Assembly (NCBI GenBank): GCA_947459205.1
Contig: CANHCR010000009.1
Coordinates: forward strand, 798 to 64,797
DNA from: Bacillales bacterium
Lineage (GTDB): Bacteria; Bacillota; Bacilli; Paenibacillales; CANHCR01
DNA length: 64,000 nucleotides
Direction: 5' to 3'
Shown: positions 1-64,000 of the stretch, piece by piece
Layout: each line of letters begins with the position of its first letter
How positions within the stretch are numbered: the first letter of the stretch is position 1
The notes under the pieces: generated by a model
Databases searched by the model: none
Seen by the model: the letters and a program-made list of their open reading frames with translations, nothing else
What the model was told of the DNA's origin: nothing
Position numbers and translations under genes: made by a program

Positions 1-1
1 G

Positions 2-376
2 GCGGGGAAGCGCGAAAATGGAGCGTATGAGCGGCGGATGCTAGCGTTGTCGAACCGGTTGTCTGAGCGATTGGCGAATCGGTCGTTAGCGTCGATGAGA
101 CGCGTTACGGAAACTGAGGTTCGTGACTTGGTGTTGAATTTGCCGGCGAAAGGGATGGTCGGGGGGAACGATGCGACGTCGCTTGCATGGCCGGATTTTT
201 TCCTGCAACGTTTGAATAAAGCACATGGTGCGGCGGATTTTGTCGGCGGTAAGGGGTTGATGCGCTTCGAGTATTGGTTCGGCGAGACGCGAGAATCGTA
301 TGCGGTGGTGTTGCCGTCGCTTGGACAAATCTACATCGTGAAGGGCAAACGTACCCAACTGATTTTAGGCAAATAA
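2..376 (+). CDS. hypothetical protein, 5'-truncated by the window edge
   Basis: The reading frame is open from nt 2 to TAA at 374-376. Track ORF 38..376 is its Met-initiated part. A clean intrinsic terminator follows. No motif recognised. Confidence 0.5.
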   Translation, partial: AGKRENGAYERRMLALSNRLSERLANRSLASMRRVTETEVRDLVLNLPAKGMVGGNDATSLAWPDFFLQRLNKAHGAADFVGGKGLMRFEYWFGETRESYAVVLPSLGQIYIVKGKRTQLILGK

Positions 377-391
377 CGGATTGTTATCATG

Positions 392-420
392 AAAACCAGC
401 GAATGTTGCTGGTTTTTTGC
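392..420 (+). terminator. rho-independent terminator
   Basis: Stem aaaaccagc (392-400), loop gaatgtt, stem gctggtttt (408-416), running into a T-tract, directly after the stop at 376. Confidence 0.7.
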
Positions 421-444
421 ATGAGGGGCTGTGCATGGTAATAT
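417..444 (+). promoter_or_regulatory. putative sigma-A type promoter with extended -10
   Basis: TTGCAT (417-422), 16-nt spacer, TGgTAATAT (436-444). It lies upstream of the 522 start and would exclude the track start at 447. Confidence 0.5.
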
Positions 445-479
445 AGATGGAGCGTGTGCTGGAGCCTGAGCAGGAGCTT

Positions 480-511
480 GTACTGAAACATGTACTGAAA
501 CATGTACTGAG
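480..511 (+). repeat. 12-nt tandem repeat (gtactgaaacat, 2.7 copies) in the 5' leader
   Basis: gtactgaaacat at 480-491 and 492-503, then gtactgag at 504-511, read directly. It sits between the putative promoter and the RBS GAGGAG (509-514). Confidence 0.85.
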
Positions 512-521
512 GAGTTTACGA

Positions 522-2306
522 ATGAGACGATGGTTTGCAGTGATCAAAATCGCACTATGGATTTTCGTGCCAGTGACGCTCGTCACGAGTTTGCTGCCGT
601 TGCAACCGGCGAGCGGGCTATCGGTCAGCAGCGATTCGGCGCTCATTTATTTTGATACGACGGAAGCGTTTAACGGCGCGGGGAGTGTGCGCTTGCCGGT
701 GTTGCCACAAAAAATCGATAAGCAGATGTACATACCGGCGGTGGCGCTGCGCCAATTGTTCGGCTGGCGGGTGGAGGTGCTGAAAAATAATGAGCGCTTC
801 TTGGTGGCCTCGCCCGATCGGGTGATTATTTTCGACATAAAAAGAGGCTACTACTTGCTCGACGGGTTGGAGTCGCCGGTCGGCTGGCATGCGCGCTTCA
901 AGGATGGTACGTTATTTCTACGCGTCAAAGGGCTCGCGACGCTGTATGATTTGAATGTCAATCTCGATACGGCGCTGAAGCAGGTGTATTTGACGTATGT
1001 GCCGCCGGTTGTAGAAGATGTGCAGATGCCAGTTGCGCGTTTTTATACGCCGAAAAGTGAATATCGGATTGGTGAGCGCGTTCGTTACTTCGATGTCAGT
1101 TATTCGCCGACGGATGAGCATTTGGCGGATGCGGAGTGGACGGGCAAGCGCGATGTATTTTTCGAACCGGGCGAGAAAGTGGTGAAGCTGCGCGTGACGG
1201 ACAAGGCGGGTCGAGCGAGTCGCTGGTTCACGAAGGTGATTCGTGTCGTGCCGGAAGTATATCATAATGCGCTACAGTATCATGTGTTCAGTGAGGATGT
1301 GGGGCGCTCGATGGCGTTTCCGTCGGAGGAGTTGCGCCAACAGGTGGTGCGTTTGCCGAAGATGGAGGGGCTTACCGGTTCATCGTATGAGCGGAAGTTG
1401 TTGGTTAGCAATTCGCCGGAGACGGTGAAGGAGTTTGGCGTGCTTTATTCGGATAAGTTGGCAGGTAATGTACGGCTGTATGCGAGTCATGTGAATGGTA
1501 CGAATGAGCGGATGATTTTTGCTCTGATGGTGACGAATCCGGCGCCGTATGAGGTGAATGTGACGATGAGCCGGCGCGGCGAGATTGTGCCGACGCGGTT
1601 TGCCCAGTTGAACGGGCGTCAGGGGGCGCTCGAATATTTGATGGATCAGCAACCGCCGAAGCCGTTTTTGGTGCCGGCGCGCGGGACGACGCTGCTAGCG
1701 AAGTTGCCGACGTTACAGACGCAGCAGGGCGTTCATGTGATTTATGATTTTGACCCGCAAGAGTCGGTGGCGCTCCGCTATTCGGTGATTGCCGTGCCGG
1801 AGACGACGAACTTGCGTGAATTGATGGCGGAGAATTTGGCGTCGCTGGATCAGCTTCCGTTTCACAATCATGTGCGCGGGACGTTTGCGACGGCGGAGAA
1901 AGTGTTGCAGATTGAAGGGGAGCGGCTGGTCGGACCGCGGGTGCTGCAGGTGGCGGATGGCAAGCGCGATGAGGCGATTCGCGGCTATGATGTGACGCGC
2001 GGAGTCGAGGTGTTGAATCAGGGCAGTTACGGCGTTGTGTACAAGGTGCGGGTGCAGGCGCCGCCAGCGATGACGCTGATGATGCGTGCGAGTGGCGGTT
2101 CGTACAAGGGTCATTTTAAAATAAACGATGAGATTGTGCTTGTGCCGGGTTCGGGGACGCTGCAGCCGCAGGACGGTTTGTTCGTGCTTGCGCGTACGAC
2201 GGGGGAGGAAGAGATGCTCGACATCGAGTTCTCGCCGCCGGCGGGGTCGTCGTTGCCGATTGATCTGTTGTTTATGCCGCACGCTGATGGCGCGGGGCTG
2301 TACTGA
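522..2306 (+). CDS. secreted or membrane-anchored protein with copper-amine-oxidase N-terminal-like (stalk) and Ig/PKD-like regions
   Basis: ATG 522 sits 7 nt after GAGGAG and opens with a hydrophobic signal/anchor (MRRWFAVIKIALWIFVPVTLV). Track ORF 447..2306 is in the same frame. Segment YIPAVALRQLFGWRVEV..FLRVKGLATLY resembles the stalk domain, and RVTDKAGRASRW is PKD-like. Confidence 0.75.
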   Translation: MRRWFAVIKIALWIFVPVTLVTSLLPLQPASGLSVSSDSALIYFDTTEAFNGAGSVRLPVLPQKIDKQMYIPAVALRQLFGWRVEVLKNNERFLVASPDRVIIFDIKRGYYLLDGLESPVGWHARFKDGTLFLRVKGLATLYDLNVNLDTALKQVYLTYVPPVVEDVQMPVARFYTPKSEYRIGERVRYFDVSYSPTDEHLADAEWTGKRDVFFEPGEKVVKLRVTDKAGRASRWFTKVIRVVPEVYHNALQYHVFSEDVGRSMAFPSEELRQQVVRLPKMEGLTGSSYERKLLVSNSPETVKEFGVLYSDKLAGNVRLYASHVNGTNERMIFALMVTNPAPYEVNVTMSRRGEIVPTRFAQLNGRQGALEYLMDQQPPKPFLVPARGTTLLAKLPTLQTQQGVHVIYDFDPQESVALRYSVIAVPETTNLRELMAENLASLDQLPFHNHVRGTFATAEKVLQIEGERLVGPRVLQVADGKRDEAIRGYDVTRGVEVLNQGSYGVVYKVRVQAPPAMTLMMRASGGSYKGHFKINDEIVLVPGSGTLQPQDGLFVLARTTGEEEMLDIEFSPPAGSSLPIDLLFMPHADGAGLY

Positions 2307-2441
2307 ATATTTTGAAAAAGCGTACTTTGCAGTGGCGACGAATTGTCGTGCTGGGGTGCGTTTTTTTGTTGAGCTCAAAAATAAAAATTAGAGGTATATT
2401 AATACGTAAGAAAAATACAACACTATATTGGAGGAATCACT

Positions 2442-3002
2442 ATGGAACGAAAAACGACGAAATTGAAAACTAACAAGCTTCATCAAGGACACTACAAAAG
2501 TGAGTGTCAACTGCTAGGATTGCCATTATATGCTCTGACTTCTAAGCCAGGGAACAAAGTGACAATTACTACTGGTGAAGAAAAAGGTGAATGGTTAGTT
2601 GCGACACAAAATGAGGAATACACATTGTACGCCAAATATCGAACGAAGCAGGCTGGCTCAGAAATAGCTGGTGAGATTCGTTGGGATTTTCAATTTTTGA
2701 CTACAGATGAGCAAAGGTTGAAAAAGTTAATGGAAGAAGCAAAAGAAAGCGGTCGTAAGTTCCGCTTGGCGTTAGTATGCGGTGTGAAATCTAGTTTGAA
2801 AAATGCACTTGGTGCAGAATTGGTCGTGTTGGATGAAAATTTGGTGAATGAGTGCATAGGTTGGAACAAGAAAATGGAACGCGGCGAGAGTCGTCGCATC
2901 TCGGTGAGATATGAAAAACACCTTGGTTTGCATGTATATGGTACTGGTTTGACTGATTTGCAGGCTGTAAAAGTGCCTCGCAATGGGATTGAGTTGCTGT
3001 AG
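2442..3002 (+). CDS. hypothetical protein (AT-rich orphan between GC-rich genes)
   Basis: 186-aa ORF with RBS GGAGG 8 nt upstream. Composition is clearly lower in GC than both flanks. No motif recognised. Confidence 0.6.
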   Translation: MERKTTKLKTNKLHQGHYKSECQLLGLPLYALTSKPGNKVTITTGEEKGEWLVATQNEEYTLYAKYRTKQAGSEIAGEIRWDFQFLTTDEQRLKKLMEEAKESGRKFRLALVCGVKSSLKNALGAELVVLDENLVNECIGWNKKMERGESRRISVRYEKHLGLHVYGTGLTDLQAVKVPRNGIELL

Positions 3003-3016
3003 TATGGAACGCCCGT

Positions 3017-4393
3017 TCAGGTTCCTTCTGGAACTTGATCGGGCTTTTTTTCGATGGACATCGATTGTTTTTGCCAGACGCGCGAGCGCCAACGCATGAG
3101 CATCAGCAGTCCACGCAGCCATTCGTCGATGACGAATGCCAGGTAGATGCCGATAAGGCCCCAACCCATGGTAATGCCGAACAGGTAGGCGAGCGGCACG
3201 CTGATGCCCCACATCGAGAGGACGCCCATCACGACAGGGAATTTGGCGTCGCCGGTAGCACGTAGTGCGTTGATGATGACGAGGTTGAAGGTGCGGCCAG
3301 GTTCAAGGATGATGGTGATCAGCAGCAAGGTGGCACCTGCAGCGATGATGTTGCGGTCGTCGGTGAACAGGTCGTAGAGCGGTTCGCGCAGCAAGATGAA
3401 AAGCACGACCATCAGCGCTGTGATGACCAGACTCCACTTTAGACTGTCGAACATGCGGTGGTACGCTTCCTCTTTTTGACCTGCGCCAATCATTTGTCCG
3501 ATGACAATTTCTGTGCCTTGGCCGACCGCGATCGCAAACAACATGATGAACAACAACAACTGAAACGTGTAAATGTGCGTGGTGATGGCGGCCGTGCCGA
3601 GGAGGGCGATGAAGCCGAGAATCACCATTTGGCTCGTTTGCCAAGAGAGATGTTCGCCCGCGGCGGGGATGCCAATGCGCACGATACTGCGGATATTGTT
3701 CAGGCGCAGAAGCCAGTAATCGGCGGTGCGGATGCGGACGGGCAACCGTTTGTAAAGCATGACGATCATCACCACGAGCCCGATGCAGCGGCTGATGGCA
3801 GTCGAAATGGCAGCACCGGCGACGCCGAGTTCCGGGAAACCAAATGAGCCAAATATGAGCAGGTAGTTGCCAATGACGTTGAGCACGTTGACGCCGAGTG
3901 TGATGAACATTACGTCGCGCGTGAACCCATACGAGCGGATGGGTGCGGCGGCAGTGAGTAGGAGCGCCTCGATAAACAGTGCGCCACCGACGATGTTGAG
4001 ATACAGTTCGCCGTATGCGAGCAGCGATTCATCGAGCCGGAACAGCGAGAGGATGTAGGTGTCAAAAAAAATCAGGCTAAGGCTGACCAACAGTCCGAAG
4101 CCGAGGTTGAGTGTCAACGAGGTAGCCGCGACTTGACTCGCTTTGGCGTCCCGCTTGCCGCCCACGCATTGTGCGACCACCACCGTCGTCCCCATCGAGA
4201 CGAAGCCGAACAAGATGATGCACATGTAAAGAATCTGATTGGCGACACCGACGGCTGCGACCGCTTCGTCCGATACGCGGCTGAGCATGAACACGTCGAT
4301 GCTGCCGGTCGCAATGTGCAGGAACAGTTCGATGAAAATCGGCCAGGTGATGACGAACAGTGCAGCCGTGTGTTTGTTGAGTGGAAGTCGCAT
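3017..4393 (-). CDS. MATE family multidrug/toxin efflux transporter
   Basis: 458 aa, hydrophobic throughout (about 12 TM segments). The N-terminal signature (FIELFLHIATGSIDVFMLSRVSDEAVAAVGVANQI) and internal duplication are typical of MATE/NorM-like pumps. Confidence 0.9.
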   Translation of the reverse strand: MRLPLNKHTAALFVITWPIFIELFLHIATGSIDVFMLSRVSDEAVAAVGVANQILYMCIILFGFVSMGTTVVVAQCVGGKRDAKASQVAATSLTLNLGFGLLVSLSLIFFDTYILSLFRLDESLLAYGELYLNIVGGALFIEALLLTAAAPIRSYGFTRDVMFITLGVNVLNVIGNYLLIFGSFGFPELGVAGAAISTAISRCIGLVVMIVMLYKRLPVRIRTADYWLLRLNNIRSIVRIGIPAAGEHLSWQTSQMVILGFIALLGTAAITTHIYTFQLLLFIMLFAIAVGQGTEIVIGQMIGAGQKEEAYHRMFDSLKWSLVITALMVVLFILLREPLYDLFTDDRNIIAAGATLLLITIILEPGRTFNLVIINALRATGDAKFPVVMGVLSMWGISVPLAYLFGITMGWGLIGIYLAFVIDEWLRGLLMLMRWRSRVWQKQSMSIEKKPDQVPEGT

Positions 4394-4451
4394 CTGTCAG
4401 TCGATCCTTTGTCTTGGAGTATGTAGCGTCACTCCAAGTATACACGAACAA

Positions 4452-4479
4452 TTTGAATCTCAAAAATCGACGGTATAAT
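4452..4479 (+). promoter_or_regulatory. putative promoter for sbcDC
   Basis: TTTGAA (4452-4457), 16 nt, TATAAT (4474-4479), about 45 nt upstream of the sbcD ATG. An 8-bp inverted repeat cttggagt/actccaag lies about 25 nt further upstream. Confidence 0.45.
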
Positions 4480-4521
4480 AAGTTGTGAACAAACATTCGA
4501 AAGTGAAAAGGATGGCGGTAG

Positions 4522-5700
4522 ATGAAAATTTTTCATACGGCAGATTGGCATATCGGCAAAGTGGTCAACGGGATTTCGATGCTGGATGACCAGAAGTTTG
4601 TGCTTGATCAGTTCGTGGCGGATGTGAAGCGGGAGAAGCCGGATGTGGTGATTATTGCTGGCGATTTGTATGATACGGCTGTGCCGAGTGCGGCGGCGGT
4701 GGAGTTGCTCGATAATGTGCTGGTCGATCTCGTGATACGCAACTCAACGCCGGTGATCGCGATTGCCGGCAATCATGATAGTCCGAAGCGGATTGCGTAT
4801 GCGGCAGATATTGTAAAGGCGGCGGGTTTGCATATTGTCGGACCGCTGAGTGCGGAGATGAAGCCGGTAGTGCTGAACGATGAGCATGTCGAGGTGCATT
4901 TTCATTTGGTGCCGTACGCGGATCCTGTGGCGGTGCGCGAGTTGTTCGATGCGCCGGAGGTGAAGACGCATGATGAGGCGATGCAGGTGATTGTCGAGCG
5001 TTTGCGGGCGACGATGAAGCCTGGCGTGCGCCATGTGCTGATTGGGCATGCGTTTGTCACGCCGGACGGTAAGGCTGCGGACAATACGAGTGATTCGGAG
5101 AAGAAATTGTCGGTCGTTGGCGGTGCGGAGCATGTGAATGCGAGTCACTTTGCTGGTTTCGATTATGTCGCGCTTGGTCATTTGCATCGTGCACATGATG
5201 TCGGAAAAGCGCGCGAAGTGGGACAAGCACACGTTCGTTATTCGGGCTCGATTTTGAAATATTCGCTGTCTGAGGCGAATCACAAGAAGGGTTATTCGGT
5301 GGTTGAACTGCAGGCGGGTGGGTCGGTGCAGATTTCTGATGTGCCGCTGGTGCCGGTGCGCGATGTGAAGGTTGTGGAGGGAACGATTGCCGAGATTGAG
5401 CGGATGACGAAGTCGGACGATTATGTGTTTGTGACGCTATTGGACGAGGAGTATGTCGTTAATTTTGTCGAGCGGGTGCACAGTGTGTTTCCGAATGCGA
5501 TGAATGTCGAGCGCAAAAAGGCGCGCGAGCAGTTTTTGCTGACGCAGCACTCGAGTGGGCAGCGGACGAAGATGTCGACGATCGAGCTGTTCCATAGTTT
5601 TTTCGAGGAGATTATGGAGCAGAAGCCGAGCGATAAGATGGTGGAGATTTTTGAAGATGTGCTGCGTTCGCTGGAGCGTAAAGGGAGGGAAGACGAGTGA
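4522..5700 (+). CDS. sbcD: exonuclease SbcD (Mre11-like nuclease subunit)
   Basis: MKIFHTADWHIGK start, GDLYD, GNHD and GH..H phosphoesterase motifs. Overlaps sbcC by 4 nt. Confidence 0.95.
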   Translation: MKIFHTADWHIGKVVNGISMLDDQKFVLDQFVADVKREKPDVVIIAGDLYDTAVPSAAAVELLDNVLVDLVIRNSTPVIAIAGNHDSPKRIAYAADIVKAAGLHIVGPLSAEMKPVVLNDEHVEVHFHLVPYADPVAVRELFDAPEVKTHDEAMQVIVERLRATMKPGVRHVLIGHAFVTPDGKAADNTSDSEKKLSVVGGAEHVNASHFAGFDYVALGHLHRAHDVGKAREVGQAHVRYSGSILKYSLSEANHKKGYSVVELQAGGSVQISDVPLVPVRDVKVVEGTIAEIERMTKSDDYVFVTLLDEEYVVNFVERVHSVFPNAMNVERKKAREQFLLTQHSSGQRTKMSTIELFHSFFEEIMEQKPSDKMVEIFEDVLRSLERKGREDE

Positions 5701-8700
5701 AACCGATTCGTTTGACGATTGAGGCGTTTTTGGTGTTTAAGGATAAACAGGTGATTGATTTTACGAAATTGGACGATCACAATCTGTTCCTCATTCACGG
5801 CAAGACGGGTGCGGGCAAGACGACGATTCTCGATGCGATTTGTTTTGCGCTTTACAACAAGGCGAGCAATGATAAGCGACATGTAATCAATGGCTTCCGT
5901 TCGCCGCGGGCGAAGGATGATGTGCCGACGAGTGTGGAGTTGATTTTCGAACTGGGCGGGCAGACGTATCGCGTGTTCCGTCAGGCGCCGCATGTGCGTC
6001 AGGGGAATAAGAACGCGACGGGAGACCGCATGGAGTTCGGGCGGATGGTGGACGGCGTGTTTGAATCGCTCGCTGACCGAGCGAGGGCGACGGAGCAGAC
6101 GCGATTGGTTGAGGAAATGATTGGGCTGTCGTACAGCCAATTTTGCAAAATTGTGATGTTGCCGCAAGGCGAGTTTGCGGAGCTACTTGTGTCGAGTTCA
6201 GGTGAAAAGGAAGCGATTTTGCGCAAAATTTTCGACACGCATGAACTGAATTTGATATTGAAGGAACTGCAGGCGCGGCAAAAAAGCGAGGAAGCGAATT
6301 ACAAGATGACGCAGGGGTTGCTGAATGATCAGTTGAACAATGTGAAGCTGAACCTGAGTGACCGCGAAGGGTCGGCGCTGCAAACGCTGTTTCAGGCGGA
6401 AGCGGTCAATGTGCCGCAGGTGCTGGCGGCGCTCGAGGAGGAAGGGCAGTTTTTGCAAACGGAGGCGTCGGCGAAAAGTGCGGAGGCTGTGCAGGCGGAT
6501 GAGGCGCTCCAACAAGCGACGTTGGCGCTCAATCAAGCGGACGAGTTGGCGAACAGTTTTGCGAGGTTGGATGTGTTGCGGGAGCGGCTTGCGGAGTTGG
6601 CTGAGCAGGCGGAGGCGTTCGCCAAGCGTAAGGAGCGTTTGCAACTGGCGGACCGCGCGCAGGGGTGTCAGTCGGCGGAGGCGTTGTACGAGCAGGCGGC
6701 GACGGATGCGGCGGTGAAGGAGAAGTTGGTTGAGGAGCGTCGCGAGGCGTTGGCGGCGGCGAAGCAGGCGTCGCTGGATGCAAACGAGGCGTATAAAAAA
6801 GAAGAGGCGAAAGCGAGTCAGCGTCAAACGTGCGTGTCTGAGTTGGACCGGTTAGAGCGTTTACGTCCGGAAGTGGAGCGATTTGCAGAGGCGGAGCGGA
6901 CGCTGGAAGGATGGCAGAAGGATTTGCAAGCGACCATCCATCAACTTGCTCGAGCGGTTCAGACAGCGACGGAGCAAGAAACGGCTTGTGCACGGGTGCG
7001 GGCAGATGTGCTTGCTAAAGAGAAGGATGCCGATCAGTTGGGCGAGGTGATGAGTCGAGCGGCTGCGTTGCGTTCGGTGTGCACACTGTTGGCGAATACG
7101 ATTTCCGCTCAGGAAAAGGTGAGCGGGCATGATGCCGAGGTTGGACGTTTGCAGGCGAGGTATGACAAGTTGGCGGAAGCATGCAGCGAGCTCGAAGGGC
7201 GCTGGATTGCAGAGTATGCAGGGATGTTGGCGCAACATTTGCATGACGGCGATGCTTGCCCGGTTTGTGGCAACGCGCAACATCCGCAGAAAGCGCAGTT
7301 GTCTCCAGGCGCTCCATCTAGAGAAGAGGTCGATGCGAAGGCTTCCGAAAAAGCGGAGGCGCATGGCTTGTTGGTCGCTGAACGACGATTGCTGGAGGAT
7401 GCGCAAACATCTTTGACCGCGCTGATCGACGAGGTCGTTCAAGGTGGTTATGATGCGACGAATTTGGCTGAGGCGTTGCAAGAGATGACGCAAACACGAG
7501 CGGAGTGGGAAGCGAAAGAGAAGGTTTGCCGCGATGCTGCCGAGCAGTTGCAAACGCTCCGACAATCGTTGGTTGAGCACGAGCAGAAAAGCAAGGATTG
7601 CGAAAAGGCTGTTCGTGATCTGGAGAATGCGGCGGCTGATTGGCGAGTGAAAGTTGCCGGTGCGCAGAATACGGTCGATGAATTGAGCAAGCAGCTCAGC
7701 GAAGATTTGCGCACATTGGCGCAGCTGGAAGGGCGTATCGCTGAAGTAGAAGAGGAGAAGCGTGCGCTCGAGCAAGCGTGGAAAGCGGCACAAACGTTGC
7801 AACAAACGGCACAAGTGGCGCTCGCACAGGCAGAGACTGGTTATACAGAAGCGCAGACTCAGTTGAGCGAGGCACAAACGCGCAAAACAGAAACAGGGTC
7901 GGTGTTTGAAGCGGAGTTTCGTGCCGCCGGGTTCGAGACTGTGGCTGCCTACGGCGCTGCAAAATTGGACAAGGCTACGATGGACACCGAGCGCAAAGCA
8001 GTACAAGATTATGAAGGCGAATGTTCGAGCACGCAGGCTGTATTCGACTCGCTGAACGACTCGTTGGCGGAGAAACAGCGACCGGACGTCGAGGCTTTGG
8101 CTACCGAGGTGAAAGCGAAGAAAACGCTGGCCGATGAGATTGCCGAGCAAGTGGCTGCAATCCGTGACCGCATCAGCAAAGTGATAACGGCACAAACGGA
8201 GATTGCCAACAAACATCGTGCGGCAGAAGAGGCGGCGAGCAAGTACGGCGTCGTGTTCGAATTGTCCGAAGCGTTGAGCGGGAAGAACGAAGACAAAGTT
8301 GCGTTTGAGCGCTACTTGCAGATGGAATATTTGGACCGCATCGTGCATGCGGCAAACGATCGACTGCAGACGTTGTCGAACGGTCACTTTTTCCTCGTGC
8401 GCAGCGGCAAACGGGCGAGAGGCAATGCCAAAAGCGGTCTTGATTTCGATGTCTACGACACGTACACGGAGGAATATCGCCCCGTGCAGACGCTGTCCGG
8501 CGGTGAAAAATTCAATGCTTCGCTATGCCTTGCACTTGGGATGGCGGACATCATCCAGTCCCATGGCGGCGGCGTGTCAATCGACACGATGTTCATCGAC
8601 GAAGGGTTCGGTTCACTAGATGCTGACTCGGTGAACAAAGCGTATGAGACGCTGTACACTTTGCAAGAATCGGGACGCATGCTCGCAGTCATCTCTCACT

Positions 8701-8789
8701 TGAAAGAGATGCATGATTTGATCCCAGCCAAAATGAAGGTTCGCAAACGTTCCGACGGAACGAGCGAAGTGACAATCGATATTGAGTAG
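5697..8789 (+). CDS. sbcC: exonuclease SbcC (Rad50-like ATPase subunit)
   Basis: Walker A GKTGAGKTT, long coiled-coil, CxxC zinc hook (DACPVCG), signature LSGGE and Walker B MFIDEGFG at the C-terminus. Confidence 0.95.
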   Translation: MKPIRLTIEAFLVFKDKQVIDFTKLDDHNLFLIHGKTGAGKTTILDAICFALYNKASNDKRHVINGFRSPRAKDDVPTSVELIFELGGQTYRVFRQAPHVRQGNKNATGDRMEFGRMVDGVFESLADRARATEQTRLVEEMIGLSYSQFCKIVMLPQGEFAELLVSSSGEKEAILRKIFDTHELNLILKELQARQKSEEANYKMTQGLLNDQLNNVKLNLSDREGSALQTLFQAEAVNVPQVLAALEEEGQFLQTEASAKSAEAVQADEALQQATLALNQADELANSFARLDVLRERLAELAEQAEAFAKRKERLQLADRAQGCQSAEALYEQAATDAAVKEKLVEERREALAAAKQASLDANEAYKKEEAKASQRQTCVSELDRLERLRPEVERFAEAERTLEGWQKDLQATIHQLARAVQTATEQETACARVRADVLAKEKDADQLGEVMSRAAALRSVCTLLANTISAQEKVSGHDAEVGRLQARYDKLAEACSELEGRWIAEYAGMLAQHLHDGDACPVCGNAQHPQKAQLSPGAPSREEVDAKASEKAEAHGLLVAERRLLEDAQTSLTALIDEVVQGGYDATNLAEALQEMTQTRAEWEAKEKVCRDAAEQLQTLRQSLVEHEQKSKDCEKAVRDLENAAADWRVKVAGAQNTVDELSKQLSEDLRTLAQLEGRIAEVEEEKRALEQAWKAAQTLQQTAQVALAQAETGYTEAQTQLSEAQTRKTETGSVFEAEFRAAGFETVAAYGAAKLDKATMDTERKAVQDYEGECSSTQAVFDSLNDSLAEKQRPDVEALATEVKAKKTLADEIAEQVAAIRDRISKVITAQTEIANKHRAAEEAASKYGVVFELSEALSGKNEDKVAFERYLQMEYLDRIVHAANDRLQTLSNGHFFLVRSGKRARGNAKSGLDFDVYDTYTEEYRPVQTLSGGEKFNASLCLALGMADIIQSHGGGVSIDTMFIDEGFGSLDADSVNKAYETLYTLQESGRMLAVISHLKEMHDLIPAKMKVRKRSDGTSEVTIDIE

Positions 8790-8831
8790 TTTTTTGTTGT
8801 ATAATATCGATTGATGAGGAGGGAACACAAA

Positions 8832-9272
8832 ATGCTTAGTAAAATTGAAACGAATTCATTTGTGGGCGAGTTTGCGTTTTCGCTTGTCAACGAGCTCACC
8901 ACGCTGCATCCGATTCGGCCGAAGACGACCAAAACGAAATATAGTATCCAGCCGGTTGGTCTTGCTACATTCGGAGACAAAACAAAAAAAGTCGGCTATT
9001 TTTTGCCCGAACATGGCAGGTTGAGGATGGACATGGATTTTCCGTGCGGACGTTTTTCGCCAATTGAATTTTGCGCGCAATTCAACATTCCGTATCGCGG
9101 GGTATGCATGCCGCGAACAAAAACCGATTTTTCGAAGAGCGGCATCTATTACCGTTGTGACAGCACAAAATTCCACACATTCGTCTTTGTTTTCTACGAA
9201 GCAGATTTGCGCGGTGAAACGGGGAGCAGGATTCGAGAAATGCTTAGCACGATTTTGCGCGAAAGCGTATAG
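8832..9272 (+). CDS. hypothetical protein
   Basis: ATG 8832 lies 9 nt after AGGAGGG (8817-8823), within track ORF 8811..9272. No motif recognised. Confidence 0.55.
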   Translation: MLSKIETNSFVGEFAFSLVNELTTLHPIRPKTTKTKYSIQPVGLATFGDKTKKVGYFLPEHGRLRMDMDFPCGRFSPIEFCAQFNIPYRGVCMPRTKTDFSKSGIYYRCDSTKFHTFVFVFYEADLRGETGSRIREMLSTILRESV

Positions 9273-9292
9273 TGTAATCAGGTCATTGAGAA

Positions 9293-9330
9293 GTCCGATA
9301 TGCCATTTTGATGGTGTGTCGGATTTTTTG
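9293..9330 (+). terminator. putative rho-independent terminator
   Basis: Imperfect stem tccgatatgccat / atggtgtgtcgga (with G-U pairs) followed by tttttt. Confidence 0.55.
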
Positions 9331-9465
9331 TGCGTAACAGATTTTTGCCGGTGTGGGTACATTCGGAGGGCGGGCACGTGTATTTGGTGTTTCATCAGTG
9401 AAACTAAAAAACATAAGGTATATTATGTTTGGTCGTTAATATTAGAAAGTGAGGAGTGTTGCATT

Positions 9466-9879
9466 TTGACAGAGAGCGGATTGGATGACTGGGTTATCGA
9501 GTATGTTTTCCATAGTGATGAGCAGTTGCAGGTCATGTATGGCAAGTTTCGCAAAATCATAGACAATGAGGTGGATATCGATCAGGCTGATGAGTCTGAG
9601 TTCGTCAGCGATGATGAGATTGACCAGCACATCGCGCAATTGGTCGAAGCCGGCGCCAGCATCAAGTTGGACATCGGCTATGAGCAGATTGAGGCACTGT
9701 TGGAAAATCGAATCCAGATGGGTGAACATTTTGAAAATGATTCCCTGGAAGTCGGTGCATTCTTCAGCAAACTCGATGCGATGGTTGCTGCAGGGGCGAT
9801 TCGACCAGAGATTCACAATCTCTTCAATCGCAAGCAAGCGTTGACAAACAAGTATTTGACCATTTGGAATTTATATTAA
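9466..9879 (+). CDS. hypothetical acidic protein
   Basis: TTG 9466 lies 9 nt after GAGGAG (9451-9456). The long N-terminal extension of track ORF 9064..9879 crosses the terminator and overlaps the upstream gene. Product is Asp/Glu-rich with no recognised motif. Confidence 0.55.
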   Translation: MTESGLDDWVIEYVFHSDEQLQVMYGKFRKIIDNEVDIDQADESEFVSDDEIDQHIAQLVEAGASIKLDIGYEQIEALLENRIQMGEHFENDSLEVGAFFSKLDAMVAAGAIRPEIHNLFNRKQALTNKYLTIWNLY

Positions 9880-9892
9880 TGGAGAGGGAGTT

Positions 9893-10459
9893 GTGATTCG
9901 TCGTATGAATGTAACACAAATTCAGCAAGCGGATGTATTTTCGGTGAAAATGGAGTTGGCGGAGGCGCTCGAGTTGTTGACGTATTGCGCACAGCAAATA
10001 CCGACGCCGTGCCGGGCGAAGGTGACTGATGTGTTGGTCGATTTGCAGCATGTGACGCAACAGGCAGTCGAGTTTCGCTTTGAGCAACAGCAGGAGTCGG
10101 ACCTTTGGGCGGATTGGCTGGAGCAGAGCCATGTGCGCCATGTGCTACGAACGGGTTCCGATATCGAGGAACTCGAGGTGACGCGCGACGGACTTTCGGT
10201 ATATGTCCCGCTCAATGAGTTGGCGGTGATGGTCAGTCGCTTGTTGCGCGACGTGTACTTCGATGCGCAGATTTTGGATGTGCGCGAAGAGATGGTGCAC
10301 GGCGTCAGCGCTGGCGTGGAGTTGGACTTGGGCGTGACGTACCGCGGCGTGTTTGACCGAGCATTGTGGGAGCAAACGGCGGTATTTATCAGATTGGCAG
10401 TAGACGGTGCACGCTACGAGGAACGAATCGTAGAGGCGCCGACGGTGCAAGTAGTGTAA
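9893..10459 (+). CDS. hypothetical protein
   Basis: 188-aa ORF with a GTG start after GGAGAGGGAG. GC-rich codon usage matches its neighbours. Confidence 0.6.
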   Translation: MIRRMNVTQIQQADVFSVKMELAEALELLTYCAQQIPTPCRAKVTDVLVDLQHVTQQAVEFRFEQQQESDLWADWLEQSHVRHVLRTGSDIEELEVTRDGLSVYVPLNELAVMVSRLLRDVYFDAQILDVREEMVHGVSAGVELDLGVTYRGVFDRALWEQTAVFIRLAVDGARYEERIVEAPTVQVV

Positions 10460-10470
10460 TAAAGTTAAGG

Positions 10471-10518
10471 TGGCGCGATTTGGCTGTTTCATTTAGCCGA
10501 ACCGCGCCGTTTTTTTGT
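10471..10518 (+). terminator. rho-independent terminator
   Basis: ggcgcg (10472-10477) pairs with cgcgcc (10504-10509), with an inner stem (ttggct/agccga), followed by ttttttt. Confidence 0.6.
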
Positions 10519-10529
10519 TTCAGTACATA

Positions 10530-10781
10530 TTACTGCATCCAGGAACGAATTTCGTCTTCGCTTTCACCAGTTACTGTTGCGATCGTGTTGATGTCCGCAA
10601 GACCTAAACGTAAAATTTGAATTGAGAGTTTTTTTCTTCCTAGTTGGATTCCTTTTTGGTAGCCCTCTTGCATACCAGCAAGGCGTGCTTCTTCAAGTTG
10701 CTTTTGCCAAGCATTTTGCTCATTTTGAATCATAGCGGCATCCTCGCATTGTGGATTAGGATTTGACATTACTGTACCCAA
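10530..10781 (-). other. stand-alone copy of the Rpn C-terminal tail (83 aa): gene fragment or small partner protein
   Basis: AAMIQNEQNAWQKQLEEARLAGMQEGYQKGIQLGRKK..LGLADINTIATVTGESEDEIRSWMQ parallels the last about 85 aa of the upstream Rpn protein (AAMIENVQNAWQKKLEEIRLAGISEGEQKG..LGITDIPTISKLTGITEDEIRSWVQ). Overlaps its stop by 13 nt. Confidence 0.5.
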
Positions 10782-11842
10782 GATCGTATCTCATCCTCGG
10801 TAATACCTGTCAGTTTTGAAATGGTAGGGATATCCGTTATGCCTAAACTTAATAATTGTTTTGCGATTTCCTTTTTGCCTAGTTCAACTCCTTGTTGCAA
10901 TCCTTGTTGCAATCCTTGTTGCAATCCTTGTTCAACCCCTTTTTGTTCCCCTTCGCTGATACCAGCAAGACGGATTTCTTCGAGTTTTTTTTGCCAAGCA
11001 TTTTGCACGTTTTCAATCATAGCGGCTTCCTCTCCTCGTTCGGTTTGTTCGAATATGTCGTTGATTTCGTCACGGTGCGCACCGATGCGAGCGCCGAGCA
11101 TGACGCTGAGCCAAATCATAAATTGCCTGTACTGTTCGTCGCTGAACGTTTGCATTTGCTTCGCGATGAACCGCAAACGCCGAATGGTTTCCTCGGGATC
11201 GGTATCGATCGTTTGTTCGAGGTAGAAGGCGCTGCTGATGGTGTCGGATGCACGCGTCAGGATTCTTTCGCTGAGACGATGGACGTCGACCAAGACGTAC
11301 TCGATGGTTGCGGTTAGCGGTTTGGGACTGCTGACGCGAAACAAATCGAGGATGACGGTTTGCGGGTTGTGCCACTTCGGTTTACCGTTGTAGAGAATGA
11401 TGGGCACGATCATCGGCAGCGTGCAGACGCTTGCACTCGATTCGTCTTCAGACAGTTCGCGGATCGAACGGCGCCACTGTTCCATCGAACTTTCAAAGAT
11501 TCGCAGGCCCATTCGTGCATCGACTGTGGACTGCAACTCGAGCAGAATAAAGTAGAACGTTTGCTGTGCTCGATTACGGACGCGGTAGATGAGATCGCCG
11601 GTCGTTTTCGACAAATCCTTTTTGATAAACTCTGGGTTGACGGACAAGATCTCCAAATCGTCAATCTCGTCAATCTCGTCGATCTCGTCAATGAGCGGAT
11701 AGGGTACGAAACGGCGCATGAACTCGAGAAAAGTGCGCTTATCCGATAGTAGATGCTTGTAGCCGCTGTCGTGAATATGATAGGTAGTGAGGTTCGATAC
11801 GTACGGTGATGTCTCTTCGGATACTGCTGCAAGTTGCGGCAC
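10769..11842 (-). CDS. Rpn/YhgA-like recombination-promoting nuclease (PD-(D/E)XK, transposase_31-like)
   Basis: The N-terminus (HDSGYKHLLSDKRTFLEFMRRFVP), the IILYNG core and the helical tail are typical of this family. GTG start follows GAAGGAG. Confidence 0.85.
   Translation of the reverse strand: MPQLAAVSEETSPYVSNLTTYHIHDSGYKHLLSDKRTFLEFMRRFVPYPLIDEIDEIDEIDDLEILSVNPEFIKKDLSKTTGDLIYRVRNRAQQTFYFILLELQSTVDARMGLRIFESSMEQWRRSIRELSEDESSASVCTLPMIVPIILYNGKPKWHNPQTVILDLFRVSSPKPLTATIEYVLVDVHRLSERILTRASDTISSAFYLEQTIDTDPEETIRRLRFIAKQMQTFSDEQYRQFMIWLSVMLGARIGAHRDEINDIFEQTERGEEAAMIENVQNAWQKKLEEIRLAGISEGEQKGVEQGLQQGLQQGLQQGVELGKKEIAKQLLSLGITDIPTISKLTGITEDEIRSWVQ
10889..10936. repeat. 12-nt tandem repeat (tccttgttgcaa, about 4 copies) inside the rpn-like gene
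   Basis: Read directly. Encodes (QQGL)x3-4 on the minus strand. Confidence 0.85.
11658..11693. repeat. 9-nt tandem repeat (tcgtcaatc, 4 copies) inside the rpn-like gene
   Basis: Read directly. Encodes IDEIDEIDEIDD on the minus strand. Confidence 0.85.
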
Positions 11843-11900
11843 GGTGCGGACTCCTTCGCTCTATTTTCATTATACATCGCAAACCAAACTTCGATAACAA

Positions 11901-11912
11901 GAACATTTGTTC
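11901..11912. promoter_or_regulatory. candidate LexA (Cheo/SOS) box
   Basis: aGAACATTTGTTCt is a perfect GAAC-N4-GTTC core, 59 nt upstream of the rpn-like GTG start, with a TATAAT on the minus strand between box and start. Confidence 0.4.
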
Positions 11913-11973
11913 TTATATTACCAATAAATTTTATGATATGCAAATGTATATCTGAAATGGGCGGATTTAGCAT

Positions 11974-12372
11974 TTATCGGTTGGGAAGGTGATCTCCGCG
12001 CACGATGAACGTATGGCCGTCGGGGCTAATAAACAGTTCGTCTTTCTCCAAATCGAAGTAATCAGGTGAGATGTACAATTGATGCAACGCACTAAGGATG
12101 TCGTTATTGTACACGCTCCACAACGCCTCAAATTCGTTCGTTAGATGTTGAAGTTGGTGGTGCCGGATGTTGATTTCGGCGATCCGTGCGCGCATGTGTT
12201 CCGTTTTATCGACCGTAAGCCTGCCGATGTACTTTCCGTTCGCTCTGACCTTTTCGTCTCTGAGCGCCTTTTGTGCGTTCTCGATTTCTTCGAACGTACA
12301 CTTGGTAAATAGGTCGACAACGTTTTTATTTTTTTGACTCTGCGATTGCTTGTTCTTAGGCAAAAGATACAC
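11974..12372 (-). CDS. hypothetical protein
   Basis: 132-aa track ORF. A TTG at 12363 with GGAGG 7 nt upstream is the more likely start. No motif recognised. Confidence 0.55.
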   Translation of the reverse strand: MYLLPKNKQSQSQKNKNVVDLFTKCTFEEIENAQKALRDEKVRANGKYIGRLTVDKTEHMRARIAEINIRHHQLQHLTNEFEALWSVYNNDILSALHQLYISPDYFDLEKDELFISPDGHTFIVRGDHLPNR

Positions 12373-12394
12373 CTCCGGTTCGTTGGTCGAGCGA

Positions 12395-12731
12395 CTAGTT
12401 TTCTCTGACCAGTCGAATGCTCAAAATCTGATAGTCGGTACTGAGTTCAGCTGTCACACGCGACATGTTCATTCGACCGTCACTGCCAATGGGGATGTAG
12501 TATTGAAGGGTGAACATGTCACCGCTTTCATAGTGCATTACACGAACTTCGATCAGTCTGTCCATCTAAATCGCTACTTTGATTGTTGGTTGGGGCGACG
12601 TGCGATCGCCGCTCAAAGGGACTATACACCTGTTGAAATTTAAACTCTACGCGCTCAATCGACCGCTCGTAGGATGTCGGTTGATACCAGGATGACGGAC
12701 CGATCAAGCCGATCCGCGCCATTTGTTCCAT
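12395..12731 (-). pseudogene. possible frameshifted small gene, or two overlapping small ORFs
   Basis: Minus-strand ORF MEQMARIGLIGPSSWYQ..SSDL (part of track ORF 12528..12767) runs into a second frame, MDRLIEVRVMHYESGDMFTLQYYIPIGSDGR..LVREN (12395..12565, 56 aa). The two overlap near 12540-12565. Confidence 0.25.
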
Positions 12732-13309
12732 TTTTTCAACTTGCTGATTAAGGTAGCGCCGTGCCAATATTCGATTTTGAGTGACTCAGCTTCCGCTTTG
12801 GCAGGCGGCGTGAGGTCGGAGGTGGTGACGAGCAATGCGAGCACGCAACCGTGGTTCCGCTTGGCGCCGACCAATTCGCGAACGGTCATGACGCTTACTT
12901 TGTTGTTGTCGTTGTAACATTTGGCTTGGACGGCTGTTTTCTCGCCGCGTTTGTCGATGATGACGAGGTCGACCCCGCCGTCGTTGCCGCCGACGCCAAC
13001 TTCCTGCACTTGATAGCCGTGATCACGGAAATACAGAGCGAGCAAGCGCTCGAAATCGGTGCCGCTGATTTTGGACAACGAACTCGCGAGAATGACATCG
13101 TCGGGTTTGGCGGTTTTGCTGGTATCGCGAGTCGATTGACCGGTGCGACTGCTAGCGCTTGCTGATTGTGCGGATGAGCGTCGCGGTTTGCGGCGCTTTT
13201 TCTTTTTGAGCGATTGGTCGGCGATGTCTAGTAAAATTTTGAACACCGCAACTCCGGCTAGCATGAGGATAAATGTTGTCATGGGCATCGTTTCCTTTTT
13301 TTGTTTCAT
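12704..13309 (-). CDS. membrane-anchored Mrr-like (Mrr_cat) restriction endonuclease domain protein
   Basis: N-terminal TM helix, basic/Ser-rich linker, then FERLLALYFRDHGYQV..GGNDGGVDLVIID..AVQAKCY (the D..D/E-x-K core of the Mrr catalytic domain). Confidence 0.8.
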   Translation of the reverse strand: MKQKKETMPMTTFILMLAGVAVFKILLDIADQSLKKKKRRKPRRSSAQSASASSRTGQSTRDTSKTAKPDDVILASSLSKISGTDFERLLALYFRDHGYQVQEVGVGGNDGGVDLVIIDKRGEKTAVQAKCYNDNNKVSVMTVRELVGAKRNHGCVLALLVTTSDLTPPAKAEAESLKIEYWHGATLISKLKKWNKWRGSA

Positions 13310-13360
13310 AATATCATAAATAAAGAAGGAATTTTCAATTTTTTGTATAATATCTAATCC

Positions 13361-13843
13361 GTGGTCTATTATCTAATGTATGATAGAGAGGGTGGTGTTA
13401 TTCATCGATATGTTCAAAATACAATAGTATCTTTGGTAGCTTTGATGATTGGTGTGCTCATTTATTTTTTTGCTCGCAGCGAACAATTACTAGTTTACGA
13501 TTGGATTCCCGGCTTTTCTTTGATCGCAAACAGTATGAAAGGAGCTGCATCAGACTCAGGGTCATTGCAATTCTTGACGAACCAAACATGGTTCGTGTAT
13601 TCGCTCCCGGATGGTTTGTGGCTGTTCTCGTTTACATTAATAGCAATGACGATTTGGCAGAATGTTCGAAAACGAATCAAAGGAATTGTTGCGATCAGCG
13701 TTTTATTGTTTGCCCTCATACACGAAATCGGACAACTAGCAGATTGGTTTCGAGGGACCTTTGATCTCATCGATGTCATTACATACTTTATTTTTTGGTG
13801 TATCGCAACGATTTACATTAAAATTCAGGGGGATGTAAAATGA
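13361..13843 (+). CDS. hypothetical integral membrane protein
   Basis: 160 aa with about 4-5 hydrophobic helices. AT-rich. Start uncertain (GTG in track). Confidence 0.6.
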   Translation: MVYYLMYDREGGVIHRYVQNTIVSLVALMIGVLIYFFARSEQLLVYDWIPGFSLIANSMKGAASDSGSLQFLTNQTWFVYSLPDGLWLFSFTLIAMTIWQNVRKRIKGIVAISVLLFALIHEIGQLADWFRGTFDLIDVITYFIFWCIATIYIKIQGDVK

Positions 13844-14385
13844 AAAACAGTGTGAAAGTTTTGCTATCAATGTTTGCGGTTTTTGTGTTTTTAATGCTTT
13901 TGGCAGGAAGCAGCGAGTCTGATACATCTAGTTCAACAGACACCAATCAAGGAACTGAGAAAAAGTCTGCGTTCTCTATCGGAGATGACGTAACTGTGGG
14001 AGATTTGGCCTACCGAGTCGAAAGTTCTAAGGAAGCGTCTTCGATTCAAAGTGGTAATGAATTCATTGACGATCTCACGACGACAGGCAAATTTGTAATT
14101 ATTGACGTTACCGTGCAAAACAACGATAAAGAATCACGTTATGTGGACGGAGCAATGTTTAAACTTTTAGATAAAGACGGTGCGGAGTATAGTTCGACAA
14201 GTGAAGCGGACATGTTGATTAATGATGGAACTGGCTTTTTTCTGGAGAAAATCAATCCGAAAATGTCACGTAGAGGAAAGGTTGCATTCGAAGTTCCGGC
14301 CGATGCGACGAACTTGAAACTGCAAGTGTCGAGTGGACTTGGTTGGAGCGGAGGCGACTATGAGGAGATTTCGCTAGGCAACTAA
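13840..14385 (+). CDS. secreted DUF4352-like protein
   Basis: Signal peptide, Ser/Thr-rich linker, then a beta-rich domain (GKFVIIDVTVQNNDKES..GKVAFEVPADA) typical of DUF4352. 4-nt overlap with the upstream gene. Confidence 0.75.
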   Translation: MKNSVKVLLSMFAVFVFLMLLAGSSESDTSSSTDTNQGTEKKSAFSIGDDVTVGDLAYRVESSKEASSIQSGNEFIDDLTTTGKFVIIDVTVQNNDKESRYVDGAMFKLLDKDGAEYSSTSEADMLINDGTGFFLEKINPKMSRRGKVAFEVPADATNLKLQVSSGLGWSGGDYEEISLGN

Positions 14386-14414
14386 GGACAATTGCGATTT
14401 ATATTAGATTGCCT

Positions 14415-14445
14415 AAGAGCGCAGTGAAGTTGCGCTCTTTTTTGT
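14415..14445 (+). terminator. rho-independent terminator
   Basis: aagagcgca / tgcgctctt 9-bp stem, 7-nt loop, T-tract. Confidence 0.75.
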
Positions 14446-14534
14446 TTAAATCGAGAGGCAAGTGTAGTAGAATATATACATCTATGTTACAATTTTGGTA
14501 ACTGTATCTATTTTATTCGCAGCGAGGTGTCCCC

Positions 14535-17500
14535 ATGGACTTGATTAATAATATTGATCGATTACTCGGTGATGACTTGCGTCAAACCATTCGTCCGAAC
14601 GCAAAGGTATCGATAGCCGCTTCTTGTTTTTCTTTGTACGCCTATGAGGCGCTGAAGGAAGAGTTGGAGCAGATCGAGCATTTGCGTTTTATTTTTTCTT
14701 CCCCGACTTTCGTGACCGATCGGATTCCCCGAGAAAAACGCGAGTTTTACATACCGAAACTGACGCGTGAAATGAATTTGTTCGGTTCGCCATTTGAGAT
14801 TAAGTTGCGCAATGAGTTGACGCAAAAAGCGATTGCCCGCGAGTGTGCGGAATGGATTCGGCGCAAGGTGCAGTTTCGTTCGAATCGCACACAAGGGTAT
14901 ATGCAAGGCTCGCTGAATGTGCAAAACCCGTCGATCGATCCAACAGGAAACGTACATTATTTTCCGCTGAATGGATTCACGACTGTCGATCTCGGCTATG
15001 AGCAGGGCGATGTGATGATGAATTACAATAATAAATTTACAGACCCGTCGCAAACGCAAATGTTCCTCATGCAGTTCAATCAATTTTGGAATGATAAGGA
15101 GCGTCTTGAAGACGTTACGCAACAAGTGATTGAGCAGATTACAACGGTCTACAATGAGAACTCGCCGGAATTCATCTACTATGTGATTCTCTATAATATT
15201 TTCAGTTCGTTTCTCGATGATTTAAACGAAGATTTGATGCCGAACGATGCAACCGGTTTCAAAGATTCGGTGATTTGGAACAAGTTGTATCATTTTCAGC
15301 GTGATGCGGTCATCGGTGCGATCAATAAATTAGAAAAATATAACGGCTGCATTCTTGCAGATAGTGTCGGACTTGGTAAGACGTTCACGGCGCTCGGTGT
15401 CATCAAATATTATGAATTACGCAATAAGAGTGTGCTTGTCTTGTGTCCGAAAAAGTTGAACGATAACTGGCAGACGTATCGGCAAAATGTGACGAACAAT
15501 ATTCTTCACGCCGACCGACTACGCTACGATGTGCTCTATCATACCGATTTATCGCGCGACCGCGGTCAATCGAACGGGATTGCGCTCGATCGTATCAATT
15601 GGGGCAATTATGACTTGCTTGTGATTGACGAGTCACACAATTTCCGCAACAATGCCGTGCATAACAAAGATAAGGAGAATCGCTATCAACGGCTAATGCG
15701 CAAAGTGTTACAGAGCGGTGTGAAAACGAAAGTCCTGATGTTGTCGGCGACTCCGGTCAACAATCGCTTTAATGATTTGAAAAATCAGTTGGCACTTGCC
15801 TATGAGGGCAACGTAGAGGAAATCAACAAGCGACTCGACACCGACCGCGGTATTGAAGTGATTTTCAAACGAGCGCAGCAAGCGTTCAATGCGTGGTCCA
15901 AGTTGGTTGCGCACCAACGTACAACGGGCCGCTTACTTGAGATGCTCGATTTCGACTTTTTTGAACTGCTGGACAGTTTGACGATTGCCCGTTCACGCAA
16001 ACACATCCAAAAGTACTATAATGCCGCGGAGATCGGGCGCTTTCCGACACGGCTGACGCCGATTTCGAAGCAGTGCGCGTTGACAGAACGCAGCGACGAC
16101 CAAGATTATCAAGAACTCTTCATGAAGTTGAGTCATTTGAATCTCGGCGTCTATTCGCCGTTTCGCTATATTTTGCCGAGCCGGATTGCGAAGTATGAAG
16201 AGTTGTATAAAACGAGCGCGCAGGGTGGCAAAGTCAGTTTCAAGCAGTCAGATCGCGAACTCAGTTTGGTTACATTGATGCGCATCAATTTGCTCAAACG
16301 TTTGGAAAGTTCGGTGCATGCGTTTCGTTTGACGACGGGAAAAATCATCGCCCGTTTGGAGTCGACGTTGACGCAAATCGAAAACTACAAACAGCGCAAA
16401 CTTGAGCATACACTGACGCAATTTGAGCCGGACCAAGTGAACCTCGATGAAGATTGGCAGGACGAGTTGCCTGAGGATGCAGGCGCCGCGCAAGGTGATG
16501 CAATCGGCGGGAAAATCCAGATCAGCCTGTCCGATATGGACGTTCTGAGTTTGGAACAAGATTTACTGAACGATTTGCATCTGTTGCAAGATATTCAGAT
16601 CGTGATGCGCAAAATTACGCCCCCGCTCGATTTGAAATTGAACACATTGAAGGCTATGATCGATGAAAAAATCGCCCGCCCGATCAATGCAGGCAACCGA
16701 AAAATCATCGTGTTTACCGCATTCAGCGATACGGCAGAGTATTTGTATGAGCAGTTAGCCCCATACGCGTTGCAGCATCATCGTTTGCATACGGCAAAAA
16801 TTACGGGCTCGGATGAGAACAAAAATACGATGCGCGTGCACAACGACTTACATACGTTACTCACTTGTTTCTCGCCGCGCTCGAAAGAGAAGCAGTTGCT
16901 GATGCCGCACATCCAAGGCGAGATTGATTTGTTGATTGCCACCGACTGTATTTCTGAAGGGCAAAATTTGCAGGATTGCGACTTTCTCATCAACTACGAT
17001 ATTCACTGGAATCCGGTGCGCATCATTCAACGCTTTGGGCGGATCGATCGCATCGGTTCAACGAACGAGGTCATCCAGTTGGTCAATTTTTGGCCAAACA
17101 TTTCGCTCGATGAGTATATAGGACTGAAGGAGCGCGTCGAAAAACGGATGGTCATCATGGATATGACGGCGACCGGTGAGGATGATGTATTGACGAATAC
17201 TTCGAGTGATTTGGAGTATCGCAAGCAACAATTAGAACGCTTACAGAGCGAGGTCGTCGATCTCGAGGAAATGAACGCCGGGGTGTCGATAACCGACCTC
17301 GGTTTGAATGATTTTCGCATGGATCTGGCGAATTATGTGCAACGTGAAGGCGATTTGGATGGTACGCCGCTTGGTATTCATGCCGTTGTCCCGGCTGACC
17401 CGGAGAAGGGGCTCCACCCAGGTGTTGTGTTTGTGCTGCGCAATGTGAACAACGAGGTAAATCTCGATAATCAAAATCGTCTACATCCATACTACCTCGT

Positions 17501-17822
17501 CTCGATAGATAGGGAAGGCACAATCCTCACGACGCACCTTGAAGTCAAGCGCACGATGGATTTGTTGCGGGCTGCATGCAAAGACCAGTCGAGTCCGATT
17601 CGCGAGGTATATGAGGCGTTCAATCGTGAGACGACGGATGGCAAGAAAATGGATCGCTATTCGCAACTGTTGCAGGAAGCGATTCACTCGATCATTCATG
17701 TAAAGGAAGAGAGCGATCTCGATAGTTTGTTCCGCCCTGGTGGCACGGGCTTCTTGGTGAATCAGATTCAAGGATTGCAAGATTTTGAATTGATTGCGTT
17801 TCTCGTCATTCGGGAGGTGTGA
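14535..17822 (+). CDS. SNF2/SWI2-family helicase-related protein (R-M associated)
   Basis: Motif I ADSVGLGKT, motif II VIDESHNFRN, SATPVNN, and C-terminal HWNPVRIIQRFGRIDRIGS. 1095 aa. Confidence 0.9.
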   Translation: MDLINNIDRLLGDDLRQTIRPNAKVSIAASCFSLYAYEALKEELEQIEHLRFIFSSPTFVTDRIPREKREFYIPKLTREMNLFGSPFEIKLRNELTQKAIARECAEWIRRKVQFRSNRTQGYMQGSLNVQNPSIDPTGNVHYFPLNGFTTVDLGYEQGDVMMNYNNKFTDPSQTQMFLMQFNQFWNDKERLEDVTQQVIEQITTVYNENSPEFIYYVILYNIFSSFLDDLNEDLMPNDATGFKDSVIWNKLYHFQRDAVIGAINKLEKYNGCILADSVGLGKTFTALGVIKYYELRNKSVLVLCPKKLNDNWQTYRQNVTNNILHADRLRYDVLYHTDLSRDRGQSNGIALDRINWGNYDLLVIDESHNFRNNAVHNKDKENRYQRLMRKVLQSGVKTKVLMLSATPVNNRFNDLKNQLALAYEGNVEEINKRLDTDRGIEVIFKRAQQAFNAWSKLVAHQRTTGRLLEMLDFDFFELLDSLTIARSRKHIQKYYNAAEIGRFPTRLTPISKQCALTERSDDQDYQELFMKLSHLNLGVYSPFRYILPSRIAKYEELYKTSAQGGKVSFKQSDRELSLVTLMRINLLKRLESSVHAFRLTTGKIIARLESTLTQIENYKQRKLEHTLTQFEPDQVNLDEDWQDELPEDAGAAQGDAIGGKIQISLSDMDVLSLEQDLLNDLHLLQDIQIVMRKITPPLDLKLNTLKAMIDEKIARPINAGNRKIIVFTAFSDTAEYLYEQLAPYALQHHRLHTAKITGSDENKNTMRVHNDLHTLLTCFSPRSKEKQLLMPHIQGEIDLLIATDCISEGQNLQDCDFLINYDIHWNPVRIIQRFGRIDRIGSTNEVIQLVNFWPNISLDEYIGLKERVEKRMVIMDMTATGEDDVLTNTSSDLEYRKQQLERLQSEVVDLEEMNAGVSITDLGLNDFRMDLANYVQREGDLDGTPLGIHAVVPADPEKGLHPGVVFVLRNVNNEVNLDNQNRLHPYYLVSIDREGTILTTHLEVKRTMDLLRAACKDQSSPIREVYEAFNRETTDGKKMDRYSQLLQEAIHSIIHVKEESDLDSLFRPGGTGFLVNQIQGLQDFELIAFLVIREV

Positions 17823-17826
17823 TGCG

Positions 17827-18501
17827 GTGGATGCGATCTATCAGTTTCCGCGCACCGCATTTCTGGGGCGGACGATTCCGAAAAATAAGTTTTATCAAGT
17901 ATTGGAAGCCGACGAGCGGGTGAAACGATTTTTTATCGATTACATCGAGCGGATTGTGTTGCAGTTTAAACTTTCGCCGGACACGGTCAATCTGCAGTCG
18001 AGTCCAGATTTGGCGGAATTGAATGTATTCGAGATTCAATTGAAACGCGCAGACTACCCGCGCAAAGTGATTGAGTATATTGAAAAAGCGATTCCGTATC
18101 CGATGTTGCATGTGCTTCGCTTTGAGCGGCAGGTGCAACAAGTGATTGCTTACAAAGTGCCACATGCACAAAAACAGGGCGAGTGGGTCGTGCAGGCGCT
18201 GTATGCCTCTGAGTGGCAAGACGAGCGAGCGGTCATGATATCCTTGGACGGAGCGAGTTCGATGCGGGCACTATATGACGGTTATGTGAAAAAGTGGATG
18301 CCCGTGGCGAATCAAACGGAAGCAGTGGATACGGGACAATCGGTCGAACAGTTGTTTCACAAACAGCAAGAACTCGATCGCTTGAATAAGGAAATCGCGC
18401 GGTTGGAGACGAAATTGCGGAACGAGAAACAATTTCATAAAAAAGCACCAATTCTCATGGAGTTGCAGGCGCTGCGGAAACAAAGAGCGGAGCTGGGGTG
18501 A
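17827..18501 (+). CDS. DUF4391-like protein
   Basis: GTG 17827 lies 10 nt after GGGAGG (track start 17794 overlaps the helicase). Size, N-terminus (..YQFPRTAFLGRTIPKNKFY) and position between the SNF2 helicase and type III mod/res fit the DUF4391 context. Assigned from memory and context only. Confidence 0.65.
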   Translation: MDAIYQFPRTAFLGRTIPKNKFYQVLEADERVKRFFIDYIERIVLQFKLSPDTVNLQSSPDLAELNVFEIQLKRADYPRKVIEYIEKAIPYPMLHVLRFERQVQQVIAYKVPHAQKQGEWVVQALYASEWQDERAVMISLDGASSMRALYDGYVKKWMPVANQTEAVDTGQSVEQLFHKQQELDRLNKEIARLETKLRNEKQFHKKAPILMELQALRKQRAELG

Positions 18502-18632
18502 TCGGAACTGTATATGGGGAAAATTTACGCATGTTCAAAAAAATGTGTACAAAAAACGAAAAAAAATACTCATATAAAGGCTTTGCAATATTTTAAAGAT
18601 TGGACAGAGATCAATTTGGAGTGTGACCGAAC

Positions 18633-19562
18633 ATGAAGTTTATCGCGATAGATTTTGAGACTGCTAACCTGCGTGTTCGCTCTAGCGCCTGCGCATTGGG
18701 AATTGCAGTGGTAGAAAATAGTCGCATTGTTGAGCAAAAGTATTGGCTCATCAATCCTCAATGTGAGTTTGATGACTACTGTATCCGCGTACACGGTATC
18801 ACTCCGAAAATGGTGGCGAATCAGCCAACGTTTCGCGAACTGTGGCCAACCATCAAACATTATTTTGAGGGGACGAGCATGATTGCGCATAATGCCTCTT
18901 TTGATTTCAGTGTGTACAGGTATTGCCTTGCGGATGCAAACGAGACATCCCCTACTTTAAACTATTACTGTACCTATCGGCTGTCTAAAAAATGGCTAGA
19001 TGGTTTGCATGGATATTCGCTCGACGTCATCGCGGACCATCTGGGTATCGCGTTTCAACATCATCATGCACAGGAAGATGCGAGAGTAGCTGCGATGCTG
19101 ATGATTCACATGCAGAATGAACTGGGATTGACAGATTTAAATGCCTTGGCCGAACGCTTTGATTTCGTGCCAGGGACCGTACATGCTCACGGGTATCAAA
19201 GTTTCTCGGTGAAGAGCAACAAAACATCGAAATCGGGCTGGCAAAAGGTTCGAGCTAGTGATATAGTGTCGACTCATACTGAATTTGATGCTGAACATCC
19301 GCTATTTGGGAAAAAGGTTGTGTTCACTGGAACGCTGGAATCCATGACTAGAAAAGAGGCGATGCAGAAGGTCGTAGATGTTGGCGGGCACGTCCTGGAT
19401 AGCGTTAACAAAAATGTGAATGTTCTCGTGGTGGGTAGTTATGACTACCGGAAATTCCGGGAGGGGCATAAAAGTTCGAAACTAAACAAGGCAGAGTCAT
19501 TTATCTTGCGTGGAGCCGAACTGGAGATTGTCGATGAGCGTGATTTTTTAAGGTTTTTATGA
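18633..19562 (+). CDS. DEDDh (DnaQ-like) 3'-5' exonuclease fused to a C-terminal BRCT domain
   Basis: Exo motifs IAIDFETA, HNASFDFSV and HHAQEDA. C-terminal GKKVVFTGTLESMTRKEAMQKVVDVGGHV..VLVVG is BRCT-like. Confidence 0.85.
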   Translation: MKFIAIDFETANLRVRSSACALGIAVVENSRIVEQKYWLINPQCEFDDYCIRVHGITPKMVANQPTFRELWPTIKHYFEGTSMIAHNASFDFSVYRYCLADANETSPTLNYYCTYRLSKKWLDGLHGYSLDVIADHLGIAFQHHHAQEDARVAAMLMIHMQNELGLTDLNALAERFDFVPGTVHAHGYQSFSVKSNKTSKSGWQKVRASDIVSTHTEFDAEHPLFGKKVVFTGTLESMTRKEAMQKVVDVGGHVLDSVNKNVNVLVVGSYDYRKFREGHKSSKLNKAESFILRGAELEIVDERDFLRFL

Positions 19563-19667
19563 AGTGCAGTATCTCCATGATAATTAATTTTAATTGTTTT
19601 ATTCGAGATTTTTTCGCAAATATCGAGTATAATACATTTGTAAACGATATTTGTCGAGGTGAACATC

Positions 19668-20915
19668 ATGTTGATTGATTTCCGTTTTGCTAACTTTCGC
19701 TCGTTCAAAGACGAGCAGACGTTTAGTATGCAACCTGTGAAAGAAAAAAGCAAAGTGAACCAAATCTCAAATTTTTTTACCTATGCTCCAGATAAATCGT
19801 TGCTTTTGACTTGCGCCATTTATGGAGCCAATGCATCTGGCAAAACAAATGTCCTGCGTGCCATGGCGTTGATGGCAGAACTCGTCACGGAAGGGCATAA
19901 GTTGCAAAAAGGTGAATCGCTCCGTGTGGAACCGTTTCGCTTGGATGAACAGCGAGCAGCTGAACCGAGTTCGTTTGATGTGCAGTTTATTGTCGATGGT
20001 ATCAAATATGCATATGGTTTCGTCATTCAGCAGGATAAAGTGTTGGAAGAGTACTTGTATTCATGGCCGAACGAGCGACAAAAGATGATTTTTGAGCGAT
20101 TCGAGACGACGAAGTACCGCTTTGTAACGGAAAAAGCCAAGCAAAAGACAATCGCTGCATTGACCGCGGATAATATGCTGTATTTAGCCAATGCGAATCG
20201 GATGAATTTGTCGTTCGTCACGCAACCTTTCGAATGGTTTCGCCACCGCATGACAACGATGTTGGAGATTGAGACGTTATTCACGGATGCCTATGTACCG
20301 AAACTGATTGCAGAGTACCCTGATTTGATGTCCGAGCTAATCGATGCAATGAAAGTGGCTGACGTCGGTATCGAGAGCATTACCGTCAAACCACGTGCGA
20401 TTCAATATCGACAAAACATTTTTGCTGTTCGTGAACATGAGGAGTTGCTGCGAGACATCATGAGTCACGAAATCAAAGCGATACACCGACTTGCGAGTGG
20501 GAAAAACGTGGAATTTGAGTGGATGGATGAATCGCGCGGTACACGTAAATTTGTTTCGCTCATGTTGCAGGTGTTGCGCTCGCTAAAATACGGCAGAGTG
20601 ATGCTGGTCGATGAATTGGATGGGAGCCTACATCCTATGCTGACAGAATATATCATTGGACTATTTCATTCGATCGAAAGCAATCCGCATCATGCGCAAT
20701 TGATTTTCACGACACATGACACGAACTTACTTTCCTCAACAAAGTTCCGGCGAGACCAGATCTGGTTTACGGAAAAGGATCATGAAAGTGGTGCATCTAG
20801 CATCTACTCCTTAGCTGATTTGAAAATACGAAATGACGAGAATTACGAAAAAGGTTATTTGAGTGGACGATATGGTGCGATTCCGTTTGTTCATGAGGGG
20901 AATAAAAATGAGTAA
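19668..20915 (+). CDS. AAA_21/ABC-type ATPase (AbiLi/RloA-like)
   Basis: MLIDFRFANFRSFKD start, Walker A GANASGKTN, Walker B VMLVDELDGSLH, TTHD. ATG 19668 lies 8 nt after GAGG (track start is 19659). Confidence 0.85.
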   Translation: MLIDFRFANFRSFKDEQTFSMQPVKEKSKVNQISNFFTYAPDKSLLLTCAIYGANASGKTNVLRAMALMAELVTEGHKLQKGESLRVEPFRLDEQRAAEPSSFDVQFIVDGIKYAYGFVIQQDKVLEEYLYSWPNERQKMIFERFETTKYRFVTEKAKQKTIAALTADNMLYLANANRMNLSFVTQPFEWFRHRMTTMLEIETLFTDAYVPKLIAEYPDLMSELIDAMKVADVGIESITVKPRAIQYRQNIFAVREHEELLRDIMSHEIKAIHRLASGKNVEFEWMDESRGTRKFVSLMLQVLRSLKYGRVMLVDELDGSLHPMLTEYIIGLFHSIESNPHHAQLIFTTHDTNLLSSTKFRRDQIWFTEKDHESGASSIYSLADLKIRNDENYEKGYLSGRYGAIPFVHEGNKNE

Positions 20916-21525
20916 ACATTCGCGCCATTTTAACCATAGTCGCAAAATCAAAATGCGTGACCCGAGAAAACGGATCTATGTGCTCTGCGAGGGTAAGACG
21001 GAAGAAGGTTACTTTGAATCGTTCCGAAGACGAGGACTCAATTTAAGACTTGAAGTGCAGACCGCTAAACATACGGATCCTGACAGTATGTTACAAAGCG
21101 CAAAACAGATCATTAGCAAGGAAGAGTTGGAATCTGGTTTTGATGAGATGTGGTGTGTGTTCGATTTGGATGTACTGGCGACGGACGAGCAGTGGAGATT
21201 GATTTATTCGTCAGCATCGAAACATCATGTTCGACTGGCATATTCTAATCCGTGTTTTGAGTTGTGGTATTATCTTCATTTTACGTACGTAAGCAAAAAA
21301 CTAGATTCGAGAACGGTGCTGAGTATGTTGCGAACGTATCTTCCGGATTATGAAAAAAACAAAGATGTGGCGAAGGCGATTCGCCAACAGTTAAGTAAAG
21401 CAATCGCGAACGCTAAACAATTATCGGAGTACCATAATCAAAAGAAAATGGAGAGACGATGGACAAGAAGAAATCCTGAGACCGCAGTGCATGAGTTAGT
21501 GCAGCGATTATTACTGATGGACTGA
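20908..21525 (+). CDS. RloB-like (AbiLii-like) protein
   Basis: RIYVLCEGKTEEGYF..WCVFDLD..AYSNPCFELW is the RloB/Toprim-like signature. ATG 20908 follows GAGGGG and overlaps the ATPase stop by 8 nt. Confidence 0.8.
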   Translation: MSKHSRHFNHSRKIKMRDPRKRIYVLCEGKTEEGYFESFRRRGLNLRLEVQTAKHTDPDSMLQSAKQIISKEELESGFDEMWCVFDLDVLATDEQWRLIYSSASKHHVRLAYSNPCFELWYYLHFTYVSKKLDSRTVLSMLRTYLPDYEKNKDVAKAIRQQLSKAIANAKQLSEYHNQKKMERRWTRRNPETAVHELVQRLLLMD

Positions 21526-21623
21526 CGAAAAAAATGAACTGTATCGACAATAATCGGTATACTTTAAATATAAATGTGAGATTGAAGAATTGGGGGCTGT
21601 CAAACGTGTTTGAAAAACTGAAC

Positions 21624-23474
21624 ATGCAATCGAAAGCGTTAACACAACATCAGATAGAGCAATTGGCTACGTTGTTTCCGAATGTGATAACCGAAGTCGC
21701 GGATGGGCATGGAGGGCTGAAGAAAGCGGTTGATTTCACGCTGTTGCAGCAAGAATTGTCGGATGTGTTGGTTGATGGTGTGAAGGAACGCTATCAGTTG
21801 ATGTGGCCGGGCAAACGACAGGCAATTTTGACGGCGAACGAGCAAATCAATAAAACACTTCGTCCGGTGAAAGAAGATAGTGTCGATTGGGATACGACGA
21901 AAAACATCTATATCGAAGGCGACAATCTGGAGGCGTTGAAACTGTTGCAAGCTTCCTACATGAACAAAGTGAAGTGTATCTATATCGACCCGCCGTATAA
22001 TACAAGTAATAATTTCATATATTATGATACTTTCAAACAAGATGCAGAAGAGTATTTAGTGGAATCGGGTCAGAAAAGTGAATTAGGTGAAAAGTATCGC
22101 CCTAACTTAGAAACTAATGGTCGGTTTCATAGTGACTGGTTATCGATGATGTATCCGCGGTTAAAGTTGGCCCGGAATTTGCTAAGGGATGATGGGGTTA
22201 TTTTCATTAGTATTGACGACCATGAGGTTGATAATTTAACTAAAATGTGTAGTGAGATTTTTGGGGAACAGAATTTTGTTGGAAATGTGATTTGGCAACG
22301 AGCCTTTTCTCCAAAAAATGATGCGAAATATTTTTCTGCAAGTCATGATTTTATTCTAGTTTATGCTAAAGACATTGAAATGTTTAAAATTGGAAAATTA
22401 GAGAGAACTGAGGAGGCAAATAGTAGATATAAAAATCCTGACAATGATCCGCGGGGACCATGGGGTTCTGGAGACTTGTCGGTGAAAACGTATTCGGTAA
22501 AATATGATTACCCGATTTACACACCAAGCGGTAGGGTAGTAAATCCGCCACACGGATCTTGTTGGCGTGTATCAAAAGAAAAATTTAAAGAGTTAGTAGA
22601 AGATAATCGCATTTGGTTCGGAGAAGATGGCAGTAATGTGCCACGTTTGAAGCGCTTTTTGAGTGAAGTACAAGACAGAATAATACCAACAACGATTTGG
22701 TTTTATGATGAAGTAGGACATAACCAAGAAGGTCGTCAGGAAGTAAAAAAAATATTTGATGATAGAGGATACTTTGACGGTCCTAAACCAGTAAGGCTGA
22801 TATCTAAAATATTACGAATAGCAAATTGTAGTAATGAAGATGTTATCCTAGACTTCTTCTCAGGCTCCGCCACCACTGCCCACGCAGTGATGCAACTGAA
22901 CGCCGAAGACGGTGGCAACCGCCAATACATCATGGTACAACTCCCCGAAATCACCAAAAAGGAGTCCGAGGCCCACAAAGCCGGCTACAAAAACATCTGC
23001 GAAATTGGCAAAGAGCGCATCCGTCGCGCCGCAAAGAAGATCAAAGAAGAAACCAACGCAGAGATCGACTACGGCTTCCGCGTGTTTCGCGTCGACTCTT
23101 CCAACATGAAAGATGTTTTTTATACGCCGCAAGAACTAGTTCAGCGCGATTTGCTCGATTTAACCACGAACATCAAAGAAGACCGCACAGGCGACGATCT
23201 GCTCATTCAAGTATTACTCGATTGGGGCTTGGAACTATCCTTGCCACTATCGACAACCACTATCGACGGCTTTGAGATTCATACGGTAGCAGGAAATTTG
23301 TTGGTCGCTTGCTTTGATACCAATATCGCTGAATCCGTCATCGAAAAAATTGCTGCTCTGAAACCGGAACGAGCGTTATTTTGCGACAGTTCCTTTGCCA
23401 ACGATGCGGCGAAACTCAATGTCACGGAACTATTTAAACGAATTTCTCCAGATACAGAAATCAAGGTGATATAG
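21624..23474 (+). CDS. mod: type III-like (beta-class) DNA methyltransferase Mod
   Basis: Motif IV IYIDPPYNT lies N-terminal to motif I ILDFFSGSATTAHAV. Start uncertain: track 21534, ATG 21624 or GTG 21606. Confidence 0.85.
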   Translation: MQSKALTQHQIEQLATLFPNVITEVADGHGGLKKAVDFTLLQQELSDVLVDGVKERYQLMWPGKRQAILTANEQINKTLRPVKEDSVDWDTTKNIYIEGDNLEALKLLQASYMNKVKCIYIDPPYNTSNNFIYYDTFKQDAEEYLVESGQKSELGEKYRPNLETNGRFHSDWLSMMYPRLKLARNLLRDDGVIFISIDDHEVDNLTKMCSEIFGEQNFVGNVIWQRAFSPKNDAKYFSASHDFILVYAKDIEMFKIGKLERTEEANSRYKNPDNDPRGPWGSGDLSVKTYSVKYDYPIYTPSGRVVNPPHGSCWRVSKEKFKELVEDNRIWFGEDGSNVPRLKRFLSEVQDRIIPTTIWFYDEVGHNQEGRQEVKKIFDDRGYFDGPKPVRLISKILRIANCSNEDVILDFFSGSATTAHAVMQLNAEDGGNRQYIMVQLPEITKKESEAHKAGYKNICEIGKERIRRAAKKIKEETNAEIDYGFRVFRVDSSNMKDVFYTPQELVQRDLLDLTTNIKEDRTGDDLLIQVLLDWGLELSLPLSTTTIDGFEIHTVAGNLLVACFDTNIAESVIEKIAALKPERALFCDSSFANDAAKLNVTELFKRISPDTEIKVI

Positions 23475-23486
23475 GGGGCTACGTCC

Positions 23487-26400
23487 TTGAAGTTAAAATT
23501 CAAACACCAACGCTTTCAAGAACAAGCGGCAAAAGCCGTCGTTGATTGCTTTGTTGGTCAGCCACTCGGCGAGATCCGCTATACGATGGATCGCGGTGTC
23601 GTTAAGGACGAGTTGGTGCAAACGGCGCTGGGCATGGTCGCAGATAACGGTTCGGTGGCGCTTGCAACGCCGACCGAAGACGTCGAACTCGTCGGCTTTC
23701 GCAACAAGGAAATCGTCCTGACGGAGCGCCAAGTGCTGGCCAATATTCGTGCCGTTCAGCAACAGAACGGCCTGTTTCTTTCGGAAAGATGTGACGGCAA
23801 GTACAATTTGACGATCGAAATGGAAACCGGTACCGGCAAAACGTACACCTATATCAAAACGATTTATGAATTACACAAAAGCTACGGATGGAGCAAATTT
23901 ATCATCGTCGTGCCGTCCATCGCCATTCGTGAAGGCGTCTACAAATCGTTTGAAATCATGAAAGATCATTTCTTTCAAGAATACCAAAAGACGCTTACCT
24001 TCTTCATCTATAGTTCGAAACGACTGACGGAGATTGAACACTTCGCCAGTGACGGTAATATTCAAGTGATGATTATCAACTCACAGGCGTTTAACTCGCG
24101 GGATGCCGCCTCCCGGCGAATTCACATGGAACTTGATGAATTTCAGTCGCGCAGACCGATCGATGTGATCGCCAAAACGAACCCCATCCTGATCATCGAT
24201 GAACCGCAGTCTGTAGAGGGCGAACGCACCATCGCGGCACTGGCTGATTTTCACCCGTTGTTTACCTTGCGCTACTCGGCTACGCACAAGAAAGAGTTCA
24301 ACAAGGTGTTCCGCTTAGATGCGGTTGATGCTTACAATCGTAAATTGGTCAAAAAAATTCATGCCAAGGGGTTCACGGTCAAAGGTAGTGAAGGCATGGA
24401 CGGCTTTCTCTATCTTGAAAGCGTTGGCATCAGCAGCAAACATCCGCCGTTTGCCTATATGGAGTTTGCATATAAGACGAGCCATGGCGTTCGTCGCAAA
24501 AAGCGGAAGTTTGAGGCGAATGATGATTTGTTCGAACTGTCTGGCGGATTAGCACAGTACCGCGGATTCAAGATTGCAGACATTAACGGCTTGCACAAAA
24601 CCGTGACCTTTATGAACGGGAAAGAGGTAAAAGCTGGCGATGTGCATGGGGAGACGAACGAATTGTACTTTCGACGCGTGCAAATCCGCGAAACGATCAA
24701 GTCGCATTTGGATAAAGAAAGTCGTTTGTATAACGAGGGCATTAAAGTGTTGTCGCTGTTTTTCATCGATAAAGTCGATAAGTATCGACAGTACGATGCA
24801 GAGGGTCAGGAAGTCAATGGTGAGTATGCAGACATCTTCGTCGAGGAGTATGAATCGCTCGTTGAAGCGTATGCGAACATATTGGATGATGACGCTTACA
24901 GTCGATATTTGCAAGCAATCGCCGTGCATGAGACTCATAAAGGCTATTTTTCAATCGATAAACGGACGAAACGCGTCGTCGATTCCAAAGTGAGTGGGCG
25001 CGGTGAAAGCGATTCGGATGACGTTGATGCCTATGATTTGATTATGAAAGACAAAGAGCGGTTGCTCAGTTTTGCCGAACCGACTCGCTTCATATTCTCG
25101 CACTCTGCATTGAAAGAAGGATGGGACAATCCGAATGTGTTCCAGATTTGTACGCTGAAAATGAGCGACTCCAACGTGAAAAAACGCCAGGAAGTTGGAC
25201 GCGGGTTGCGTCTGTGCGTCAATCAACAGGGGGAGCGGATTGATGCGGATAAAGTCGGTACGGACAAAGTGCACGATATCAACTTGCTGACCGTCATTGC
25301 CAGTGAGTCGTATGAACAGTTTGCGCGCACGTTGCAAGGTGAGATTGCTGCGGCGCTGTCTGATCGACCGAAGAAAGTCGATACGGCGTTCTTCAAAGAC
25401 AAATATTTGCAAGACGGTCGCGGGCAGAAACTGAAAATTGATGCTGAGTTGGCGGAACACTTGCGCTTTGATTTGATTGCGCACGGTTATGTCGACCGAA
25501 ATGGCGTGCTGACTGACACATATTTCGCGGCTTTGGAGAACCACACATTACAAGTCGCGGAGGAGATGGTACCGTATAAGACATCGCTCATCCAATTGTT
25601 GGAGGCTGTCTACGTAGAAGGGCGTGCAAAACTGCTCGAGGACGGACGCAAATTCGATTTGGAACCGATGAAACCAAATCAAAATTTTTACAAAAAAGAG
25701 TTCCAAGATTTGTGGAAACGGATCAATCGCAAGACGTATTATACGGTATCGTTTGATAGCGACGAATTGATTCGTAATGCCGTGTTCGCGCTCGACCGTC
25801 AATTGGAAGTGCCGCAGTTGCGGATTGAAGTGGTGGAGGGCGAAATCAAAGAAATCAAATCGCGTGAACAATTGCAGGCGGGGCAGGCGGATCAGCGTTT
25901 GCACAGTCACAATGAGACGCTCGGTGCTCGGGTGGAACATTAACGCCGCTATGACTTGATCGGAAAACTTGTGGAAGAGACGCAACTGACGCGCAAGACG
26001 ATCGTCCGCATTTTGCAAGGCGTGTCGCAACCGACGCTGATGAAGTTTTCATTGAATCCGGAGGAATTCATCATTCGTGCCGGAAAAATCATCAACGAGC
26101 AGAAGGCGACGACGGTCATCGAGCAGATTATGTATGATTTGTTGAACGACACCTATGACAGCGATATTTTTACGAAAAACAACTTGGGTGTGAAATCGTC
26201 GGAAAACTCGATTGCGGTTGACAAGCATATCTTTGATATTGTCGTCACAGATTCGGAAATCGAGCGCAAATTTGCGCGGAACTTGGACATTAGCGGTGAA
26301 GTGTGCGTTTATGCTAAATTGCCGCCGGGCTTTACTATTCCGACGCCGCTGGGCAAATACAACCCGGATTGGGCGATTGCGTTCAACGAAGGGACGATGA

Positions 26401-26576
26401 AATACGTGTACTTTATCGCCGAGACAAAAGGGTCGATGTCTAGCTTGGATGTGCGTGAAGCGGAAGAGGCCAAAATCGAGTGTGCACGCAAGCATTTTGC
26501 GCGGCTGAGCGGAGACGGGATTCAGTATGATGTGGTCAGCAATTACGAAGAGTTGTTGGGGAAAGTGATGAAGTAG
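23487..26576 (+). pseudogene. res: type III restriction enzyme Res, interrupted by a single in-frame TAA (25941-25943)
   Basis: Helicase motifs ETGTGKTY and IIDEPQS are in 23487..25943. The PD..ExK nuclease region (NPDWAIAF..YFIAETKG) is in 25956..26576. Both track ORFs are in the same frame (coordinate mod 3 = 0) and are separated only by TAA: ..GARVEH*RRYDLIGKLVEETQLTRKTI. Confidence 0.8.
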
Positions 26577-26591
26577 AATGAGGGGAAATTT

Positions 26592-27722
26592 ATGATTCCA
26601 TCAAATATTTCAAGGAAACATGTTGAACAGGCAATCGAGGAAATTGACAAAACGGGCTATCCTGCAAAACGCGAATCAACTAAGTTTGATTTGATTCATC
26701 ATGGTAAGCGATATCCTCCTAAAGTAGTTGTTTCTAAGGCAAATCGATTTGCAAATGGAGAGGAATTGACACAATTCAGTGGCGGAGAGGAAACCAATCA
26801 GTTCCTAAGGAGACTTGGTTTTAAGATCGTGCTACGCGAATCTATCAAAACTGTGAGGAAAACATGGATTTTTCAAGGGAATCCAAGTCATTTTGAGATT
26901 GATCGTTACTTGTCGGAACAAACGAAAATGTATTGGAGTGTGACCAAAAACAAACATATAGAAGAGATTCAAGCTGGGGATATTGTTTATTTATGGCGCT
27001 CTCGTGGTAACCGATATCATTCTTACGGAATTGTAGCCAAAGGAATAATCAGCGCTAGTCCAGTGCCAAAGTCTGGCGTAAATAATCCCGAACTACTCGG
27101 TGATGATTTATGGCTTCAGACTGATGAAAAATATGACTCCTACAAAGCTGAAATGGTCATCGATGAAGTTCGTTTGAACGAACAGTCAGGGATGCTAACC
27201 GTCGATATGATTCGTTCGGATGAAATCTTGTCGGAGATGTCGATTGTCAAGTTGAAAGTAGGTACGAATTTTGAACTCACTGATGAGCAAGCGAAACATC
27301 TAGAAGCAATGTGGTCTGAATTTCGCCTCGATGAGAATTCAGAAGAAGACCGGCAAGAGGATTTGTTTCATATCTCTGGATACACCGTACAAGAAGGCAA
27401 GAGAAGAATGAAGATTCATAAGCGGCGTGAAAGAGATTCGAAATTGAGAGAGATGAAAATAAAGAGTTTCATGATTCAACACAAACGTCTATTTTGTGAG
27501 ATATGCAACTTTGATTTTGAAGCAGTATATGGCGAGATTGGCAAGGGCTTTATCGAGGTACATCATTACATTCCGCTCAATAAAATGGGTGAATACCGAA
27601 TGAACGCTAATGAGGCGTTGGATAATTTAAAAATTATATGTGCGAATTGCCATCGGATGGTTCATCGCGGTGACCCAGTGGAGATGTTTGAAACCATCAA
27701 GAAGTTATTTGATATTCCTTGA
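26592..27722 (+). CDS. type IV (modification-dependent) restriction enzyme candidate: N-terminal DNA-binding head, EVE/PUA-like reader, HNH nuclease
   Basis: EVE-like KTWIFQGNPSHFEIDRYL..AGDIVYLWRS..YGIVAKG. C-terminal HNH CEICNFDFE..IEVHHYIPL..NLKIICANCHRMVH. The N-terminus (..GKRYPPKVVVSKA..FSGGEETNQFLRRLGFKI) resembles heads of McrB/ScoMcrA-type enzymes. Confidence 0.8.
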   Translation: MIPSNISRKHVEQAIEEIDKTGYPAKRESTKFDLIHHGKRYPPKVVVSKANRFANGEELTQFSGGEETNQFLRRLGFKIVLRESIKTVRKTWIFQGNPSHFEIDRYLSEQTKMYWSVTKNKHIEEIQAGDIVYLWRSRGNRYHSYGIVAKGIISASPVPKSGVNNPELLGDDLWLQTDEKYDSYKAEMVIDEVRLNEQSGMLTVDMIRSDEILSEMSIVKLKVGTNFELTDEQAKHLEAMWSEFRLDENSEEDRQEDLFHISGYTVQEGKRRMKIHKRRERDSKLREMKIKSFMIQHKRLFCEICNFDFEAVYGEIGKGFIEVHHYIPLNKMGEYRMNANEALDNLKIICANCHRMVHRGDPVEMFETIKKLFDIP

Positions 27723-27872
27723 TTATGCAGTTATTGATGGTTGTGTGTTTCTATTATTTTGGTGCACGCGCATCTGATATTCTAGGTCCGCTATCAGATG
27801 TCGAGAGGTAGTAGGTGCAAGATTGCTTACACTTAAATTTAGTTTCGAGTAAAGGGGAAGAAGCATTGAAGG

Positions 27873-30800
27873 ATGAGTACAATGGATACGAACAAATCGA
27901 TTGATCACACAGAAAACCGCTCATTACTGAAACAAATCTATGAATTTTTACTGGAGATGTATAACCTTCAAAATCCTCCTGTTCTCCATTTAAGTAAACA
28001 TGATTGGAAATTAAGCTTACAACAATTTGCAGACAATCCCCACATTGATTATAAAATTTACATGAACCAAGATGACTTAGAATCGGATGCAGATAATTAT
28101 TTTTTTCGGGTGGTCAAGCCTCCGCTGAACGATTGTCCAGTCCCACCTTCCATTCTGAAATCATGGTTGAGGGAGGGTTGGGATCATCCGAATGTATCCC
28201 TTGATTCGGAAATTATCATTTTTCAACGTTCGTCATCAGAACTCGAAAAAGATAAAACTGTTAAGTTTACCGATTCTGATGATCGAGTATCGGCCTTTCG
28301 AGAATGGAAAATCAAACGCAACGCTTGGGCTACCAAAGAAAAACCAGCCAGAGAAGCAGACCTTATCTACAACAAGTTGTTTGGGTTGAAATCCAAATTA
28401 GATCGCGAATCTGATTCCATTGAAGCGGTTATCGGCGACGGCGTTTTACGTTGGAAATTCAACAAACAAGACTCGGATACAAATCACATCGTAGAATATC
28501 CATTGTTGACTCACAAAATCGAGTTGAACTTCGACCCTAATATCCCGTCTTTTCAGTTATCGCTAGCGGAAATTTCTCCTGAATTAAATCTTTCATTGCT
28601 AAGATTTATCGATGTCGTTGCAGAAGAGGCGATTGCGGAGTCTGCCAAAGATCTCGAGTTGAATGTAAGTTCCATTTTAAATCATTCTGAGACTTCGTCA
28701 TTTTTAAAGCGAGTCGCTTCAAGAATTTCATCACGTTCGCAATTTCTCGAATTCGAAGAATTCAAAAGCGATTACTTAGAGTTGCCACAAATTCGCCGCG
28801 AACCGATTTTGTATTTGCGCAAGGTAACCACAGGCATTCCGAAAGCACTTAGTGATATTATCATTGATATACAAAGTAATCCTGTTTTTTCAGAAGCGGT
28901 TGCCAAATTAATCGGGTTAGCACCATCCTTTCACATTAATCAAGAATCTTCCGAATTATCTCGGACTATCAATGTTCATGGAGAGGATTTTGAAATCTTA
29001 CTTCATAAGGATGCAAATGGTGATCAACTTGAAATTGCGAAGCAGTTGAATCGCTATGGAGCTGTTATTGTACAAGGGCCTCCTGGGACAGGGAAAACGC
29101 ATACAATTGCCAACTTGATTGGTCACTATATATCTGAGGGTAAGTCAATTCTTGTCACGAGTCATACGTCTCGGGCACTTAAAGTTTTGGTCGACAAAAT
29201 CGATGAGGATTTGCGCCACTTTTGCGTAAATTTGAGTGATGAAGGAACTGCTAAACAGAATATGGAATTTGCTGTTGAGCAAATCAAATCACGAATTACC
29301 AAACTGAATGAGACAGAGACTAATGATAGAATTGATGAATTGCTCCAGTCGAGACGAAGTATTTTACGCAAGATGGATTCACTAAGAGATTCGTTAAAAA
29401 ATGCTCGAAAACAGGCATTTACCTCGATCATTATAGATGGTCAATCATATATTCCCAATGAAATAGCTAAAACAATAGACCGACAAATTTCGGAACACGG
29501 TTGGATTCCTCTTCCGATTAACGAAAATGCTCAAATGCCGCTTTCACATGAGGAACTAACGAAACTATATTTCACGAACCAAGAAATAAGCACACAAGAT
29601 GAAATTGAACTTCGATTGTTGCCTTTGAAGACGAGTGAAATCGATGATCCGCTCACGTTTCAAAATTTTGTGGACGAGTGGAAGGTTTGTAAAAACACAA
29701 TACGAAGTGACGTAGAATCATGGTGGAAGCTTGACGTGCCGGGTGAACATCAACTGGAAAGTATCATCAAATCCGCAAAGAACGTTCAAAACATTTTTCA
29801 AAGTGAATTCCCGTGGCGTCAGCAAATTGTCAACCAGTTATTCACTGACAGTGAGCAAATACAAATTTGGGAAGAGTTCATTGATTCGATCAAAGAAGTG
29901 TATGAATTGCAAAAACGATGCTATCGTACCTCATTAGATCATGATATTGTCATAAATGATGAAGCGATGAACGAAGAAAATTATCAAAAACTCATACAGT
30001 TGTATCAGTCGCTCGGTGAGCATGATACGGTTAAACTTGGCTTTTTTCATTTTTTGAATCGAAGTAAATATGCGTTTCTGAAGAGTTGCTCATTCGATGG
30101 ACAGACCCCTACCAAACCCCAACAAATTAAAGCTGTTCTAGATCGGGTACAATTGGATTTATTGCGCACTAAATTACGAGCACGTTGGGCGAAACAAGTA
30201 GAACCAGTACTTGGTCCACGTTTGGATGATGGAGGGACACCTGCAGAACAAAAAGCGTATGATTGGATTGCTGAAATCCAATCTTGCTTAAAGTGGTCAG
30301 AGACAGTTTGGGAATCGCATTTGAATATTCTTGAGGGTAATGGGTTTCAAATCGAGCGATTGATGGAAGCAAGTAAATGCACAGACCTCGAACATATCAG
30401 AATGCATCATATCGAAAGGATTGTTCTCAAGGTCGTTGATATTTGCGAGCAAAGTCTTTTTCTACACCGTATCCGGAAAGCGCAGAAGGAAAGAGACCGG
30501 TGGCTTGAAAAATATCGAACGATTTCGCGGAAAGAGCCTGAATCGGAGTTGCGCAAAAAACTCCTTCGAGCCGTTGATGAAATTCAACCACAAATCTTTC
30601 GAGATGCCTACAATAAAGTCCAATATTACGAGAAGAAATACGTTTACTGGGTTGATCGTCTTGAATGGTTAAATAAGTTACGGTCAGTCGCACCGAACTG
30701 GGCTCGTGAAATTGAATTTCGTCTGCATCATCATGGTGCATCACAAGTCCCAGGTGACGCGAATCAAGCATGGTTGACGAGACGATTGGAAACCAAACTG

Positions 30801-32399
30801 AGAGAATTGGATGCGCTAGATGTAGATGTACTCAGTCGTGAATTGAAAAGTTTGCGTGCGCGGTTCAAGGAAGAGACAGTGCAATTGATTCAGTTACGAA
30901 GTTTGTTGAAATTAAAGGAGAAAACAACAGATGAACAACTACAAAGTTTGAGTAGTTGGCTGTCATATACGAAAAAAATCGGAAAAGGCACAGGTAAGAA
31001 AGCCCCAATCTACATTAAAAGTGCAAAGCAAGAGATGATTAAGTGTCAGCAAACAGTTCCTGTCTGGATTATGCCGATGGAAAAGGTAATGCAAAATTTT
31101 CATCCCGCATCAAATCGCTTTGATCTTGTGATTATCGATGAAGCAAGTCAGTCTAATTTAAATGCATTGGCGTGCGTCTATTTGGCTAAACAAGTAATTG
31201 TAGTTGGGGATGATCAACAGGTAAGTCCCGAAAGTATTGGTGAAAAAGCAGATGAAATTCGTAGGCTGCGTGAAACGATGCTGGTGGGTGTACCGCATAC
31301 GAATCATTACGAGGGAAGCAGTTCGGTTTATTCGATGGCAAAACTTTCATTTCCACTTGTCGTACTACATGAGCATTTCCGTTGTGTTGCTCCAATCATC
31401 TCGTTTTCCAACCGCTTGTGTTATTCAGGGAAAATCAAGCCGTTACGAAACGCTGGATTTGTGAAGAGGTTGCCACATACTGTCGCTTATCAAGTATCAG
31501 GTACGATTGATAGGAATACAAAAACAAATGTTGAAGAAGCGGAAACAATCGTTTCCTTAATTCTTGCCATGCGAGATTTTCCTGAATATGATCGTGCGAC
31601 GGTCGGTGTTATAACCTTGCTAGGTGACGAGCAGGCAAATTTGATCGATCAACGCCTACGCCAATGCATGGATCCTAGAGAGTACGAGTCTCGTCAAATC
31701 CGTTGCGGGAATTCGGCGCAGTTTCAGGGAGACGAACGTGATGTGATGTTTTTATCGATGGTCCATAGCAGCGACGCAGAAGAACCGCTATATTTACTGT
31801 CGGATGCTGGGGAAAAAATGACGAAGCGCTATAACGTGGCAGTCAGTCGTGCGCGCGATCAAGTTTGGGTCGTGCATTCATTGAATAAGGATGTACATCT
31901 TAAGCCAGGTGATTTGAGAAAGAAACTGCTCGATCATACGACCAATCCTCACGCGTATGATTTGATTTTTCAACAACATGCGCCACAAACCGACTCTGAA
32001 TTCGAAAAAATGGTACTTAAACGATTGATTGAATTGGATTATCGTGTGATCTGCCAATATCCTGTAGGGGGCTATCGAATCGATTTAGTTGTCGAGGGGA
32101 ATGGGAGACAACTCGCGGTTGAGTGTGATGGCGAACGGTTTCATGGCCCTGAAAAACTCGAAGAAGATATGAATAGACAAGCAATCTTGGAGCGATGTGG
32201 CTGGACTTTCCATCGCATTCGAGGGTCGAAATTTTTTCGTAATCAAGACGAAGAAATTAAATCGCTTGTGCGCAAATTAGATGAGATGGAAATTTATCCG
32301 CAGGCATTGTCGACAGAGAGCAAGGTGATGGATGGAGAGCAATTGAAAAATGAAGTGATTCTGAGGGCTTCTGAGATTCGGGCGAGTTGGGCGGAGTAG
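27873..32399 (+). CDS. 1508-aa SF1 (Upf1/AAA_11-AAA_12-like) helicase with C-terminal Vsr/DUF559-like endonuclease
   Basis: Motifs VQGPPGTGKTHT, LVIIDEASQ, VVGDDQQVSP, LHEHFRC, QGDERDVMFLS and YNVAVSRARDQVWVV. C-terminal YRIDLVVEG..AVECDGERFHGP..DMNRQAILERCGW is Vsr/MTES_1575-like. Confidence 0.85.
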   Translation: MSTMDTNKSIDHTENRSLLKQIYEFLLEMYNLQNPPVLHLSKHDWKLSLQQFADNPHIDYKIYMNQDDLESDADNYFFRVVKPPLNDCPVPPSILKSWLREGWDHPNVSLDSEIIIFQRSSSELEKDKTVKFTDSDDRVSAFREWKIKRNAWATKEKPAREADLIYNKLFGLKSKLDRESDSIEAVIGDGVLRWKFNKQDSDTNHIVEYPLLTHKIELNFDPNIPSFQLSLAEISPELNLSLLRFIDVVAEEAIAESAKDLELNVSSILNHSETSSFLKRVASRISSRSQFLEFEEFKSDYLELPQIRREPILYLRKVTTGIPKALSDIIIDIQSNPVFSEAVAKLIGLAPSFHINQESSELSRTINVHGEDFEILLHKDANGDQLEIAKQLNRYGAVIVQGPPGTGKTHTIANLIGHYISEGKSILVTSHTSRALKVLVDKIDEDLRHFCVNLSDEGTAKQNMEFAVEQIKSRITKLNETETNDRIDELLQSRRSILRKMDSLRDSLKNARKQAFTSIIIDGQSYIPNEIAKTIDRQISEHGWIPLPINENAQMPLSHEELTKLYFTNQEISTQDEIELRLLPLKTSEIDDPLTFQNFVDEWKVCKNTIRSDVESWWKLDVPGEHQLESIIKSAKNVQNIFQSEFPWRQQIVNQLFTDSEQIQIWEEFIDSIKEVYELQKRCYRTSLDHDIVINDEAMNEENYQKLIQLYQSLGEHDTVKLGFFHFLNRSKYAFLKSCSFDGQTPTKPQQIKAVLDRVQLDLLRTKLRARWAKQVEPVLGPRLDDGGTPAEQKAYDWIAEIQSCLKWSETVWESHLNILEGNGFQIERLMEASKCTDLEHIRMHHIERIVLKVVDICEQSLFLHRIRKAQKERDRWLEKYRTISRKEPESELRKKLLRAVDEIQPQIFRDAYNKVQYYEKKYVYWVDRLEWLNKLRSVAPNWAREIEFRLHHHGASQVPGDANQAWLTRRLETKLRELDALDVDVLSRELKSLRARFKEETVQLIQLRSLLKLKEKTTDEQLQSLSSWLSYTKKIGKGTGKKAPIYIKSAKQEMIKCQQTVPVWIMPMEKVMQNFHPASNRFDLVIIDEASQSNLNALACVYLAKQVIVVGDDQQVSPESIGEKADEIRRLRETMLVGVPHTNHYEGSSSVYSMAKLSFPLVVLHEHFRCVAPIISFSNRLCYSGKIKPLRNAGFVKRLPHTVAYQVSGTIDRNTKTNVEEAETIVSLILAMRDFPEYDRATVGVITLLGDEQANLIDQRLRQCMDPREYESRQIRCGNSAQFQGDERDVMFLSMVHSSDAEEPLYLLSDAGEKMTKRYNVAVSRARDQVWVVHSLNKDVHLKPGDLRKKLLDHTTNPHAYDLIFQQHAPQTDSEFEKMVLKRLIELDYRVICQYPVGGYRIDLVVEGNGRQLAVECDGERFHGPEKLEEDMNRQAILERCGWTFHRIRGSKFFRNQDEEIKSLVRKLDEMEIYPQALSTESKVMDGEQLKNEVILRASEIRASWAE

Positions 32400-32413
32400 A
32401 GTCTATATTATTT

Positions 32414-32441
32414 TGTAGAAAAAAGGAATTTCTACATTTTC
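32414..32441 (+). terminator. rho-independent terminator
   Basis: tgtagaaa / tttctaca 8-bp stem (32414-32421, 32429-32436) plus tttt, 15 nt after the helicase stop. Confidence 0.7.
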
Positions 32442-32595
32442 ATAGAATAATATCCTTGTCGGCATACTCGAGTCTTATTGGATCGGAGTGTGATTCAACA
32501 GTGGCACTCATCCTATGTCCTGAATGTGGAAAATCGATATCAGATTGACCTTCCCCCTCAAAACTGATCCACTTCAAAAGTTAGTTTATGAACGC

Positions 32596-32785
32596 GGTGA
32601 AACGGTTGTTTCTGATCTCATTCAGAGCGTCAAAATTACTATGGATGATATTTTTCATTTTCGTAGTAGCTGATTTGTAGCGTTAAGTGATTTTACCATG
32701 AGTATAACCATGTGGTGTGATGGTTGAGAATTCACCACATGGTTTTTCTTTTTTGGCAGGAAAATCATCACCTATGTGGAAATTG
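32596..32785 (+). promoter_or_regulatory. leader-like module, copy 1 (diverged homologue of 51389-51579)
   Basis: Aligns by eye with 51389-51579 over its full length: gaaacggttgtttctgat, tcaaaattac, ttttcgtagtagctgatt, catgagtataaccatgtgg, catggtttttc-ttttttggcaggaaaa. Contains a 9-codon mini-ORF (32698..32727, MSITMWCDG) and a terminator. Confidence 0.7.
32706..32754 (+). terminator. intrinsic terminator inside leader module copy 1
   Basis: Perfect 12-bp stem aaccatgtggtg (32706-32717) / caccacatggtt (32733-32744) followed by tttctttttt. Confidence 0.75.
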
Positions 32786-32804
32786 TTTAAGAGGTCCCAA
32801 TCGT

Positions 32805-33000
32805 TGTCAATCACCCGTTTTCCATTGCGAATCCGAATCGATATTTTCGTTGATGAACCGAATTCAGTTGCTCTTGGTTGTACGTTTTCAGTAAATGGGG
32901 ATTAAGTTTTAATTTCGCTTGCTATCTGCGACACTTCAAGGCGATGAGATGTTTTACAATTTGCTGATACGTTAATATGAGATTTCGTAAAACTCGATGA
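32805..33000 (+). repeat. about 195-bp direct repeat, copy A (near-identical to 61294-61490)
   Basis: Base-by-base comparison shows one 1-nt indel and four substitutions. It ends at the RBS GAAGGAG of a 17-codon mini-ORF (33014..33067). Confidence 0.9.
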
Positions 33001-33130
33001 AGGAGTGATTCTCATGAAAGACTTACCGAAGGTTTTGCAAAAGCAATTTTTATTTAAAAATGAAACATGAGCCGCATTAGATAGAGGAAAAAGTTATGTA
33101 AGTCAATCACCCGAAAAAGTATCAGAAGCG

Positions 33131-34255
33131 ATGCAAAACAGCGAATGTAACCTAGCGCAAATTTTGCCGATGATTTCTGCAAATTCTCCAGAACATCACA
33201 AAGCCATCATCCAGCAATGTCCATCCGCAATTCGTGAAATGGCTAACCCTGATGAGGCGCTCAAATCGATGGCTTTGCAGATTGCACCTTGGATGCGACA
33301 TGTTTTACATCTTCGTAATGATGACGAAGCCCTGCAAAAACTGATTGAGGCGACCGTGAATCATGGGTTTTTTATGGAACGAGAGGCCGAACAGCCATCT
33401 CTGCATTTAGGCGGGGTCCCGTTTCCAAAGAAAATCTATTATCCGCTTGATCGCTTTCCGAACGACCATTTTAAATTAGATATTCATGACGCGAAGCGTC
33501 AATCTCAACCGCTGTCCAGTTCGAGAATTAACGAGCATGATGACCGCGTTGATGTTTCGCCTGATTTTGAAAGTTGGGCATGGTATCAAACGTTTCATGC
33601 ATGGTCGGATGAGGAATACGGCATCTATATCACCACGTCTGGTTTAGCAAGATTTGCGGACCGTGCATTTTATCAAGCGCTTTTACGACATGAGCACCAA
33701 TCGAATCCGAACCCAAATAAGACAGAATTGAAAAAGATATGGTCTCAGTCTTTGCAAATGGCTTTTCAGACCGTGCTATTTCATGAATACTATCATTTCT
33801 TTAAGGATATTGCAGCTGCCACTTTAGAACAACTTTGGTTCGCATTGAACCCTGGGAACACACGCCAGTTTTTTCATGAGTACAGAAAGAACATCTATTT
33901 TCCTGGGCTACATAACCGACTTCGTGAAGAGCCATTGGAAGAGGCGTTGGCGAATGCTTTTTCTTGGCGAGCGTTCTGCGAAAGATACTCAGATTCATCT
34001 TTGTATGATCAACAAGCGATCGAACTTGTAAAACAAGATTTGGCGAAATATATGACTAATCAACCAAGCGGGTACTGTCATTATGATCAATTTATTGAAG
34101 ACGCGGAGTATGTGAAAGGGAATCAACAACTGATCTCTTTGCTGTTGACTCAGCAGGCGAGTGTGATTCCAGGCAGCGAGCGTCTCTTGCAACCGACTTT
34201 CGCTGACATGTACAAGTATAACGTGCCCGTTTATGTGATTGATGATCGAGACTAG
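33131..34255 (+). CDS. hypothetical protein with HExxH motif (putative zinc metallopeptidase-like)
   Basis: 374-aa ORF with VLFHEYYHFF (HExxH) and a downstream acidic EEPLEEALANAF segment. Weak RBS. No family recognised. Confidence 0.6.
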   Translation: MQNSECNLAQILPMISANSPEHHKAIIQQCPSAIREMANPDEALKSMALQIAPWMRHVLHLRNDDEALQKLIEATVNHGFFMEREAEQPSLHLGGVPFPKKIYYPLDRFPNDHFKLDIHDAKRQSQPLSSSRINEHDDRVDVSPDFESWAWYQTFHAWSDEEYGIYITTSGLARFADRAFYQALLRHEHQSNPNPNKTELKKIWSQSLQMAFQTVLFHEYYHFFKDIAAATLEQLWFALNPGNTRQFFHEYRKNIYFPGLHNRLREEPLEEALANAFSWRAFCERYSDSSLYDQQAIELVKQDLAKYMTNQPSGYCHYDQFIEDAEYVKGNQQLISLLLTQQASVIPGSERLLQPTFADMYKYNVPVYVIDDRD

Positions 34256-34499
34256 AATCATAAAACGAATAAAAATTTTATTGAAAAAGATGGTCACTTC
34301 ACATAATCCTGAAGTTAAATGATAAATTTTATGATTTACATCACCAAACGGGTGAAAACATATTGGATTCGAGGTGATGAATTGACGGATTGCCAGGCAT
34401 TTTTTCATTGGTATAAAACGGATTTTTAAATATGCTACAAGAGAATGATGTGATAAAATTTGTATGGTATCGTTTTCAATCGTCTTAAATTTTTGGTTT

Positions 34500-34528
34500 T
34501 TGACGCTAGTAGTTTGAAGAAATATATT
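34500..34528 (+). promoter_or_regulatory. putative sigma-A promoter for the dynamin genes
   Basis: TTGACG (34500-34505), 17 nt, TATATT (34523-34528), within the 382-nt AT-rich gap upstream of 34638. Confidence 0.45.
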
Positions 34529-34637
34529 TTACATAATTGAGGATTTTAAATGAAATTATTGAATTATAACGATGCTGGTAAATTCTGTACGCATCAGGAA
34601 AATACTTTATCTTTCAATTCAAGGTGGTCTGATATCT

Positions 34638-36479
34638 ATGATTCAAACTAATCCATTTGTCGAGAAAAAAGACGTTCTAAGTGAGTGTAATCGAGAATTG
34701 CTTACCATCATTTCTGATGAGTATATGGCAAGTCGGGTTGAAGCTGCCCAGAAGCGCCTGACAAATGAGAAAATGAAAGTTTTAGTTGTGGGTGAATTCA
34801 GTCGAGGAAAGTCAACGTTCATCAATTCGATTTTGGGCAGACCGATTTTACCTTCAAAAGTAAATCCGACTACAACGACGATTAATATTATCGAAGGTGC
34901 CCTAGAACAGAAAATCATGATTGAGTATACTGACAAATCAACGGAACAGTTGGAGTTTCCGACTGATAAAGTGAATAAGTTTCTCGAAGGCTACGTTACC
35001 GTAGCAAATCAGCAGTGGAACAGAATTACTAAAGTAAATATTTATGTCGACAACAAGCTGAAAGATTGGAATTGTGTGTTGGTGGACACTCCGGGTGTCA
35101 ATGATCTTGACGCTTCTCGTGAAGACATTACATTTAAGTATTTATCGGAAGCAGATGCCTGCATTGTATTGTTGGACTCTCAACAGCCTTTATCTGAAAG
35201 TGAACGTGATTTCATAAAAAACAGAGTGCTAAAAAATGATGTGAATCGCTTACTGTTTGTTATTAATCGATTTGATGAGGCAGAGTCCTTTCCGAATGGA
35301 CCTCAATCGGAACGCATTATCAAACATGTTCAAAAGCTGATTGTAGAGTGTATACCAGAAATAAGCGACCCTGTTGTATACACTGTTTCCTCTAAAGAAG
35401 CGCTAAAAGGTAGATTTAAAAATGAGTCGAACGAATGGGAAACACATTTTAACGAATTCGAACGTCACTTGGTCAAATTTATTGCCGATAATGCCATTGA
35501 TAATAAGTTAAGTGTTCATGCAGAGCGTACCATTGGAATCTGTCGCGACTTAATGGATGATCTCAAATCTTCTAACTCTATGCTTTCTGTTTCACAGACG
35601 GATTTAGAGTCGATTAAGCAAAAACTCTTGAAAGAAAAAGAAATTGTGAACAACGAATTAAAGCTTCTCGATACAACCAGCTCAACGGCCGTTTTTACGA
35701 TGAAACAAGAAAACGTAAAGTTGGTCAATGGACATCTGCAGACACTTCGAACAAATTTGCTGAACATGGCGACATCCATTTCGAGTGAAGATGAGTACGG
35801 CGAGTTAAAAGTATACTTATCAAATGGTATCCGCGATTTAGTTGAATTATTGAGAGAGTCAATTGAGAAGATGAAAACACAATTTGAAAAAGATATCAAA
35901 GATAAGTGTACTTTTATCGGTTCGTCAACAACAGATATCGTTCTTAAATCGTTAGGACGGCAATTAAGTCCGGATCGCATCACGGATGTCGAGTTGATGA
36001 CAGATGTAAAAGAAACATCGAGTGCAGCTGAAGACGCGGTCGCGATTGGGGCAGGTCTAGGCATAGGAATATTGGGAGGCATGTTATTTGGTCCGGTTGG
36101 CATTGCTGCAACCATTCTTATCGGAAGGATTGTGGGCAAACATTTGCAAAGTCAACAGGAACAGCGGGAACTAGAAGCGTTGAAGCAAAATGTCATTGAT
36201 AATATCAATATTCAAATTTCGAATGTGCTTCAACATTTTTTAGAAAACAACGAAGATAGGTGCCGGGAAATCATTGATGAGGTAAAAGCGAAGTATGTGG
36301 AGATGGCCAACAGTAAACTTCGTTCGATGGAAAAAATCACGACGACACAGTTTACAGATATTGCCACTAAACAAAGGGATATTTCATCTGAGCAGGCATC
36401 TATCGCTTCCAAAATGGAAATCATGAAGAAAATTACTAGCATCTCTTTATCACTATTAGACAAAGGAGACATTACATGA
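34638..36479 (+). CDS. bacterial dynamin-like GTPase 1
   Basis: G1 GEFSRGKST, G3 VDTPGVND, G4-like INRFD. C-proximal Gly/Ala-rich hydrophobic paddle (AIGAGLGIGILGGMLFGPVGIAATILIG). ATG 34638 follows AAGGTGG (track start 34572). Confidence 0.9.
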   Translation: MIQTNPFVEKKDVLSECNRELLTIISDEYMASRVEAAQKRLTNEKMKVLVVGEFSRGKSTFINSILGRPILPSKVNPTTTTINIIEGALEQKIMIEYTDKSTEQLEFPTDKVNKFLEGYVTVANQQWNRITKVNIYVDNKLKDWNCVLVDTPGVNDLDASREDITFKYLSEADACIVLLDSQQPLSESERDFIKNRVLKNDVNRLLFVINRFDEAESFPNGPQSERIIKHVQKLIVECIPEISDPVVYTVSSKEALKGRFKNESNEWETHFNEFERHLVKFIADNAIDNKLSVHAERTIGICRDLMDDLKSSNSMLSVSQTDLESIKQKLLKEKEIVNNELKLLDTTSSTAVFTMKQENVKLVNGHLQTLRTNLLNMATSISSEDEYGELKVYLSNGIRDLVELLRESIEKMKTQFEKDIKDKCTFIGSSTTDIVLKSLGRQLSPDRITDVELMTDVKETSSAAEDAVAIGAGLGIGILGGMLFGPVGIAATILIGRIVGKHLQSQQEQRELEALKQNVIDNINIQISNVLQHFLENNEDRCREIIDEVKAKYVEMANSKLRSMEKITTTQFTDIATKQRDISSEQASIASKMEIMKKITSISLSLLDKGDIT

Positions 36480-38197
36480 ATATACCATACGGGAAAGTCG
36501 CAGACGAACTTCTCGAAATATCGAATGTACTGCAGGAACGCAGGGCTAACTTGCTTTTGCAACAGATTAAAGAAAATGAGCAACGAAATTCGTTCCATGT
36601 TGCAGTCCTCGGTGAGTTTAAACGCGGGAAATCTTCGTTAATCAATTCTCTGATTGGAGAAGAATTGTTACCAAGTGATTTATTGCCTGCTACCGCGGTT
36701 TTAAATGTGCTGGAATATGCTGAACAGCCTGAGTTGGTCATTAAGTGGAGAGACGGAAATTCTGAAACGGTCGAATTGACGAGAGAACAATTAAATAGAT
36801 TTACTGTGGAAGGTTCTGCGGACTCTGAGCAGGTTCAGTTTCTCGTTTTAAGGTGTAATTCACCTATCCTTAGGGAAGGTTTGGTGATTATTGATACACC
36901 TGGAGTAAATGATATTTCAGAATCGAGAATTGAAGTGACAAAAAACATTATTCCAAATTGTGATGCTGCCCTTTTTTTACTGGACGCTGCTGCACCAGTC
37001 ACCAGAAGTGAAGCTGAATTTCTTCAAACTCAGGTTCTTTCATTCAGCCTACATTCATTACTGTTCGTCATCTCTAAGGCCGATCGATTGGATGAGGAGG
37101 AATTGGAGGAATCCTTGCAAGGCGCAGAACAGAGATTGAAGCAGTTGCTATCAGTAGAACCTAACATCATTGCTTATTCGGCACGCGAAGTGATGCGTTC
37201 TATTCAGTCCAATGGATATTCAGAACAACAAACAGAACTGCTTCGACATGTTCAAAAGCTGAAGGAGAAAGCAAATAGTGAAAAAGTATTGCGTCAGTCC
37301 AGCAAACTGAAAGCTACCATCGCGATATTAGAAGACCATTTAGACAACGCTGAACAGATACTATGTCTTGATGAAACGAAATCACAAGAACTGATGATGA
37401 ATATTGAACAGCGATTGCGCTCGGACAAAGCGAAGTTTCACCAGTTCATAGATAGTATGAACATCGTGGGTCGATCAACCTTGGTGCGAATGTTCGAAAC
37501 ATCCTTTGATAAGTTCATTAAAGACTTAACGACTCAAATTCTTGATCAAATCCGAGTCGTTGATGATGTTGAAAAATATCTAACTAAGGCATTGCCAGTT
37601 GAAATCGAACGCTCTGTCCGGCTTTATACAGAGCGAAAAAGCAAGGAGATTTATGATTATTTGAAGAATTTCACGAATCATGTATGCAGTGAATACAATC
37701 GACAATTTCACTATGTGTTAAATTTGGATACGATGAACATTCATCTTCCTGAGTTGCAGCAAACTCAAAACGAAAACTCTCAAATGATGTCTATGATTGG
37801 CAGTTACTTGCCGATGACCGCATTGATGATTGCGGGGAGCATTATTATGCCTGGCATTGGCTCGGCAATTGGGATGGCTGCTGGACATTTATTACAAAAA
37901 CATTTGAATGATAAGAAGCAAAGTGAACTGCGAGAAAAGTATTTGGGTGCCATGCCAGATTTGGTGAAATCAGAATTACAGGGCTACAGACAAAATGTTG
38001 TGGAAACGATCAACGGACACTTCGATATGTTGATTCAAAAAGTACAATCTTTTCATCAGTTGCGTGAGGACGAATGGCTAGCGCTATCGGAAGGGACTTC
38101 GTCTGAAGTGAAATCTGATGAGTTAGAAAATCGACGAACAGAATATGAGATGCTAAAAGTTAAGTTGTTGACAATTAAAAAGGAGAGTGTTGGCTAA
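36476..38197 (+). CDS. bacterial dynamin-like GTPase 2
   Basis: G1 GEFKRGKSS, G3 IDTPGVND, ISKAD. Paddle MIGSYLPMTALMIAGSIIMPGIGSAIGMAAG. ATGA overlap with the upstream gene. Confidence 0.9.
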   Translation: MNIPYGKVADELLEISNVLQERRANLLLQQIKENEQRNSFHVAVLGEFKRGKSSLINSLIGEELLPSDLLPATAVLNVLEYAEQPELVIKWRDGNSETVELTREQLNRFTVEGSADSEQVQFLVLRCNSPILREGLVIIDTPGVNDISESRIEVTKNIIPNCDAALFLLDAAAPVTRSEAEFLQTQVLSFSLHSLLFVISKADRLDEEELEESLQGAEQRLKQLLSVEPNIIAYSAREVMRSIQSNGYSEQQTELLRHVQKLKEKANSEKVLRQSSKLKATIAILEDHLDNAEQILCLDETKSQELMMNIEQRLRSDKAKFHQFIDSMNIVGRSTLVRMFETSFDKFIKDLTTQILDQIRVVDDVEKYLTKALPVEIERSVRLYTERKSKEIYDYLKNFTNHVCSEYNRQFHYVLNLDTMNIHLPELQQTQNENSQMMSMIGSYLPMTALMIAGSIIMPGIGSAIGMAAGHLLQKHLNDKKQSELREKYLGAMPDLVKSELQGYRQNVVETINGHFDMLIQKVQSFHQLREDEWLALSEGTSSEVKSDELENRRTEYEMLKVKLLTIKKESVG

Positions 38198-38616
38198 TGT
38201 CTGATTTTTTGGATTCGATGTTTCATCAAAGCACGAGTAATGTATTCGGTGGCGAAAATATGTATAGTCAGAATGGAAGTCTAATAGGAAGTACGCAACC
38301 GAATGTATTTGGCGGTGAAAATTTATACGATGCCAATCATCAAATGATAGGGCACACAACGGATAATGTGTTTGGTGGTGAAAACATGTTCGACAACAGT
38401 CATCAGTTGGTTGGAAGCACCCAACCAGGTGTGATGGGGACAAATGTTTTTGACGGTCATCACCAGCAGATAGGACACGTTCAGTATGATGCTACAGGTG
38501 GAAGTTTCCATGATTTGCACGGACAACAAATGAGTTGGCAAAACAACATGTTTGGTGGCGTCACCATGGACCCGCTACAAAATACTGCAAGTTTGAGTTT
38601 TCCAAATTTGATTTAA
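38197..38616 (+). CDS. small protein built from 21-aa NVFGGEN-type repeats
   Basis: 139 aa. Repeats: NVFGGENMYSQNGSLIGSTQP / NVFGGENLYDANHQMIGHTTD / NVFGGENMFDNSHQLVGSTQP / GVMGTNVFDGHHQQIGHVQYD, plus degenerate copies. TAATG overlap with dynamin 2. Confidence 0.75.
   Translation: MSDFLDSMFHQSTSNVFGGENMYSQNGSLIGSTQPNVFGGENLYDANHQMIGHTTDNVFGGENMFDNSHQLVGSTQPGVMGTNVFDGHHQQIGHVQYDATGGSFHDLHGQQMSWQNNMFGGVTMDPLQNTASLSFPNLI
38239..38490 (+). repeat. 63-nt in-frame tandem repeat (4 clear copies) within 38197..38616
   Basis: Copies at 38239-38301, 38302-38364, 38365-38427 and 38428-38490, read from the DNA and translation. Confidence 0.8.
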
Positions 38617-38632
38617 AACAGGTGGTGAAGAG

Positions 38633-41600
38633 ATGTCGAATATCGGAAAACAATTAGTTGAAAAAGTTCTAAAAGGTAATCCGCTTCAAAATGAAACATT
38701 TCATTTTTTGAAAGATTCTCAAATATTTTGTCAAGTGAACAATTTTCAAGAGGAGCATTCTGGATATTTCTTTATTTCGAATCAGAGACTCGGATATGTA
38801 CTGAACGACGGAGAATGTTTTTACTATTTCCCTTATTCAACAGTATATCGATATGAATCTCAATATACTGATGAAACCGAGCAGTATGTATATATATCTA
38901 TTTTGACAATTCACGATAATCAATGGAAGTGGACACGTTTTCACGTACTTGTAGATGATAAGGTTTTTTCGAGTATTCAGTTTGTACTCGACTACAAGTA
39001 TTTTTATCCTGCAGAGACATCTAAAGGGGACATTAAGAAAATAGCAAGTTTGATTAATGAATCAAGATTCCAAGACGCGATCGATGTACTCAATGAGTTA
39101 GGGCAAAACGATCCGCTATGTGGAATCTACCATGCATTGCGATTTCAAGTCAACTCAATCCAAGGAAAAAGTGAATTCGCACAGTTTAATTTGATACAAA
39201 TGTTTGATACTCTGTCTATCTTGGATCCGGAACCGTTGATTTATGCCATTGACTCTCTTGAGTGGGATAGTCGTATCATTCAATGGATGAATCAATATCA
39301 AGAAAACACACTGGAATTTAGAATAAAAGAATATATGATGGCAAAGTCAAGAAAGAACCCAGTCGAGATTTTTCATGCGATGAACCAGATGTTTGCTCAA
39401 CTGGAAGGTGAATATTCTGATTTCGGCGACATTTTATCATTAAAGTCATCATTATTGATCAACTACTTCGTCGGATGGAGTCATCTATTAGATGAGAACA
39501 TGGTAAAGCGTACTCATCAACTCATAGTGGATACGGAAAAAAAATATATTCAATCGAATGATTTTGCTCATCTATCAGATGCTGAAGCGAACATGGTTGT
39601 CCGTAGAGGAGCTACGCTTAACAGTTATCCTCAATCAGGGTTGTTCGAATGTGTGCGAACCATGTATTCTACAATAAATGGATACCCTCAAATAAGTGAG
39701 ATGTTTAATCATCATCAGTTTGTCTCACTAGCGAACCATTCATTTGATCTTGTGTCTCTCTATGATGTTGACCAGAGTGACACATGTTCTTTCCTTTACA
39801 ATGAGTTGCCGGCGAAAGAAAAAAGCAGACTTATCAACAATATTTATTGCTTATTTGCGCTTTTGCGAACGGAGGGAATAACGGAAAAAACCAAGCAAGT
39901 CTTTAACTCCATGCGTACAAAAGAGGGTATCGACATCAATATTGTTTTGTCGAAACCACAGTTGATTTTGGAAACTAGTATCTACTTTTTTTCCTGCATT
40001 GAATATTTCATCTTAACGTCTCAGAAAAAACTCGCTAATGAATATATTCTTCACTATCGATTTAAATACGGTGAGGCACTCGGTTCGAACATTCATCATA
40101 TATTAAAATTTGGGAAAGATATTTTAGATGTTTATGAGGCTTGGGCCAACAGTGACATTCCATTATTAATGTCCGCCAAGAATTTTGAAGTTTTTCTTGA
40201 GATTGATTGGCTACCATCGCTATACATAAAATATATACAACCAATGATAGAGAAGCACTTAAAGCGACTCAATGAGAACCCTCAACAGTCCATGCATGTA
40301 GTGCGAAATAGTATATTAGAAATCACATCAGGTTTTCAAAGTCTTGCACAATCCAATGAATTGTTGCAAGCGAAAAAAACGAAAATCAATGAATATGTGA
40401 ACCAAATAAAGAATCGGTTGCATTCCGACGAATTACGGATTGCGGTCATTGGGGAAACAAGTGCTGGAAAGACATCGTTGCTTAATCGGATGTTCGCTAC
40501 AGATTTATTTTATGTGACCCAAGAAGAGGCAACAGGAGTACCGACAGAAATACGTAACGGGATTGAAGCGGATGCACAAGTGTTGGACCGGCACGGAAAT
40601 GTTGTGATTAGGCTGAATGACACACAAAAATTCGAACTAAATCAAATGATTAAACGTACCGTTTCGAATTCAAATGACACTAGTCTAAATTCTCAATTAC
40701 ATGCATTTATCAAACAACACACAAAAGTAGACGAAGAGCGTTCTGTGAATGTAGACAGAGTGGTTGTTACTTTACCGATTCATGATCTGCCGAAAAATGT
40801 AGTGATTATTGATACCCCAGGTTTTAATGCAAATCAAAAGAGAAGTGACATTGCCTTAAATGTGATTAATCAAGCACACGTTTGTATATTTATCATCGAT
40901 GCACGAAACGCCTTGAAAAGTAAAGAGATGAACATTTTGAGAACGGTTCGTGAGCAAACGGGTAAATTGTTCTTGGTGTTGAATAAGATGGATTTAATCA
41001 TGGGTGATGATGAATTAGATTGTGATGACGGTGATTCTATTAAGCAGACGTTGGATCGAGTGAATGGTGATTTAGTCCGTTTTTTTGATAGTGATAAATT
41101 CCAAGTGTGTCCAGTCACTTGTATGCCTGCGGATAGAGTGCCTGCGGAAATTGTGGAGTATGTCAATAATTTATCTAGTTTAAAAACGAGAGTAATTGAA
41201 CATGCAACAACCAATGAGTTGGAACTGATTACCGATATGGCGGTGAAAGAATCTGTCGATTTGATAGAAGAAGTTCAAACAATTATGTATCAAACAAACA
41301 CTCAGAAGATAAACAAAACCTACGAATCGATCGACAAGTTACCCATGGATCCTCACATACACGCTAGTTTTTTATATGAACAGATAAACGATTGGTTGTT
41401 TTCACTCGAGCAAAGTTATAAATCGAAGATGTATGCTTTTAATCTTGCAAAAATACAAGATGCAATCGATACTTTTGCCGCATGGGTCTCCAATCAAACG
41501 AGTAGTGATCATTTGACGACTGGCGCACAAGCGAAAGCGGAAAGTATACTGACGATTGCTGTCAATGAAATTAACCGAAATCGTAAGCAAGAACTGAACA

Positions 41601-42184
41601 AGTTTTTAACGGCTCTATCCAAGAATATCGGTGATTATTTTGTCGAACTATACAAAGGATACGACATTAAAATTCAAGTGAATAAAACTGAGATTGATAA
41701 TTTGTTAGAAAAAATACAACGTGTCACATCAACCGAGGTTAGTGCTATTGGAAACATTGATGATGGTGTAAAAGATCAACTTTCCGGAGCGGCAATCGGT
41801 GCAGCAATTGGATTGATTTTGGGACCGCTTGGTGCGCTCGTCGGAGGATTCTTAGGAGGTTTGTTTTTTTCGAAATCAATTGAAGAAATTCAATATGAAG
41901 TGAACCAGGCCTTTTATAACGTGGCTAACGATACGCATATGAAATCTAATCAAATGGTAGAGAATGAAATAAGTCTTCAGAACGATCAAACCATTATGGC
42001 GAAAATCGATGAGGTTTGTGAATCGATTATGACGAAATACATTCAAGCAGTAGATCGTGTGCGTGGTTCATACCGTAACGAGATTAATGAATCTTTGGAA
42101 CGAATTATTCAAACTAAACATCATATCACCGATATTGCTAATAAGAATGTTCTCCTTGAAACTTGGCGCTCGTCGCGAAGGTAG
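38633..42184 (+). CDS. large dynamin-like GTPase 3 with about 560-aa N-terminal extension
   Basis: Central G1 GETSAGKTS, G3 IDTPGFNA, G4 LNKMD. C-proximal paddle LSGAAIGAAIGLILGPLGALVGGFLGGLFF. RBS AGGTGG. Confidence 0.85.
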   Translation: MSNIGKQLVEKVLKGNPLQNETFHFLKDSQIFCQVNNFQEEHSGYFFISNQRLGYVLNDGECFYYFPYSTVYRYESQYTDETEQYVYISILTIHDNQWKWTRFHVLVDDKVFSSIQFVLDYKYFYPAETSKGDIKKIASLINESRFQDAIDVLNELGQNDPLCGIYHALRFQVNSIQGKSEFAQFNLIQMFDTLSILDPEPLIYAIDSLEWDSRIIQWMNQYQENTLEFRIKEYMMAKSRKNPVEIFHAMNQMFAQLEGEYSDFGDILSLKSSLLINYFVGWSHLLDENMVKRTHQLIVDTEKKYIQSNDFAHLSDAEANMVVRRGATLNSYPQSGLFECVRTMYSTINGYPQISEMFNHHQFVSLANHSFDLVSLYDVDQSDTCSFLYNELPAKEKSRLINNIYCLFALLRTEGITEKTKQVFNSMRTKEGIDINIVLSKPQLILETSIYFFSCIEYFILTSQKKLANEYILHYRFKYGEALGSNIHHILKFGKDILDVYEAWANSDIPLLMSAKNFEVFLEIDWLPSLYIKYIQPMIEKHLKRLNENPQQSMHVVRNSILEITSGFQSLAQSNELLQAKKTKINEYVNQIKNRLHSDELRIAVIGETSAGKTSLLNRMFATDLFYVTQEEATGVPTEIRNGIEADAQVLDRHGNVVIRLNDTQKFELNQMIKRTVSNSNDTSLNSQLHAFIKQHTKVDEERSVNVDRVVVTLPIHDLPKNVVIIDTPGFNANQKRSDIALNVINQAHVCIFIIDARNALKSKEMNILRTVREQTGKLFLVLNKMDLIMGDDELDCDDGDSIKQTLDRVNGDLVRFFDSDKFQVCPVTCMPADRVPAEIVEYVNNLSSLKTRVIEHATTNELELITDMAVKESVDLIEEVQTIMYQTNTQKINKTYESIDKLPMDPHIHASFLYEQINDWLFSLEQSYKSKMYAFNLAKIQDAIDTFAAWVSNQTSSDHLTTGAQAKAESILTIAVNEINRNRKQELNKFLTALSKNIGDYFVELYKGYDIKIQVNKTEIDNLLEKIQRVTSTEVSAIGNIDDGVKDQLSGAAIGAAIGLILGPLGALVGGFLGGLFFSKSIEEIQYEVNQAFYNVANDTHMKSNQMVENEISLQNDQTIMAKIDEVCESIMTKYIQAVDRVRGSYRNEINESLERIIQTKHHITDIANKNVLLETWRSSRR

Positions 42185-42305
42185 TTTGTAACCTAGAAGA
42201 TGGTTATAATTATACTCGCTTGGTTGACGAATAGGCTGTAGTGATACTCAGTAGCGTAGCCAATAAATTGGGGTTAAAAGATTCTACTGTTAAGGAGATC
42301 GAATA

Positions 42306-43943
42306 ATGAAAAAAATGAAGATTATCTTTGTTGTTTTGGTTGTATCTTTGGCATTTAATTTGCTGCCAACAATTTCATGGTCTCAAAGCCCGATTCAAAT
42401 TTATATCAATGGGGTAAAAAAGATTTATGAACAACCGCCTATTGTTCAATATAGCACCACTTTAGTTCCAATGAGAGGCATTTTTGAATCGCTTGGCGCC
42501 AAAGTGGTTTTTAATTCAAGCACTAGACAAATCACAGGTGTAACACCAACTGTTGAAGTGAAATTAACAATAGGTCAGAAAATTGCATCTGTTAATCAAA
42601 ATGGAAAGATTAAAAAATTATTGCTTGGTGTTCCCGCTCAATCATTAAAGGGAAATACGATGGTTCCTTTGAGGTTTATTAGTGAAGTACTCGGAAGCAA
42701 TGTTTCATGGAATCCGCAACAGAGAATTATTAATATTAACCAAGCGAAACCCAAATTACTGTTTAGTGTATCTAAAAAAACTTTGTTGATTGGCGAGACG
42801 ATTCAGTCAAATGTTACACTGCTTAATTTCTCTAAGAAATCACCTTTCGTACAGTATTTCAGCAATCGACCAGATATTTTACATGTTGATGATTTTGGAA
42901 GAATGACTGGTAAATCACTTGGGGTCGCAACGATAACAGCAACGACAGAGAATGTAGAATCTTCAATTAAGGTTGAAGTTACGAATATCATCTGGATCAA
43001 TGATGAAATTGTTCATTCTGCAAGTTCCGGAAACTACGGAAGTGTAGGTGTTTCGTACAATAAAAATCAATTCATGGTTAGAAACTCAATTTATGATTTG
43101 AACTCCGGTAAATTTTTAAAAAAGTTTGCTAATGATACTCAATTTTATAAAAGTGGAATCGTGGAATATAAGTCTGAATGGAATGCGTCGCCCAAAATAA
43201 ATTTTTACAGCGATTCTTTTAAAGCGGAAGGTCAAGCAGAAAGTGCGCTTTTCCCATCAACTATCATTGGTTCTCCATTCACTTCGGTTTTCGGAGATAA
43301 ACTGTTTTATATGGGAGGACAAAAAAAATATTATTTATATGATACATCTTTTCACGAAATTCTTACTTCATACCATTCAACTGAAGAAACCGGAGATTAT
43401 TTTTTCACTTCCAACGTAGCGAGTAATTATGACGAAAGTATCGTGGCAATAGATTCTACAGAAGGAAAGATTCACCTATACGATATGAAAAATGGACAAT
43501 TCATTAATAAATTAAATGCATATAATTATGCTGAGTCAACGAATGATTATAGTTTCGCGTTTAATCCCGGAGATTATCATTTTGGTTTACTTATCGATGA
43601 TCGTGCAAATGGTGTATTAAGTATAATAAATCCTTTGAATCAATCTCTAGAACACAGAATATCGTTCGTGAACAAAAAAATTCGAAGTTTTGCTTTTAGT
43701 CCTAGTGGTAAATTTGTTGTTGTAGGTGACAATAAAGGCACAATCACAATATTTAATTTGTCGGATTATTCGGTAGAAAAAACTTTGAGTACCAAACTTA
43801 ACATTTCAAAAAATAAATTGAACGAGGGAGCAAGTTCTGTTGAAAAGTTATCTTTTGCCAAAGGGGATAAAAAGATACTCGCTTTCTATTCGAGTAACTA
43901 TGACCCAAATGTGATTTGTTGGGATACCAACTTACCGAATTGA
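42306..43943 (+). CDS. secreted protein: stalk (copper amine oxidase N-like), Big_2-like Ig and beta-propeller/WD40-like regions
   Basis: Signal peptide MKKMKIIFVVLVVSLAF. Stalk-type LVPMRGIFESLGAKV and MVPLRFISEVLGSNVSW. Big_2-like GVATITATTENVESSIKVEV. C-terminal FAFSPSGKFVVVGDNKGTITIFNL. Confidence 0.8.
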   Translation: MKKMKIIFVVLVVSLAFNLLPTISWSQSPIQIYINGVKKIYEQPPIVQYSTTLVPMRGIFESLGAKVVFNSSTRQITGVTPTVEVKLTIGQKIASVNQNGKIKKLLLGVPAQSLKGNTMVPLRFISEVLGSNVSWNPQQRIININQAKPKLLFSVSKKTLLIGETIQSNVTLLNFSKKSPFVQYFSNRPDILHVDDFGRMTGKSLGVATITATTENVESSIKVEVTNIIWINDEIVHSASSGNYGSVGVSYNKNQFMVRNSIYDLNSGKFLKKFANDTQFYKSGIVEYKSEWNASPKINFYSDSFKAEGQAESALFPSTIIGSPFTSVFGDKLFYMGGQKKYYLYDTSFHEILTSYHSTEETGDYFFTSNVASNYDESIVAIDSTEGKIHLYDMKNGQFINKLNAYNYAESTNDYSFAFNPGDYHFGLLIDDRANGVLSIINPLNQSLEHRISFVNKKIRSFAFSPSGKFVVVGDNKGTITIFNLSDYSVEKTLSTKLNISKNKLNEGASSVEKLSFAKGDKKILAFYSSNYDPNVICWDTNLPN

Positions 43944-44187
43944 GAGAGAATCGATTACACATGCGTTCACAAACCTCGTCATGAATAAGTTGGCTGTGGA
44001 GAATCGTGACTAAGATGAATTGATATGGCGGATTCAGTCTGACCTATTGGGGAAAGACTTCCGTTTGGAGTGTTTTTCCTTTCAAGTAGCACTTTGTCAT
44101 ATTCGCAGGAAATTGAAGGAGATTCTAGAAAATTAGCGAATTAAATCATAAAGCAATTGAAAAATGATAATTTTAAGGAGCACAGAC

Positions 44188-46665
44188 ATGACTTCGACCG
44201 AAATTCATTACCAATGGATTGCTTTTTATATGGAATTGGCCAATAAACTTCTTCAATATAAGCAGAATCGAAGCGAACTTCTTCAACTTTTGGACAAGGC
44301 ATACCAGGAATCATTCGCAGAAACTGGTCTAAACAATCCGTTGAGGAAGAATCAAGAGGACTTGGAAGATGTGTGTCCATTCACATTTTTTGCGTGTTTC
44401 AATCGCGGCATCAAAGATGAAAATCGCACCGCACTATTGCGAGAACTGGGGAGATTGTTTCAAATATCGGCAGAAGCCCCTACATTATTTGACGGGATTC
44501 CCCTAGCTGACAACCGGAGCATGTGGTTTTTTGCCGGCAAAAGAAAGCGTAATCCCGATGACATTCAAAAATTGTGGGATATGTTTGAGGTCGCAATTCA
44601 CTATGCAGAGCAATCGAGGGATCAACATGTGGAAGAACGTTTTGTTGATTTGTTCGACCGTGTTTTAACGCAACATCAGGTGAAATGGAATTTGACAATG
44701 GGTCTATATTGGATTCGACCAAACTTCTATTTAAATTTGGAAGAAACGAACCGCAAATTCCTAACAGAATTGAGAGAATTTCAACAATCGGAAATTGGTG
44801 GTCAAACAAAATTTGCGGATATGCCGGACGGAACTACTTACTTGAAATTGTTAGCATGGTTCGAATTGTATTTTCAACAATCCGATGCGAATGAACAAGA
44901 TAAAGCCGGCAACTTTTTTGAATTGTCGCGAAATGCTTATGAAACTGCAAAATTAGCGAAATCTGATCGGATAAGATATATGGTTCCTGTTGTCACTGCA
45001 TTACGAGAGTTGGGCGGCTCAGCTAAACCTGATCAAGTCCGAAAGGAATTGATCCGTAATTTGCAACTAAGTAACGACGTGTTAAATGAGCTTCGCGGAG
45101 AGAATAAAGTATCTAAATTTGAACACGAAGTTGCGTTTGCCAGAGAGGCATTGGTATTTGCTGAAATGATCGAAAAAGGCAATCACGGAACTTGGAAATT
45201 GACTGAGAAAGGTCTTGCGCTTCAGTTTACAAATCGGATTGCAATTCAAATGTATGCAAAATATGAAAAAAATACAAAAACGAAAAAAGAACACGTTCCT
45301 AACACTGGCGCTCAACAGTATTGGATCATCGCTCCCGGTCAAAACGCCGAATATTGGGGGGACTTTCAGGACTCCGAAATTATCGGTATCGGATGGTTTG
45401 AAGTGGGGGATTTACAGCAATATGCCAATAAGAATGAAGTTACGGATGTGATGAAGAAACATTATGGCGAGGACAAAGATTATAGAAACGACTCGCTTGC
45501 AATTTGGGAATTCGTCAATCAGGTGAAACCGGGAGATATCATCTATGCCAAGAAAGGTACGCGATTGATAGTCGGTCGCGGTATCGTTCAGGACGATTAC
45601 GAGTTTGAAGTTAGCGATCGGGTGATTCCCCATAGACGAAAAATCGTGTGGACACACACAGGGGAATGGAATTATCCGTTTGATAAAGATATTCCGAGAA
45701 AGACTTTAACGAGAATAAAAAATCAAGCGTCGTGCGCTGCTTTGGAAAGTCTGTTTGGTGAAACTCAAGTGAAACCGCCTGCTACGGATGCCGCTTTTTC
45801 CGAGCAGGACTTTTTGACGCAAGTGTTTATGGGATCAAAAGATTTGACTCATTTGATAGGTATTTTAAAAAATAAGCGGAATTTGATCTTGCTGGGTCCG
45901 CCCGGAGTAGGGAAGACATATGTCGCTGAACTGTTGGCGTATGCGTATATGAATGTGATAGATAAAAAACGCATAACATTCGTTCAATTTCATCAAAGTT
46001 ACAGTTACGAGGATTTCATGTTGGGCTATCGTCCAAACCTTGACGGATTTGAAATGGGGTATGGCCCGTTTTATAAAGCGTGTAAAGAGGCCGAAAAAGA
46101 TCCCAGTCAATCGTACTTCTTCATCATGGATGAAATTAATCGTGGCAATATCAGCAAAATTTTCGGCGAGTTATTGATGCTGATTGAGGCTGACAAGCGC
46201 GGTAAGAAGATTCAATTGCTGTATGGAGATGAGTCATTTTATGTTCCTGATAATCTTTATTTGATCGGCATGATGAATACTGCAGACCGAAGTTTGGCAT
46301 TGATTGATTATGCTCTCCGTCGTCGATTTTCGTTTTTCGAATTGGAACCTGCATTTGAGAAATCGGGATTTAAAGAAATCTCGAAAACGGCGAACAATGT
46401 GAAATTTGATTTGCTTGTAGAAAAAGTGAAGCAATTAAATCGACATATTCGTGAAGACCAATCACTGGGAAGCGGTTTTTGCATCGGTCATAGTTATTTC
46501 TGTGTGACAGATTCTGTCGATGAAATGTGGCTGGAGCGAGTCATCAAATATGAGATTTTGCCATTGGTACAAGAGTATTGGTTCGATGACAAAAAGAGCT
46601 ATGACCATTGGCACAAGGAACTTATGCAGATCTTGGATGGACGGGAAAGCGAGCAATTGCAATGA
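44188..46665 (+). CDS. mcrB: McrB-family AAA+ GTPase with N-terminal winged-helix and EVE-like reader regions
   Basis: LLGPPGVGKTY, FVQFHQSYSYEDF, FFIMDEINRGNISKIFGEL and IGMMNTADRSLALIDYALRRRF are McrB signatures. Upstream QQYWIIAPGQNAEYW..PGDIIYAKKG is EVE/PUA-like. ATG 44188 follows TAAGGAG. Confidence 0.9.
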   Translation: MTSTEIHYQWIAFYMELANKLLQYKQNRSELLQLLDKAYQESFAETGLNNPLRKNQEDLEDVCPFTFFACFNRGIKDENRTALLRELGRLFQISAEAPTLFDGIPLADNRSMWFFAGKRKRNPDDIQKLWDMFEVAIHYAEQSRDQHVEERFVDLFDRVLTQHQVKWNLTMGLYWIRPNFYLNLEETNRKFLTELREFQQSEIGGQTKFADMPDGTTYLKLLAWFELYFQQSDANEQDKAGNFFELSRNAYETAKLAKSDRIRYMVPVVTALRELGGSAKPDQVRKELIRNLQLSNDVLNELRGENKVSKFEHEVAFAREALVFAEMIEKGNHGTWKLTEKGLALQFTNRIAIQMYAKYEKNTKTKKEHVPNTGAQQYWIIAPGQNAEYWGDFQDSEIIGIGWFEVGDLQQYANKNEVTDVMKKHYGEDKDYRNDSLAIWEFVNQVKPGDIIYAKKGTRLIVGRGIVQDDYEFEVSDRVIPHRRKIVWTHTGEWNYPFDKDIPRKTLTRIKNQASCAALESLFGETQVKPPATDAAFSEQDFLTQVFMGSKDLTHLIGILKNKRNLILLGPPGVGKTYVAELLAYAYMNVIDKKRITFVQFHQSYSYEDFMLGYRPNLDGFEMGYGPFYKACKEAEKDPSQSYFFIMDEINRGNISKIFGELLMLIEADKRGKKIQLLYGDESFYVPDNLYLIGMMNTADRSLALIDYALRRRFSFFELEPAFEKSGFKEISKTANNVKFDLLVEKVKQLNRHIREDQSLGSGFCIGHSYFCVTDSVDEMWLERVIKYEILPLVQEYWFDDKKSYDHWHKELMQILDGRESEQLQ

Positions 46666-47723
46666 GCAGCATCCGAATCCGCAACATCTATCACATGCTT
46701 TCTTATGCATACAAATCACTGCGACAGACCTCGTATCAGAATTTGGCAAACGAGCCATTTGAACATGTGGCTGACCTGTTCGCTGCGATTTTGGCGATGG
46801 GTATGGCTGATCAGGTTCGCCGTGGCATCACAAAAGATTATCGTGAGCACACCGAGTCTTTGCCGATGATACGGGGCAAAATAGAATGGGGTACGACTTT
46901 GAACAGCAGATCGGTGCTGACCAAGAAATTGGTTTGCCGATATGACGTTTATGACGAAAATATATACTTGAATCAGATTCTTTATACGACAGCACATGTA
47001 TTACTTCGCAATCAAGAGGTATGTGAAGAGCGGAAGCGAAAACTGAAAAAAACGATGATGTTTTTCGCAGGTTGTGACTTGCTCGATCATTCCTCAATTC
47101 AGTGGAATCGAATTCAGTACCATCGGAACAATGTCGTGTATAAGATGTTGATCAACGTCTGCTATCTGGTGCTGCACGGATTATTGTTGCGGCAAGAGAG
47201 CGGGGCGTATCGGCTCGCAAACTTTATAGATGACCAAAAACGATATCAACTCTTCCAACGGTTTGTTCTTTGCTACTATCAGCATCATTACCCGCACTAT
47301 CATCCTCGCGCCCAAGTGATTAAGTGGCAACTGGATGACTCGTTCATCGATTTTTTGCCCAATATGGTAAGTGATGTACTGATGGAGTATGGTGGACGAA
47401 CGGTGATATTGGATACCAAATATTATAGGAAAATTATGAGCAAACGGTATTACTCAAATCCGGGCGCCGAGAACGATGAAGACAAAGTCAAAGTGAACTC
47501 GGCAAACTTGTATCAGATGTTTTCTTATGTGAAGAACTATGCCGCACATTCAGTTAATCAAGTATCGGGCTTATTGTTATATGCCAATACGAATGAACAG
47601 ATTACGCCGGATGTAGAGTACAGGATGGGTGGCAATGTGATACGCATCAAAACTGTCGATTTAGATCAGGAATTTTCATTGATTGAAACACAGTTGCATG
47701 ATATTTTGAAAGAGTTGATTTGA
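46662..47723 (+). CDS. mcrC: McrC nuclease subunit
   Basis: ATG 46662 overlaps the mcrB TGA (ATGA). N-terminal IRNIYHMLSYAY and the PD-(D/E)xK-type VILDTKYY motif fit McrC. Confidence 0.8.
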   Translation: MSSIRIRNIYHMLSYAYKSLRQTSYQNLANEPFEHVADLFAAILAMGMADQVRRGITKDYREHTESLPMIRGKIEWGTTLNSRSVLTKKLVCRYDVYDENIYLNQILYTTAHVLLRNQEVCEERKRKLKKTMMFFAGCDLLDHSSIQWNRIQYHRNNVVYKMLINVCYLVLHGLLLRQESGAYRLANFIDDQKRYQLFQRFVLCYYQHHYPHYHPRAQVIKWQLDDSFIDFLPNMVSDVLMEYGGRTVILDTKYYRKIMSKRYYSNPGAENDEDKVKVNSANLYQMFSYVKNYAAHSVNQVSGLLLYANTNEQITPDVEYRMGGNVIRIKTVDLDQEFSLIETQLHDILKELI

Positions 47724-47751
47724 TAAAAAAATGAATGAAGGAGTGTTTTAC

Positions 47752-48213
47752 ATGAATCGAAAAGGTATTCCGTATGGCATGACGATTGCGATGTTTATGA
47801 ATGCATTTTCCATCACCAGTTTCTTCGTGATTGGATTCTTGCTCGTTTGGAAATCCGAGTTGCCAAGTGATTTTTGGGGCTGGTTGCAAATAGGACTATC
47901 CTCCATAATCTATTTAATAGGTGGAGCAGCCTTTATTGTTGTTATCTTCTTGGCTTCGATTGTTGTGTTTTTTCGCGACAGTTATCTTAAGTACATTGGT
48001 GTTCCGATTCTGGTGACATTAGCATACTCAGGAATTATGTTTTTTTTGCCATTCAAAATTCCTGGACCCATCGATGAAGCGATTGTATTCGGGATATCGC
48101 AATGGATTCGTGTTGCGGCACTCAAATCTCAGGAAAGTGATGAGAAAGAATTAGAGGAACTCCGAAGATACAAGGAAATAAAGGAACAAGAAAACCAAAA
48201 AGAATTAAATTGA
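47752..48213 (+). CDS. hypothetical 4-TM membrane protein with acidic coiled tail
   Basis: ATG 47752 lies 8 nt after GAAGGAG. Four hydrophobic helices, then ESDEKELEELRRYKEIKEQENQKE. Confidence 0.6.
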   Translation: MNRKGIPYGMTIAMFMNAFSITSFFVIGFLLVWKSELPSDFWGWLQIGLSSIIYLIGGAAFIVVIFLASIVVFFRDSYLKYIGVPILVTLAYSGIMFFLPFKIPGPIDEAIVFGISQWIRVAALKSQESDEKELEELRRYKEIKEQENQKELN

Positions 48214-48353
48214 TTTGATTTAGACCACTTAGATTTGAGAAAAGACGAAAACGGTGAGCATGTATATCGTTAGTAACGTAATGGTTAGTTCACATGGCGT
48301 TTGTTTTTGATGAAAGCTACTTTGAATTTTTGTATTTACGGAGGTGTGTTATA

Positions 48354-49838
48354 GTGGGAATGCCGATGAATGCGCATCTGATGCTGAGTTTATTAGGTGA
48401 GACCGAATTGGAGCAGTCAGTAATTGCAAAAGTCCATGGAATGCTGAAATCATTCGATTTATTTGCATTTGTCTTGCATGACAAAATTGAGCATCGACAG
48501 TTTGATTTGAAGTTCGAAGAAATTTATCATGATTTGCATCGTGAGACTAATAAGCATGTATTATTCTTTTCGTTTGTAAATCCTAAAGTTGGATGGGACG
48601 ATTATTTAAAAAATACCGCTTATTTTTCTGAACTTTTATCAACAGATTTTTATAAATTTTTATCTGTTATGGAGACATATTTTTCGCATGACTCCGTTTG
48701 TTCAGTGAACCAAATCGCGCGAGCACTTCGCATTGATTCGGAACAGCTTCCTGTCATTATCCTAACACAAGATTTCAGTTTACAAAGTTTTAAGGTTATC
48801 GAAACGAACGAGAATATTTTTGTTTCTCAATTTAAAGCGATAGAGAAAGCAGTCAAGGATTTTGAAGTCGAGCGCCACCATTACTCGAATGAACAGGGGC
48901 AAGAGCGACTATTTAAGGACATTGATAAATATCTTGCATTGCTTAAATCAGATTCGCTCGACTACAACTCAGAAGTTGTTGGATTTTCCGTCGCAAATGC
49001 TCTTCAACCATTATTCCGCATCATTCGCATGATATGGGATTGTCCATTCGAACAACTTTCTCACGTTGACAAACAAAAAATTATTGAGATTTTTGAGTCG
49101 ATGCGCATTGATTTAGAGCGAATGAAGGTTTTGTTTCTAAAATCGGAAGAGGAGAATATTATCAACGAGTACGAACAAATGTGTAAACAGTTGTCGGATT
49201 GTTTGGCACTTGTAGATAAGCCTGTTCAGCAAATTGTGCCTGAAGAGTTCGCTGATGTGAGCCGATTTATGGAGCGTAACTCTCATGAATGGTTCATCAG
49301 CGGGTTACGCATTTCTAAATATTTAGAAACGGGAATCAACCGAAATACGAATAAGAATACGATTGATTATTCTCCGGCGGCCATTTGCATCGGAAAATCG
49401 TTTGAGAATGAAATAAATTTATCGATTTATCAATGGTTACGGAAAATTGCTGGTGTTAATTTGCCTGATTACTATGATAAGCCTCAACCGAATTTGGGAG
49501 TAGAAGAGACGCAGTTTCAGTTACCATACGGCAACACTTATCAAATTAATGTTAATAGGTCAAGCAAAAATAATCAGAAATTAATTTACCCAGGTCTAGG
49601 AACTATCTATCATTTCGTGAAAGATGATTATTGTCCTGATCAATTTACAGAAAACGATTGGCGCTCATTTCTTCAGGAGTGGGAAACAATTTTTCGTGTT
49701 CGAAATCAAGCAGCCCACACAAAAACTGTGAATAAGTCTGAATTTAACAAACTCGTTCGATCCTTTGAAAGAATTATTGTCCCGAGACTTTACTCCCAGA
49801 TTGTCGCTATGAAAAAAACGTTGCGCGGAGAAACATAA
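48354..49838 (+). CDS. hypothetical protein with C-terminal HEPN-type RNxxAH motif
   Basis: GTG 48354 lies 9 nt after GGAGG (track start 48294). The C-terminus WETIFRVRNQAAHTKTV matches the Rx4-6H (RN..AH) HEPN signature seen in Abi_2-like proteins. Confidence 0.6.
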   Translation: MGMPMNAHLMLSLLGETELEQSVIAKVHGMLKSFDLFAFVLHDKIEHRQFDLKFEEIYHDLHRETNKHVLFFSFVNPKVGWDDYLKNTAYFSELLSTDFYKFLSVMETYFSHDSVCSVNQIARALRIDSEQLPVIILTQDFSLQSFKVIETNENIFVSQFKAIEKAVKDFEVERHHYSNEQGQERLFKDIDKYLALLKSDSLDYNSEVVGFSVANALQPLFRIIRMIWDCPFEQLSHVDKQKIIEIFESMRIDLERMKVLFLKSEEENIINEYEQMCKQLSDCLALVDKPVQQIVPEEFADVSRFMERNSHEWFISGLRISKYLETGINRNTNKNTIDYSPAAICIGKSFENEINLSIYQWLRKIAGVNLPDYYDKPQPNLGVEETQFQLPYGNTYQINVNRSSKNNQKLIYPGLGTIYHFVKDDYCPDQFTENDWRSFLQEWETIFRVRNQAAHTKTVNKSEFNKLVRSFERIIVPRLYSQIVAMKKTLRGET

Positions 49839-50039
49839 AGAGATTTGGATTGACTGTTCTTGCGACCCGTTGAAACATCAAGAAAAAATGTGACGCATGT
49901 CATCAAATTGGAGAAGTGTATGTTAGGGCATTCAATTTTTTCTGGTTTTTACTTTTAAAAATAAGTAGTTTCAAATTAAAAGATTTATAAAAAATTGAGT
50001 GTGGAATTCCTTTGAGATTATGAATTTGGAGGAGATTAA

Positions 50040-50999
50040 TTGAAAATTAATACTGATTGGAAACTGAAAGTTTTGCTGACGTTCGGTATTATATTGACTG
50101 TGCTCATAATAGCGGTTCCACTTATTTTTTCAATAATTTCATACGACCCTTATAATACATTGAGGAACGCTGATGCACCTTCTTATTTGGATTATTTAAT
50201 GTTTGTTGGTTCGATAATTGCTGGTTTAGTGGGTCTATTAGGGGTGTTCTCTACGTTATATGTGAGTTACAAACTTTATAAAGTATCCGAAAAAGCTGTT
50301 GAAATTGCAGACCAGGCAACTAATATAGCAGACGACACTCGTAATGCTCAAGTATCGGACAATAAACTCAACTTAGTTAGAGAATATATAACGATGATTA
50401 GAGAACTCGAATCTACAGACAGTCAAATTACAGAAGCTCGTGCATTTCAAGATAAATTGAGTGGAATTATTAACCGTCGATACGAGCACATCTACAGGCA
50501 GGTCAATTCCTTTTTTAACCATGTCATTGATCAGGTTGAAAAGGGGAGTAAATTTCATCATTCAACGACTATTAGAACCAACAAATTTCCAGATGATTTG
50601 TTTGACACTTTTTTAAATAATTCCTTATTGGATAGAAATCAAATTCGACTAATAAATTATTTTTTTCAATTTGAATGGATAAATCCTGCAATACGAACTA
50701 ATCCAGTAATTGATATTGTGAGAATTTCTTCAGAGCACCACCAAATCGAATTTGTAATTAGTTTTTCTAACTTATCAGTTTCCTTCACAGAGAATGAAGT
50801 GAGAAAGGATGTTATTCAAATCAATGAATTTTATGAAAATGACATAATGAGAGATAAAATTGAATTTGTAATGGATTCAATTTCGAATAGAATAAAAAAC
50901 ATAGAGCGAATAAAAGAATTTTACGTAGAAAACTGCAAGGAGCTTCAGAAAATTACTGGTTATAAATTGATTGAATTTACACAAGATGAAAAGGCATAA
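50040..50999 (+). CDS. hypothetical membrane protein (2 N-terminal TM helices, cytoplasmic alpha/beta region)
   Basis: TTG start after GGAGGAG. 319 aa. No motif recognised. Confidence 0.6.
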   Translation: MKINTDWKLKVLLTFGIILTVLIIAVPLIFSIISYDPYNTLRNADAPSYLDYLMFVGSIIAGLVGLLGVFSTLYVSYKLYKVSEKAVEIADQATNIADDTRNAQVSDNKLNLVREYITMIRELESTDSQITEARAFQDKLSGIINRRYEHIYRQVNSFFNHVIDQVEKGSKFHHSTTIRTNKFPDDLFDTFLNNSLLDRNQIRLINYFFQFEWINPAIRTNPVIDIVRISSEHHQIEFVISFSNLSVSFTENEVRKDVIQINEFYENDIMRDKIEFVMDSISNRIKNIERIKEFYVENCKELQKITGYKLIEFTQDEKA

Positions 51000-51388
51000 A
51001 CACAAATGTATTTTATACAATCTCTGCGGAATGGGATTCTGCAAGCATTCAAAATTGTTAGGAAATCAAATTCATGGGAACATGAGATCATATCATTCGA
51101 TTGGAGAAGTGTATGTCAGGACATCAAAGATAGCAGCTTTATCGTCGGGATGTTGTCGAGCATGTCTTGAGAAGGGTGAAGAACCCTACAGCATCTGTTG
51201 GCTCGCTCAACTGAGTTGAGTAATCACTCGTTTTTTTGCCAGTGGGCATTGAGGGCATTTTGTATCAAATTCTCTAAACTGCTGATGTCCGACATCAAGT
51301 GATTTTAGGGGAATTCACGAGTGCATGAAATCAAGCATCCAATCAAGACGGTATGTTATTAATGGCACCAATTAAGGTGTATTAAATT

Positions 51389-51579
51389 GGAGAAACGGTT
51401 GTTTCTGATTATATACAGCGTGTCAAAATTACAATTGATGATATTATCCATTTTCGCAGTAGCTGATTCATAGTAAAAAATGGCATTATCATGAGTATAA
51501 CCATGTGGAAAGATTTTTGAAAATCTGCCGCATGGTTTTTCTTTTTTTGGCAGGAAAACCATCAAATATGTAGAATTTA
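51389..51579 (+). promoter_or_regulatory. leader-like module, copy 2, directly upstream of the 51619 operon
   Basis: Homologous to 32596-32785. Contains mini-ORF 51491..51520 (MSITMWKDF) overlapping the 5' arm of a terminator. It ends about 40 nt before the RBS GGAGGG of the 51619 gene. Confidence 0.7.
51499..51548 (+). terminator. intrinsic terminator/attenuator inside leader module copy 2
   Basis: Stem aaccatgtgg (51499-51508) / ccgcatggtt (51528-51537, one G-U), inner stem agatttt/aaaatct, then tttttcttttttt. The stem is conserved with copy 1 while the loops differ. Confidence 0.7.
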
Positions 51580-51618
51580 TAAAATAGAATTCTAAATAAT
51601 CGGAGGGTTTGATTTCAT

Positions 51619-52653
51619 ATGTTAAATAAACTACTAGAAAACAAAGAATTAATCAATTATTTAGAAAGTGCAGCATGTCGATTGAAAGTAATCGAATTCG
51701 ACGAAAGTTTTAAGTCAATTTCAGAGGCGGAATTAAATCATTTATTGCAGTTTTTACACCGTTTTTGTCACGAAAGACAGTGGGTGTATGCGATTCGAGA
51801 TGCATCAAAGACGCCGGAGAATGCGATTTCACACTATGTCGATCGTTTAATCGAGCAGTCGAAATCTAGGGATGCAGAAGACAAAATTTTTAAACGATTG
51901 GTTGTTATTACGAATATACCTGACGAGCCTTCAGAAGCACTTGTATCGGCTTTAGATCGTCTATTGGAATCTAGTGATGATATGTATTTGATCGTTTCTT
52001 TCGGCAGATCGATCTATAAGCAAGTCTATAAGATGAGTAAATTCAGGATGTTCCTAGATAAATTGCTTTTGATTTCGAATGCAACAAAAAATACGGAAAT
52101 CAGGAGTGTTGCGTCATCAAACATATTGATAACAAATGTACCGACAACAAACGTGGCATTTCCGCGATATCGTCCGTCAGATGATTTGAAAGCATTTCTG
52201 TACGCAAATTTCCCGCTGATTCATAATGCGAATTTTGACTTGTCTGAAATCAATCATGAGTCAACGATAGTGAAAGCAAAATTAACGGATCACCTTAATC
52301 ATCATCACACAGCGTTCGGTGGCAGCATTGCTCTTAGTTTGTTATTGTCGGCGATGTGCCATTTGGTCAAGATTGTCGATACGTTCCCTGAAGAGTTGTC
52401 ATTTGTTATCGGCAAACAGGAAGTCACATATTACGAAAAAATAAACGAAGACTTTGTTGTTAGAAGTCTTGAGGTTTCCGACCAGGAAAAACGCGATTAT
52501 TTTGCACGCGTAATGGAGCGCGGAAGAGGTGCCATTGTGATTAAATCGCAAATTCGCGACGAAGCCACTGATAAACTGCTGGCAGAGTTTATTGGGAAGT
52601 TCGTATGTATCAAGTGTATGGATGTTGAACCTTCCGACTATGCAATAAGCTAA
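51619..52653 (+). CDS. hypothetical protein, C-terminal hotdog-fold (PaaI/4HBT thioesterase-like) region
   Basis: 344 aa, RBS GGAGGG. C-terminal KAKLTDHLNHHHTAFGGSIALSLLLSAMCH..GAIVIKSQIRDEATDKLLAEFIGKFVCI resembles the N..G.(H/F)GG..a.L.D hotdog pattern. The N-terminal half is unknown. Confidence 0.65.
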   Translation: MLNKLLENKELINYLESAACRLKVIEFDESFKSISEAELNHLLQFLHRFCHERQWVYAIRDASKTPENAISHYVDRLIEQSKSRDAEDKIFKRLVVITNIPDEPSEALVSALDRLLESSDDMYLIVSFGRSIYKQVYKMSKFRMFLDKLLLISNATKNTEIRSVASSNILITNVPTTNVAFPRYRPSDDLKAFLYANFPLIHNANFDLSEINHESTIVKAKLTDHLNHHHTAFGGSIALSLLLSAMCHLVKIVDTFPEELSFVIGKQEVTYYEKINEDFVVRSLEVSDQEKRDYFARVMERGRGAIVIKSQIRDEATDKLLAEFIGKFVCIKCMDVEPSDYAIS

Positions 52654-52676
52654 ATTGAATTGAGGAGTGGTAGAAG

Positions 52677-53294
52677 TTGCGCATATGTGATGTACAAGCG
52701 TTAGTTTTGAATGGGACGTTTATTGTTTGTTGGGATGAGACATTGCTGCGAAACAGTCCGCCACGAGGCAGGCTTACTATTGATGCGAATGCCCTTGTGT
52801 TGCGAGCATACATTGACAATGAGTTTGGTTTAAGTTTTAAGTTTGCGTGTTATGCGATGCTCCAAGATGAACAGGTGACATTGTTTGCCGACGACAGCGG
52901 ACTGGGTTCGTTTACCATTCGTATAGACGAATCGACCGACTATTCTTTTATTTGGCTGCCACATGGTGTTTATAATGAGGATACTTTGAATCTCGATCGG
53001 ATGGTTCGCGAATGTTATCAAGTGAATGATTTTGTTCAATATAGTAGAACGATGGACGTTTTGCATCCGTTGCGAGACAGGATTCAGCCGGATGTGATTC
53101 GTGTTCTACTATCTGCTAAAGATGGTGAGATGGAAGGGGTATGGTGTCGAATTCATGACTACATCAATGAACGAATGGTTGTTAAATTGTTGCATGACAC
53201 GAAGAGAGATTTTGGTCTACGGACAAATGCCCTGTTAAATGTGGATATCGTACAACATGAGGGTCAAGCATATGTTGTTTGGGAACAGGAGTGA
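52677..53294 (+). CDS. hypothetical protein (decayed paralogous fragments lie at 32805-33000 and 61294-61490)
   Basis: 205 aa, TTG start after GAGGAGTGG. The segment RLTIDANALVLRAYIDNEFGLSFKFACY parallels RIRID..NSVALGLYVFSKWGLSFNFACY encoded by the repeat copies. Confidence 0.65.
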   Translation: MRICDVQALVLNGTFIVCWDETLLRNSPPRGRLTIDANALVLRAYIDNEFGLSFKFACYAMLQDEQVTLFADDSGLGSFTIRIDESTDYSFIWLPHGVYNEDTLNLDRMVRECYQVNDFVQYSRTMDVLHPLRDRIQPDVIRVLLSAKDGEMEGVWCRIHDYINERMVVKLLHDTKRDFGLRTNALLNVDIVQHEGQAYVVWEQE

Positions 53295-53398
53295 GCAATA
53301 CAATTTCGGATTTCTGCAGTAGCTGCGATGCAGTAGAGTAATAGGCTAATTATTTTATTTTGGTCAAGAGGAACATGTGACGCGAGAGGAGTGTTCTG

Positions 53399-54673
53399 AT
53401 GAAGTTACAGGAGCAGTATCAAAAGTGGTTGAATGAATTTACTGAGGCGCACGGCAGACCGAGCCCGTATGAATCGGTTGCGACATTTGAATCATTTGAG
53501 GCGCGCTTGAAATTTGCTGATTTGTTGCGCATGTTTGACGAAAGTGGTGAGCAGGATTTTGCGAAAATCGAACAAATTTACTTGTCAATTATTCACGATG
53601 CGGTTGCAAGACAATGTGCAGGTGTAACTTTTACACATGCAGAGATGCATTTGTTGGCGCGCTTGTATATCAAATATGGGCAGTTGTACTGGGAGTGCCG
53701 CAAAGATGAGTCGTTTTTGCTCGATATGTTGGATCGCGCGACTACGTTCATCAAACTCGATAAACGCTTGAATGGGCTTGAAGCGACGGTCGAATATTTT
53801 CGTTTGAAGTTGTTGGCGGATCAGGGACAGCAATTGAGAGCGCTACAGGAAGCAAAGTCGCATCTGACGCTCGTCGGGAAAAAGAGGAAGTCGTTGTGGA
53901 ATCGGGAAAAATACATGTTTCATTTGTTTCTATTTGAATTGTATAGCGACAATCAATGTTATGAGGATGCGGAAGAACATTTGCAGGAAGCGTGCCTTGC
54001 TCTGAACTTGTTGAAAAAAGCGAATGTTGATGACTTTATGCCAGTAGAGCTCATGGGCGTCGTGTCACGCTACATTTTTGAAGTAGAAGATCAAGGGATG
54101 ATGTTTGTACCTGGGGAGGATGGTCCGGAGCGCGACCGCAAAGCAAACTATGCAGCGAACGTGAAGATTCAGGTGGAGAATGCGGCTTACTATGGGGAAG
54201 CGCATTTTGATGAGAAGTACCAGCGTGACGAGCAGATTTTGCTATTGAAAGGCTTTTTGCCGAAGAAGGTTGAAGGCAATGAACTAATTGAAGAAGAGTG
54301 TGCGACGATTGTCGCGGGTGCGCTGAAGGCAGGCGCATTGATTGAGACGGAGTTCGGACTCGAAGTCGTGAATCCGATTGCCGGAAATGTGATGGATATC
54401 GCGGCGTTGATTAGCGGACAAGCAGGCCTAAAGCGACGAGAATATTACAAAATGTGGCGCGATAAGGTGGATGGAGCGAGTCTGTACGAGGACCATTATT
54501 ATGTACGAGGTGAAGGTGAGGATGACCACCTCGATGATGGCAATGATTATGAAGGCATGTCGGCTAAGCAGAAAGAATTATTGGAATATAAATGGAGTAA
54601 ACAGTTTAATCGATCGCGGCGCTTAAACCGAAATATTGCGAAGCGATTGCGCGATTTGTTGGAGTGGAATTGA
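53399..54673 (+). CDS. hypothetical alpha-helical protein
   Basis: 424 aa, RBS GAGAGGAG. Predicted helical/TPR-like N-terminal half. No catalytic motif recognised. Confidence 0.65.
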   Translation: MKLQEQYQKWLNEFTEAHGRPSPYESVATFESFEARLKFADLLRMFDESGEQDFAKIEQIYLSIIHDAVARQCAGVTFTHAEMHLLARLYIKYGQLYWECRKDESFLLDMLDRATTFIKLDKRLNGLEATVEYFRLKLLADQGQQLRALQEAKSHLTLVGKKRKSLWNREKYMFHLFLFELYSDNQCYEDAEEHLQEACLALNLLKKANVDDFMPVELMGVVSRYIFEVEDQGMMFVPGEDGPERDRKANYAANVKIQVENAAYYGEAHFDEKYQRDEQILLLKGFLPKKVEGNELIEEECATIVAGALKAGALIETEFGLEVVNPIAGNVMDIAALISGQAGLKRREYYKMWRDKVDGASLYEDHYYVRGEGEDDHLDDGNDYEGMSAKQKELLEYKWSKQFNRSRRLNRNIAKRLRDLLEWN

Positions 54674-54817
54674 GGTTTCTTTAGAATCAACACGATAAAG
54701 CTAGTGCCTCGTGCCGGTGCGCTTCTACTCATCAAGCGAATGTTTTTCTTTTTTCTAAAATAAAGGAATTAACGCTGTTTTTATTGAATTTATATAACGA
54801 CTAATGGGGGTGAGCAT

Positions 54818-55672
54818 TTGTTGATTGATCAGCTACGCCAAAGTTTTCAAACCAATGGAGCAACTCACCCGCAAACGATGTGCTTCGTTACTCAGTACAT
54901 CTCGCGCATCATGAATGTCGCGCCGAAACAAAAAGACTTTCGTAACCATAATAAATTTCACGACGCGCAATTGATTGCAGATGACCGTCAATTATGTCTG
55001 ATGGTGATTGAAGCCTATATTTGCGATCCGAAATACATTCGAATTTATGAAAATCTCGACCAATATGACGACGAACAGTGGATTCACATGAAACCAAGTG
55101 AGCAGGATCCACACGGAACATTTTATGTGGAGGAGTTACGTGGATGGATTTGGGACTTTGGTCCAGATGATCCGCATGATACAGAAGACATTTTATCCGA
55201 TAATGAAGATTTGGAGGAGTGGATGGACTTTGACACCCTCGTCCACCAACGCATTTCTTACGTTTTGCTGAAACTTACGTTTCATGCGTTTATGGGAAGC
55301 GCAGAACAACCTGCGTTTTTCGAAATGTTGTGGCGAATTATTGCGCGCGCGTTTCAAAAACAAACCGTCTTTGGAGAAGGTACGTGGTCTCTCGAGGGCA
55401 TTATGGAGGAACTTGTTCATTACAAAGCGTTCACATTTATGAGCAATGTGTTATTGCATTTTCGCACAAATAAACTTTTCCCCTACAACTCTTGGATGCG
55501 TTTTGCTGGCATGTTGATACGTGGACAATTTGAAGCATTATCCAAGATGGGCTATCACTCCAAAATTAGTGCGAATGTATTGATCAGAAATGAACTCGAG
55601 CGTGTGGCAAACGAAGAAAACTGGCCGGCGTTGAAGAAGAAATATTTGCTAGCACGAGTTGGTCTGCTGTAG
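54818..55672 (+). CDS. hypothetical protein
   Basis: 284 aa, TTG start after GGGGGTGAG. No motif recognised. Confidence 0.6.
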   Translation: MLIDQLRQSFQTNGATHPQTMCFVTQYISRIMNVAPKQKDFRNHNKFHDAQLIADDRQLCLMVIEAYICDPKYIRIYENLDQYDDEQWIHMKPSEQDPHGTFYVEELRGWIWDFGPDDPHDTEDILSDNEDLEEWMDFDTLVHQRISYVLLKLTFHAFMGSAEQPAFFEMLWRIIARAFQKQTVFGEGTWSLEGIMEELVHYKAFTFMSNVLLHFRTNKLFPYNSWMRFAGMLIRGQFEALSKMGYHSKISANVLIRNELERVANEENWPALKKKYLLARVGLL

Positions 55673-55701
55673 CTGCAATCACGAAAAGGAGTCACACGTC
55701 A

Positions 55702-58137
55702 ATGATGATTCGCATCGATCTAGAGCGAGCTCGCACGGCACGCACGATTGTCGCGCGTTTGCAGCTAGCCATGAAAGAGCACTGGCAAGTCGCCTTTCCT
55801 TTATATGAAGATGCGGAACGGGCACGCCTGCTTTGTTTGCAAAACGGCGGCGGAAACCGTAATTTCACTCACCCGCGTTTGCTCCAGATGTGGCGAGATC
55901 TTCAAAAGGAATCGCAAATGAACGTCACGATTACGTTTTTCGACCTCAATCGGCATTATGCAAAGTTGGTGGAGGCCGCGTTTCGTGCTGATCTAGCAGA
56001 TTTTTTTGCCACGTGTACAGCAGATGAGCGAACTGCGCTTCCTGTTCTGAATGTGTTCAATTACATTTGTCCTAAACATTGGCAGTTGCAAATCGATGGC
56101 GTCCAGTGGGGCTCCGTTTATGCTCGGACCGAGGTGCCTGAGCTGCCGGTGGATGCTTTATTTGCGTGCAATCGTGAAGCGACGATGGAACCGGTGTGGG
56201 CAGATCAGGCGATTGCATGGTTGGAGTATCGTCTGCATCACTGCAACCAGTTGTCTGAAGTTTCGAAAGTCATCAAGTCTACGTTTAGCAAAATCAAGAA
56301 GCGCCTCTATTTGACGTATCAATTGACGGAACTTTATGAGGCGTATCGCGTCATCCTTGACGCTTTGCCAAAGCTTGCACGCGCCGAACGATTGCTGAAG
56401 ATGTATCGCCTCGAATTCGCACAGCTACTCGCCATCCATTTTGAGGAAGAGTGTGCGCAACCGTTAGCAAATTTCAATCAATCCATCGAGACGAATATTT
56501 TAGACATTCAAGTTCTGACTGCGCTACATGAAGAAATTGCGTTTGATGGCTTTGCTTGGCTTGGACGTTGGCGACAAGAAACGCGCACTTCTTCTGTCAT
56601 CCACCAACGAAAATGCAAGTGGTTCGATCAATGCAACGAATTGTTTCAAGCACATGATGGTCAATACAAGCCTTGGATGCGCGAAATCTTCTGTAAATTA
56701 GCGATTGAGTTCCATGCGCGTATGCAACATCGACAAATGGAGCAACTTTTCGAATGGAACAAATCGGTGCGCTATTGGAACGTAATGGACCGCTTAATTG
56801 TGTTTTATGACTGGCATGAACTCGTGACGAGAGATACAAGTTATCTATTCGATGTGGCGGAACGAATGACTTTCATCGGTCGTTTCGAACGTGTCGTGCG
56901 CAACTATTTCCGCCATTTGCGAGAGGATGATATAAGTGAGCAAGATATGGTAGAGCGGTTCCAAAATCAATATATCGTGCCGCGACAGTTCATGCGTTAT
57001 GATACTTGGATTCGCGAAGTCGATAAGCTAATTGGCAACGAGCGTTGGATGAGTCGCTTTTCCGAAGCAACGCAATTGGATTTGCGTTTTGCGGTGCTGA
57101 AGTCACACACTCTATTGTCGTTTTTTCAAACACCACTCGACGAACGTTTTGCAGAATTACAGCAACAAATTGAGCAACGTTACGGAAGAATGGATCGACG
57201 TTGGATTGAATTGATGACAGATATTTATCCGAAGATCGCTGATCGGCTGAAAAGAGCCGATCAATACGGTCTCTTAATATTGAATTCGATTGAAGAGGAT
57301 AATCACGACAATTTGGGTGATCGACTACAAGTTATCGCAACGTTGTTGGAGCGAAAAACTATTTTGCTGAATCAGTCAACAATCCTCAGTTTGGCTCACG
57401 AATATGTAGAAATTGTGGCATTAACGAAAAAGAAAGATTTGACTGGATTATGCAAATTAATCTGGTCGCGCGGCGCCCGAACATTGTACTTTTATTTAAT
57501 GCAACGGCAACTCGAAACATATGCAGCAATGGATAACAAAAATGTTTTGGATGCTATGCGTTTTTATGGAAACTGCATCTTATTAAATGAGGATATTTTC
57601 AGAACCGCAACTCTTTTTACAAAAGCTTCAGATTATTCTTTTGCTTGTTTCCGCATGGTAGAGCAAATTGTAATCCAAAAAGCTACATTTGATATGAGTC
57701 ACTTATCTTTTTTAGCAAAGTTGTTGGTGATGTGTTCACAGTCGAACGATTCACGGACTCCGTCCATTATGCAAAACTTATATGAGTATGTGTTGAACGG
57801 CATCGAAGAGGTACAAAAACAAGATAAATCTTTATCAGAGAAATGGAGAAATCGTTTTTTTAAAATACTCCGCAATAAAGATTGGCACATTTGGGTGGAA
57901 AAACATGGGGGTGAGCAAATGTGGTGGGATTGGTTGGAGTTTTCTTGGTCAGAAACGAAAAATTGGTATTTGAAGACCTTGAAAGATGTGATGATCGTCT
58001 CACGGTTGAACACGCTCAAAAAATTCGAAACACGTTTTTCCTTGGACGCAGGTCGACTTGCCGCTGTCGCCGAGATGCGAGCAAGATGTTATGATCTGCT
58101 CGGTCCGCATCATCCGAAGGTGAAAGGTGGGATGTGA
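55702..58137 (+). CDS. large hypothetical alpha-helical protein (811 aa)
   Basis: RBS AAAGGAG. Trp/Arg-rich and helical. Its size and position upstream of MoxR/vWA recall the large uncharacterised partners (YehM/DUF4132-like) of other MoxR-vWA loci, but no homology could be verified. Confidence 0.7.
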   Translation: MMIRIDLERARTARTIVARLQLAMKEHWQVAFPLYEDAERARLLCLQNGGGNRNFTHPRLLQMWRDLQKESQMNVTITFFDLNRHYAKLVEAAFRADLADFFATCTADERTALPVLNVFNYICPKHWQLQIDGVQWGSVYARTEVPELPVDALFACNREATMEPVWADQAIAWLEYRLHHCNQLSEVSKVIKSTFSKIKKRLYLTYQLTELYEAYRVILDALPKLARAERLLKMYRLEFAQLLAIHFEEECAQPLANFNQSIETNILDIQVLTALHEEIAFDGFAWLGRWRQETRTSSVIHQRKCKWFDQCNELFQAHDGQYKPWMREIFCKLAIEFHARMQHRQMEQLFEWNKSVRYWNVMDRLIVFYDWHELVTRDTSYLFDVAERMTFIGRFERVVRNYFRHLREDDISEQDMVERFQNQYIVPRQFMRYDTWIREVDKLIGNERWMSRFSEATQLDLRFAVLKSHTLLSFFQTPLDERFAELQQQIEQRYGRMDRRWIELMTDIYPKIADRLKRADQYGLLILNSIEEDNHDNLGDRLQVIATLLERKTILLNQSTILSLAHEYVEIVALTKKKDLTGLCKLIWSRGARTLYFYLMQRQLETYAAMDNKNVLDAMRFYGNCILLNEDIFRTATLFTKASDYSFACFRMVEQIVIQKATFDMSHLSFLAKLLVMCSQSNDSRTPSIMQNLYEYVLNGIEEVQKQDKSLSEKWRNRFFKILRNKDWHIWVEKHGGEQMWWDWLEFSWSETKNWYLKTLKDVMIVSRLNTLKKFETRFSLDAGRLAAVAEMRARCYDLLGPHHPKVKGGM

Positions 58138-58744
58138 TTTGAATCGTCAAACGAAAAAGAAATATCGCCTGCGCAATTGGGATGACGTACAAGAGTTTGA
58201 AAAATATGCGCGACTCATCACCGAACTGATGATTTCCTGTTTGCCTCGCGAACAGGTGGAACGTTTGATGCTGGCGCGTCTAAATGAGCGAGATTTTTCG
58301 ACATTGCAATGTTGGTTCAATCACGATAAAGATTTTACGGCGACCGTCGCGGCGTTGCAAACGCAAGATTTCTCGCGCTTTGTGGAACTTACTTTGTTTA
58401 ACGTATTCAGTGAACTAGAGCGGGCACTTGTCGAGTATTTAGATTCGCTCGATTTCACGCCGGAAGTAGAGGTTCAGAACGCGGAAATTGTGGTGCGCAA
58501 TCCGCTTCCGTTTTTGCAATATACGACGTGGCCGATGGAAGATTACTCGTATCTAGTCGTAAAGACAAGCATCGACAAACAGAAGTTTTGGGCAGAGAAA
58601 TGGAGCCGTTCGGAGCAAAAGATTTTACAAAAGGTATATGCGTACAAGAAAAACCGCAGCGGGCGCTATGTGATTGCAAAAGACGAGTTCGCCAAGGCGT
58701 TGATTGAAATGAACGAGTTGTTAGGCAACCCGACTGATCGTTAA
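58127..58744 (+). CDS. hypothetical protein
   Basis: 205 aa. GTG 58127 or TTG 58139 start, overlapping or abutting the stop of the 811-aa gene (translational coupling). Confidence 0.6.
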   Translation: MGCDLNRQTKKKYRLRNWDDVQEFEKYARLITELMISCLPREQVERLMLARLNERDFSTLQCWFNHDKDFTATVAALQTQDFSRFVELTLFNVFSELERALVEYLDSLDFTPEVEVQNAEIVVRNPLPFLQYTTWPMEDYSYLVVKTSIDKQKFWAEKWSRSEQKILQKVYAYKKNRSGRYVIAKDEFAKALIEMNELLGNPTDR

Positions 58745-58756
58745 GGAGGTACCACC

Positions 58757-59827
58757 ATGCATCATGTGACACCAGGAAAATTGTTGGAAATTTTGCTACC
58801 GCTGTATACGAACGCTGCGAAAATGAGTGAAGTGCCGAGCATCATGCTGTGGGGCGAGCCAGGCATCGGCAAGTCGCAGACGATTCGTAAACTGAAAGAT
58901 GAGTTGCATCGTTTGACGGGCAAGGAGGGATTGTTGCGCGACGTGCGCCTCTTGCTCTACAATCCTGTCGATTTGAAAGGCATTCCCGTGCCTGACGAGG
59001 AGCGAGTGCGCTCGAAGTGGTTGCGACCGACGCTGTTTGATTTCGCGGAGGGTGATGAGTTTCTGCATGTGCTCATGCTCGATGAAATATCGGCAGCTCC
59101 GCCATCCGTGCAGGCAGCAGCATATCAGCTGATTTTGGATCGGCAAATCGGCGATCACAAACTGCCAGACAATGTCGTCGTTATCGCAGCGGGCAACCGC
59201 ATCGGTGATGGCGGTGTTGCGTTTCGTATGCCGACGCCCCTTCGCAATCGCATGACCCATTTTAAAATTGAGCAGGATTTAGACGATTGGCTTTCCTACG
59301 CCGAACGCGATCAGCTGCACGAAGCGGTGCGTGGCTTTATTCGTTTCGCAGGTATTAAGATGCTGCTTGATTTCCGCGCCGACAGCGACGAGGAAGCGTT
59401 TCCGACACCGCGCAGCTGGGAGTTCGTCTCGCGCTATTTGAAGTTGTACGGCGATTCACAACTCGCTGAACCTGCGATTGTTGGAACGGTAGGCAAAGGA
59501 GCAGCAGCTTCCTTTATTGAGTATACGAAAGTGTTCGAGGAATTGCCGGATCTCGAGGCGATTATGGCGGGTCAGCAGGTCGAATTGAAATCGACACGCT
59601 TTGACGTGATTTGTGCGCTGTCCATTCGTATCGCTGGCGTGATTCCGACGATGACGAGTGAGCAAGCCCATCATCTCGTCGATTTTTTACTTAAGTCGGC
59701 GATAAAAATCGAACATATTTTCATGTTGATCAGTGATTTGTGGCGCATATCGAGAACACACGAGATGATACGCGGCATGAGCAGTTTGGTGCAATGGCAA
59801 ATGTCACACAAACGATTTTTTAAGTAG
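58757..59827 (+). CDS. MoxR-like AAA+ ATPase (AAA_5)
   Basis: Walker A GEPGIGKSQ, Walker B LMLDEISAA, sensor VIAAGNR and PTPLRNRM. RBS AAGGAGG. Confidence 0.9.
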   Translation: MHHVTPGKLLEILLPLYTNAAKMSEVPSIMLWGEPGIGKSQTIRKLKDELHRLTGKEGLLRDVRLLLYNPVDLKGIPVPDEERVRSKWLRPTLFDFAEGDEFLHVLMLDEISAAPPSVQAAAYQLILDRQIGDHKLPDNVVVIAAGNRIGDGGVAFRMPTPLRNRMTHFKIEQDLDDWLSYAERDQLHEAVRGFIRFAGIKMLLDFRADSDEEAFPTPRSWEFVSRYLKLYGDSQLAEPAIVGTVGKGAAASFIEYTKVFEELPDLEAIMAGQQVELKSTRFDVICALSIRIAGVIPTMTSEQAHHLVDFLLKSAIKIEHIFMLISDLWRISRTHEMIRGMSSLVQWQMSHKRFFK

Positions 59828-59830
59828 GCG

Positions 59831-61081
59831 ATGCGGATGAACGAAGAACAAGAAGCATTAAAGAAATTGGAAAACTCATTGACCGTACTGATTGTCAAGT
59901 TTCCGTTCTTAGGCAGGTTGGCATTGCACTTGCAATTGCGTGCGCGGCCCGATGTGAAGACCGCGGCGACAGATGGGATTCATTATTTCTATGCGCCGCA
60001 GTTTTTTGCCCGACTGAAGCAAACCGAGGTTAATTTTGTCACGATCCATGAAGTGATGCATGTCGTATTCAAACATATTGAACGTTGCCGTGATCGGGAT
60101 TTGGATTTTGTCACGTACAATTTTGCCTCGGATTATGTGATTAATGCCGCCATCCGTGAACTCGATCCGACGCAAGAGATTTTTAAAATGCCGAAACAAG
60201 GCTTGTACAAAAAGAAATATGAGGGTCTGTATACGGAAGAAGTGTACGCGCTTTTGCAGAACAGCGACTCGGGGCAAGAGTTGATTGATCGTTACAAAAA
60301 GCAAAAAGAAGCGCAAGAACGGGGTGTAGGAGAGGGTACGCATCCGATTAAGGGACACGATGTGTGGCGCGAATTGTACGATCGCTTGTCTCCTTCGGAT
60401 ATTGAGCAGTATGAAAGGGAATGGCAGCGTAGAATCGATAGCGAAATCCGACATTTTCCGGAGCGATTTGCGGGTAGCAGTGCGGGGTCGATGTTTCGCC
60501 GGTTTGTGCTTGAGCGTGCGGTGCCGAAAAAAAACTGGCGCCGGTTGCTGCACGAGTTCTTGGCATTTGAAAGCAACGATTTCGGCTTCAATCCGCCGAA
60601 TCCCAATATGATGCACTTATCGCAATTTGGCTACGATGTGATCATGCCGGATTGGAGCGAGCAAGAGCCTGTTTTGCGCAACATCGTGTTCGCCGTCGAT
60701 ACGTCGGGGTCGGTTGATGGCGCACAGTTTCAACTTGTACACAATGAGATCATTGCCTGCCTGCAAATGTTTGGCGGGCGCGTGGATGGCAAGTTGATTT
60801 ACTGTGACGCTCATATTCCTGATGATGGTGTGTACGACATTGTGAACGTGAAAAACGCGCTGCCGGTCGGCGGTGGTGGCACGAGTTTCATCCCCGTATT
60901 CGAGTGGATCGCAGCTAATTGGCAAAATCAGTGTGCGGGCCTCGTGTATTTGACCGATGGGTATGGTGAATTTCCCGATTTTGCTCCGCCGTATCCCGTA
61001 CTTTGGGTGCTGTTGCGAAAGAAGCATGAATGTGAGGTCGAAGTGCCGTTCGGCAGTCGAACCGAGTTAATTATGGATTGA
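59831..61081 (+). CDS. vWA domain protein with N-terminal HExxH metallopeptidase-like domain (DUF2201-type)
   Basis: IHEVMHVVFKH (HExxH) in the N-terminal half. MIDAS VFAVDTSGSVDG and a YLTDGYG-type strand in the C-terminal half. Starts 3 nt after the MoxR stop. Confidence 0.85.
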   Translation: MRMNEEQEALKKLENSLTVLIVKFPFLGRLALHLQLRARPDVKTAATDGIHYFYAPQFFARLKQTEVNFVTIHEVMHVVFKHIERCRDRDLDFVTYNFASDYVINAAIRELDPTQEIFKMPKQGLYKKKYEGLYTEEVYALLQNSDSGQELIDRYKKQKEAQERGVGEGTHPIKGHDVWRELYDRLSPSDIEQYEREWQRRIDSEIRHFPERFAGSSAGSMFRRFVLERAVPKKNWRRLLHEFLAFESNDFGFNPPNPNMMHLSQFGYDVIMPDWSEQEPVLRNIVFAVDTSGSVDGAQFQLVHNEIIACLQMFGGRVDGKLIYCDAHIPDDGVYDIVNVKNALPVGGGGTSFIPVFEWIAANWQNQCAGLVYLTDGYGEFPDFAPPYPVLWVLLRKKHECEVEVPFGSRTELIMD

Positions 61082-61293
61082 CACGATTCTCTTGAATAAC
61101 TTCATAATTGCTGATTTCAAAAGATTAAAAATACAACCTTCTAGGGTGAAGTCGGATTTTTCAATTTTCGAAAATTTTAGCGTCCTTTGTGCCCGTTGCT
61201 CGTTGTACGATGAAACGTTGTCGAATGCTATGCTTTACCTTTGATTCAAATAATCTTTAGCCGATTTCTACGGATTGTATACGATTACAGCAA

Positions 61294-61490
61294 TGTCAAT
61301 CACCCGTTTTCCATTGCGAATCCGAATCGATATTTTCGTTGATGAACCGAATTCAGTTGCTCTTGGGTTATACGTTTTCAGTAAATGGGGATTAAGTTTT
61401 AATTTCGCTTGCTATCTGCGACACTTCAAGGCGATGAGATGTTTTACAATTTGCTGATACGTTAATATGAGATTTCGTCAAACTTGACGA
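61294..61490 (+). repeat. about 195-bp direct repeat, copy B (near-identical to 32805-33000)
   Basis: See copy A. Carries an open 54-codon frame (MSITRFPLRIRID..GLSFNFACY..) that is frameshifted in copy A. It ends at the start region of the 61484 gene. Confidence 0.9.
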
Positions 61491-63133
61491 TGGGGGTGGA
61501 GGTAATAAAAAACATTTCTATGCAAGACTTCAGCGTTGATGATGTTCCGAATCTAATTCGCTCCGCTGTCGATGAGATTAATTCTACACATAACAGTTTT
61601 GGGCCATACAACCGAGAATCTCTTGTCAAAGTGAAAGGTTGGCTTGAAACCGCATGGCAACTGATGGTTGACAAGGAGTTCTGTGAGACTCATCTGCAAA
61701 TCGCTTGGCCGTTAACGGTTGTATATATTAGGCTGAATTTGCCTCATAGCATTGATGAACTCATACAATACTTGAAAAAACATGATCGTGAAGGTTTGTC
61801 CGAATCTCTGTTAAGCTTGATGAAAACCTCGCAAGCTCTATCAAATTACACTTCAATCTATAAAACATATCATAACGGCTCAGTGGTGTATGAGTTGTCA
61901 AATCCAAAAGCTGTGGCACAACTTATTGCATTGTGTAGTGAACATCGGTATTGGGTGTTAGATATGAGAATTAAGGAACAACCTGTTTTACATGGTCACT
62001 CAATCGTCAAAGGTTTAACTGAGGCAGATGGAGCGATTTTGCTTGAATTAATGACGAATCGACGAGGAGCATCTTCGCAACTCATCATAGAGAGGTTGAA
62101 CGAAGTGCTTGATTCGGTTGTTGAAGCGGAACAGTTTGATCTCCGGATGTCACGACTACGCACACAATTAAGAGATCAATTTTCCGAACTAATCCCTCGA
62201 GATACCTTGTTTATCAATGAGTCTGAACGATATGAATGGAACGTGCCTGGTACGTTCTATGTAGTTGAAACAATTGATTATAAATCTATCAGTACCTCGG
62301 ACTTTTTGAATATCGGGCTAACACCGTATCATGTTTGCGACTTGTCAGATATGACGGAAATGAGTGATTTTGAAGCGTTTGAAAAATTTTGTTTGGCGGT
62401 CGCAGTGGAATACGGTTTATTTGTTGAAAAAGAACCTTACTCGCTTGATCAAGTATTACAACATCTAACGGAGTCGGCAGATGATAAAAAAATTCTTTCA
62501 CTATCTGGGGAGTTAATTAAAGGATTAGTAGTCTGTCAAATCCATCTGAAACATTCTGGTGAGATTGATAAAGTATGGGGTGAAATTGAAGCGATTTTGA
62601 AAAAAAACAAATTGTACAATTTCTATGAAAGGTATAATTATCTTTATCGTGCGTTAGATGAAAGTAGGTCACCGCATCTTTTGTATATAAATGGTGAGCA
62701 ATTTCGTGATGTGACCCTAGATCGTGTATATCGCACAATTGAGGATGCTCATGATCGTGAGGATATGTTAGTCTTGGACTATCGTGTTGCCATTCGACCC
62801 CGAATCCATGCTGCGGGAATAACTTGGGAAGTAACGCCGCTTCAAGGGAAATTATTGTTCGCGCTTATGACAACAACTCGCCCTGTGACAAAGGAGCAAA
62901 TTATCGCTTACGTAGGTGAATCCTTTTCATTCGATCGAATGCTCCAAAATTTAAGACAAAGATTTGAAGACAAGTATCCTAACCATTACAACACTAAGTT
63001 TCTTCGCAGTCCAGATAAAAAAGGATATCGCATTGGACTGGATTGTGAATTTGCTGTCATTGATAGAAAAACATACGAACCTTACACTGGGATCATTAAA
63101 CCATCACCTATAATTCAATTCACTAACATCTAG
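61484..63133 (+). CDS. putative transcriptional regulator with two OmpR/PhoB-type winged-helix (Trans_reg_C-like) domains and no receiver domain
   Basis: Two matching segments: LTEADGAILLELMTNRRGASSQLIIERL..FDLRMSRLRTQLRDQF and VTPLQGKLLFALMTTTRPVTKEQIIAYV..DRMLQNLRQRFEDKY. Start ambiguous (TTG 61484, ATG 61490 or ATG 61520). Confidence 0.65.
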   Translation: MTMGVEVIKNISMQDFSVDDVPNLIRSAVDEINSTHNSFGPYNRESLVKVKGWLETAWQLMVDKEFCETHLQIAWPLTVVYIRLNLPHSIDELIQYLKKHDREGLSESLLSLMKTSQALSNYTSIYKTYHNGSVVYELSNPKAVAQLIALCSEHRYWVLDMRIKEQPVLHGHSIVKGLTEADGAILLELMTNRRGASSQLIIERLNEVLDSVVEAEQFDLRMSRLRTQLRDQFSELIPRDTLFINESERYEWNVPGTFYVVETIDYKSISTSDFLNIGLTPYHVCDLSDMTEMSDFEAFEKFCLAVAVEYGLFVEKEPYSLDQVLQHLTESADDKKILSLSGELIKGLVVCQIHLKHSGEIDKVWGEIEAILKKNKLYNFYERYNYLYRALDESRSPHLLYINGEQFRDVTLDRVYRTIEDAHDREDMLVLDYRVAIRPRIHAAGITWEVTPLQGKLLFALMTTTRPVTKEQIIAYVGESFSFDRMLQNLRQRFEDKYPNHYNTKFLRSPDKKGYRIGLDCEFAVIDRKTYEPYTGIIKPSPIIQFTNI

Positions 63134-63198
63134 TGAAAGCCTGCTCACTTAGGATAAAGATAAGTAATAAACACACTTATTATAAGGGAGCGATTAAG

Positions 63199-63942
63199 AT
63201 GTCGAAAAACAACGATCAGATTAGAGAATTGCTAGCTTTTTATCAAAACAATGGTGACCGTCATGCACTGGAACAAATCATGATGGAACATATGAAACTG
63301 GTTTGTTTTATCGTGAACCAATTTTTGTCCGACAAAGAGACATATGCGAGAACATGGTTTGATGATTTATGCTCGGAAGGAAATCTTGGTTTGATGCATG
63401 CCGCAAATGAATATGATTTGTCTCGTAACACTAAATTCTCTCATTATGCTTATATGAAAATTTTTCGCAATGTGAGTCGAGCGTATCATGAGTGTATAAA
63501 ACAAATGAAAGTCCCGTATTCACATGTGACTCGTCTGAAGCGATACATTGAAGCGGATAGCATGTTTAAGAACGCACTTAATTTGGAAGTATCACATCGT
63601 GAGTTTATAAAATCAGAGATGGGGATTTCGGAATGCCAATACTGGAATCTCAAGCATGCCGCAGCTGCTAGTGACGTTGATTTTTTAGATGACGATTCCT
63701 TTGAAACATCAGCCATAACTCCAACAATTCGTTTAGAAGACGAGGTGATTTATGGAGAGTTTGAAACTTTTTTAAACCATATCTTGTCTCAATTAGATGT
63801 GGAAGTGGGGCAACTGGTCGTACAAAGAATGAACATCGATTTTTCGCGTAAATCGCAACAAAAAGTATTAAGTAGAAAGGAAAAACAAGTCCTTCAACCG
63901 GTGCAGTCACTTATCGGCGAGTGGTTTAACGAATCAAATTAA
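63199..63942 (+). CDS. sigma-70 family RNA polymerase sigma factor (divergent; region 4 not obvious)
   Basis: Region 2 DLCSEGNLGLMHAANEYDLSRNTKFSHYAYMKIFRNVSRA, then MKVPYSHVTRLKRY, then a region-3-like HTH. ATG 63199 follows AAGGGAG (track start 63133). Confidence 0.8.
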   Translation: MSKNNDQIRELLAFYQNNGDRHALEQIMMEHMKLVCFIVNQFLSDKETYARTWFDDLCSEGNLGLMHAANEYDLSRNTKFSHYAYMKIFRNVSRAYHECIKQMKVPYSHVTRLKRYIEADSMFKNALNLEVSHREFIKSEMGISECQYWNLKHAAAASDVDFLDDDSFETSAITPTIRLEDEVIYGEFETFLNHILSQLDVEVGQLVVQRMNIDFSRKSQQKVLSRKEKQVLQPVQSLIGEWFNESN

Positions 63943-63959
63943 TTCATTAGGAGGCACTT

Positions 63960-64000
63960 ATGAAAACATTCGATTTTGAACAATTCGTACAAGCGTTATC
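63960..64000 (+). CDS. hypothetical protein, 3'-truncated by the window edge
   Basis: ATG 63960 lies 6 nt after AGGAGG. Only 13 codons are visible. Confidence 0.4.
   Translation, partial: MKTFDFEQFVQAL

Follow-up and report, generated by a model that had tools for sequence, protein, structure and literature searches.

The window, by which we mean the whole 64-kb stretch of DNA analysed here, belongs to an uncultured Bacillales bacterium and carries a gene for a predicted Rpn/YhgA-like nuclease (rpnL), and, downstream of it in the same orientation, a small gene (rpnSs) that re-encodes a diverged copy of the nuclease's C-terminal tail (Table 1). SbcD homologues, with at most 55% identity to those of Paenibacillus and others, put the host roughly within Bacillales, close to Paenibacillaceae. 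All the elements named in the initial annotation were found where it had placed them, and the minus strand carries both genes, a point it had left unstated. The neighbouring genes encode an Mrr-like nuclease, a Snf2 helicase, an AbiLi-like ATPase, Type III R-M and EVE-HNH proteins, together with a helicase-REase fusion, dynamin-like GTPases and an McrB-like ATPase (AAA_5 and Mrr_N). Rpn genes have been reported to be enriched in defence islands.

Table 1. Coordinates of the rpn locus and its associated features in the window
Feature	Position	Strand	Remarks
rpnL	10769..11842	minus	357 aa, GTG start; Rpn/YhgA-like PD-(D/E)XK nuclease (predicted); from the ORF list
rpnS (predicted internal-start product)	10769..11020	minus	Met275-Gln357, 83 aa, in frame with rpnL
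rpnSs	10530..10781	minus	Stand-alone diverged tail copy; 83 aa from TTG
Extended -10 TGTATAAT	11869..11876	minus	Candidate main rpnL promoter; read from sequence
Palindrome AGAACAAATGTTCT	11900..11913		Fits Bacillales LexA (Cheo) box core GAAC-N4-GTTC
Shine-Dalgarno AAGGAG of rpnL	11851..11856	minus	8 nt ahead of GTG
DEI tandem repeat	11658..11692	minus	9-nt unit x3.9, 92% matches, encodes IDEIDEIDEIDD (aa 51-62); TRF
Internal Shine-Dalgarno GGAGAGGAA	11027..11035	minus	6 nt ahead of Met275 ATG (at 11020)
GLQQ (QQGL) repeat	10889..10932	minus	12-nt unit x3.7, 100% matches, aa ~303-318; TRF
Hairpin	10472..10508		Shared with convergent 188-aa gene; RNA fold -22.2 kcal/mol, z = -4.6

The rpnL product matched the Transposase_31/YhgA-like family PF04754 over residues 24-233 (70.3 bits, E 2e-19, cut-off 21 bits), and the match spans 3-198 of the 203 profile positions. 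Against the NCBIfam model of the Rpn family, TIGR01784, it scored 33.4 bits, under the cut-off of 52.1 bits, with the match extending over the full length (24-354), and we read this low score as that of a divergent Rpn member and not of a non-member. Homologues share residues D25, D83, E102 and Q104, which correspond in the alignment to D11, D63, E82 and Q84 of the RpnA type, each of which is required in vivo according to mutational data (PMC5350276); the spacing of 19 residues between D83 and E102 is also that of RpnA. In an alignment of 38 sequences D83 and E102 were invariant and H24/D25 nearly invariant, while Q104 was invariant among the closer relatives. The catalytic residues further pair with HD, SD and E-H-Q of E. 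coli RpnE in the alignment, and unlike RpnE, which is annotated as an inactive nuclease, the window protein retains all four key residues. The AF2 model of the rpnL product had a pLDDT of 78.9. Sequence searches of the PDB with this protein and with the 67-aa form of the rpnSs protein gave nothing meaningful, and in a Foldseek comparison of the two AF2 models with PDB structures nothing matched at E <= 0.001, the resemblances to PD-(D/E)XK nucleases and helix-turn-helix motifs being weak only. The RpnAS crystal structure was recovered neither by the PDB sequence search nor by Foldseek.

RpnS antitoxins are made from an internal start within rpn genes (Zhong et al. 2023, PMC10400941), and the statement in the initial annotation that such internal-start tails act as antitoxins of the full-length nuclease agrees with this literature. 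The window gene has a site of the same kind ahead of Met275, where the Shine-Dalgarno GGAGAGGAA forms the strongest anti-Shine-Dalgarno duplex across the rpn gene (-10.9 kcal/mol, against -9.1 kcal/mol at the annotated start), and both sites are conserved in the related loci L103 and L104. In the AF2 model the tail consists of a long helix (272-332) and two short ones (338-345 and 349-356), and from residue 271 on the pLDDT is 74-93 per 10-residue block except for one block at 67. This predicted fold of a long helix and two short ones agrees with the published RpnAS fold in both AF2 models, and the 12-nt repeat falls within the long first helix. A consensus scan detected no promoter inside rpn upstream of Met275, whereas an internal promoter has been reported for E. 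coli rpn genes. The window thus resembles the L-S systems of RpnA, RpnB, RpnC and RpnP2 (PMC10400941; PMC5350276) in the PF04754 nuclease domain with its D...D...E-x-Q residues, in the internal start and ribosome-binding site heading a helical tail, in the strain-variable four-residue repeats of the first tail helix and in the location in a defence island. It differs from them in that the repeats begin about 24-28 residues after the internal Met, as compared to 8-20 in PMC10400941, in a second variable repeat (DEI) in a linker of the nuclease domain, and in a promoter that holds a predicted LexA-box-like operator.

For the downstream gene, three starts are possible, i.e. TTG at 10781 (83 aa), ATG at 10769 (79 aa) and ATG at 10733 (67 aa). 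The TTG, from which the ORF overlaps the rpn stop by 13 nt, is probably not the true start. The ATG at 10769, which overlaps with the rpn stop as TAATG, gives the 79-aa gene call of public assemblies, and the ATG at 10733 is the exact homologue of the internal Met275 of rpn, has GAGGA 7 nt upstream and corresponds to the 67-aa gene called in one public assembly. The rpnSs protein is 52% identical to Rpn residues 271-357 (BLASTP, E 1e-26), and the only gap in the alignment, of 16 residues, is exactly the repeat block. The homology begins ~12 nt before the internal ATG, keeps GAGGA and ATG and ends at the stop, with ~24 unrelated bases between the rpn stop and its beginning. The AF2 model of rpnSs (pLDDT 76.6) has helices at 6-55, 60-67 and 71-78, and the protein shares with the rpn tail a conserved helix-turn-helix-like end and the same predicted fold. 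No terminator was seen between rpn and rpnSs, from which their co-transcription is predicted.

The initial annotation had taken this ORF for a possible stand-alone tail gene, and the retained start and Shine-Dalgarno as well as the substitution pattern speak for a gene and against junk. Aligning the 3' regions, which it had proposed as a means of dating the duplication, gave dN 0.24, dS 1.36 and omega 0.18 between rpnSs and the upstream tail, and omega was 0.10-0.12 among orthologous tails. On these rates rpnSs is old, as its dS indicates, and constrained by purifying selection. It had also been suggested that rpnSs is the intragenic arrangement in genetically separated form. This does not hold, since rpn still has an internal start of its own, preceded by the best ribosome-binding site of the whole gene, and the downstream rpnSs is therefore an additional copy.

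The arrangement of rpn, internal tail and downstream copy is not new, having been published for E. coli in 2023, where separate tail copies (rpnSs) are known as ypaA after rpnE and rpnCSs after rpnC (PMC10400941). We confirmed the rpnE-ypaA layout on the E. coli K-12 sequence. As in the window, an Rpn gene with an internal start is followed by a small gene on the same strand that re-encodes the tail from the position of the internal Met, and copy and upstream tail differ by whole 4-aa units. YpaA is 75% identical to RpnE 244-299, carries one extra unit (KLEG) and begins 12 nt past the stop. The window copy is far more diverged (52% identity, dS 1.36), is 4 units shorter where ypaA is 1 unit longer, shares bases with the rpn stop (TAATG) and, on translation from the first ATG, has 16 unrelated residues added at its N-terminus; its host is an uncultured Bacillales bacterium and its tail is of a different sequence type. 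In most cases rpnSs and its partner tail are out of register, which is not discussed in PMC10400941. The rpnSs protein is also comparable to stand-alone DUF4351 (PF14261) proteins, which are small, helical, equal to an Rpn tail and encoded by separate genes. PF14261 was present in the tails of several distant Rpn homologues, and many proteins of 80-133 aa combine (G-x-Q-x)n repeats with the same C-terminal motif. In contrast, the window tail and small ORF fall below every PF14261 threshold, neither matching at E <= 0.01, and the lone Pfam match there was a sub-threshold one to Yae1_N, a GxxxG-type repeat. The DUF4351 label holds for stand-alone RpnS genes 'in some species' only (PMC10400941).

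Taken together, the locus is most probably an antiphage module of the RpnL/RpnS toxin-antitoxin type that has a further tail gene, rpnSs, downstream and lies in a predicted defence island. Going by family membership, full-length RpnL would be a DNA endonuclease that is toxic alone, and ribosomes would also start at Met275 to yield RpnS, the 83-residue tail. The long first helix of RpnS would pair with the identical tail of RpnL and so block the nuclease, and slippage of the 12-nt repeat would alter the helix length in RpnL and RpnS simultaneously. rpnSs would have arisen long ago by duplication of the RpnS unit and nothing more (ribosome-binding site, start and coding sequence), and would be co-transcribed with rpn and retained by purifying selection, as the nucleotide comparisons suggest.

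Whether rpnSs would simply be a fully redundant second antitoxin, raising the dose of the tail protein that neutralises RpnL, was weighed against the lengths of the two proteins. The fold and helix-turn-helix-like end predicted for both, their co-transcription with no intervening terminator, and the locus L002, in which the Rpn tail and rpnSs are equal in length with 0 extra units, are consistent with such a role. In the window strain, however, the rpnSs product lacks four repeat units (16 residues) relative to RpnL/RpnS, the difference lies in the dimerising helix and the identity is only ~51%. The number of units in the downstream copy also differs from that in the upstream tail in L001, in L104 and in E. 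coli rpnE/ypaA. For RpnC, a single extra 4-aa unit abolishes neutralisation (Zhong et al., PMC10400941), and by this published rule the rpnSs product may be inactive on the window RpnL. We consider a redundant antitoxin rather unlikely. Because of the mismatch of four units, neutralisation of the window RpnL by the rpnSs product appears doubtful, and for rpnSs the role of a diverged partner or of a recombination cassette seems likelier than that of a plain second antitoxin.

The origin of rpnSs was approached through its distribution. It is missing from an 87%-identical relative, and L104, whose Rpn protein is 59% identical to that of the window, carries a tail copy downstream of its rpn that is nearly the same as the L104 tail plus one LLEG unit; from this resemblance the L104 copy clearly arose independently from its own rpn tail. 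Identities of the window small protein to the tails of the clade were 51-62% throughout, and no tail stood out as its closest partner. As the dS of rpnSs to its own tail (1.36) exceeds that between the tails of the window and L103 (0.72), rpnSs would either be a duplicate of old standing that L103 has lost or have come in by recombination. A genome scan gave 80 loci with <=35% identity, and none of the 75 scorable loci had an adjacent small tail gene, which makes the rpn-rpnSs arrangement sporadic and not a clade-wide trait. A metagenome contig scan with the clade alignment returned distant relatives only (<=29% identity). A word-indexed search with the small protein found two close relatives only, and an exhaustive phmmer search added about ten stand-alone small proteins bearing repeats.

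These data also bear on the suggestion that a second rpn paralogue once stood here and the small ORF is what remains of it, i.e. the decaying, non-functional leftover of a tandem rpn gene that lost its N-terminal domain by deletion. Tandem full-length rpn genes do occur in 5 of the 75 distant relatives, with the second tail match 944-1352 nt downstream, the small gene of L002 carries three stop codons close to its 3' end, and E. coli ypaA is annotated as a pseudogene by RefSeq. Yet the edge of homology at ~12 nt before the internal ATG leaves no trace of an N-terminal domain, the dN/dS of 0.18 at a dS of 1.36 is near the orthologue values and far below the ~0.5 expected for one freely drifting copy, the 12-nt insertion in the small gene of L003 preserves the frame, and no full second rpn was found at the rpnSs position in the closer relatives (L103, P0004 and L104). 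The E. coli counterpart ypaA is, moreover, translated (PMC10400941). On the homology boundary, the dN/dS and the lack of a closer relative with a full second rpn at this position we therefore rejected the remnant as very unlikely. The stops in L002 indicate either that rpnSs is dispensable in at least one strain or that a low-coverage contig is faulty.

Variation in the repeat copy number, which the initial annotation had guessed, was borne out among the relatives. Zhong et al. (2023, PMC10400941) described hypervariation of a four-residue repeat in the first RpnS helix, and here the 12-nt unit occurred 4 times in the window, 3 times in P0001/L001, once in P0002 and 0 times in L002, always in frame; a looser 24-nt array surrounds it (10878-10945). 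The exact 357-aa protein of the window was absent from the collection and a 353-aa form was present on two contigs. When L001 was aligned to positions 4001-17500 of the window (reverse complement), the 12,732 aligned columns contained 0 mismatches and one 12-nt gap, so that one repeat unit is the sole difference over 12.7 kb. It is highly improbable that this difference is an assembly artefact and the repeats ordinary low-complexity coding sequence: metagenome assemblies may collapse repeats and few were available for comparison, but the array, only 44-56 nt long, would have been spanned whole by the 141-nt k-mer that the assembler presumably used, judging from the contig names (k141_...), four distinct unit counts, every one in frame, occur across relatives of graded divergence, and such variation is already documented for the Rpn family (PMC10400941). 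The pair of contigs is an unusually clean natural case of repeat hypermutation and supports the tail repeat as a fast-evolving specificity dial. A similar principle is known from the TAEL repeats of EcoR124I/EcoR124II (cited in PMC10400941), where the number of 4-aa, 12-nt repeats in a helical spacer tunes specificity; there the repeat belongs to a Type I specificity subunit and sets the spacing of the DNA target, not the protein-protein pairing of a toxin and an antitoxin.

Tandem arrays scoring >=50 numbered three in the whole window, and two of these lie inside the 1-kb rpn gene. The second, the DEI repeat, encodes an acidic linker that joins the N-terminal helices to the first beta-strand and is modelled with low confidence by AF2. 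The length of this linker differs among relatives (IDEIDETAD in L002, IDEIDE in P0002, a longer form in P0003). It is a second length-variable repeat, within the nuclease domain, and is not discussed in PMC10400941.

Upstream of rpnL, the candidate extended -10 TGTATAAT is invariant in L103 and L104. The consensus promoter scan did not pick it, presumably owing to a weak -35 hexamer. Between it and an upstream -10-like TAATAT (11915-11920) sits the palindrome AGAACAAATGTTCT, which L103 has preserved and L104 has in the form AGAACATATGTTCT, in both cases amid diverged flanks; L104 retains it despite the 59% protein identity and a different upstream gene. The number of LexA-box matches in the window (2, with 1.2 expected) was not significant. 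In the rpn loci of distant relatives a LexA-like box was present in 2 of 75, against 0.27 expected, and we rejected it as a general feature of Bacillota rpn genes. The palindrome could alternatively be an operator for the helix-turn-helix-like RpnS/RpnSs. A conserved, predicted LexA-like operator in the rpnL promoter is not discussed in PMC10400941.

The finding of this module is modest in itself because its central idea was published in 2023 (PMC10400941), and with it the published Rpn L/S/Ss architecture is now seen in a deep-branching, uncultured lineage of Bacillales. The out-of-register rpnSs, the DEI repeat and the LexA-like operator bear on how RpnL is released and what rpnSs is for. 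One could imagine that the Rpn system of this clade is coupled to DNA damage through a conserved LexA-type operator that represses rpnL-rpnS-rpnSs until SOS induction, e.g. upon phage attack or prophage induction, that rpnSs, as a length-mismatched tail and not a redundant antitoxin, serves either as a recombination cassette which replaces the resident tail and resets toxin-antitoxin specificity or as an autoregulator binding the palindrome, and that the DEI linker is a second, undescribed site of diversification; as a joint proposal this is speculative and unlikely to hold in all its parts.

At the other end of the unit, the hairpin shared with the convergent gene is followed on its 3' side by a T7 run on the plus strand, and the same hairpin stands directly after the rpn stop in L103. 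From its sequence and predicted fold it is a probable bidirectional terminator ending the rpnL-rpnSs unit.

The rpn gene (rpnL) encodes a Rpn/YhgA-like nuclease whose residues 24-233 matched Pfam PF04754 (Transposase_31, YhgA-like) at 70.3 bits (cut-off 21); the NCBIfam Rpn model TIGR01784 gave a full-length alignment, yet its score of 33.4 bits was below the cut-off of 52.1. On alignment with 37 homologues, D83 and E102 were invariant and H24/D25 nearly invariant, and Q104 was invariant among the closer relatives. These residues are matched by HD, SD and E-x-Q in E. coli RpnE, and their counterparts in RpnA are D11, D63, E82 and Q84, mutation of which abolished all RpnA phenotypes (PMC5350276). 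In the AF2 model (pLDDT 78.9), the tail forms a single 61-residue helix (272-332), which bears the GLQQ units, and then two short helices.

The 83-aa ORF which overlaps the rpn stop by 13 nt was confirmed as the diverged tail copy described in the initial annotation (52% identity to Rpn residues 271-357, E 1e-26), and the combination of rpn with a tail gene is thus a real feature. The sole gap in the alignment comprised 16 residues and corresponded exactly to the repeat block, and the AF2 model of the small product had a three-helix layout like that of the rpn tail. We infer that the duplicated piece is the expression unit of RpnS, comprising ribosome-binding site, start and coding sequence, because DNA similarity starts about 12 nt 5' of the internal ATG (GAGGA[A/T]GCCGCTATGATT) and continues as far as the stop; the ~24 nt that follow the rpn stop, ahead of this similarity, are unrelated. 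The 79-aa form and the 67-aa form both occur in public gene calls, and no terminator was found between rpn and the small gene.

Coordinates of the rpn locus and associated features
Feature	Position	Strand	Remarks
rpn long ORF	11842 to 10769	minus	357 aa; GTG start 8 nt 3' of AAGGAG
Small ORF (rpnSs)	10781 to 10530	minus	overlap with rpn stop counted from TTG
Candidate start of small gene, TTG	10781	minus	SD-like GAGGATGAG about 11 nt or more upstream
Candidate start of small gene, ATG	10769	minus	TAATG overlap with rpn stop; 79 aa
Candidate start of small gene, ATG	10733	minus	Met275 homologue; GAGGA 7 nt upstream; 67 aa
Strong hairpin	10472-10508		z = -4.6; 3' of small gene; common to convergent 188-aa gene
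12-nt x3.7 perfect array	10889-10932	minus (in rpn)	Tandem Repeats Finder; in frame, GLQQ units
9-nt x3.9 array	11658-11692	minus (in rpn)	Tandem Repeats Finder; in frame, encodes IDEIDEIDEIDD
Palindrome AGAACAAATGTTCT	11900-11913		rpn promoter; between TTGCAT-17-TAATAT (11915-11943; TAATAT being -10-like) and extended -10 TGTATAAT (11869-11876)
Large defence island	12704-32399 and 34572-47723		

In E. coli, toxic RpnL is blocked by RpnS proteins that are themselves translated from internal starts (Zhong et al. 2023, PMC10400941). Among all in-frame ATG, GTG and TTG codons of the present rpn, the site at Met275 paired most strongly with the anti-Shine-Dalgarno sequence (GGAGAGGAA, -10.9 kcal/mol); no position anywhere in the gene gave a lower value, and the annotated start was weaker (-9.1). 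Such a context is what the internal translation start of an 83-residue RpnS would look like. RpnS can also have a gene of its own, as in ypaA 3' of rpnE and rpnCSs 3' of rpnC; such copies arose independently and can disappear through deletion or fusion (Zhong et al. 2023, PMC10400941). On checking the E. coli K-12 sequence, we found that YpaA begins at the equivalent of the internal Met, 12 nt past the rpnE stop, and is 75% identical to the RpnE tail with one extra unit; the window locus has the same design. The earlier suggestion that a stand-alone tail gene could be a genetically separated antitoxin was on the right track, although the arrangement and the repeat variability had already been published (PMC10400941), and so the locus is best described as a known Rpn arrangement in a new lineage, with its activity, the translation of RpnS and the small protein, and their pairing predicted. 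The leads that go beyond that paper are the unit-number mismatch, DEI variation, the promoter palindrome and the synonymous changes at the rpn 3' end. ypaA (L105:3817-4002) is labelled a pseudogene in the RefSeq annotation, and the tagged YpaA protein was detected by Zhong et al. (PMC10400941); given this labelling, stand-alone tail genes in other genomes may be similarly under-annotated.

Tandem Repeats Finder recovered both in-frame repeats noted initially, and these were two of the only three arrays scoring at least 50 in the 64-kb window. The DEI repeat lies in a low-confidence linker of the AF2 model (residues 51-62), ahead of the first beta-strand. The expectation that copy number could vary was borne out among relatives, with 4, 3, 1 or 0 GLQQ units within the clade and a likewise variable DEI linker length; L002 rpn has 0 extra GLQQ units. 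Alignment of an ENA contig (L001) with window positions 4001-17500, in reverse complement, spanned 12,732 columns at 99.906% identity; there were 0 mismatches, and the one gap was of 12 nt, i.e. one GLQQ unit. The 357-aa window protein was absent from the protein collection, and a 353-aa form was present on two contigs. The first RpnS helix is known to bear four-residue repeats whose number differs between strains, and cross-neutralisation is lost once a single unit is added (Zhong et al. 2023, PMC10400941); no mention of DEI linker variation was found in the text searched. The unit number of the downstream copy differed from that of the upstream tail in the window, L001, L104 and E. coli rpnE/ypaA, equal lengths being seen in L002 only. 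Because of this difference, and by the published specificity rule, length-mismatched downstream copies may fail to neutralise their neighbours.

The small gene was also present in two further contigs, both from one sample (L002 and L003), with an in-frame 12-nt insertion (YFQI) in L003. In L002, a low-coverage contig, it has three stop codons within the last 12 codons, reflecting either true pseudogenisation or sequencing noise; about seven substitutions, mostly to T, are clustered there in 35 nt (L002:1180-1230) and make those stops. The small gene was absent from L103 (Rpn 87% identical), where the rpn stop is directly followed by the 12-mer, hairpin and convergent gene found 3' of the window small gene. 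In P0004 (65%), just 60 nt separate rpn from a convergent gene. L104 (59%) has its own downstream tail copy, beginning 25 nt past the stop and near-identical to its own tail with one LLEG unit more; this is a separate, recent duplication. A small tail gene next to rpn was seen in none of the 75 scored distant genome relatives, five of which had tandem full-length rpn genes; an exhaustive search found more stand-alone proteins of 80-133 aa that combine (G-x-Q-x)n repeats with the same C-terminal motif. Comparison of the 3' regions, proposed earlier for dating the duplication, gave dN 0.24, dS 1.36 and omega 0.18 between window tail and small gene (Nei-Gojobori), against dS 0.72 and omega 0.10 between the window and L103 tails. 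These values argue that the small gene arose before the window and L103 lineages split and was under constraint for most of its history; its distribution reflects either loss in L103 or gain by recombination in the window lineage. The last 27 nt of rpn (10772-10798, minus strand, last 9 codons) read GAGGATGAGATACGATCTTGGGTACAG in the window against GAAGACGAAATTCGCTCTTGGATGCAG in L103, L104 and the small gene. The six synonymous changes and one Met to Val change create, 5' of the small gene, the SD-like GAGGATGAG; they also reduce the identity of the two direct repeats.

The rpn promoter carries a palindrome whose GAAC-N4-GTTC core we take to be that of the Bacillales LexA (Cheo) box. The block was kept in L103 and also, as AGAACATATGTTCT, in L104, where the upstream gene is another one and the flanks have diverged; such palindromes were not above chance by count in the window and not general among distant relatives. 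The palindrome suggests candidate SOS control of rpn, or just as well an operator through which the helix-turn-helix-like tail proteins would regulate their own expression. LexA is not mentioned by Zhong et al. (PMC10400941).

The surroundings of rpn constitute a defence island, and clustering of rpn genes with defence genes has been reported (Zhong et al. 2023, PMC10400941). The island encodes a Mrr-like nuclease, a Snf2-type helicase adjoining DUF4391, a DEDDh-BRCT exonuclease, an AbiLi-like ATPase, Type III Mod and Res, an EVE-HNH protein, a 1508-aa helicase-REase fusion (MTES_1575 nuclease domain), three consecutive dynamin-like GTPases and a McrB-like ATPase (AAA_5 + Mrr_N). The host is an uncultured member of the Bacillales, and its SbcD shares no more than 55% identity with named proteins of Paenibacillus, Cohnella and Brevibacillus. 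Three small genes between SbcC and the tail gene (8811-10459, plus strand) are convergent with rpn and kept in L001, L003 and L103; positions of the 146-, 137- and 188-aa genes (~8.8-10.46 kb) come from matching L001 gene calls, only 9893-10459 (188 aa) being checked directly, and the 188-aa gene, the only one of the three scanned, had no Pfam or PADLOC match. The 12-mer TGTACTGAAACA occurs in tandem (x2.7) at 479-510 on the plus strand, in the leader of an ORF starting at 447 or 523, and once more at 10516-10527 on the minus strand, 2 nt past the small-gene stop (three matches against 0.4 expected, two of them the tandem pair). In L103 it also follows the rpn stop, and in L002 and L003 it follows that of the small gene.

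Follow-up and report, generated by a model that had tools for sequence, protein, structure and literature searches.

Two near-identical copies of an apparent gene fragment bracket a 28.5-kb block of a defence island in an uncultured member of the Bacilli

The 64,000-nucleotide stretch of DNA analysed here (the window) contains two near-identical direct repeats (32805–33007 and 61294–61498), separated by 28,489 nt from start to start. They constitute a segmental duplication, or low-copy direct repeat, of high identity, the two copies of which lie in unique contexts and are reproduced across assemblies. Judged by its sequence, the repeat is a piece of dead coding sequence of about 200 bp that is present twice, its central 104 nt being a degenerate gene fragment. 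The reading to which we incline, with confidence a little better than even, is that of a recently copied or converted gene relic, probably neutral, the consequence of which would be to act as a substrate for recombination. The features on which this rests are collected in Table 1.

Table 1 Coordinates of the repeat copies, their flanking genes and related elements in the window.
Feature	Coordinates	Strand	Remarks
Copy 1, core	32805–32988	+	184 nt; 98.9% identity to 61294–61478; one indel and one substitution
Copy 2, core	61294–61478	+	185 nt
Copy 1, diverged tail	32989–33007	+	holds AAGGAG Shine-Dalgarno sequence (33000–33005) for ATG 33014
Copy 2, diverged tail	61479–61498	+	covers both candidate starts (TTG 61484, ATG 61490) of the 549/547-aa ORF; also takes in the first letters of GGAGG (61497–61501)
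Core variable site	32876–32880	+	GG..G in copy 1, GGG..A in copy 2 (61365–61370)
Degenerate coding fragment, copy 1	32822–32925	+	61311–61415 in copy 2; about 35 codons; shares homology with 205-aa ORF residues ~28–59 and with the N-terminal core of that family
205-aa ORF, intact relative of the fragment	52677–53294	+	second gene after D1-B
D1-A, older repeat	32584–32793	+	11 nt upstream of copy 1; 77–78% identical to 51377–51587
D1-B, intact counterpart	51377–51587	+	terminator (51499–51537 plus U tract); promoter TTGGCA-18-TAGAAT (51547–51576)
18-codon ORF after copy 1	33014–33070	+	strong Shine-Dalgarno sequence; in frame with the 374-aa ORF (33131–34255), one TGA between
Sigma-A-type promoter	34500–34528	+	TTGACG-17-TATATT before first dynamin gene (34572); score 12.8, island background maximum 11.6
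549-aa ORF after copy 2	61484–63133	+	no known domain; followed by sigma-70 region-2 protein (63199–63942)

The repeats had previously been described, from the letters alone, as lying in the same orientation at 32805–33000 and 61294–61490; the orientation and the positions are borne out, except that the right-hand ends were set 7–8 nt too short. A chance match is improbable (blastn E = 1e-73 within the contig). The longest exact runs common to both copies are 73 and 108 nt, and the left edge is sharp, with 73 nt of perfect identity from the very first base. Only two copies are found in 73 kb. The core differs at just two points (GG at 32876–32877 against GGG at 61365–61367, and G32880 against A61370), whereas the tail of 19–20 nt holds six differences (A/C at 32989, C/T at 32995, T/C at 32998, one indel and two more substitutions), so that the differences are seen to crowd into the tail (2/184 in the core, 6/20 in the tail; Fisher p = 1e-5). 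Comparison of the flanking sequences revealed no similarity, and no diverged homology, outside either edge of the repeat, and the 374-aa and 549-aa proteins encoded after copies 1 and 2 are by comparison unrelated. An apparent continuation of homology past the tail, TTCT(C)ATG[AC]AAGACTT after both copies, was rejected, as 76 of 300 shuffles do as well. Similarly, the 12-mer GTCAATCACCCG, present at the left edge of each copy and once more at 33102, was rejected as the signature of an operator or junction: with 1.4 expected, five 12-mers from the repeat turn up again in the window, so that this one is close to what chance would give. The view that this near-identity is recent relative to the rest of the island holds up well, given that the only other nearby DNA repeat within the island is 77–78% identical and that the dynamin paralogues share only 21–25% identity at the protein level.

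The window is part of a MEGAHIT contig (k = 141) from a short-read metagenome assembly, a type of source that lends some plausibility to the idea that a collapsed or chimeric join created the second copy, and an assembly artefact had been allowed for when the repeat was first described. Such an artefact is not supported. In a second assembly from the ENA (scaffold_69, 227 kb), made with a second assembler, both copies recur within the same two contexts, and scaffold_69 and a Logan contig of run ERR3761229 both carry the core of copy 1 unchanged. The exact runs common to the two copies are both shorter than the k of 141. Moreover, among the Logan k = 31 contigs of another run, SRR6754089, assembly ends 30 nt into copy 2 and, in each of the two contexts, picks up again precisely 30 nt ahead of the first difference in the tail, the contig ends lying at precisely the predicted positions on 3 of the 4 flanks, as fits a true two-context repeat. 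The two assemblies do disagree inside copy 2: over 40.9 kb the sole difference between scaffold_69 and the window is the core variable site, where copy 2 of scaffold_69 carries the allele of copy 1. Nevertheless, the second assembly and the k = 31 contig ends at the repeat edges are together reason to conclude that the repeat is no assembly artefact, a possibility to which we would now attach next to no weight.

The resemblance of the repeat to coding sequence, which the sequence-only reading had overlooked, is to an intact gene of 205 codons within the bracketed block. The fragment shows 43% identity to the 205-aa protein over 35 aa (E = 3e-5 by tblastn and 9.5e-5 by blastp, both in island-only databases), and this is the only non-dynamin hit in an all-against-all comparison of the island proteins. 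At the DNA level the repeat matches 52781–52877 with 65–66% identity over 100 nt (blastn E = 3e-5), while the fragment attains a Smith-Waterman score of 68, the highest of 2000 shuffles reaching 48. When aligned with 75 other members of the family the fragment scores a mean of 29.95, compared with 23.93 +/- 0.93 for shuffles (0 of 200 of which reach it), and the alignments fall on the conserved core Y-[IV]-D...A-G-[LI]-[ST]-F...C. A search of six-frame pieces using an HMM of the family did not detect the fragment (E = 9.3), which is one point against regarding it as a relic. A remote member of the family, P0009, lies in an unrelated neighbourhood.

Only about 35 of some 205 codons are retained in the fragment. 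In copy 1 the family frame is broken by a 1-nt frameshift at 32877/32878, and it is broken likewise in copy 2 of scaffold_69; copy 2 in the window stays in frame across the variable site and has an uninterrupted, family-like ORF of 60 codons (61275–61457). No Shine-Dalgarno sequence precedes the only (putative) ATG of the fragment. Frame-specific similarity to a family and loss of coding integrity, the two marks of a gene remnant, are thus both present. The unbroken ORF of copy 2 could be taken to suggest that the repeat is instead a small protein gene (54–60 aa), and its size, typical of MITEs, that it is a mobile miniature element of that kind. The first of these is opposed by the two broken frames and by the want of a Shine-Dalgarno sequence, such sequences being strong in this genome; the second, by a lack of terminal inverted repeats and of any target-site duplication between the flanks CAATCGT|...|ATTCTC and ACAGCAA|...|GAGGTA, by the presence of two copies only in 73 kb, and by the failure to find further copies in JGI metagenomes, IMG/VR, PLSDB plasmids or phage records. 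Taken as one alternative, these proposals are scarcely credible.

Immediately upstream of copy 1 there is a second and older relic. D1-A contains an intrinsic terminator (hairpin 32706–32744, U tract to 32755) together with a decayed promoter, in which TTGGCA (32753–32758) is followed after 18 nt by TGGAAA (32777–32782), the –10 hexamer having been lost by comparison with the TAGAAT of D1-B; possibly D1-A also holds the C-terminal remnant of a gene. Fold computation makes both D1 hairpins strong terminators (–24.4 kcal/mol, z = –4.1 for D1-A; –20.9 kcal/mol, z = –2.95 for D1-B). The intact counterpart, D1-B, heads the operon 51619–61081, in which the cassette is followed by a 344-aa gene and then by the 205-aa gene. 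There is a colinearity between the two loci, D1-A being succeeded 11 nt on by the repeat with its fragment and D1-B by the 344-aa and then the 205-aa gene. It is because D1-A, with its ruined –10 hexamer, adjoins a gene fragment that the spacer at 32.4–33.1 kb is best taken as the head of a formerly duplicated operon, now eroded.

As had been pointed out beforehand, each copy adjoins the translation-initiation region of the next ORF: the tail of copy 1 supplies the Shine-Dalgarno sequence of ATG 33014, and that of copy 2 spans both candidate starts of the 549-aa ORF and reaches into the GGAGG ahead of ATG 61520. The arrangement after copy 1 is an odd one, in that the 18-codon ORF is followed in frame by a 374-codon ORF that has no Shine-Dalgarno sequence of its own, and homologues of the 374-aa protein lack its N-terminal 100 residues. 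An alternative genetic code for the in-frame TGA at 33068 was considered and rejected, because TGA ends many ORFs here. The product of the 549-aa ORF, a putative "regulator", drew no match in Pfam or PDB sequence searches and has no detectable DNA-binding domain, while its single-sequence AlphaFold model has a pLDDT of 39, too low to be of use.

The host belongs to the Bacilli (its SbcD is 54% identical to those of Paenibacillus and Brevibacillus), where the signals to look for are sigma-A promoters and strong Shine-Dalgarno sequences, and both are readily seen elsewhere in the island. Clear promoters stand at the heads of other island operons, as in D1-B and before the dynamin genes (Table 1). 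In the repeat, by contrast, the best sigma-A score obtained with a position-weight matrix, 6.1, does not rise above background, for which the mean per 260 nt of the island is 6.5 and the 90th percentile 9.0; neither copy has a sigma-70-type site on the + strand, and no terminator was found in the repeat. The predicted RNA fold is no more stable than those of shuffles (z = +0.58 for the + strand, +0.28 for the – strand), and Rfam gave no match at the gathering score, nor at E <= 1 within 32805–33007. A search for a dyad motif common to 14 island upstream regions (that of the repeat and 13 others) yielded nothing above shuffles. By these measures the repeat is neither a sigma-A promoter nor a structured cis-regulatory RNA.

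No relatives turned up in the public collections searched. The 205-aa and 549-aa ORFs found only themselves in a collection of 5.8 billion proteins, a scan of GTDB genomes with the 549-aa protein gave no match, a degenerate 26-nt pattern from the repeat matched nothing in JGI metagenomes or IMG/VR, and neither did blastn of the repeat against plasmids and phages. Every public contig with the locus comes from the same clone and is 100% identical; conservation therefore speaks neither for nor against function.

If the repeat is indeed a recently copied or converted relic, its near-identity would come either from recent intrachromosomal copying (for instance a 28.5-kb tandem duplication, the second copy of which was then almost wholly deleted by illegitimate recombination) or from gene conversion, in which one of two older copies imposed its core on the other. 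A more definite form of the latter idea supposes that the duplication, of about 205 bp, dates from the same time as the island's other paralogies, and that recurrent gene conversion has homogenised its 184-bp core so that only the tail shows its true age. This we regard as somewhat unlikely, while taking it seriously. The divergence of the tail (about 30%) lies near that of the D1 pair (22%) and that of the fragment from the 205-aa gene (35%), the differences are very unevenly spread along the repeat (p = 1e-5), and the single site at which the two assemblies differ in 40.9 kb gives copy 2 both copy-1 alleles, much as a conversion tract would. However, that difference is equally well explained by bubble popping or gap filling in the scaffolded assembly, 20 nt are too few for dating, and the perfect match of the left edge for 73 nt to the first base, with no diverged homology beyond either edge, is not what this scheme would lead one to expect. 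For the neutral relic, on the other hand, the six tail differences need an additional assumption, be it ribosome-binding selection, junction-associated mutation, or precisely such an old duplication with conversion of the core; and a duplication with random breakpoints from locus 1 would not predict that the left edge, 32805, falls within 11–28 nt of the junction between D1-A and the fragment. A quite different origin is that the pair is the scar of a single-crossover (Campbell-type) insertion, as put forward in the sequence-only reading, or an attL/attR pair, a 28.5-kb circle with one copy having recombined into a resident copy. Direct repeats bracketing an accessory defence block (LeoA/LeoBC-like dynamins, McrBC and a MoxR-vWA operon) are exactly the topology to be expected of this, but nothing else that was found speaks in its favour. 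A Pfam search of the ORFs between 33131 and 61081 found no integrase, resolvase, transposase or other recombinase domain, nor any replication domain; there is no tRNA or tmRNA gene in the 64-kb window; the GC content of the block (34–49%) is not distinct from that of the island on either side, with no compositional break at either copy; the repeat is a gene fragment with its ancestry inside the block (the 205-aa gene at 52.7 kb); and it is 3–10 times longer than usual att cores. An insertion scar is accordingly very improbable. A template/variable repeat pair of a diversity-generating retroelement was also considered and rejected: a domain scan of ORFs between 14.5 and 64 kb found no RT domain, both copies are intergenic, and the differences include C/T, T/C and indels.

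The more tempting alternative is a regulatory one. It had been suggested that the repeat is a shared promoter or 5'UTR of the dynamin locus and the regulator-sigma operon, for which the promoter, fold, Rfam and dyad scans offer nothing in support; moreover, the dynamin locus has its own promoter, and the repeat is therefore not needed there. In a modified form, the repeat would be a shared cis-regulatory leader (a non-canonical promoter, operator or 5'UTR element) co-controlling the 33014/374-aa unit and the 549-aa/sigma operon, under the control, for example, of the island-encoded sigma factor or the 549-aa protein. Several observations sit more easily with this than with a neutral relic. Both copies are oriented like the genes downstream and lie right next to a ribosome-binding site and a start codon, ending some 10–25 nt from the latter, which is somewhat unexpected for random breakpoints. 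The strong terminator in D1-A, 50 nt before copy 1, means that the 33014/33131 unit needs a promoter between 32756 and 33013, 80% of which is repeat. The core is near-identical while the tail has diverged, and the operon after copy 2 encodes a sigma-70 region-2 protein, the non-canonical promoters of which would escape the scans used. Against it must be set the absence of a sigma-A promoter above background when other island operons, that of the dynamins included, have clear ones, of a dyad motif in common with other island upstream regions, and of any RNA structure or Rfam family; the nature of the sequence as a decayed gene fragment; the want of a detectable DNA-binding domain in the 549-aa protein; and the odd translation start after copy 1, with its 18-codon ORF, TGA and 374-codon ORF lacking a Shine-Dalgarno sequence. 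On this balance a shared leader seems unlikely. A still more elaborate scheme is that a dead fragment was exapted as a common leader or operator, its 184-bp core being bound or read by the island sigma factor or the 549-aa protein and coupling the unit before the dynamin genes to the sigma/M28-peptidase/PLD operon, while recombination of the copies also sheds or amplifies the 28.5-kb three-system block; this we consider a long shot. Returning to the gene relic, we infer no function for the repeat, which would most probably be neutral DNA that may be transcribed passively as leader or spacer RNA.

The main consequence of such a relic would be that recombination between the two 184-bp direct repeats deletes or amplifies the block of LeoA/LeoBC-like dynamins, McrBC and MoxR-vWA genes. 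The proposal that the pair is a RecA substrate is true in principle of any 184-bp direct repeat; the sole hint of actual exchange is the copy-1 allele in copy 2 of scaffold_69, for which bubble smoothing by the assembler is an equally good explanation. Low-copy direct repeats such as rrn operons, IS copies and tuf genes are substrates for RecA-dependent deletion and amplification in bacteria. The present pair resembles them in comprising two near-identical copies in the same orientation, 28.5 kb apart and with unique flanks, between which recombination would delete or tandemly amplify the block, but differs in being only about 200 bp long, in being made of a gene fragment without function, not of a gene or IS, and in being known here without a rearranged junction. 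With the concerted evolution of tufA/tufB it has in common a near-identical core, a diverged edge and a possible transfer of an allele between copies (from the assembly comparison), although the repeat is non-coding, there is no obvious selective reason for its homogeneity, and the hint of conversion is a single and possibly artefactual site. The intergenic pseudogene fragments of defence islands are similar in their frame-specific similarity, missing start signal, broken frame and position beside a decayed promoter-terminator cassette; unlike usual gene remnants, this one exists as two almost identical copies, each right before the first start codon of an operon. Like attL/attR, the direct repeats flank an accessory gene block, but there is no integrase or recombinase, tRNA target or compositional boundary, and the repeat is much longer than typical att cores and comes from a gene family that the block itself contains. 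Finally, MITEs and Correia, BOX and RUP elements are likewise intergenic, upstream of genes and of about 200 bp, but the present repeat is without inverted termini, target duplication, stable fold or promoter-like sequence, and has only two copies.

In itself the finding matters little, as the rearranging defence island of this uncultured member of the Bacilli provides a further example of a small segmental duplication; it serves mainly as a caution that a repeat ahead of two operons need not be regulatory. Were the regulatory reading true after all, it would be a case of a pseudogene fragment recruited as the shared control region of defence operons. The repeat pair offers a cheap test of structural heterogeneity in a defence island, in that public reads can be screened for deletion, circle and amplification junctions. 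More generally, the spacers of the island appear to accumulate the relics of earlier operon duplications, here part of a gene, a ruined promoter and a terminator that was kept.

Two direct repeats of about 200 nt, 28,489 nt apart, are present in the window (see the table), each comprising a core (184 nt in copy 1, 185 nt in copy 2) followed by a tail of 19-20 nt. The cores differ only by GG versus GGG (32876-77/61365-67) and by G32880 versus A61370, as against six differences in the tail, a significantly uneven spread (Fisher p = 1e-5 for 2/184 versus 6/20). At its left edge the repeat starts abruptly, and residual similarity is absent from both flanks. The coordinates and differences listed in the earlier, sequence-only reading were correct, and the homology extends 7-8 nt beyond them, across the Shine-Dalgarno region.

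The window occupies positions 768-64767 in an 89-kb MEGAHIT (k=141) metagenome contig, and since the longest exact runs common to the copies (73 and 108 nt) are shorter than k, the assembly resolves the two. Both copies are also present, in the same contexts, in scaffold_69 (227 kb) from a second public (ENA) assembly. The repeat is real and recently homogeneous, in agreement with the sequence-only reading. Logan k=31 contigs (SRR6754089) stop 30 nt into copy 2 and, in each of the two contexts, resume at a point exactly 30 nt short of the first tail difference, a pattern that marks a true repeat in two contexts. Over window positions 23131-64000 (40.9 kb) the sole difference of scaffold_69 lies inside copy 2, at 61365-61370 (scaffold_69 L010 ~9877-9881), where both variable positions show the copy-1 allele; this swap is either a gene-conversion tract or assembler bubble smoothing. 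All public instances of the locus are one clone. Contigs from SRR6754089, ERR3761228 and ERR3761229 (different studies, the latter two being Rimov reservoir metagenomes; PMC10244341) show 100% identity to window 23131-64000 in every kilobase compared, which points to one clone of wide distribution, or possibly to a contaminant shared through laboratories or reagents.

The repeat is a duplicated gene-fragment relic without detectable regulatory, RNA or coding function. In a sensitive self-comparison, 32854-32951 (and 61343-61441) resembles 52781-52877, within the ORF for a 205-aa protein, at 65-66% identity (E = 3e-5). The frame that matches is open in copy 2 (61275-61457), and its product aligns to residues 28-59 of the 205-aa protein (...GLSF[NK]FACY...; 43% over 35 aa); no other pair outside the dynamins reached significance when all island proteins were compared with one another. 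Exhaustive searching with HMMER brought up 76 remote homologues for the 205-aa protein, mostly of 205-215 aa, sharing an N-terminal core (Y-G-Y-I-D-x-e-A-G-[LI]-[ST]-F-E-x-L-C) and a second motif (LLNEP..DFG); no Pfam model exists for this family, some members of which carry a fused SseB-like domain. It is exactly on the N-terminal core that the fragment alignment falls. The Smith-Waterman score of the fragment against the 205-aa protein is 68 (2000 shuffles: 24 +/- 4, maximum 48), and, averaged over the 75 other family members, its score exceeds that of 200/200 shuffles; the family HMM alone falls below significance on so short a piece. Because the fragment covers only ~35 of ~205 codons, has no Shine-Dalgarno sequence and is frameshifted in copy 1 and in scaffold_69 copy 2, it is dead coding sequence rather than a gene.

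What lies immediately upstream of copy 1, at a gap of 11 nt, is one member of an older direct repeat, 77-78% identical to its partner at 51.5 kb. In both members there is a strong hairpin with a U tract (-24.4 kcal/mol, z = -4.1 at 32.7 kb; -20.9 kcal/mol, z = -2.95 at 51.5 kb), and these are predicted intrinsic terminators. The promoter in the 51.5-kb member heads an operon of which the first gene encodes a 344-aa protein and the second the 205-aa protein; at 32.7 kb the -10 hexamer is TGGAAA (32777-32782), with both critical positions gone. By eye the 51.5-kb member also fits a sigma-H-like pattern (AGGAAAA-N11-GTAGAAT), and the older repeat contains a possible 25-codon C-terminal gene remnant (ETVVSD[LY]IQ[SR]VKIT[MI]DDI[FI]HFRSS*). 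The surroundings of copy 1 thus consist of a decayed operon head followed by a decayed piece of that operon's second gene, in the order and orientation seen at 51.5 kb. This colinearity of two independent similarities suggests that the 32.4-33.1 kb spacer is the eroded head of a once-duplicated operon; the odds of a coincidental juxtaposition are low, roughly estimated at a few per cent.

The island that holds these features is of defence type, extends from ~14 kb on and has 34-49% GC, with nearly all genes on the + strand; TGA is an ordinary stop codon here, and Shine-Dalgarno sequences are as a rule strong. The first 8 kb of the window (51-57% GC, GC skew 0.19-0.29) encode SbcCD and a MatE transporter, and for SbcD the identity to counterparts in Paenibacillus, Brevibacillus and Lysinibacillus does not exceed 54%, which makes the host a member of the Bacilli. 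The compositional break separates a backbone (1-14300) from the island (14300-64000); scaffold_69 starts at window 14306, just ahead of the SNF2 helicase gene. A further direct repeat of 115 nt (10638-10752/10925-11039; 77% identical, spacing 287 nt) is located at the 3' end of the YhgA-like transposase gene or overlaps it.

Positions of the main features in the window, with the gene order of the island
Feature	Position	Strand	Remark
YhgA-like transposase	10769-11842	-	backbone/island transition zone
Mrr-type nuclease	12704-13309	-	backbone/island transition zone
SNF2 helicase and RNase T-BRCT protein			island order 1
AAA_21/RloB pair			island order 2
Type III restriction-modification system			island order 3
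EVE-HNH protein			island order 4
1508-aa helicase with MTES_1575 nuclease domain			island order 5
Older repeat, 32.7-kb member	32584-32793
Copy 1	32805-33007
374-codon ORF	33131-34255
LeoA/LeoBC-like dynamins (n=3)			island order 6
McrBC			island order 7
Older repeat, 51.5-kb member	51377-51587
Sigma-A promoter in 51.5-kb member	51547-51576		TTGGCA-18-TAGAAT, after terminator
205-aa ORF	52677-53294
Operon ending in MoxR and DUF2201 vWA protein			island order 8
Copy 2	61294-61498
549-aa orphan ORF	61484-63133		island order 9, followed by sigma-70 region-2 protein, M28 peptidase, PLD protein and others

The sequence-only reading had listed a shared promoter or 5'UTR among the possible interpretations, and the arguments for a regulatory region are positional only: both copies do end, as had been claimed, at the translation-initiation region of the next ORF and are oriented as the genes are, while the terminator before copy 1 implies that any promoter of the 33014/33131 unit would lie mostly inside the repeat. 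Against this, neither a sigma-70-type site nor a terminator lies on the gene strand of the repeat, whose best position-weight-matrix score is 6.1 (background per 260 nt of island: mean 6.5, 90th percentile 9.0), whereas the 51.5-kb operon head scores 11.5 in the same scan. The first dynamin gene is directly preceded by TTGACG-17-TATATT (34500-34528; score 12.8), so that the dynamin genes have their own promoter. On neither strand does the repeat fold better than shuffled sequence, an Rfam search returned no family even at E <= 1, and no dyad motif is common to the repeat and 13 other island upstream regions; the shared-promoter/5'UTR proposal finds no support in these scans, though they would miss a promoter of non-canonical type recognised by the sigma factor that the island itself encodes. 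The 12-mer GTCAATCACCCG, which starts both copies, has a third exact copy at 33102-33113, 18 nt before the ATG at 33131, but a count of all recurring 12-mers of the repeat came out near chance expectation. No fold resembling a terminator separates copy 2 from the vWA gene, so read-through from the 51.5-kb promoter may be enough to transcribe copy 2. Of the promoter-like sites upstream of this copy, the best (61078-61108) has a perfect -35 TTGACA overlapping the vWA stop codon and CATAAT 19 nt on, too long a spacer.

Translation initiation beyond copy 1 is odd in its own right. Downstream of this copy, a strong Shine-Dalgarno sequence (AAGGAG, 8-nt spacing) and the ATG at 33014 open an 18-codon ORF in frame with the 374-codon ORF, from which a TGA (33068-33070) alone separates it; the ATG at 33131 lacks a Shine-Dalgarno sequence. 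The region 33014-33130 is identical in all assemblies, and the short ORF could belong to a gene interrupted by a nonsense codon, encode a leader peptide or reflect a wrongly set start. The 374-aa protein looks, from its sequence, like a metallopeptidase: it belongs to a small uncharacterised HExxH family (FHEYFHF, with an invariant EEPLEEALANA) and has only four remote homologues, in unrelated contexts, which lack the N-terminal 100 residues. As to the 549-aa ORF beyond copy 2, Pfam and a PDB sequence search gave no detectable domain and no solved relative, and a single-sequence AlphaFold model was unusable, leaving its earlier label of regulator unsupported by any of these. By eye, two stretches of it within 61520-63133 resemble OmpR/PhoB-type winged-helix domains (...LTEADGAILLELMTNRRGASSQLIIERL... 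and ...VTPLQGKLLFALMTTTRPVTKEQIIAYV...KKGYRIGL), a likeness that the same three methods did not confirm.

Three routes to the present arrangement fit the data. The first would be a tandem duplication of 28.5 kb with subsequent illegitimate deletion of nearly one whole copy. The second would be integration, by single crossover, of a circle that shared the fragment, and the third a 205-bp duplication of old date whose core gene conversion has since made uniform. Conversion is favoured by the diverged tail and by the allele swap between assemblies, while the perfectly sharp left edge and flanks without diverged homology favour a recent copying event. The single crossover corresponds to the Campbell-type insertion proposed earlier, an unlikely route without positive evidence. 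An integrative element is disfavoured, as the 28.5-kb block between the copies has no recombinase, and there is no tRNA and no compositional boundary. No inverted termini or target duplication are found at the repeat. The left edge falls within 11-28 nt of the junction between old cassette and fragment, a coincidence that no simple model explains.

A duplicated gene-fragment relic is an ordinary kind of feature, and its main biological consequence is most likely passive, in that 184-bp direct repeats can recombine; recombination between the copies would remove or amplify the dynamin, McrBC and MoxR-vWA block.

Follow-up and report, generated by a model that had tools for sequence, protein, structure and literature searches.

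Three dynamin-like GTPases with a small repeat protein in a four-gene cassette of a Bacillales defence island

Which genes belong with the three tandem dynamin-like GTPases found in a defence island of a Bacillales bacterium, and what might they do together? The window analysed here (64,000 nt of contig CANHCR010000009.1) had been given a sequence-only reading, which described the three GTPases (DLP1, DLP2 and DLP3) and a coupled small repeat protein as part of a larger operon. All of these ORFs lie where that reading placed them. The interpretation favoured here, with a probability of roughly 0.6, is a horizontally acquired four-gene operon of dynamin-like proteins, which would act as a membrane machine and may limit phage damage. 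That DLP1, DLP2, the small protein and DLP3 form a self-contained membrane-remodelling machine is very probable.

The four-gene unit spans positions 34638-42184 of the window, and all of the features below are on its forward strand. It encodes DLP1 (34638..36479, 613 aa), DLP2 (36476..38197, 573 aa), a cytoplasmic repeat protein (38197..38616, 139 aa) and DLP3 (38633..42184, 1183 aa). In the ORF reading of the window, neighbouring genes of the cassette overlap or stand at most 16 nt apart, and both overlaps recognised earlier are present. DLP1 and DLP2 share an ATGA at 36476-36479, by which DLP2 is translationally coupled to DLP1, and the stop codon of DLP2 overlaps the start of the small-protein gene in a TAATG at 38195-38199. 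A 16-nt gap leads from there to DLP3. A Shine-Dalgarno sequence precedes every start; that of DLP1, with AAGGTGG upstream of position 34638, yields the 613-residue product and agrees with orthologues and with the public gene call. Upstream of DLP1, a consensus scan places a promoter-like site (TTGACG-17-TATATT, 34500..34528, 10 of 12 matches) in an AT-rich gap of 383 nt; going by this consensus match, the four-gene unit may be transcribed from here. The cassette has a GC content of 0.37, whereas the SbcCD end of the window has 0.53-0.57.

Pfam, PADLOC and PDB comparisons all assign the three GTPases to the BDLP/mitofusin class. The Dynamin_N search that the sequence-only reading had suggested scores each of them far over the Pfam cut-off (DLP1 6e-30, DLP2 7e-28, DLP3 3e-20 over residues 603-785), and each carries the nucleotide-binding motifs and hydrophobic segment expected of it, the segment being Gly/Pro-rich with a Kyte-Doolittle value of 1.7-2.0. 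DLP1 has G1 GEFSRGKS, G3 DTPG and G4 NRFD, a helical stalk and a Gly/Pro-rich hydrophobic hairpin near residue 476. Its closest solved relative by PDB sequence comparison is Nostoc BDLP (2j68, 7e-23), and it has about 250 homologues. DLP2, which scores about 108 bits against its paralogue DLP1, has G1 GEFKRGKS, G3 DTPG, G4 SKAD and a hydrophobic hairpin near residue 449; among solved proteins it matches BDLP at 2e-27 and Cj-DLP1/2 at about 1e-14. Orthologues of both occur in every cassette, at 290-430 bits for DLP1 and 300-440 bits for DLP2. Across 12 cassettes, all three paralogues keep the G1, G3 and G4 motifs and the hydrophobic hairpin.

DLP3 is the long member of the set. Its orthologues (1083-1301 aa, 288-357 bits) are found in every complete cassette, and an AF2 model from a 25-sequence alignment (pLDDT 79.4, pTM 0.73) has BDLP, IniA, Cj-DLP1/2, SynDLP and mitofusins as its top Foldseek PDB matches. 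The length of 1183 aa given earlier stands, but the N-terminal extension is about 600 rather than about 560 residues, because G1 lies at residue 607. The extension had been called one of unknown function; the AF2 model and domain matches in orthologues predict a conserved PH-like domain followed by a helical-repeat module of about 470 residues. The PH-like domain (residues 1-125, 38633..39007) is modelled as seven beta-strands over residues 23-106 capped by a C-terminal helix at 109-124, with pLDDT mostly 72-87 across the block. Two of 10 orthologues match bPH_3 weakly (0.023), weak Foldseek matches are to phage 'Bacterial PH domain' proteins, and E21 and R52 are invariant in the orthologue alignment. 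Next comes an all-alpha, TPR-like array (residues 128-596, 39014..40420) of about 25 helices with pLDDT mostly 70-95 and a low-confidence loop at 328-350. TPR_19 matches four of 10 orthologues (best 3e-6), and hhalign finds partial homology (80%, E 1.5e-5) between the array and the extension that the long dynamin-like protein of two-gene relatives carries. A degenerate second dynamin was considered for this half of the protein and ruled out, since the model lacks G-domain topology. The array is proposed to be a sensor or partner-binding module.

The remainder of DLP3 has the architecture of its class. Its GTPase domain, defined by Dynamin_N, motifs and the model, covers residues 601-830 (40433..41122), with G1 GETSAGKT at 607, G3 DTPG at 727 and G4 NKMD at 784-787; G607, K613, D727, G730, N784, K785 and D787 are invariant in 25 family members. 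Long helices predicted over residues 838-1182 (41144..42178) correspond to a neck and trunk. Within them, residues of about 1046-1079 (nt 41768-41869) make up a hydrophobic paddle hairpin with a Gly zipper; hydrophobicity reaches 2.02 at residue 1052, and G1060, G1067, G1071 and G1075 are conserved. Segment 1034-1079 is of low confidence in AF2, and the C19orf12-like match over 1046-1114 (3e-4, 21 bits) falls under the cut-off of 30.

Every cassette encodes the small protein after DLP2 and before DLP3. An 11-sequence alignment of it shows five units of about 21-22 residues (NvFGGeNxyxxxxQxiGht) ahead of a C-terminal tail, DPL...FPxLI, that is conserved. It resembles a beta-flower of the Tubby clan, a putative assignment whose score is sub-threshold: Bflower_2 (PF21785) matches at 4e-7 and 30.2 bits, under the curated 38-bit cut-off, and three of the 11 family members match at E<=0.01. 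The five short hairpin-type repeats, with Q-x-x-G tips that fit the [DNEQ]xxG motif, are beta-flower-like, and the tail may be the counterpart of a C-terminal helix found enclosed in many beta-flowers. The fold itself is predicted; AF2 run on the single sequence gives nothing but beta-hairpins, in a model too poor to rely on (pLDDT 48). The beta-flower fold has been linked to Tubby, lipid binding and membrane association in an account that does not mention dynamin association (PMC10584680).

The same four genes recur in fixed order, with junctions of -46 to +36 nt, at 13 further independent loci (L003, L004, L006, L008/L033, L009, L011, L012, L013, L016, L018, L030, L035 and the truncated L015), making 14 with this window, 13 of them complete. 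The hosts are almost all endospore-forming Bacillota and include Neobacillus, Clostridium uliginosum, Cohnella, Brevibacillus, three Paenibacillus and Caldicellulosiruptor; Bacillota MAGs, metagenome contigs and one truncated deltaproteobacterial contig supply the others. The family is rare: of 1.84 billion representatives, 38 match at E<=1e-30. When 185,579 species genomes were scanned for the pattern, nine loci emerged, eight of which are cassettes, in seven species. Two-gene relatives, with a short and a long dynamin-like protein, lack both DLP2 and the small protein. Cassettes whose DLP3 proteins are 65-68% identical stand in different genomic contexts, and no other gene family common to the flanks of at least three cassette loci was found. 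The operon is best read as horizontally acquired, with the differing contexts and the low GC counting in favour. A search for relatives on phages, plasmids and viral contigs found none, so there is no direct link to a mobile element.

This distribution bears on the proposal that the operon is larger, in which a 374-aa protein upstream and a 545-aa secreted protein downstream would be functional partners of the GTPases. Both proteins are as first described: the former carries HEYYH, an HExxH motif, and the latter has a signal-peptide-like N-terminus followed by Cu_amine_oxidN1, Big_2 and a WD40-like propeller. The six genes share one strand and are likewise adjacent in other contigs found for the source organism, and the 122-nt gap between DLP3 and the 545-aa gene has no terminator-like structure (fold z -0.77), so that read-through transcription is possible. 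However, neither flanking gene has a homologue in the flanks of any of the 13 other cassettes. The 374-aa protein, for which family and homologue searches detected nothing, is encoded 383 nt upstream of DLP1 with the promoter-like site between, and the 545-aa protein has only the generic Cu_amine_oxidN1 domain in common with non-adjacent genes elsewhere. Because these two genes adjoin no other cassette, the conserved unit is four genes rather than six; of the three accessory genes named in the sequence-only reading, only the 139-aa gene is co-conserved with the GTPases. The six-gene system is thus very improbable and largely refuted by this lack of co-conservation, an outcome that the sequence-only reading had itself named as counting against its proposal.

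A known Eleos (LeoA/LeoBC) family member that has duplicated one GTPase and kept the Eleos mechanism is also improbable. The suspected kinship is real and distant: the cassette lines up bacterial dynamin-like GTPases, their P-loops intact, one after another in an operon, its logic is likely membrane-based and GTP-dependent, and it lies in defence islands here and at two other loci. Each of the three proteins matches both PADLOC models, LeoA and LeoBC, over most of the model length (4e-30 to 6e-17; LeoA 4e-30, 1e-22 and 4e-20 for DLP1, DLP2 and DLP3), and LeoA (4aur) is among the PDB sequence matches. Yet these matches are weak (53-104 bits, with models about 560-600 positions long), and LeoA is the best match for all three proteins and LeoBC for none. 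By sequence the proteins are nearer to Nostoc BDLP than to LeoA (84-99 bits versus 33 for DLP1), and LeoA is not among the PDB matches of DLP2 at E<=0.001. Eleos, which Millman et al. 2022 named the 'dynamin' system and tested from Bacillus vietnamensis (bioRxiv 10.1101/2022.05.11.491447), is defined by two genes, is present in about 1% of genomes and has defence neighbours in a reported 60% of cases. The cassette, in contrast, has four fixed genes, with three paralogous GTPases, a beta-flower-like non-GTPase repeat protein and a 600-residue PH-like/helical-repeat extension on the third GTPase; it is restricted to dozens of lineages, and its defence co-localisation is lower (3 of 13). By its gene content, it is not a canonical two-gene Eleos system, in keeping with the earlier remark that the layout exceeds that system.

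The neighbourhood also informs the choice between defence and a more general role. In this window the cassette sits amid restriction, helicase-nuclease and McrBC systems, an anti-phage island; BREX lies directly upstream of the cassette at L035, and DruA, AbiEii and IS110 surround the cassette at L030. Because these are the only clear cases among 13 complete loci, a defence role is plausible but unproven, and anti-phage defence as the selected role is offered tentatively, at a little under even odds. A serious possibility, well short of even, is that the cassette is an accessory module for envelope stress, membrane maintenance or development and has no role dedicated to phages. Pore-forming antibiotics or cell-wall stress would elicit its response, or it would serve membrane fission in sporulation or division, in the manner of DynA with nisin, mycobacterial IniBAC and Streptomyces DynAB; its place in the island would be incidental to horizontal transfer. 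Consistent with this, most neighbours at other cassettes look housekeeping (nitroreductases, a ROK regulator, ABC transporters, SAM synthetase and SASP, a polysaccharide deacetylase, a molybdopterin oxidoreductase), and defence-model matches are sparse: among 104 flanking ORFs at 11 other loci (PADLOC E<=1e-8), only DruA and a WYL regulator were accepted as specific, mad3 (two ORFs) and JetD (one ORF) fell outside the accepted set, and several others are generic ABC or AAA-Lon ATPases. The predominance of endospore formers fits as well, and known bacterial dynamin-like proteins have stress, vesicle or division roles (PMC6104087, PMC12998192). Against it stand the very patchy, rare distribution, the different contexts of closely related cassettes and the three unmistakable defence islands, one flush against BREX. 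The occurrence of the cassette in a deltaproteobacterial MAG and in Caldicellulosiruptor, which is not known to sporulate, argues against a sporulation-specific role.

Under the favoured reading of a membrane machine that limits phage damage, the three GTPases would assemble on the cytoplasmic membrane as a heterotypic complex, for which Cj-DLP1/2 and, in B. subtilis, the two halves of DynA are the precedents. DLP1 and DLP2 would be the core pair and DLP3 a regulated third subunit, which would detect a trigger or bring in a partner through its PH-like/TPR-like module; the small protein, Tubby-clan-like, may be a lipid-binding or adaptor subunit, tied most closely to DLP2. GTP-driven tethering and fusion would then seal or stabilise damaged membrane, and the likely purpose in this genome would be to keep membrane damage or lysis caused by phages in check, as for DynA and Eleos. 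Complex formation, membrane binding and the N-terminal sensor role are inferred from precedent. Bacterial dynamin-like proteins work as heterotypic pairs (PMC6104087), DynA uses its membrane paddle to delay phage lysis (PMC12998192), and a two-gene dynamin system that needs both P-loops protects against jumbo phages (bioRxiv 10.1101/2022.05.11.491447).

Individual relatives match parts of this design. DynA, two fused dynamin-like proteins, has a length of about 1190 aa, similar to that of DLP3. It is likewise a Bacillota BDLP-class GTPase set with heterotypic action, and its hydrophobic paddle is needed for membrane binding (PMC12998192). However, the N-terminal half of DLP3 is modelled as a beta-sandwich and helical repeats with no G domain, the cassette has three separate GTPase polypeptides and an extra small protein, and dynA is called a housekeeping gene in B. 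subtilis (Millman et al., bioRxiv 10.1101/2022.05.11.491447), whereas the cassette is rare and patchy. Nostoc punctiforme BDLP (2j68) and Campylobacter jejuni Cj-DLP1/Cj-DLP2 (5owv), the closest solved relatives in sequence and fold, share the G domain, helical neck and trunk, and paddle at only 12-15% identity in structural alignment. They act as single proteins or pairs, without an N-terminal PH-like/TPR-like module or a beta-flower partner; Cj-DLP1/2 provide the precedent for operon-paired proteins that form a heterotypic membrane-tethering oligomer (PMC6104087). The mycobacterial iniBAC operon, a membrane-stress response system, also pairs dynamin-like GTPases (IniA and IniC) with a small non-GTPase protein, IniB, which is Gly/Ala-rich and repetitive. 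In both structure and sequence, IniA ranks with the top matches of the cassette proteins. The operon differs in being actinobacterial and antibiotic-induced and in having two such GTPases instead of three.

Three of the four proteins encoded by the cassette (34638-42184, plus strand) are dynamin-like proteins (DLPs): DLP1 (613 aa), DLP2 (573 aa) and DLP3 (1183 aa). Their ORFs are present as the sequence-only reading gave them (34638, 36476 and 38633), and the Dynamin_N profile search that it called for is positive for all three (Pfam PF00350; 104.8, 98.1 and 73.4 bits, respectively, against a cut-off of 27). The G1 (GxxxxGK[ST]), G3 (DxxG) and G4 ([NTS][KR]xD) motifs are intact in these three DLPs and in all paralogues of 12 cassettes, and those of DLP3 are invariant in a 25-sequence alignment. 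Each DLP also has a Gly/Pro-rich hydrophobic segment; DLP1 and DLP2 cover the LeoA model up to positions 543-550 of 559 and share a conserved hydrophobic Gly/Pro hairpin. The dynamin part of DLP3, taken from an AlphaFold2 (AF2) model, gives Foldseek matches to BDLP, IniA, Cj-DLP and SynDLP over 660-840 columns, and also to mitofusins. The closest solved structure for all three DLPs is Nostoc BDLP, with IniA, Cj-DLP1/2, mitofusins and LeoA farther away. By G domain, motifs and neck, trunk and paddle features, all three belong to the dynamin superfamily and to its bacterial BDLP/mitofusin class, and their motifs predict hairpin-bearing proteins competent for GTP hydrolysis.

The cassette genes are closely packed on the plus strand. 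DLP1 starts at 34638, downstream of AAGGTGG, a start that agrees with orthologue lengths and with the public gene call. Direct reading of the remaining junctions places DLP2 at 36476 in an ATGA overlap with DLP1, the gene for a small 139-aa protein in a TAATG overlap with DLP2, and DLP3 at 38633 after a gap of 16 nt. A Shine-Dalgarno sequence precedes every cassette start.

Other loci were gathered from the neighbourhoods of DLP1 homologues by scanning genomes and metagenomes and by looking up encoding contigs. A word-seeded search returned ~250 homologues of DLP1 and essentially the query alone for DLP3 and for the 374-aa protein encoded upstream of the cassette. DLP3 orthologues, which are ~26-30% identical, were reached only via DLP1 neighbourhoods and an exhaustive HMMER search. 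The same set of three DLPs and one non-GTPase is fixed in 14 loci, and every cassette encodes a DLP of ~615 aa, a DLP of ~575 aa, a small protein of 137-186 aa and a long DLP of 1083-1301 aa. Cassettes occur in Neobacillus (L003), Clostridium uliginosum (L004), Cohnella kolymensis (L007/L016), Brevibacillus panacihumi (L009), Paenibacillus puerhi, Paenibacillus sp. LjRoot153 and Paenibacillus thalictri (L011-L013), Caldicellulosiruptor acetigenus (L030), a Bacillota/Peptococcaceae MAG (L008/L033) and three metagenome contigs (L006, L018 and L035). Outside Bacillota, the order DLP1-DLP2-small protein-DLP3 is found in a deltaproteobacterial MAG (L015, 1971-7305), where the contig ends within the third DLP.

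Orthologues from different cassettes score 290-440 bits, as against ~110 bits between the paralogues DLP1 and DLP2 and 20-40 bits between either of these and DLP3. Because orthologues are far closer than paralogues, the triplication is old and the genes travel together. Cassette junctions range from -46 to +36 nt, with the exception of a frameshifted Cohnella copy. The co-conservation check proposed in the sequence-only reading holds for the 139-aa gene, whose counterparts lie between DLP2 and DLP3 in the other cassettes. The same reading had extended the system to the 374-aa gene and to a downstream gene for a 545-aa secreted protein, neither of which recurs beside any other cassette. An all-against-all comparison of 104 flanking ORFs and the window flanks revealed no further family common to at least three loci. 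The unit is therefore four genes, fixed and tightly coupled, and the segment to clone is corrected from 33.0-44.0 kb to 34.4-42.2 kb.

Signals around the cassette can be placed in the window. Upstream, a helicase-nuclease gene is followed by a gap of 730 nt (32399-33131), inside which a strong intrinsic terminator (32706-32755; dG -21.2 kcal/mol, z -3.6, with a U-run after it) closes that gene. A short zinc-ribbon-like stretch (CPECGK) upstream of the terminator is possibly a gene remnant. The 374-aa gene (33131-34255, plus strand) lies between this terminator and a candidate cassette promoter, a promoter-like site at 34500-34528 within the 383-nt AT-rich gap that separates it from DLP1. No terminator-like structure was found between DLP3 and the 545-aa gene, so read-through into the latter is possible in this organism.

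The 374-aa protein contains the motif HEYYH; by our rough estimate, a bare HExxH occurs by chance in ~1% of proteins of this size. It has no match in Pfam, PADLOC, NCBIfam, PHROGs or the PDB, and among 5.8 billion proteins its only homologue is itself. This orphan, located inside the defence island, might work in defence, as a single-gene system that has so far escaped recognition, or in regulation. The 545-aa protein (42306-43943, plus strand) combines a signal-peptide-like N-terminus with Cu_amine_oxidN1, Big_2 and a WD40-like propeller. Its gene separates the cassette from McrBC; one would not expect a surface protein in a defence island.

The long N-terminal extension reported for the third GTPase exists; its length is ~600 aa rather than ~560 aa, since the P-loop of DLP3 is at residue 607. 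A confident AF2 model built on an alignment with 25 family members (pLDDT 79.4, pTM 0.73) predicts a PH-like part of seven strands and a capping helix (residues 23-124), all-alpha repeats (128-596), the G domain (601-830) and a long helical stalk (838-1182), whose hydrophobic hairpin (1034-1079) is modelled at low confidence. In Pfam, TPR_19 matches 4 of 10 DLP3 orthologues (best 3e-6) and bPH_3 matches are weak; in BFVD, the extension weakly matches phage proteins annotated as 'bacterial PH domain'. PDB profile searches with the extension returned only noise. One alternative is that the extension is a degenerate second dynamin, as in the fused double DLP DynA of Bacillus subtilis. The AF2 model shows a beta-sandwich and helical repeats with no G-domain topology, and Pfam yields TPR and bPH matches only. 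Together with the BFVD matches, these results lead us to reject a degenerate DynA-type dynamin, and the model supports a PH-like/helical-repeat module in DLP3.

In an alignment of 11 sequences, the small protein is built from five units of ~21-22 aa with GG and QxxG motifs, followed by a conserved DPL...FPxLI tail; some orthologues have seven units. The 5-fold beta-flower family (PF21785, clan CL0395) scores 30.2 bits, under its cut-off of 38, and matches 3 of the 11 family members at E<=0.01. Five predicted hairpin repeats, [DNEQ]xxG tips and a C-terminal element agree with the described features of beta-flowers, in which a shallow, symmetric beta-barrel of ten strands often encloses such an element (PMC10584680). 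Single-sequence AF2 yields all beta-hairpins, yet with a pLDDT of 48 and a pTM of 0.33, and a PDB profile search with the family found nothing. The protein is thus best described as a probable beta-flower-like repeat protein with a sub-threshold family score. Beta-flowers, which are members of the Tubby clan, are themselves suggested to associate with membranes or lipids (PMC10584680).

The nearest described defence system is Eleos, a two-gene operon of one LeoA-type and one LeoBC-type dynamin, with LeoBC sometimes split. The PADLOC LeoA profile (PDLC03839) gives 103.5, 78.6 and 70.6 bits for DLP1, DLP2 and DLP3, and the LeoBC profile (PDLC03841), which is the best hit of none of them, gives 59.2, 53.2 and 60.0 bits. 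E-values of the two models across the three DLPs run from 4e-30 down to 7e-15. These profile matches appear weak and non-specific. In contrast to Eleos, the cassette has four fixed genes, three encoding DLPs and one a non-GTPase, and so falls outside the two-gene definition. The suggestion that the layout goes beyond the described system is borne out by four fixed genes in 14 loci as against two in Eleos. In mode of action the cassette would resemble the bacterial dynamin systems already known, and it is of the BDLP class, but it does not have the Eleos architecture. Searches of the searchable full-text literature turned up no account of a triple-dynamin bacterial operon, an absence that is no proof of novelty, and none of an association between dynamins and beta-flowers.

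Bacterial DLPs are usually described as pairs. We know of no trigger for any of them, and to our knowledge the link from infection to GTPase is missing even for DynA and Eleos; nor do we know of a function for the beta-flower fold family. To the pairs the cassette, which is compact and conserved, adds a candidate sensor or recruitment domain, the PH-like and helical-repeat module of the third dynamin, and a small beta-flower-like protein. If active, it would offer a tractable four-gene model for the regulation of prokaryotic dynamins and for beta-flower protein function, and a test of whether dynamin-based membrane immunity exceeds the single Eleos type in diversity.

Precedents for a mechanism include the Cj-DLP1/2 heterotetramer (PMC6104087), the D1/D2 arrangement of DynA (PMC12998192) and the P-loop dependence of Eleos (bioRxiv 10.1101/2022.05.11.491447). 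By analogy, the DLPs may assemble at the membrane as a heterotypic complex and use GTP to tether, fuse or seal membrane. The N-terminal module of DLP3 would sense a cue or recruit a partner, the small protein may serve as a lipid-binding or adaptor subunit, and the purpose in the island of the window would be to lessen the membrane damage or lysis caused by phage. We tentatively propose, with a probability of about 0.3, that the cassette represents a separate anti-phage or membrane-immunity system not described before: a heterotypic three-subunit dynamin machine whose long subunit would detect a phage or envelope-damage cue through its PH-like/TPR-like module, with a lipid-binding or lipid-reorganising beta-flower of the Tubby clan. 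If the sensor and lipid-binder readings are true, no prokaryotic dynamin system before it would have had both a dedicated sensor domain and an accessory protein that binds lipids. The chief competing view gives the cassette a general role in envelope stress or in development. Clear defence neighbours are present at 3 of 13 complete loci, the window included, as a raw count from a small sample; one further locus has a WYL regulator upstream of the cassette, and the neighbours of the remaining loci look ordinary. Eleos co-localises with known defence systems in 60% of cases (bioRxiv 10.1101/2022.05.11.491447), and the rate of the cassette, although suggestive, is far lower. Cassettes whose DLP3 proteins are 65-68% identical occupy different contexts, which fits a mobile accessory module. 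No relatives were found in viral contigs, phage genomes gave no match, and plasmids hold only remote dynamins.

The defence island of the window forms one long same-strand run (10000-51000, plus strand). It comprises a DrmD-like SNF2 helicase (14535-17822), an RNase_T-BRCT protein (18633-19562), AAA_21 with RloB (19659-21525), a type III R-M system with a separate RE_endonuc gene (21534-26576), EVE-HNH (26592-27722), a 1508-aa SF1 helicase with an MTES_1575 nuclease, PDC-S37/Hhe-like (27873-32399), and a Mrr_N-AAA_5 McrB-like protein with McrC (44164-47723), all on the plus strand. SbcCD (4522-8789), with a higher GC content, marks the core genome; GC is 0.37 in the cassette and 0.53-0.57 at the SbcCD end of the window. 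Downstream of McrC, three successive ORFs of 160, 514 and 319 aa (47731-50999, plus strand) are candidate island cargo. None of them has an NCBIfam or PHROGs match and the first two also lack a Pfam match; the 160-aa ORF has only a faint CrcB-like membrane match.

In Caldicellulosiruptor acetigenus (L030), DruA and AbiEii flank the cassette, and an IS110 element is also present. In a Paenibacillus-like metagenome contig (L035, 1-21839), it is directly downstream of BREX (BrxC/PglY, PglX methylase, PglZ and an SNF2 helicase) and an 830-aa TerB-GTPase and another GTPase, which has a DLP_helical domain, come after it; the run of consecutive GTPases here may thus number five. Some PADLOC flank matches were set aside as defence evidence: BrxL, DolB and mad8 all correspond to one generic AAA-Lon protein in L013, and AriA matches, left uncounted, probably reflect ABC ATPases of L004 and L006.

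The cassette is rare. An exhaustive search of 1.84 billion representatives returned 38 proteins at E<=1e-30. Nine loci came out of a pattern-limited scan of 185,579 species genomes: eight cassettes from seven species, two of them from Brevibacillus panacihumi, and the truncated deltaproteobacterial contig. Two-gene relatives encode a short DLP (~605 aa) and a long DLP (~1090 aa) without DLP2 and the small protein (L031/L032, 10001-15167; L034, 1470-6710), and one is in a Planctomycetaceae MAG. The joint absence of these two genes ties the small protein to DLP2. The extension of the long DLP in these relatives shares partial homology with the one in DLP3 (hhalign 80%). The third DLP of the deltaproteobacterial L015 starts only ~50 aa before its P-loop and thus has no PH/TPR extension, which suggests that the extension was gained by, or lost from, an older three-dynamin core.

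Individual cassettes vary further. Paenibacillus puerhi has a fourth, divergent dynamin-family gene for 729 aa (L011, 1546-3735; Dynamin_N 1.5e-11) 51 nt upstream of DLP1, so that four dynamins cluster in this species. A DLP3 orthologue in the Bacillota/Peptococcaceae MAG (L008, 9836-13741; L033, 14015-17920) has an additional double zinc-ribbon at its N-terminus, ahead of the PH-like domain, measures 1301 aa as the longest ORF and 1296 aa in the public gene call, and has an ADP-ribosylglycohydrolase and a DUF2779 protein as upstream neighbours. In one Cohnella kolymensis locus (L016, 11854-17793), DLP2 is split into 466 and 120 aa and DLP3 into 1111 and 83 aa, a split due either to degeneration of the cassette in this strain or to frameshifts in a draft assembly.

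Follow-up and report, generated by a model that had tools for sequence, protein, structure and literature searches.

What does a small, strongly acidic repeat protein do among three dynamin-like GTPases? In the window, the whole 64,000-nucleotide stretch of Bacillales DNA analysed here, a 420-bp gene for a protein of 139 residues (38197..38616, +; hereafter the flower gene) lies between the second and the third of three dynamin genes on the same strand. We found the gene to be genuine, with conserved synteny, and its product is predicted to fold as a beta-flower/Tubby-like barrel of 12 strands, followed by a C-terminal helix.

The first GTPase, dyn1 (34572..36479, +), has 635 residues, with the P-loop GEFSRGKS at residue 74, a DTPG motif at residue 172 and a Gly-rich hydrophobic paddle at residues 499-521; it matched Pfam Dynamin_N (E 6e-30), the PADLOC model LeoA (4e-30) and the PDB structure of BDLP, 2j68 (9e-23). 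The second, dyn2 (36476..38197, +), overlaps dyn1 by 4 nt and encodes 573 residues with a P-loop at residue 46 and a hydrophobic paddle at residues 440-467 (Dynamin_N, 7e-28). The third, dyn3 (38633..42184, +), is a long form of 1183 residues, in which the GTPase domain occupies residues 600-790 with the P-loop at 607, preceded by an N-terminal region of about 550 residues of no assigned type and followed by a Gly-zipper hydrophobic segment at residues 1052-1070. That the N-terminal half of dyn3 might be a degenerate second dynamin, as in DynA, was considered and rejected, as BLASTP against dyn1 returned nothing and no Pfam family matched. The G1 and G3 motifs are intact in all three proteins, and PADLOC recognised each of them as LeoA-like (E 4e-30, 1e-22 and 4e-20) and LeoBC-like (E 1e-16, 7e-15 and 6e-17).

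The flower gene is joined closely to these neighbours. The dyn2 stop codon TAA (38195-38197) shares its last base with the flower ATG (38197-38199), giving TAATG, and the flower stop codon (38614-38616) is followed after 16 nt by the dyn3 ATG at 38633; both junctions were verified as the sequence-only reading had given them, and they support its proposal that the gene is translationally coupled to the dynamins. A Shine-Dalgarno-like AAGGAG (38180..38185, +) can be read within the end of dyn2, 11 nt 5' of the flower ATG. The best sigma-70-like promoter match, TTGACG-17-TATATT (34500..34528, +), lies about 44 nt 5' of dyn1 and is a weak candidate for an operon promoter; in a scan of the region, promoter and terminator matches were no commoner than in shuffled sequence. 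The flower gene is present among the gene calls of the source assembly. Its product has a pI of 4.6, contains nine His and no Lys, Arg or Cys, and, in line with the earlier description, showed neither a hydrophobic segment nor a signal peptide; it is cytoplasmic.

Three canonical repeats of 63 nt, or 21 residues (38239..38427, +), follow the pattern NVFGGEN.(Y/F)....(L/M/Q)(I/V)G(S/H)T... and correspond to residues 15-35, 36-56 and 57-77. Pairwise, they are identical at 12-14 of 21 residues and 33-39 of 63 nucleotides, and each pair differs by 6-8 synonymous and 7-9 non-synonymous codon changes. Two degenerate repeats follow (38428..38544, +), at residues 78-98 (GVMGTNVFDGHHQQIGHVQYD) and 99-116 (ATGGSFHDLHGQQMSWQN), and the gene ends (38545..38613, +) with a sixth NMFGG unit (residues 117-124) and a conserved C-terminal tail, DPLQNTASLSFPNLI, for which the family consensus is DPLxNMxxxxFPxL. 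In alignment A2, F135 and P136 of the tail are invariant and D125 and P126 nearly so. When the protein was compared with itself at an offset of 21 residues, 33 of 118 positions were identical, a value reached in none of 5000 shuffles even when the best of all offsets was taken (shuffle maximum, 24). The in-frame, diverged 63-nt repeats described earlier are thus real, as three canonical and two degenerate units plus the terminal NMFGG unit. Tandem Repeats Finder reported no repeat in the gene at the DNA level, the periodicity being visible only in the protein, as would be expected of a repeat that arose long ago and has since diverged, and not of recent slippage. That the repeat is not only old but selected, as had been argued, is supported by full-length homologues that hold the same gene position across phyla and by a dN/dS of about 0.15 in one closely related pair; a second pair (L042 and L049, 0.58) was set aside because the ORF call includes an upstream extension.

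We predicted the structure with AF2 from alignments of 21 sequences (pLDDT 84.2, pTM 0.71) and of 10 sequences (pLDDT 77), with unchanged topology. Both models contain 12 strands, each 3-8 residues long and strictly in register with the repeat, the degenerate units included, and the former places a helix at residues 126-132, in a region where pLDDT falls to 71 and then 45 in the last two 10-residue blocks, counted from residue 121. Many beta-flower proteins, but not all, have a hydrophobic C-terminal helix inside the barrel. The models thus predict beta-hairpins arranged as a shallow, closed antiparallel barrel, within the range of 8, 10 or 12 short strands that defines such barrels, and not the beta-solenoid that had been offered as an option. 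The barrel would be built from six hairpin units of 21 residues, of which three are canonical, two are degenerate and the sixth is shared by the two ends of the chain; these would close into a shallow 12-stranded barrel with the conserved DPL...FP tail beyond. When the PDB was searched with Foldseek, 1zxu, a Tubby/scramblase-like barrel of 12 strands, headed the list for the two models (E 8.6e-5 and 2.2e-3, TMq 0.65 and 0.58, respectively) and was the sole convincing solved-structure match; in BFVD, only uncharacterised giant-virus proteins were found, at E 2e-3 or weaker. Durairaj et al. describe 1zxu, deposited as Arabidopsis At5g01750, as a putative phospholipid scramblase, and report a circular permutation between Tubby and beta-flowers.

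The lone Pfam match of the flower protein was to Bflower_2 (PF21785; clan CL0395), at E 4.4e-7 over residues 12-113 against positions 10-94 of the 112-position profile, with a score of 30.2 bits that lies under the gathering score of 38. None of 40 relatives scanned matched Bflower_2, and one matched the four-fold Bflower family at 9.6e-4. The loops carry the [DNEQ]xxG tip motif as three NVFG and one NMFG, and in its tight turns the window protein has D-x-x-H or D-x-x-G where the family consensus has D-x-x-G. Searching the PDB with a sequence profile gave no match (best E 1.2), nor did searches of NCBIfam, PADLOC or PHROGs. From the sub-threshold Pfam match and the AF2 model, we take the protein to be a distant relative of the beta-flower/Tubby-like clan; the sequence-only reading had not recognised the repeat family.

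Profile searching, a check proposed by the sequence-only reading, recovered 679 related cluster representatives, every named one of them a "hypothetical protein", and homologues do occur at other dynamin loci. The family is rare, unannotated and outside Pfam coverage. It falls into an acidic cytoplasmic branch and a basic secreted one, opposite in their chemistry, and some other members fuse the repeat to multi-pass membrane domains or lipoprotein signal peptides. The dynamin-linked subtype is acidic, His-rich and Lys/Arg-poor and carries the C-terminal DPL...FP tail. Presence of this tail goes together with dynamin linkage: among loci with adequate flanks, dynamin genes adjoin 24 of 25 tail-bearing homologues, whereas 19 tail-less homologues with good flanks have no dynamin nearby. 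The embedding among membrane-remodelling GTPases noticed in the window is therefore a conserved rule and not a local accident.

We define a three-dynamin and flower cassette, a term coined in this analysis, as a DPL...FP-tailed flower gene directly after a dyn2-type gene, together with a dyn1-type gene and a long dynamin gene in the same operon. This layout was found in the window and 24 further loci. In the 25 dynamin-bearing loci, the order dyn1-dyn2-flower is constant, the flower gene always comes next after dyn2, and gaps usually range from -17 to +35 nt, while the long third dynamin stands either 3' of the flower gene or 5' of dyn1. A search starting from dyn2 found the flower gene in both of the two named-genome cassettes sampled, Caldicellulosiruptor acetigenus (dyn2 36% identical) and Paenibacillus amylolyticus (29%), which share the layout; it was missing from three more distant loci, which have a single dynamin or are differently organised. 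Cassettes were seen in Bacillota, Bacteroidota and Neomarinimicrobiota, their carriers including a Neomarinimicrobiota single-cell genome and a Bacteroidetes MAG. A tblastn search of plasmid and phage collections, with the low-complexity filter on, gave no flower match. Stand-alone relatives without dynamins occur in Thalassotalea, beside integrase, resolvase, RadC, DUF2787 and HsdM genes, and in Ralstonia, beside HsdM, an HNH nuclease and a ParE toxin.

The window cassette lies inside a large defence island, with restriction and defence genes on both sides over about 30 kb, among them restriction-modification genes, an EVE-HNH protein, a helicase-nuclease and McrBC. An ORF of 374 residues and a Cu_amine_oxidN1/WD40 protein were considered as further cassette parts and rejected, since neither has a homologue in any other cassette locus. 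Given the defence island and the likeness of the GTPases to Eleos (LeoA/LeoBC), a role in phage defence or in limiting membrane damage is likely. Our main reading, which we hold at a probability of about 0.6, is that the flower gene is a genuine gene whose product forms a barrel and, as the fixed non-GTPase member of the cassette, serves as adaptor or regulator of the three dynamins, likely in phage defence or in limiting membrane damage. We infer that the protein is a stoichiometric accessory subunit of a three-dynamin membrane machine, and the cassette probably acts in phage defence. The flower protein is the fixed fourth part of the cassette beside dyn1, dyn2 and the long dynamin, made in step with dyn2. 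Its C-terminal tail or its barrel may contact a dynamin, and the NxFGG loops, which would ring one face of the barrel with putatively exposed Phe, Asp/Glu/Asn and His, could offer a second contact to the membrane or to a trigger, so that the protein would control where or when the GTPases assemble. Given its strong acidity, the protein is unlikely to bind anionic membranes by simple electrostatic attraction.

The same subunit could instead belong to a housekeeping cassette for membrane repair or vesicle formation, its position in a defence island being incidental. The closest homologous cassette (L016) and another (L053) have housekeeping rather than defence genes around them, encoding ABC transporters, a molybdopterin oxidoreductase and an NADH dehydrogenase subunit, which indicates that a defence role is not general. 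Distant dyn2 relatives adjoin M48 (HtpX-like) membrane proteases, and DynA and IniA/IniC serve membrane maintenance and vesicle release (PMC12998192; PMC10240201). Against these stand the restriction and defence genes that bracket the window cassette over 30 kb, the AbiEii, transposase or nuclease genes near other cassette loci and the patchy distribution across phyla; on balance, a housekeeping role is improbable.

Alternatively, the flower protein could be the sensor or specificity subunit, its barrel detecting a phage protein or a sign of damage and then permitting the three dynamins to assemble. In defence systems built on NTPases, the small partners without enzymatic activity frequently act as sensors. 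Cernunnos, a protein with a beta-flower domain, gives phage defence alone; stand-alone acidic flower proteins sit in the mobile or defence islands of Thalassotalea and Ralstonia; and a His-rich chemistry free of Lys and Arg would suit a pH- or metal-dependent switch. However, the variability of the flower protein does not notably exceed that of the adjoining dynamins (35-47% identity, compared with about 40-45% for dyn2 among the same relatives), and the 550-residue N-terminal region of dyn3 is an equally good candidate for sensing, so that we regard this role as unlikely.

An effector role, in which membrane lipids would be perturbed or scrambled by the Tubby/scramblase-like barrel, itself delivered or held in check by the dynamins, appears more doubtful still. 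The putative scramblase 1zxu is the nearest solved fold, and the membrane and lipoprotein fusions of other family members would fit a protein acting on membranes, but the flower protein itself lacks hydrophobic segments and basic residues and is very acidic, and the dynamins have membrane paddles of their own and suffice as effectors in Eleos. One cassette (L008) holds a separate Colicin-DNase/WHH nuclease; its presence shows that cassettes of this type can include effectors, and equally speaks against the flower protein being the effector in L008. Finally, a chance ORF or low-complexity remnant between dynamin genes, to which the missing name and Pfam domain in every database record and the blank Tandem Repeats Finder result might point, is effectively refuted by conservation: 679 cluster representatives, full-length homologues in several phyla with conserved ends and an unchanged place in the gene order, a confident structure prediction, a dN/dS of 0.15 in one close pair and a gene call in the source assembly.

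A specific and quite speculative reading, which we regard as unlikely, makes the flower protein the switch by which the three dynamins become a machine for immunity or for the response to damage. Acidification of the cytoplasm, or entry of a divalent metal through a breached membrane, would change the state of the acidic, His-rich, Lys/Arg-free Tubby-like barrel, and docking through the Phe-tipped NxFGG loops would then recruit or activate the dynamins at the lesion. If this were true, the cassette would represent a new, four-component type of dynamin defence distinct from Eleos, and the beta-flower fold would gain its first mechanistic role. We know of no established mechanism by which bacterial dynamins, Eleos included, are targeted or triggered, and the beta-flower fold, described only in 2023, has to our knowledge no known mechanism. 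The flower protein could be the missing adaptor, regulator or sensor. A conserved Tubby-like, non-GTPase partner co-translated with dynamins offers both fields a concrete object to test, and the analysis delimits a family that Pfam misses.

Our literature search found no report linking a beta-flower repeat protein to a dynamin cassette, and the beta-flower paper of Durairaj et al. makes no mention of dynamins. Like beta-flower proteins, the flower protein is predicted to consist only of short beta-hairpin repeats in a shallow barrel with a short C-terminal helix, and it shares with them [DNEQ]xxG-type turns, a weak but specific Bflower_2 match and 1zxu as structural neighbour. It differs from the five-fold Bflower_2 family in its 12-stranded, six-fold-like model and its score under the gathering threshold, and from the founding beta-flower, with Arg/Lys-rich loops, in an acidic, His-rich surface free of Lys and Arg. 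[quoted passage not shown]

Phage defence by Cernunnos is the only experimental function that we found for the beta-flower fold class. Cernunnos resembles the flower protein in its beta-flower-class domain and defence context, but it belongs to the four-fold family PF21784 and acts alone, without dynamins. In the mycobacterial iniBAC operon, IniB is likewise a non-GTPase gene product, its gene being co-transcribed with those of a pair of dynamin-like proteins; it is, however, described as a membrane protein, encoded by the first gene of the operon and lacking in some mycobacterial species (PMC10240201), and no kinship in sequence or fold with the flower protein is expected. The closest parallel for the GTPases is provided by Eleos (LeoBC and LeoA; Millman et al. 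2022) and ETEC LeoABC, with consecutive P-loop-intact dynamin genes in a defence island; as in Eleos, the adjacent GTPases of the window match the PADLOC LeoA and LeoBC models and have intact GTP-binding motifs. Eleos-type dynamins shield Bacillus subtilis from jumbo phages, and Eleos consists of two genes, LeoBC followed by LeoA, or three if the first is split, with no non-GTPase partner (bioRxiv 10.1101/2022.05.11.491447). The window cassette, in contrast, comprises three full dynamins, one of them with about 550 additional N-terminal residues, together with the 139-residue flower protein.

The open reading frame at 38197-38616 (+) encodes a repeat protein of 139 aa, here called the flower protein, and lies between two dynamin genes, dyn2 (573 aa, 36476..38197, +) and the long dynamin dyn3 (1183 aa, 38633..42184, +). 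As the sequence-only reading had described, its ATG has one base in common with the TAA of dyn2 (TAATG), and 16 nt separate its stop codon from the ATG of dyn3. In addition, AAGGAG is present 11 nt 5' of the flower ATG. These features show that the flower gene is positioned for translation coupled to dyn2. The 21-aa period was also found, with three clean units (residues 15-35, 36-56 and 57-77; NVFGGEN.(Y/F)....(I/V)G(S/H)T...), two degenerate ones (residues 78-98 and 99-116) and an incomplete sixth that begins at residues 117-124 (NMFGGVTM). When the protein was compared with itself at an offset of 21 aa, 33/118 positions were identical, a periodicity matched at any offset by 0/5000 shuffles (shuffle maximum, 24). 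The clean repeats are identical at just 33-39 of 63 nt and differ by 6-8 synonymous codons per pair, which supports the earlier proposal that the repeat is old and explains why Tandem Repeats Finder did not find a DNA-level repeat in the gene. Neither a hydrophobic segment nor a signal peptide was found in the protein, in agreement with the earlier reading. The 139-aa gene is called without a name in the 227-kb metagenome scaffold ENA ERZ28613002, which the window matches, and dN/dS was 0.15 in one close pair of flower genes. These results show that the flower gene is real and under constraint.

All three flanking genes, dyn1 (635 aa, 34572..36479, +), dyn2 and dyn3, matched Pfam Dynamin_N (E 1e-20 to 1e-30) and the PADLOC models LeoA and LeoBC of Eleos, an anti-phage dynamin system. 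Their closest solved relatives are Nostoc BDLP, IniA, mitofusins and LeoA; the G1 and G3 motifs are intact in each, and each contains a Gly-rich hydrophobic segment of the membrane-paddle kind. dyn3 has an N-terminal extension of ~550 aa (aa 1-550, window 38633-40282) in which no resemblance to dynamins, Pfam families or PDB entries was detectable, and the long dynamin of Paenibacillus amylolyticus bears beta-helix (NosD) repeats in place of this region; a variable module for sensing or targeting is therefore a possible role of the N-terminal end of the long dynamin.

For comparison, 102 loci were gathered by exact look-up and by scanning genomic, metagenomic and viral collections for patterns, and their ORFs were classified with a flower-protein HMM and with phmmer using the three window dynamins. 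Homologues occur at other dynamin loci: 24 flower genes encoding a conserved C-terminal DPL...FP tail adjoin dynamin genes, one with adequate flanks (Thalassotalea) does not, and a further three lie on contigs too short for judging. None of the 19 tail-less flower genes with adequate flanks is near a dynamin. Relatives of dyn1 and dyn2 follow one another in that order in 18/18 loci that have both upstream genes on the contig, and the flower gene comes straight after the dyn2-type gene in 17 of these 18, usually at a spacing of -17 to +35 nt; the long dynamin is either immediately 3' of the flower gene or 5' of dyn1. Linkage was checked independently by a search begun from dyn2 instead of the flower gene. 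The cassettes of Caldicellulosiruptor acetigenus (dyn2 36% identical; flower protein of 183 aa with seven repeats and the tail ...MIKFPNLI) and P. amylolyticus (dyn2 29% identical; flower protein of 136 aa) both contain a flower gene, which was not found in three more distant dynamin loci reached by this search. Further carriers include a single-cell genome of Neomarinimicrobiota and a MAG assigned to Bacteroidetes. These results show that one flower subtype is tied to the three-dynamin cassette, of which the flower gene is the constant fourth gene. The observation of the sequence-only reading is confirmed, and its interpretation is supported in part and made more precise by the three-dynamin cassette and the beta-flower fold described below.

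Two other neighbours in the window were considered as cassette members and rejected, as they were found in no other cassette. The first is a 374-aa ORF just 5' of dyn1 (33131-34255, +), for which Pfam, NCBIfam, PADLOC and PHROGs gave no match and which, given an HEYYH (HExxH) motif at aa 218, may encode a metallopeptidase not yet catalogued. The second, between the cassette and McrBC genes (42306-43943, +), encodes a secreted protein of pI 9.2 with a signal peptide, Cu_amine_oxidN1 and Big_2 domains and a WD40 propeller. Since these neighbours are missing elsewhere, the conserved unit is the three dynamins plus the flower gene. At one locus (L008, 1255-1824), the flower gene is separated from a 1263-aa dynamin with Big_2/TPR domains by a Colicin-DNase/WHH nuclease gene, which suggests an added nuclease effector in some cassettes. 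Peptidase_M48 genes repeatedly adjoin dynamin-like genes, including all three distant dyn2 relatives without a flower gene (L100, L101 and L102), and transcribed divergently from the cassette in L001-L003 are an M48 gene, a Zn-ribbon gene and a second flower paralogue, which lacks the tail.

Among 5.8 billion proteins, a word-indexed search returned just nine relatives of the flower protein. The profile search that had been proposed earlier, run exhaustively over 1.84 billion cluster representatives, returned 679 at E<=1e-3 and 195 at E<=1e-10; all relatives with source names are "hypothetical protein", and no precomputed Pfam domains were present among them. The family comprises two main kinds. 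Cytoplasmic members are ~140 aa long and acidic (mean pI 4.8; Lys+Arg mean 2.1%, His 7.8%), MSDxL..FHHS is the N terminus of many and DPLx(N/H)......(F)P the C-terminal tail of all; the window protein is of this kind and has zero Lys, Arg and Cys. Extracytoplasmic members, mostly from lake and soil metagenomes, have signal peptides or lipoprotein leaders, abundant Lys/Arg (pI ~10) and a Cys at the terminus, and in some members (P0018, P0026, P0048 and P0052) multi-pass membrane N-terminal domains replace the leaders. This basic branch, chemically the opposite of the cytoplasmic kind but built from the same NxFGG 21-aa repeat and including two-repeat forms of 58 aa, occurs in many of L021-L095 (for example, L023 1980-2480 and L071 615-791) with no dynamins nearby. 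Basic-type flower-like ORFs were also present on three IMG/VR viral contigs (L013-L015) and had no PHROG match. Acidic stand-alone flower proteins without dynamins were found in mobile or defence islands (L004 10001-10399; L010 9968-10360), with integrase, VapE, resolvase, RadC, DUF2787, HsdM and IS21 as neighbours in Thalassotalea sp. PS06 and HsdM, an HNH nuclease and a ParE toxin in Ralstonia sp. SET104.

The sole family-library match to the flower protein was Pfam PF21785 Bflower_2 ("5-fold beta-flower protein"; E 4.4e-7), at 30.2 bits, below the curated cut-off of 38 bits; NCBIfam, PADLOC and PHROGs gave no match. Among 40 diverse family members scanned, the window protein alone reached Bflower_2 at E<1e-3, so the family lies outside Pfam coverage. 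Durairaj et al. (Nature 2023, PMC10584680) described the beta-flower fold as a shallow barrel in which 8, 10 or 12 short strands form hairpin "petals", with a semi-conserved [DNEQ]xxG motif in the turns and often a C-terminal helix, and compared beta-flowers with PDB 1zxu. Structure prediction, suggested in the sequence-only reading, was run with AlphaFold2 on 10 (pLDDT 77, pTM 0.66) and 21 (pLDDT 84.2, pTM 0.71) aligned sequences. Both models share one topology of 12 strands in strict repeat register, with six NxFGG loops on one side and five tight D-x-x-(G/H) turns on the opposite side; confidence is low for the first 6 and last 6-10 residues. When the PDB was searched with Foldseek, both models matched 1zxu best (E 8.6e-5, TMq 0.65; E 2.2e-3, TMq 0.58), and the remaining matches had TMq <=0.35 except the de novo designed protein 9lx4 (TMq 0.57, E 0.19). 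A sequence-profile search of the PDB found nothing. The predicted structure is a closed barrel of hairpins of the beta-flower/Tubby type, and we conclude that the flower protein is related to the beta-flower/Tubby-like clan, distantly and below threshold, with a predicted six-fold-like, 12-strand arrangement. It is a new, uncatalogued branch of this clan, whose fold class is already known and lacks a mechanism.

The cassette is located in a defence island at ~14.5-48 kb of the window (14535-47723), with ~30 kb of consecutive defence-type genes encoding an SNF2-type (SNF2/ResIII) helicase, an RNase_T-BRCT exonuclease, an AAA_21 ATPase, an N6_N4 methylase with ResIII and RE_endonuc, an EVE-HNH protein, a 1508-aa SF1 helicase with an MTES_1575 nuclease (PADLOC PDC-S37/Hhe/Mko-like) and McrBC (Mrr_N-AAA_5 McrB and McrC). 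This setting and the similarity to the Eleos dynamins, which give GTPase-dependent protection of B. subtilis from jumbo phages, point to phage defence as the role of the system. The closest cassette (L016) and that of L053 are located among housekeeping genes, which counts against a general defence role, and membrane maintenance, by analogy with DynA or IniA/IniC, may therefore be the role instead.

We infer that the flower protein belongs to the dynamin assembly as a stoichiometric accessory subunit. Its DPL...FP tail would be the best candidate docking element, because the tail tracks dynamin linkage, and the face of the predicted barrel formed by the six NxFGG loops, on which Phe, acidic and His residues would form a ring, could provide a second interaction surface. 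Alternatively, the tail might simply form the helix that plugs the barrel; the models place a short helix at residues 126-132, after the strands. Plain electrostatic binding of the flower protein to anionic lipid is unlikely, since the protein is acidic and has no basic residues. As a speculation, its chemistry would suit divalent-cation-mediated binding or a pH-dependent switch.

In the literature, of which our coverage is incomplete, we found no report of a connection between bacterial dynamins and proteins of the beta-flower or Tubby-like kind, which is absence of evidence only. IniB offers a loose analogy to the flower protein and nothing closer. Eleos and dynamin operons are known, but they have been described without a non-GTPase partner, whereas the window cassette has one in the flower protein.
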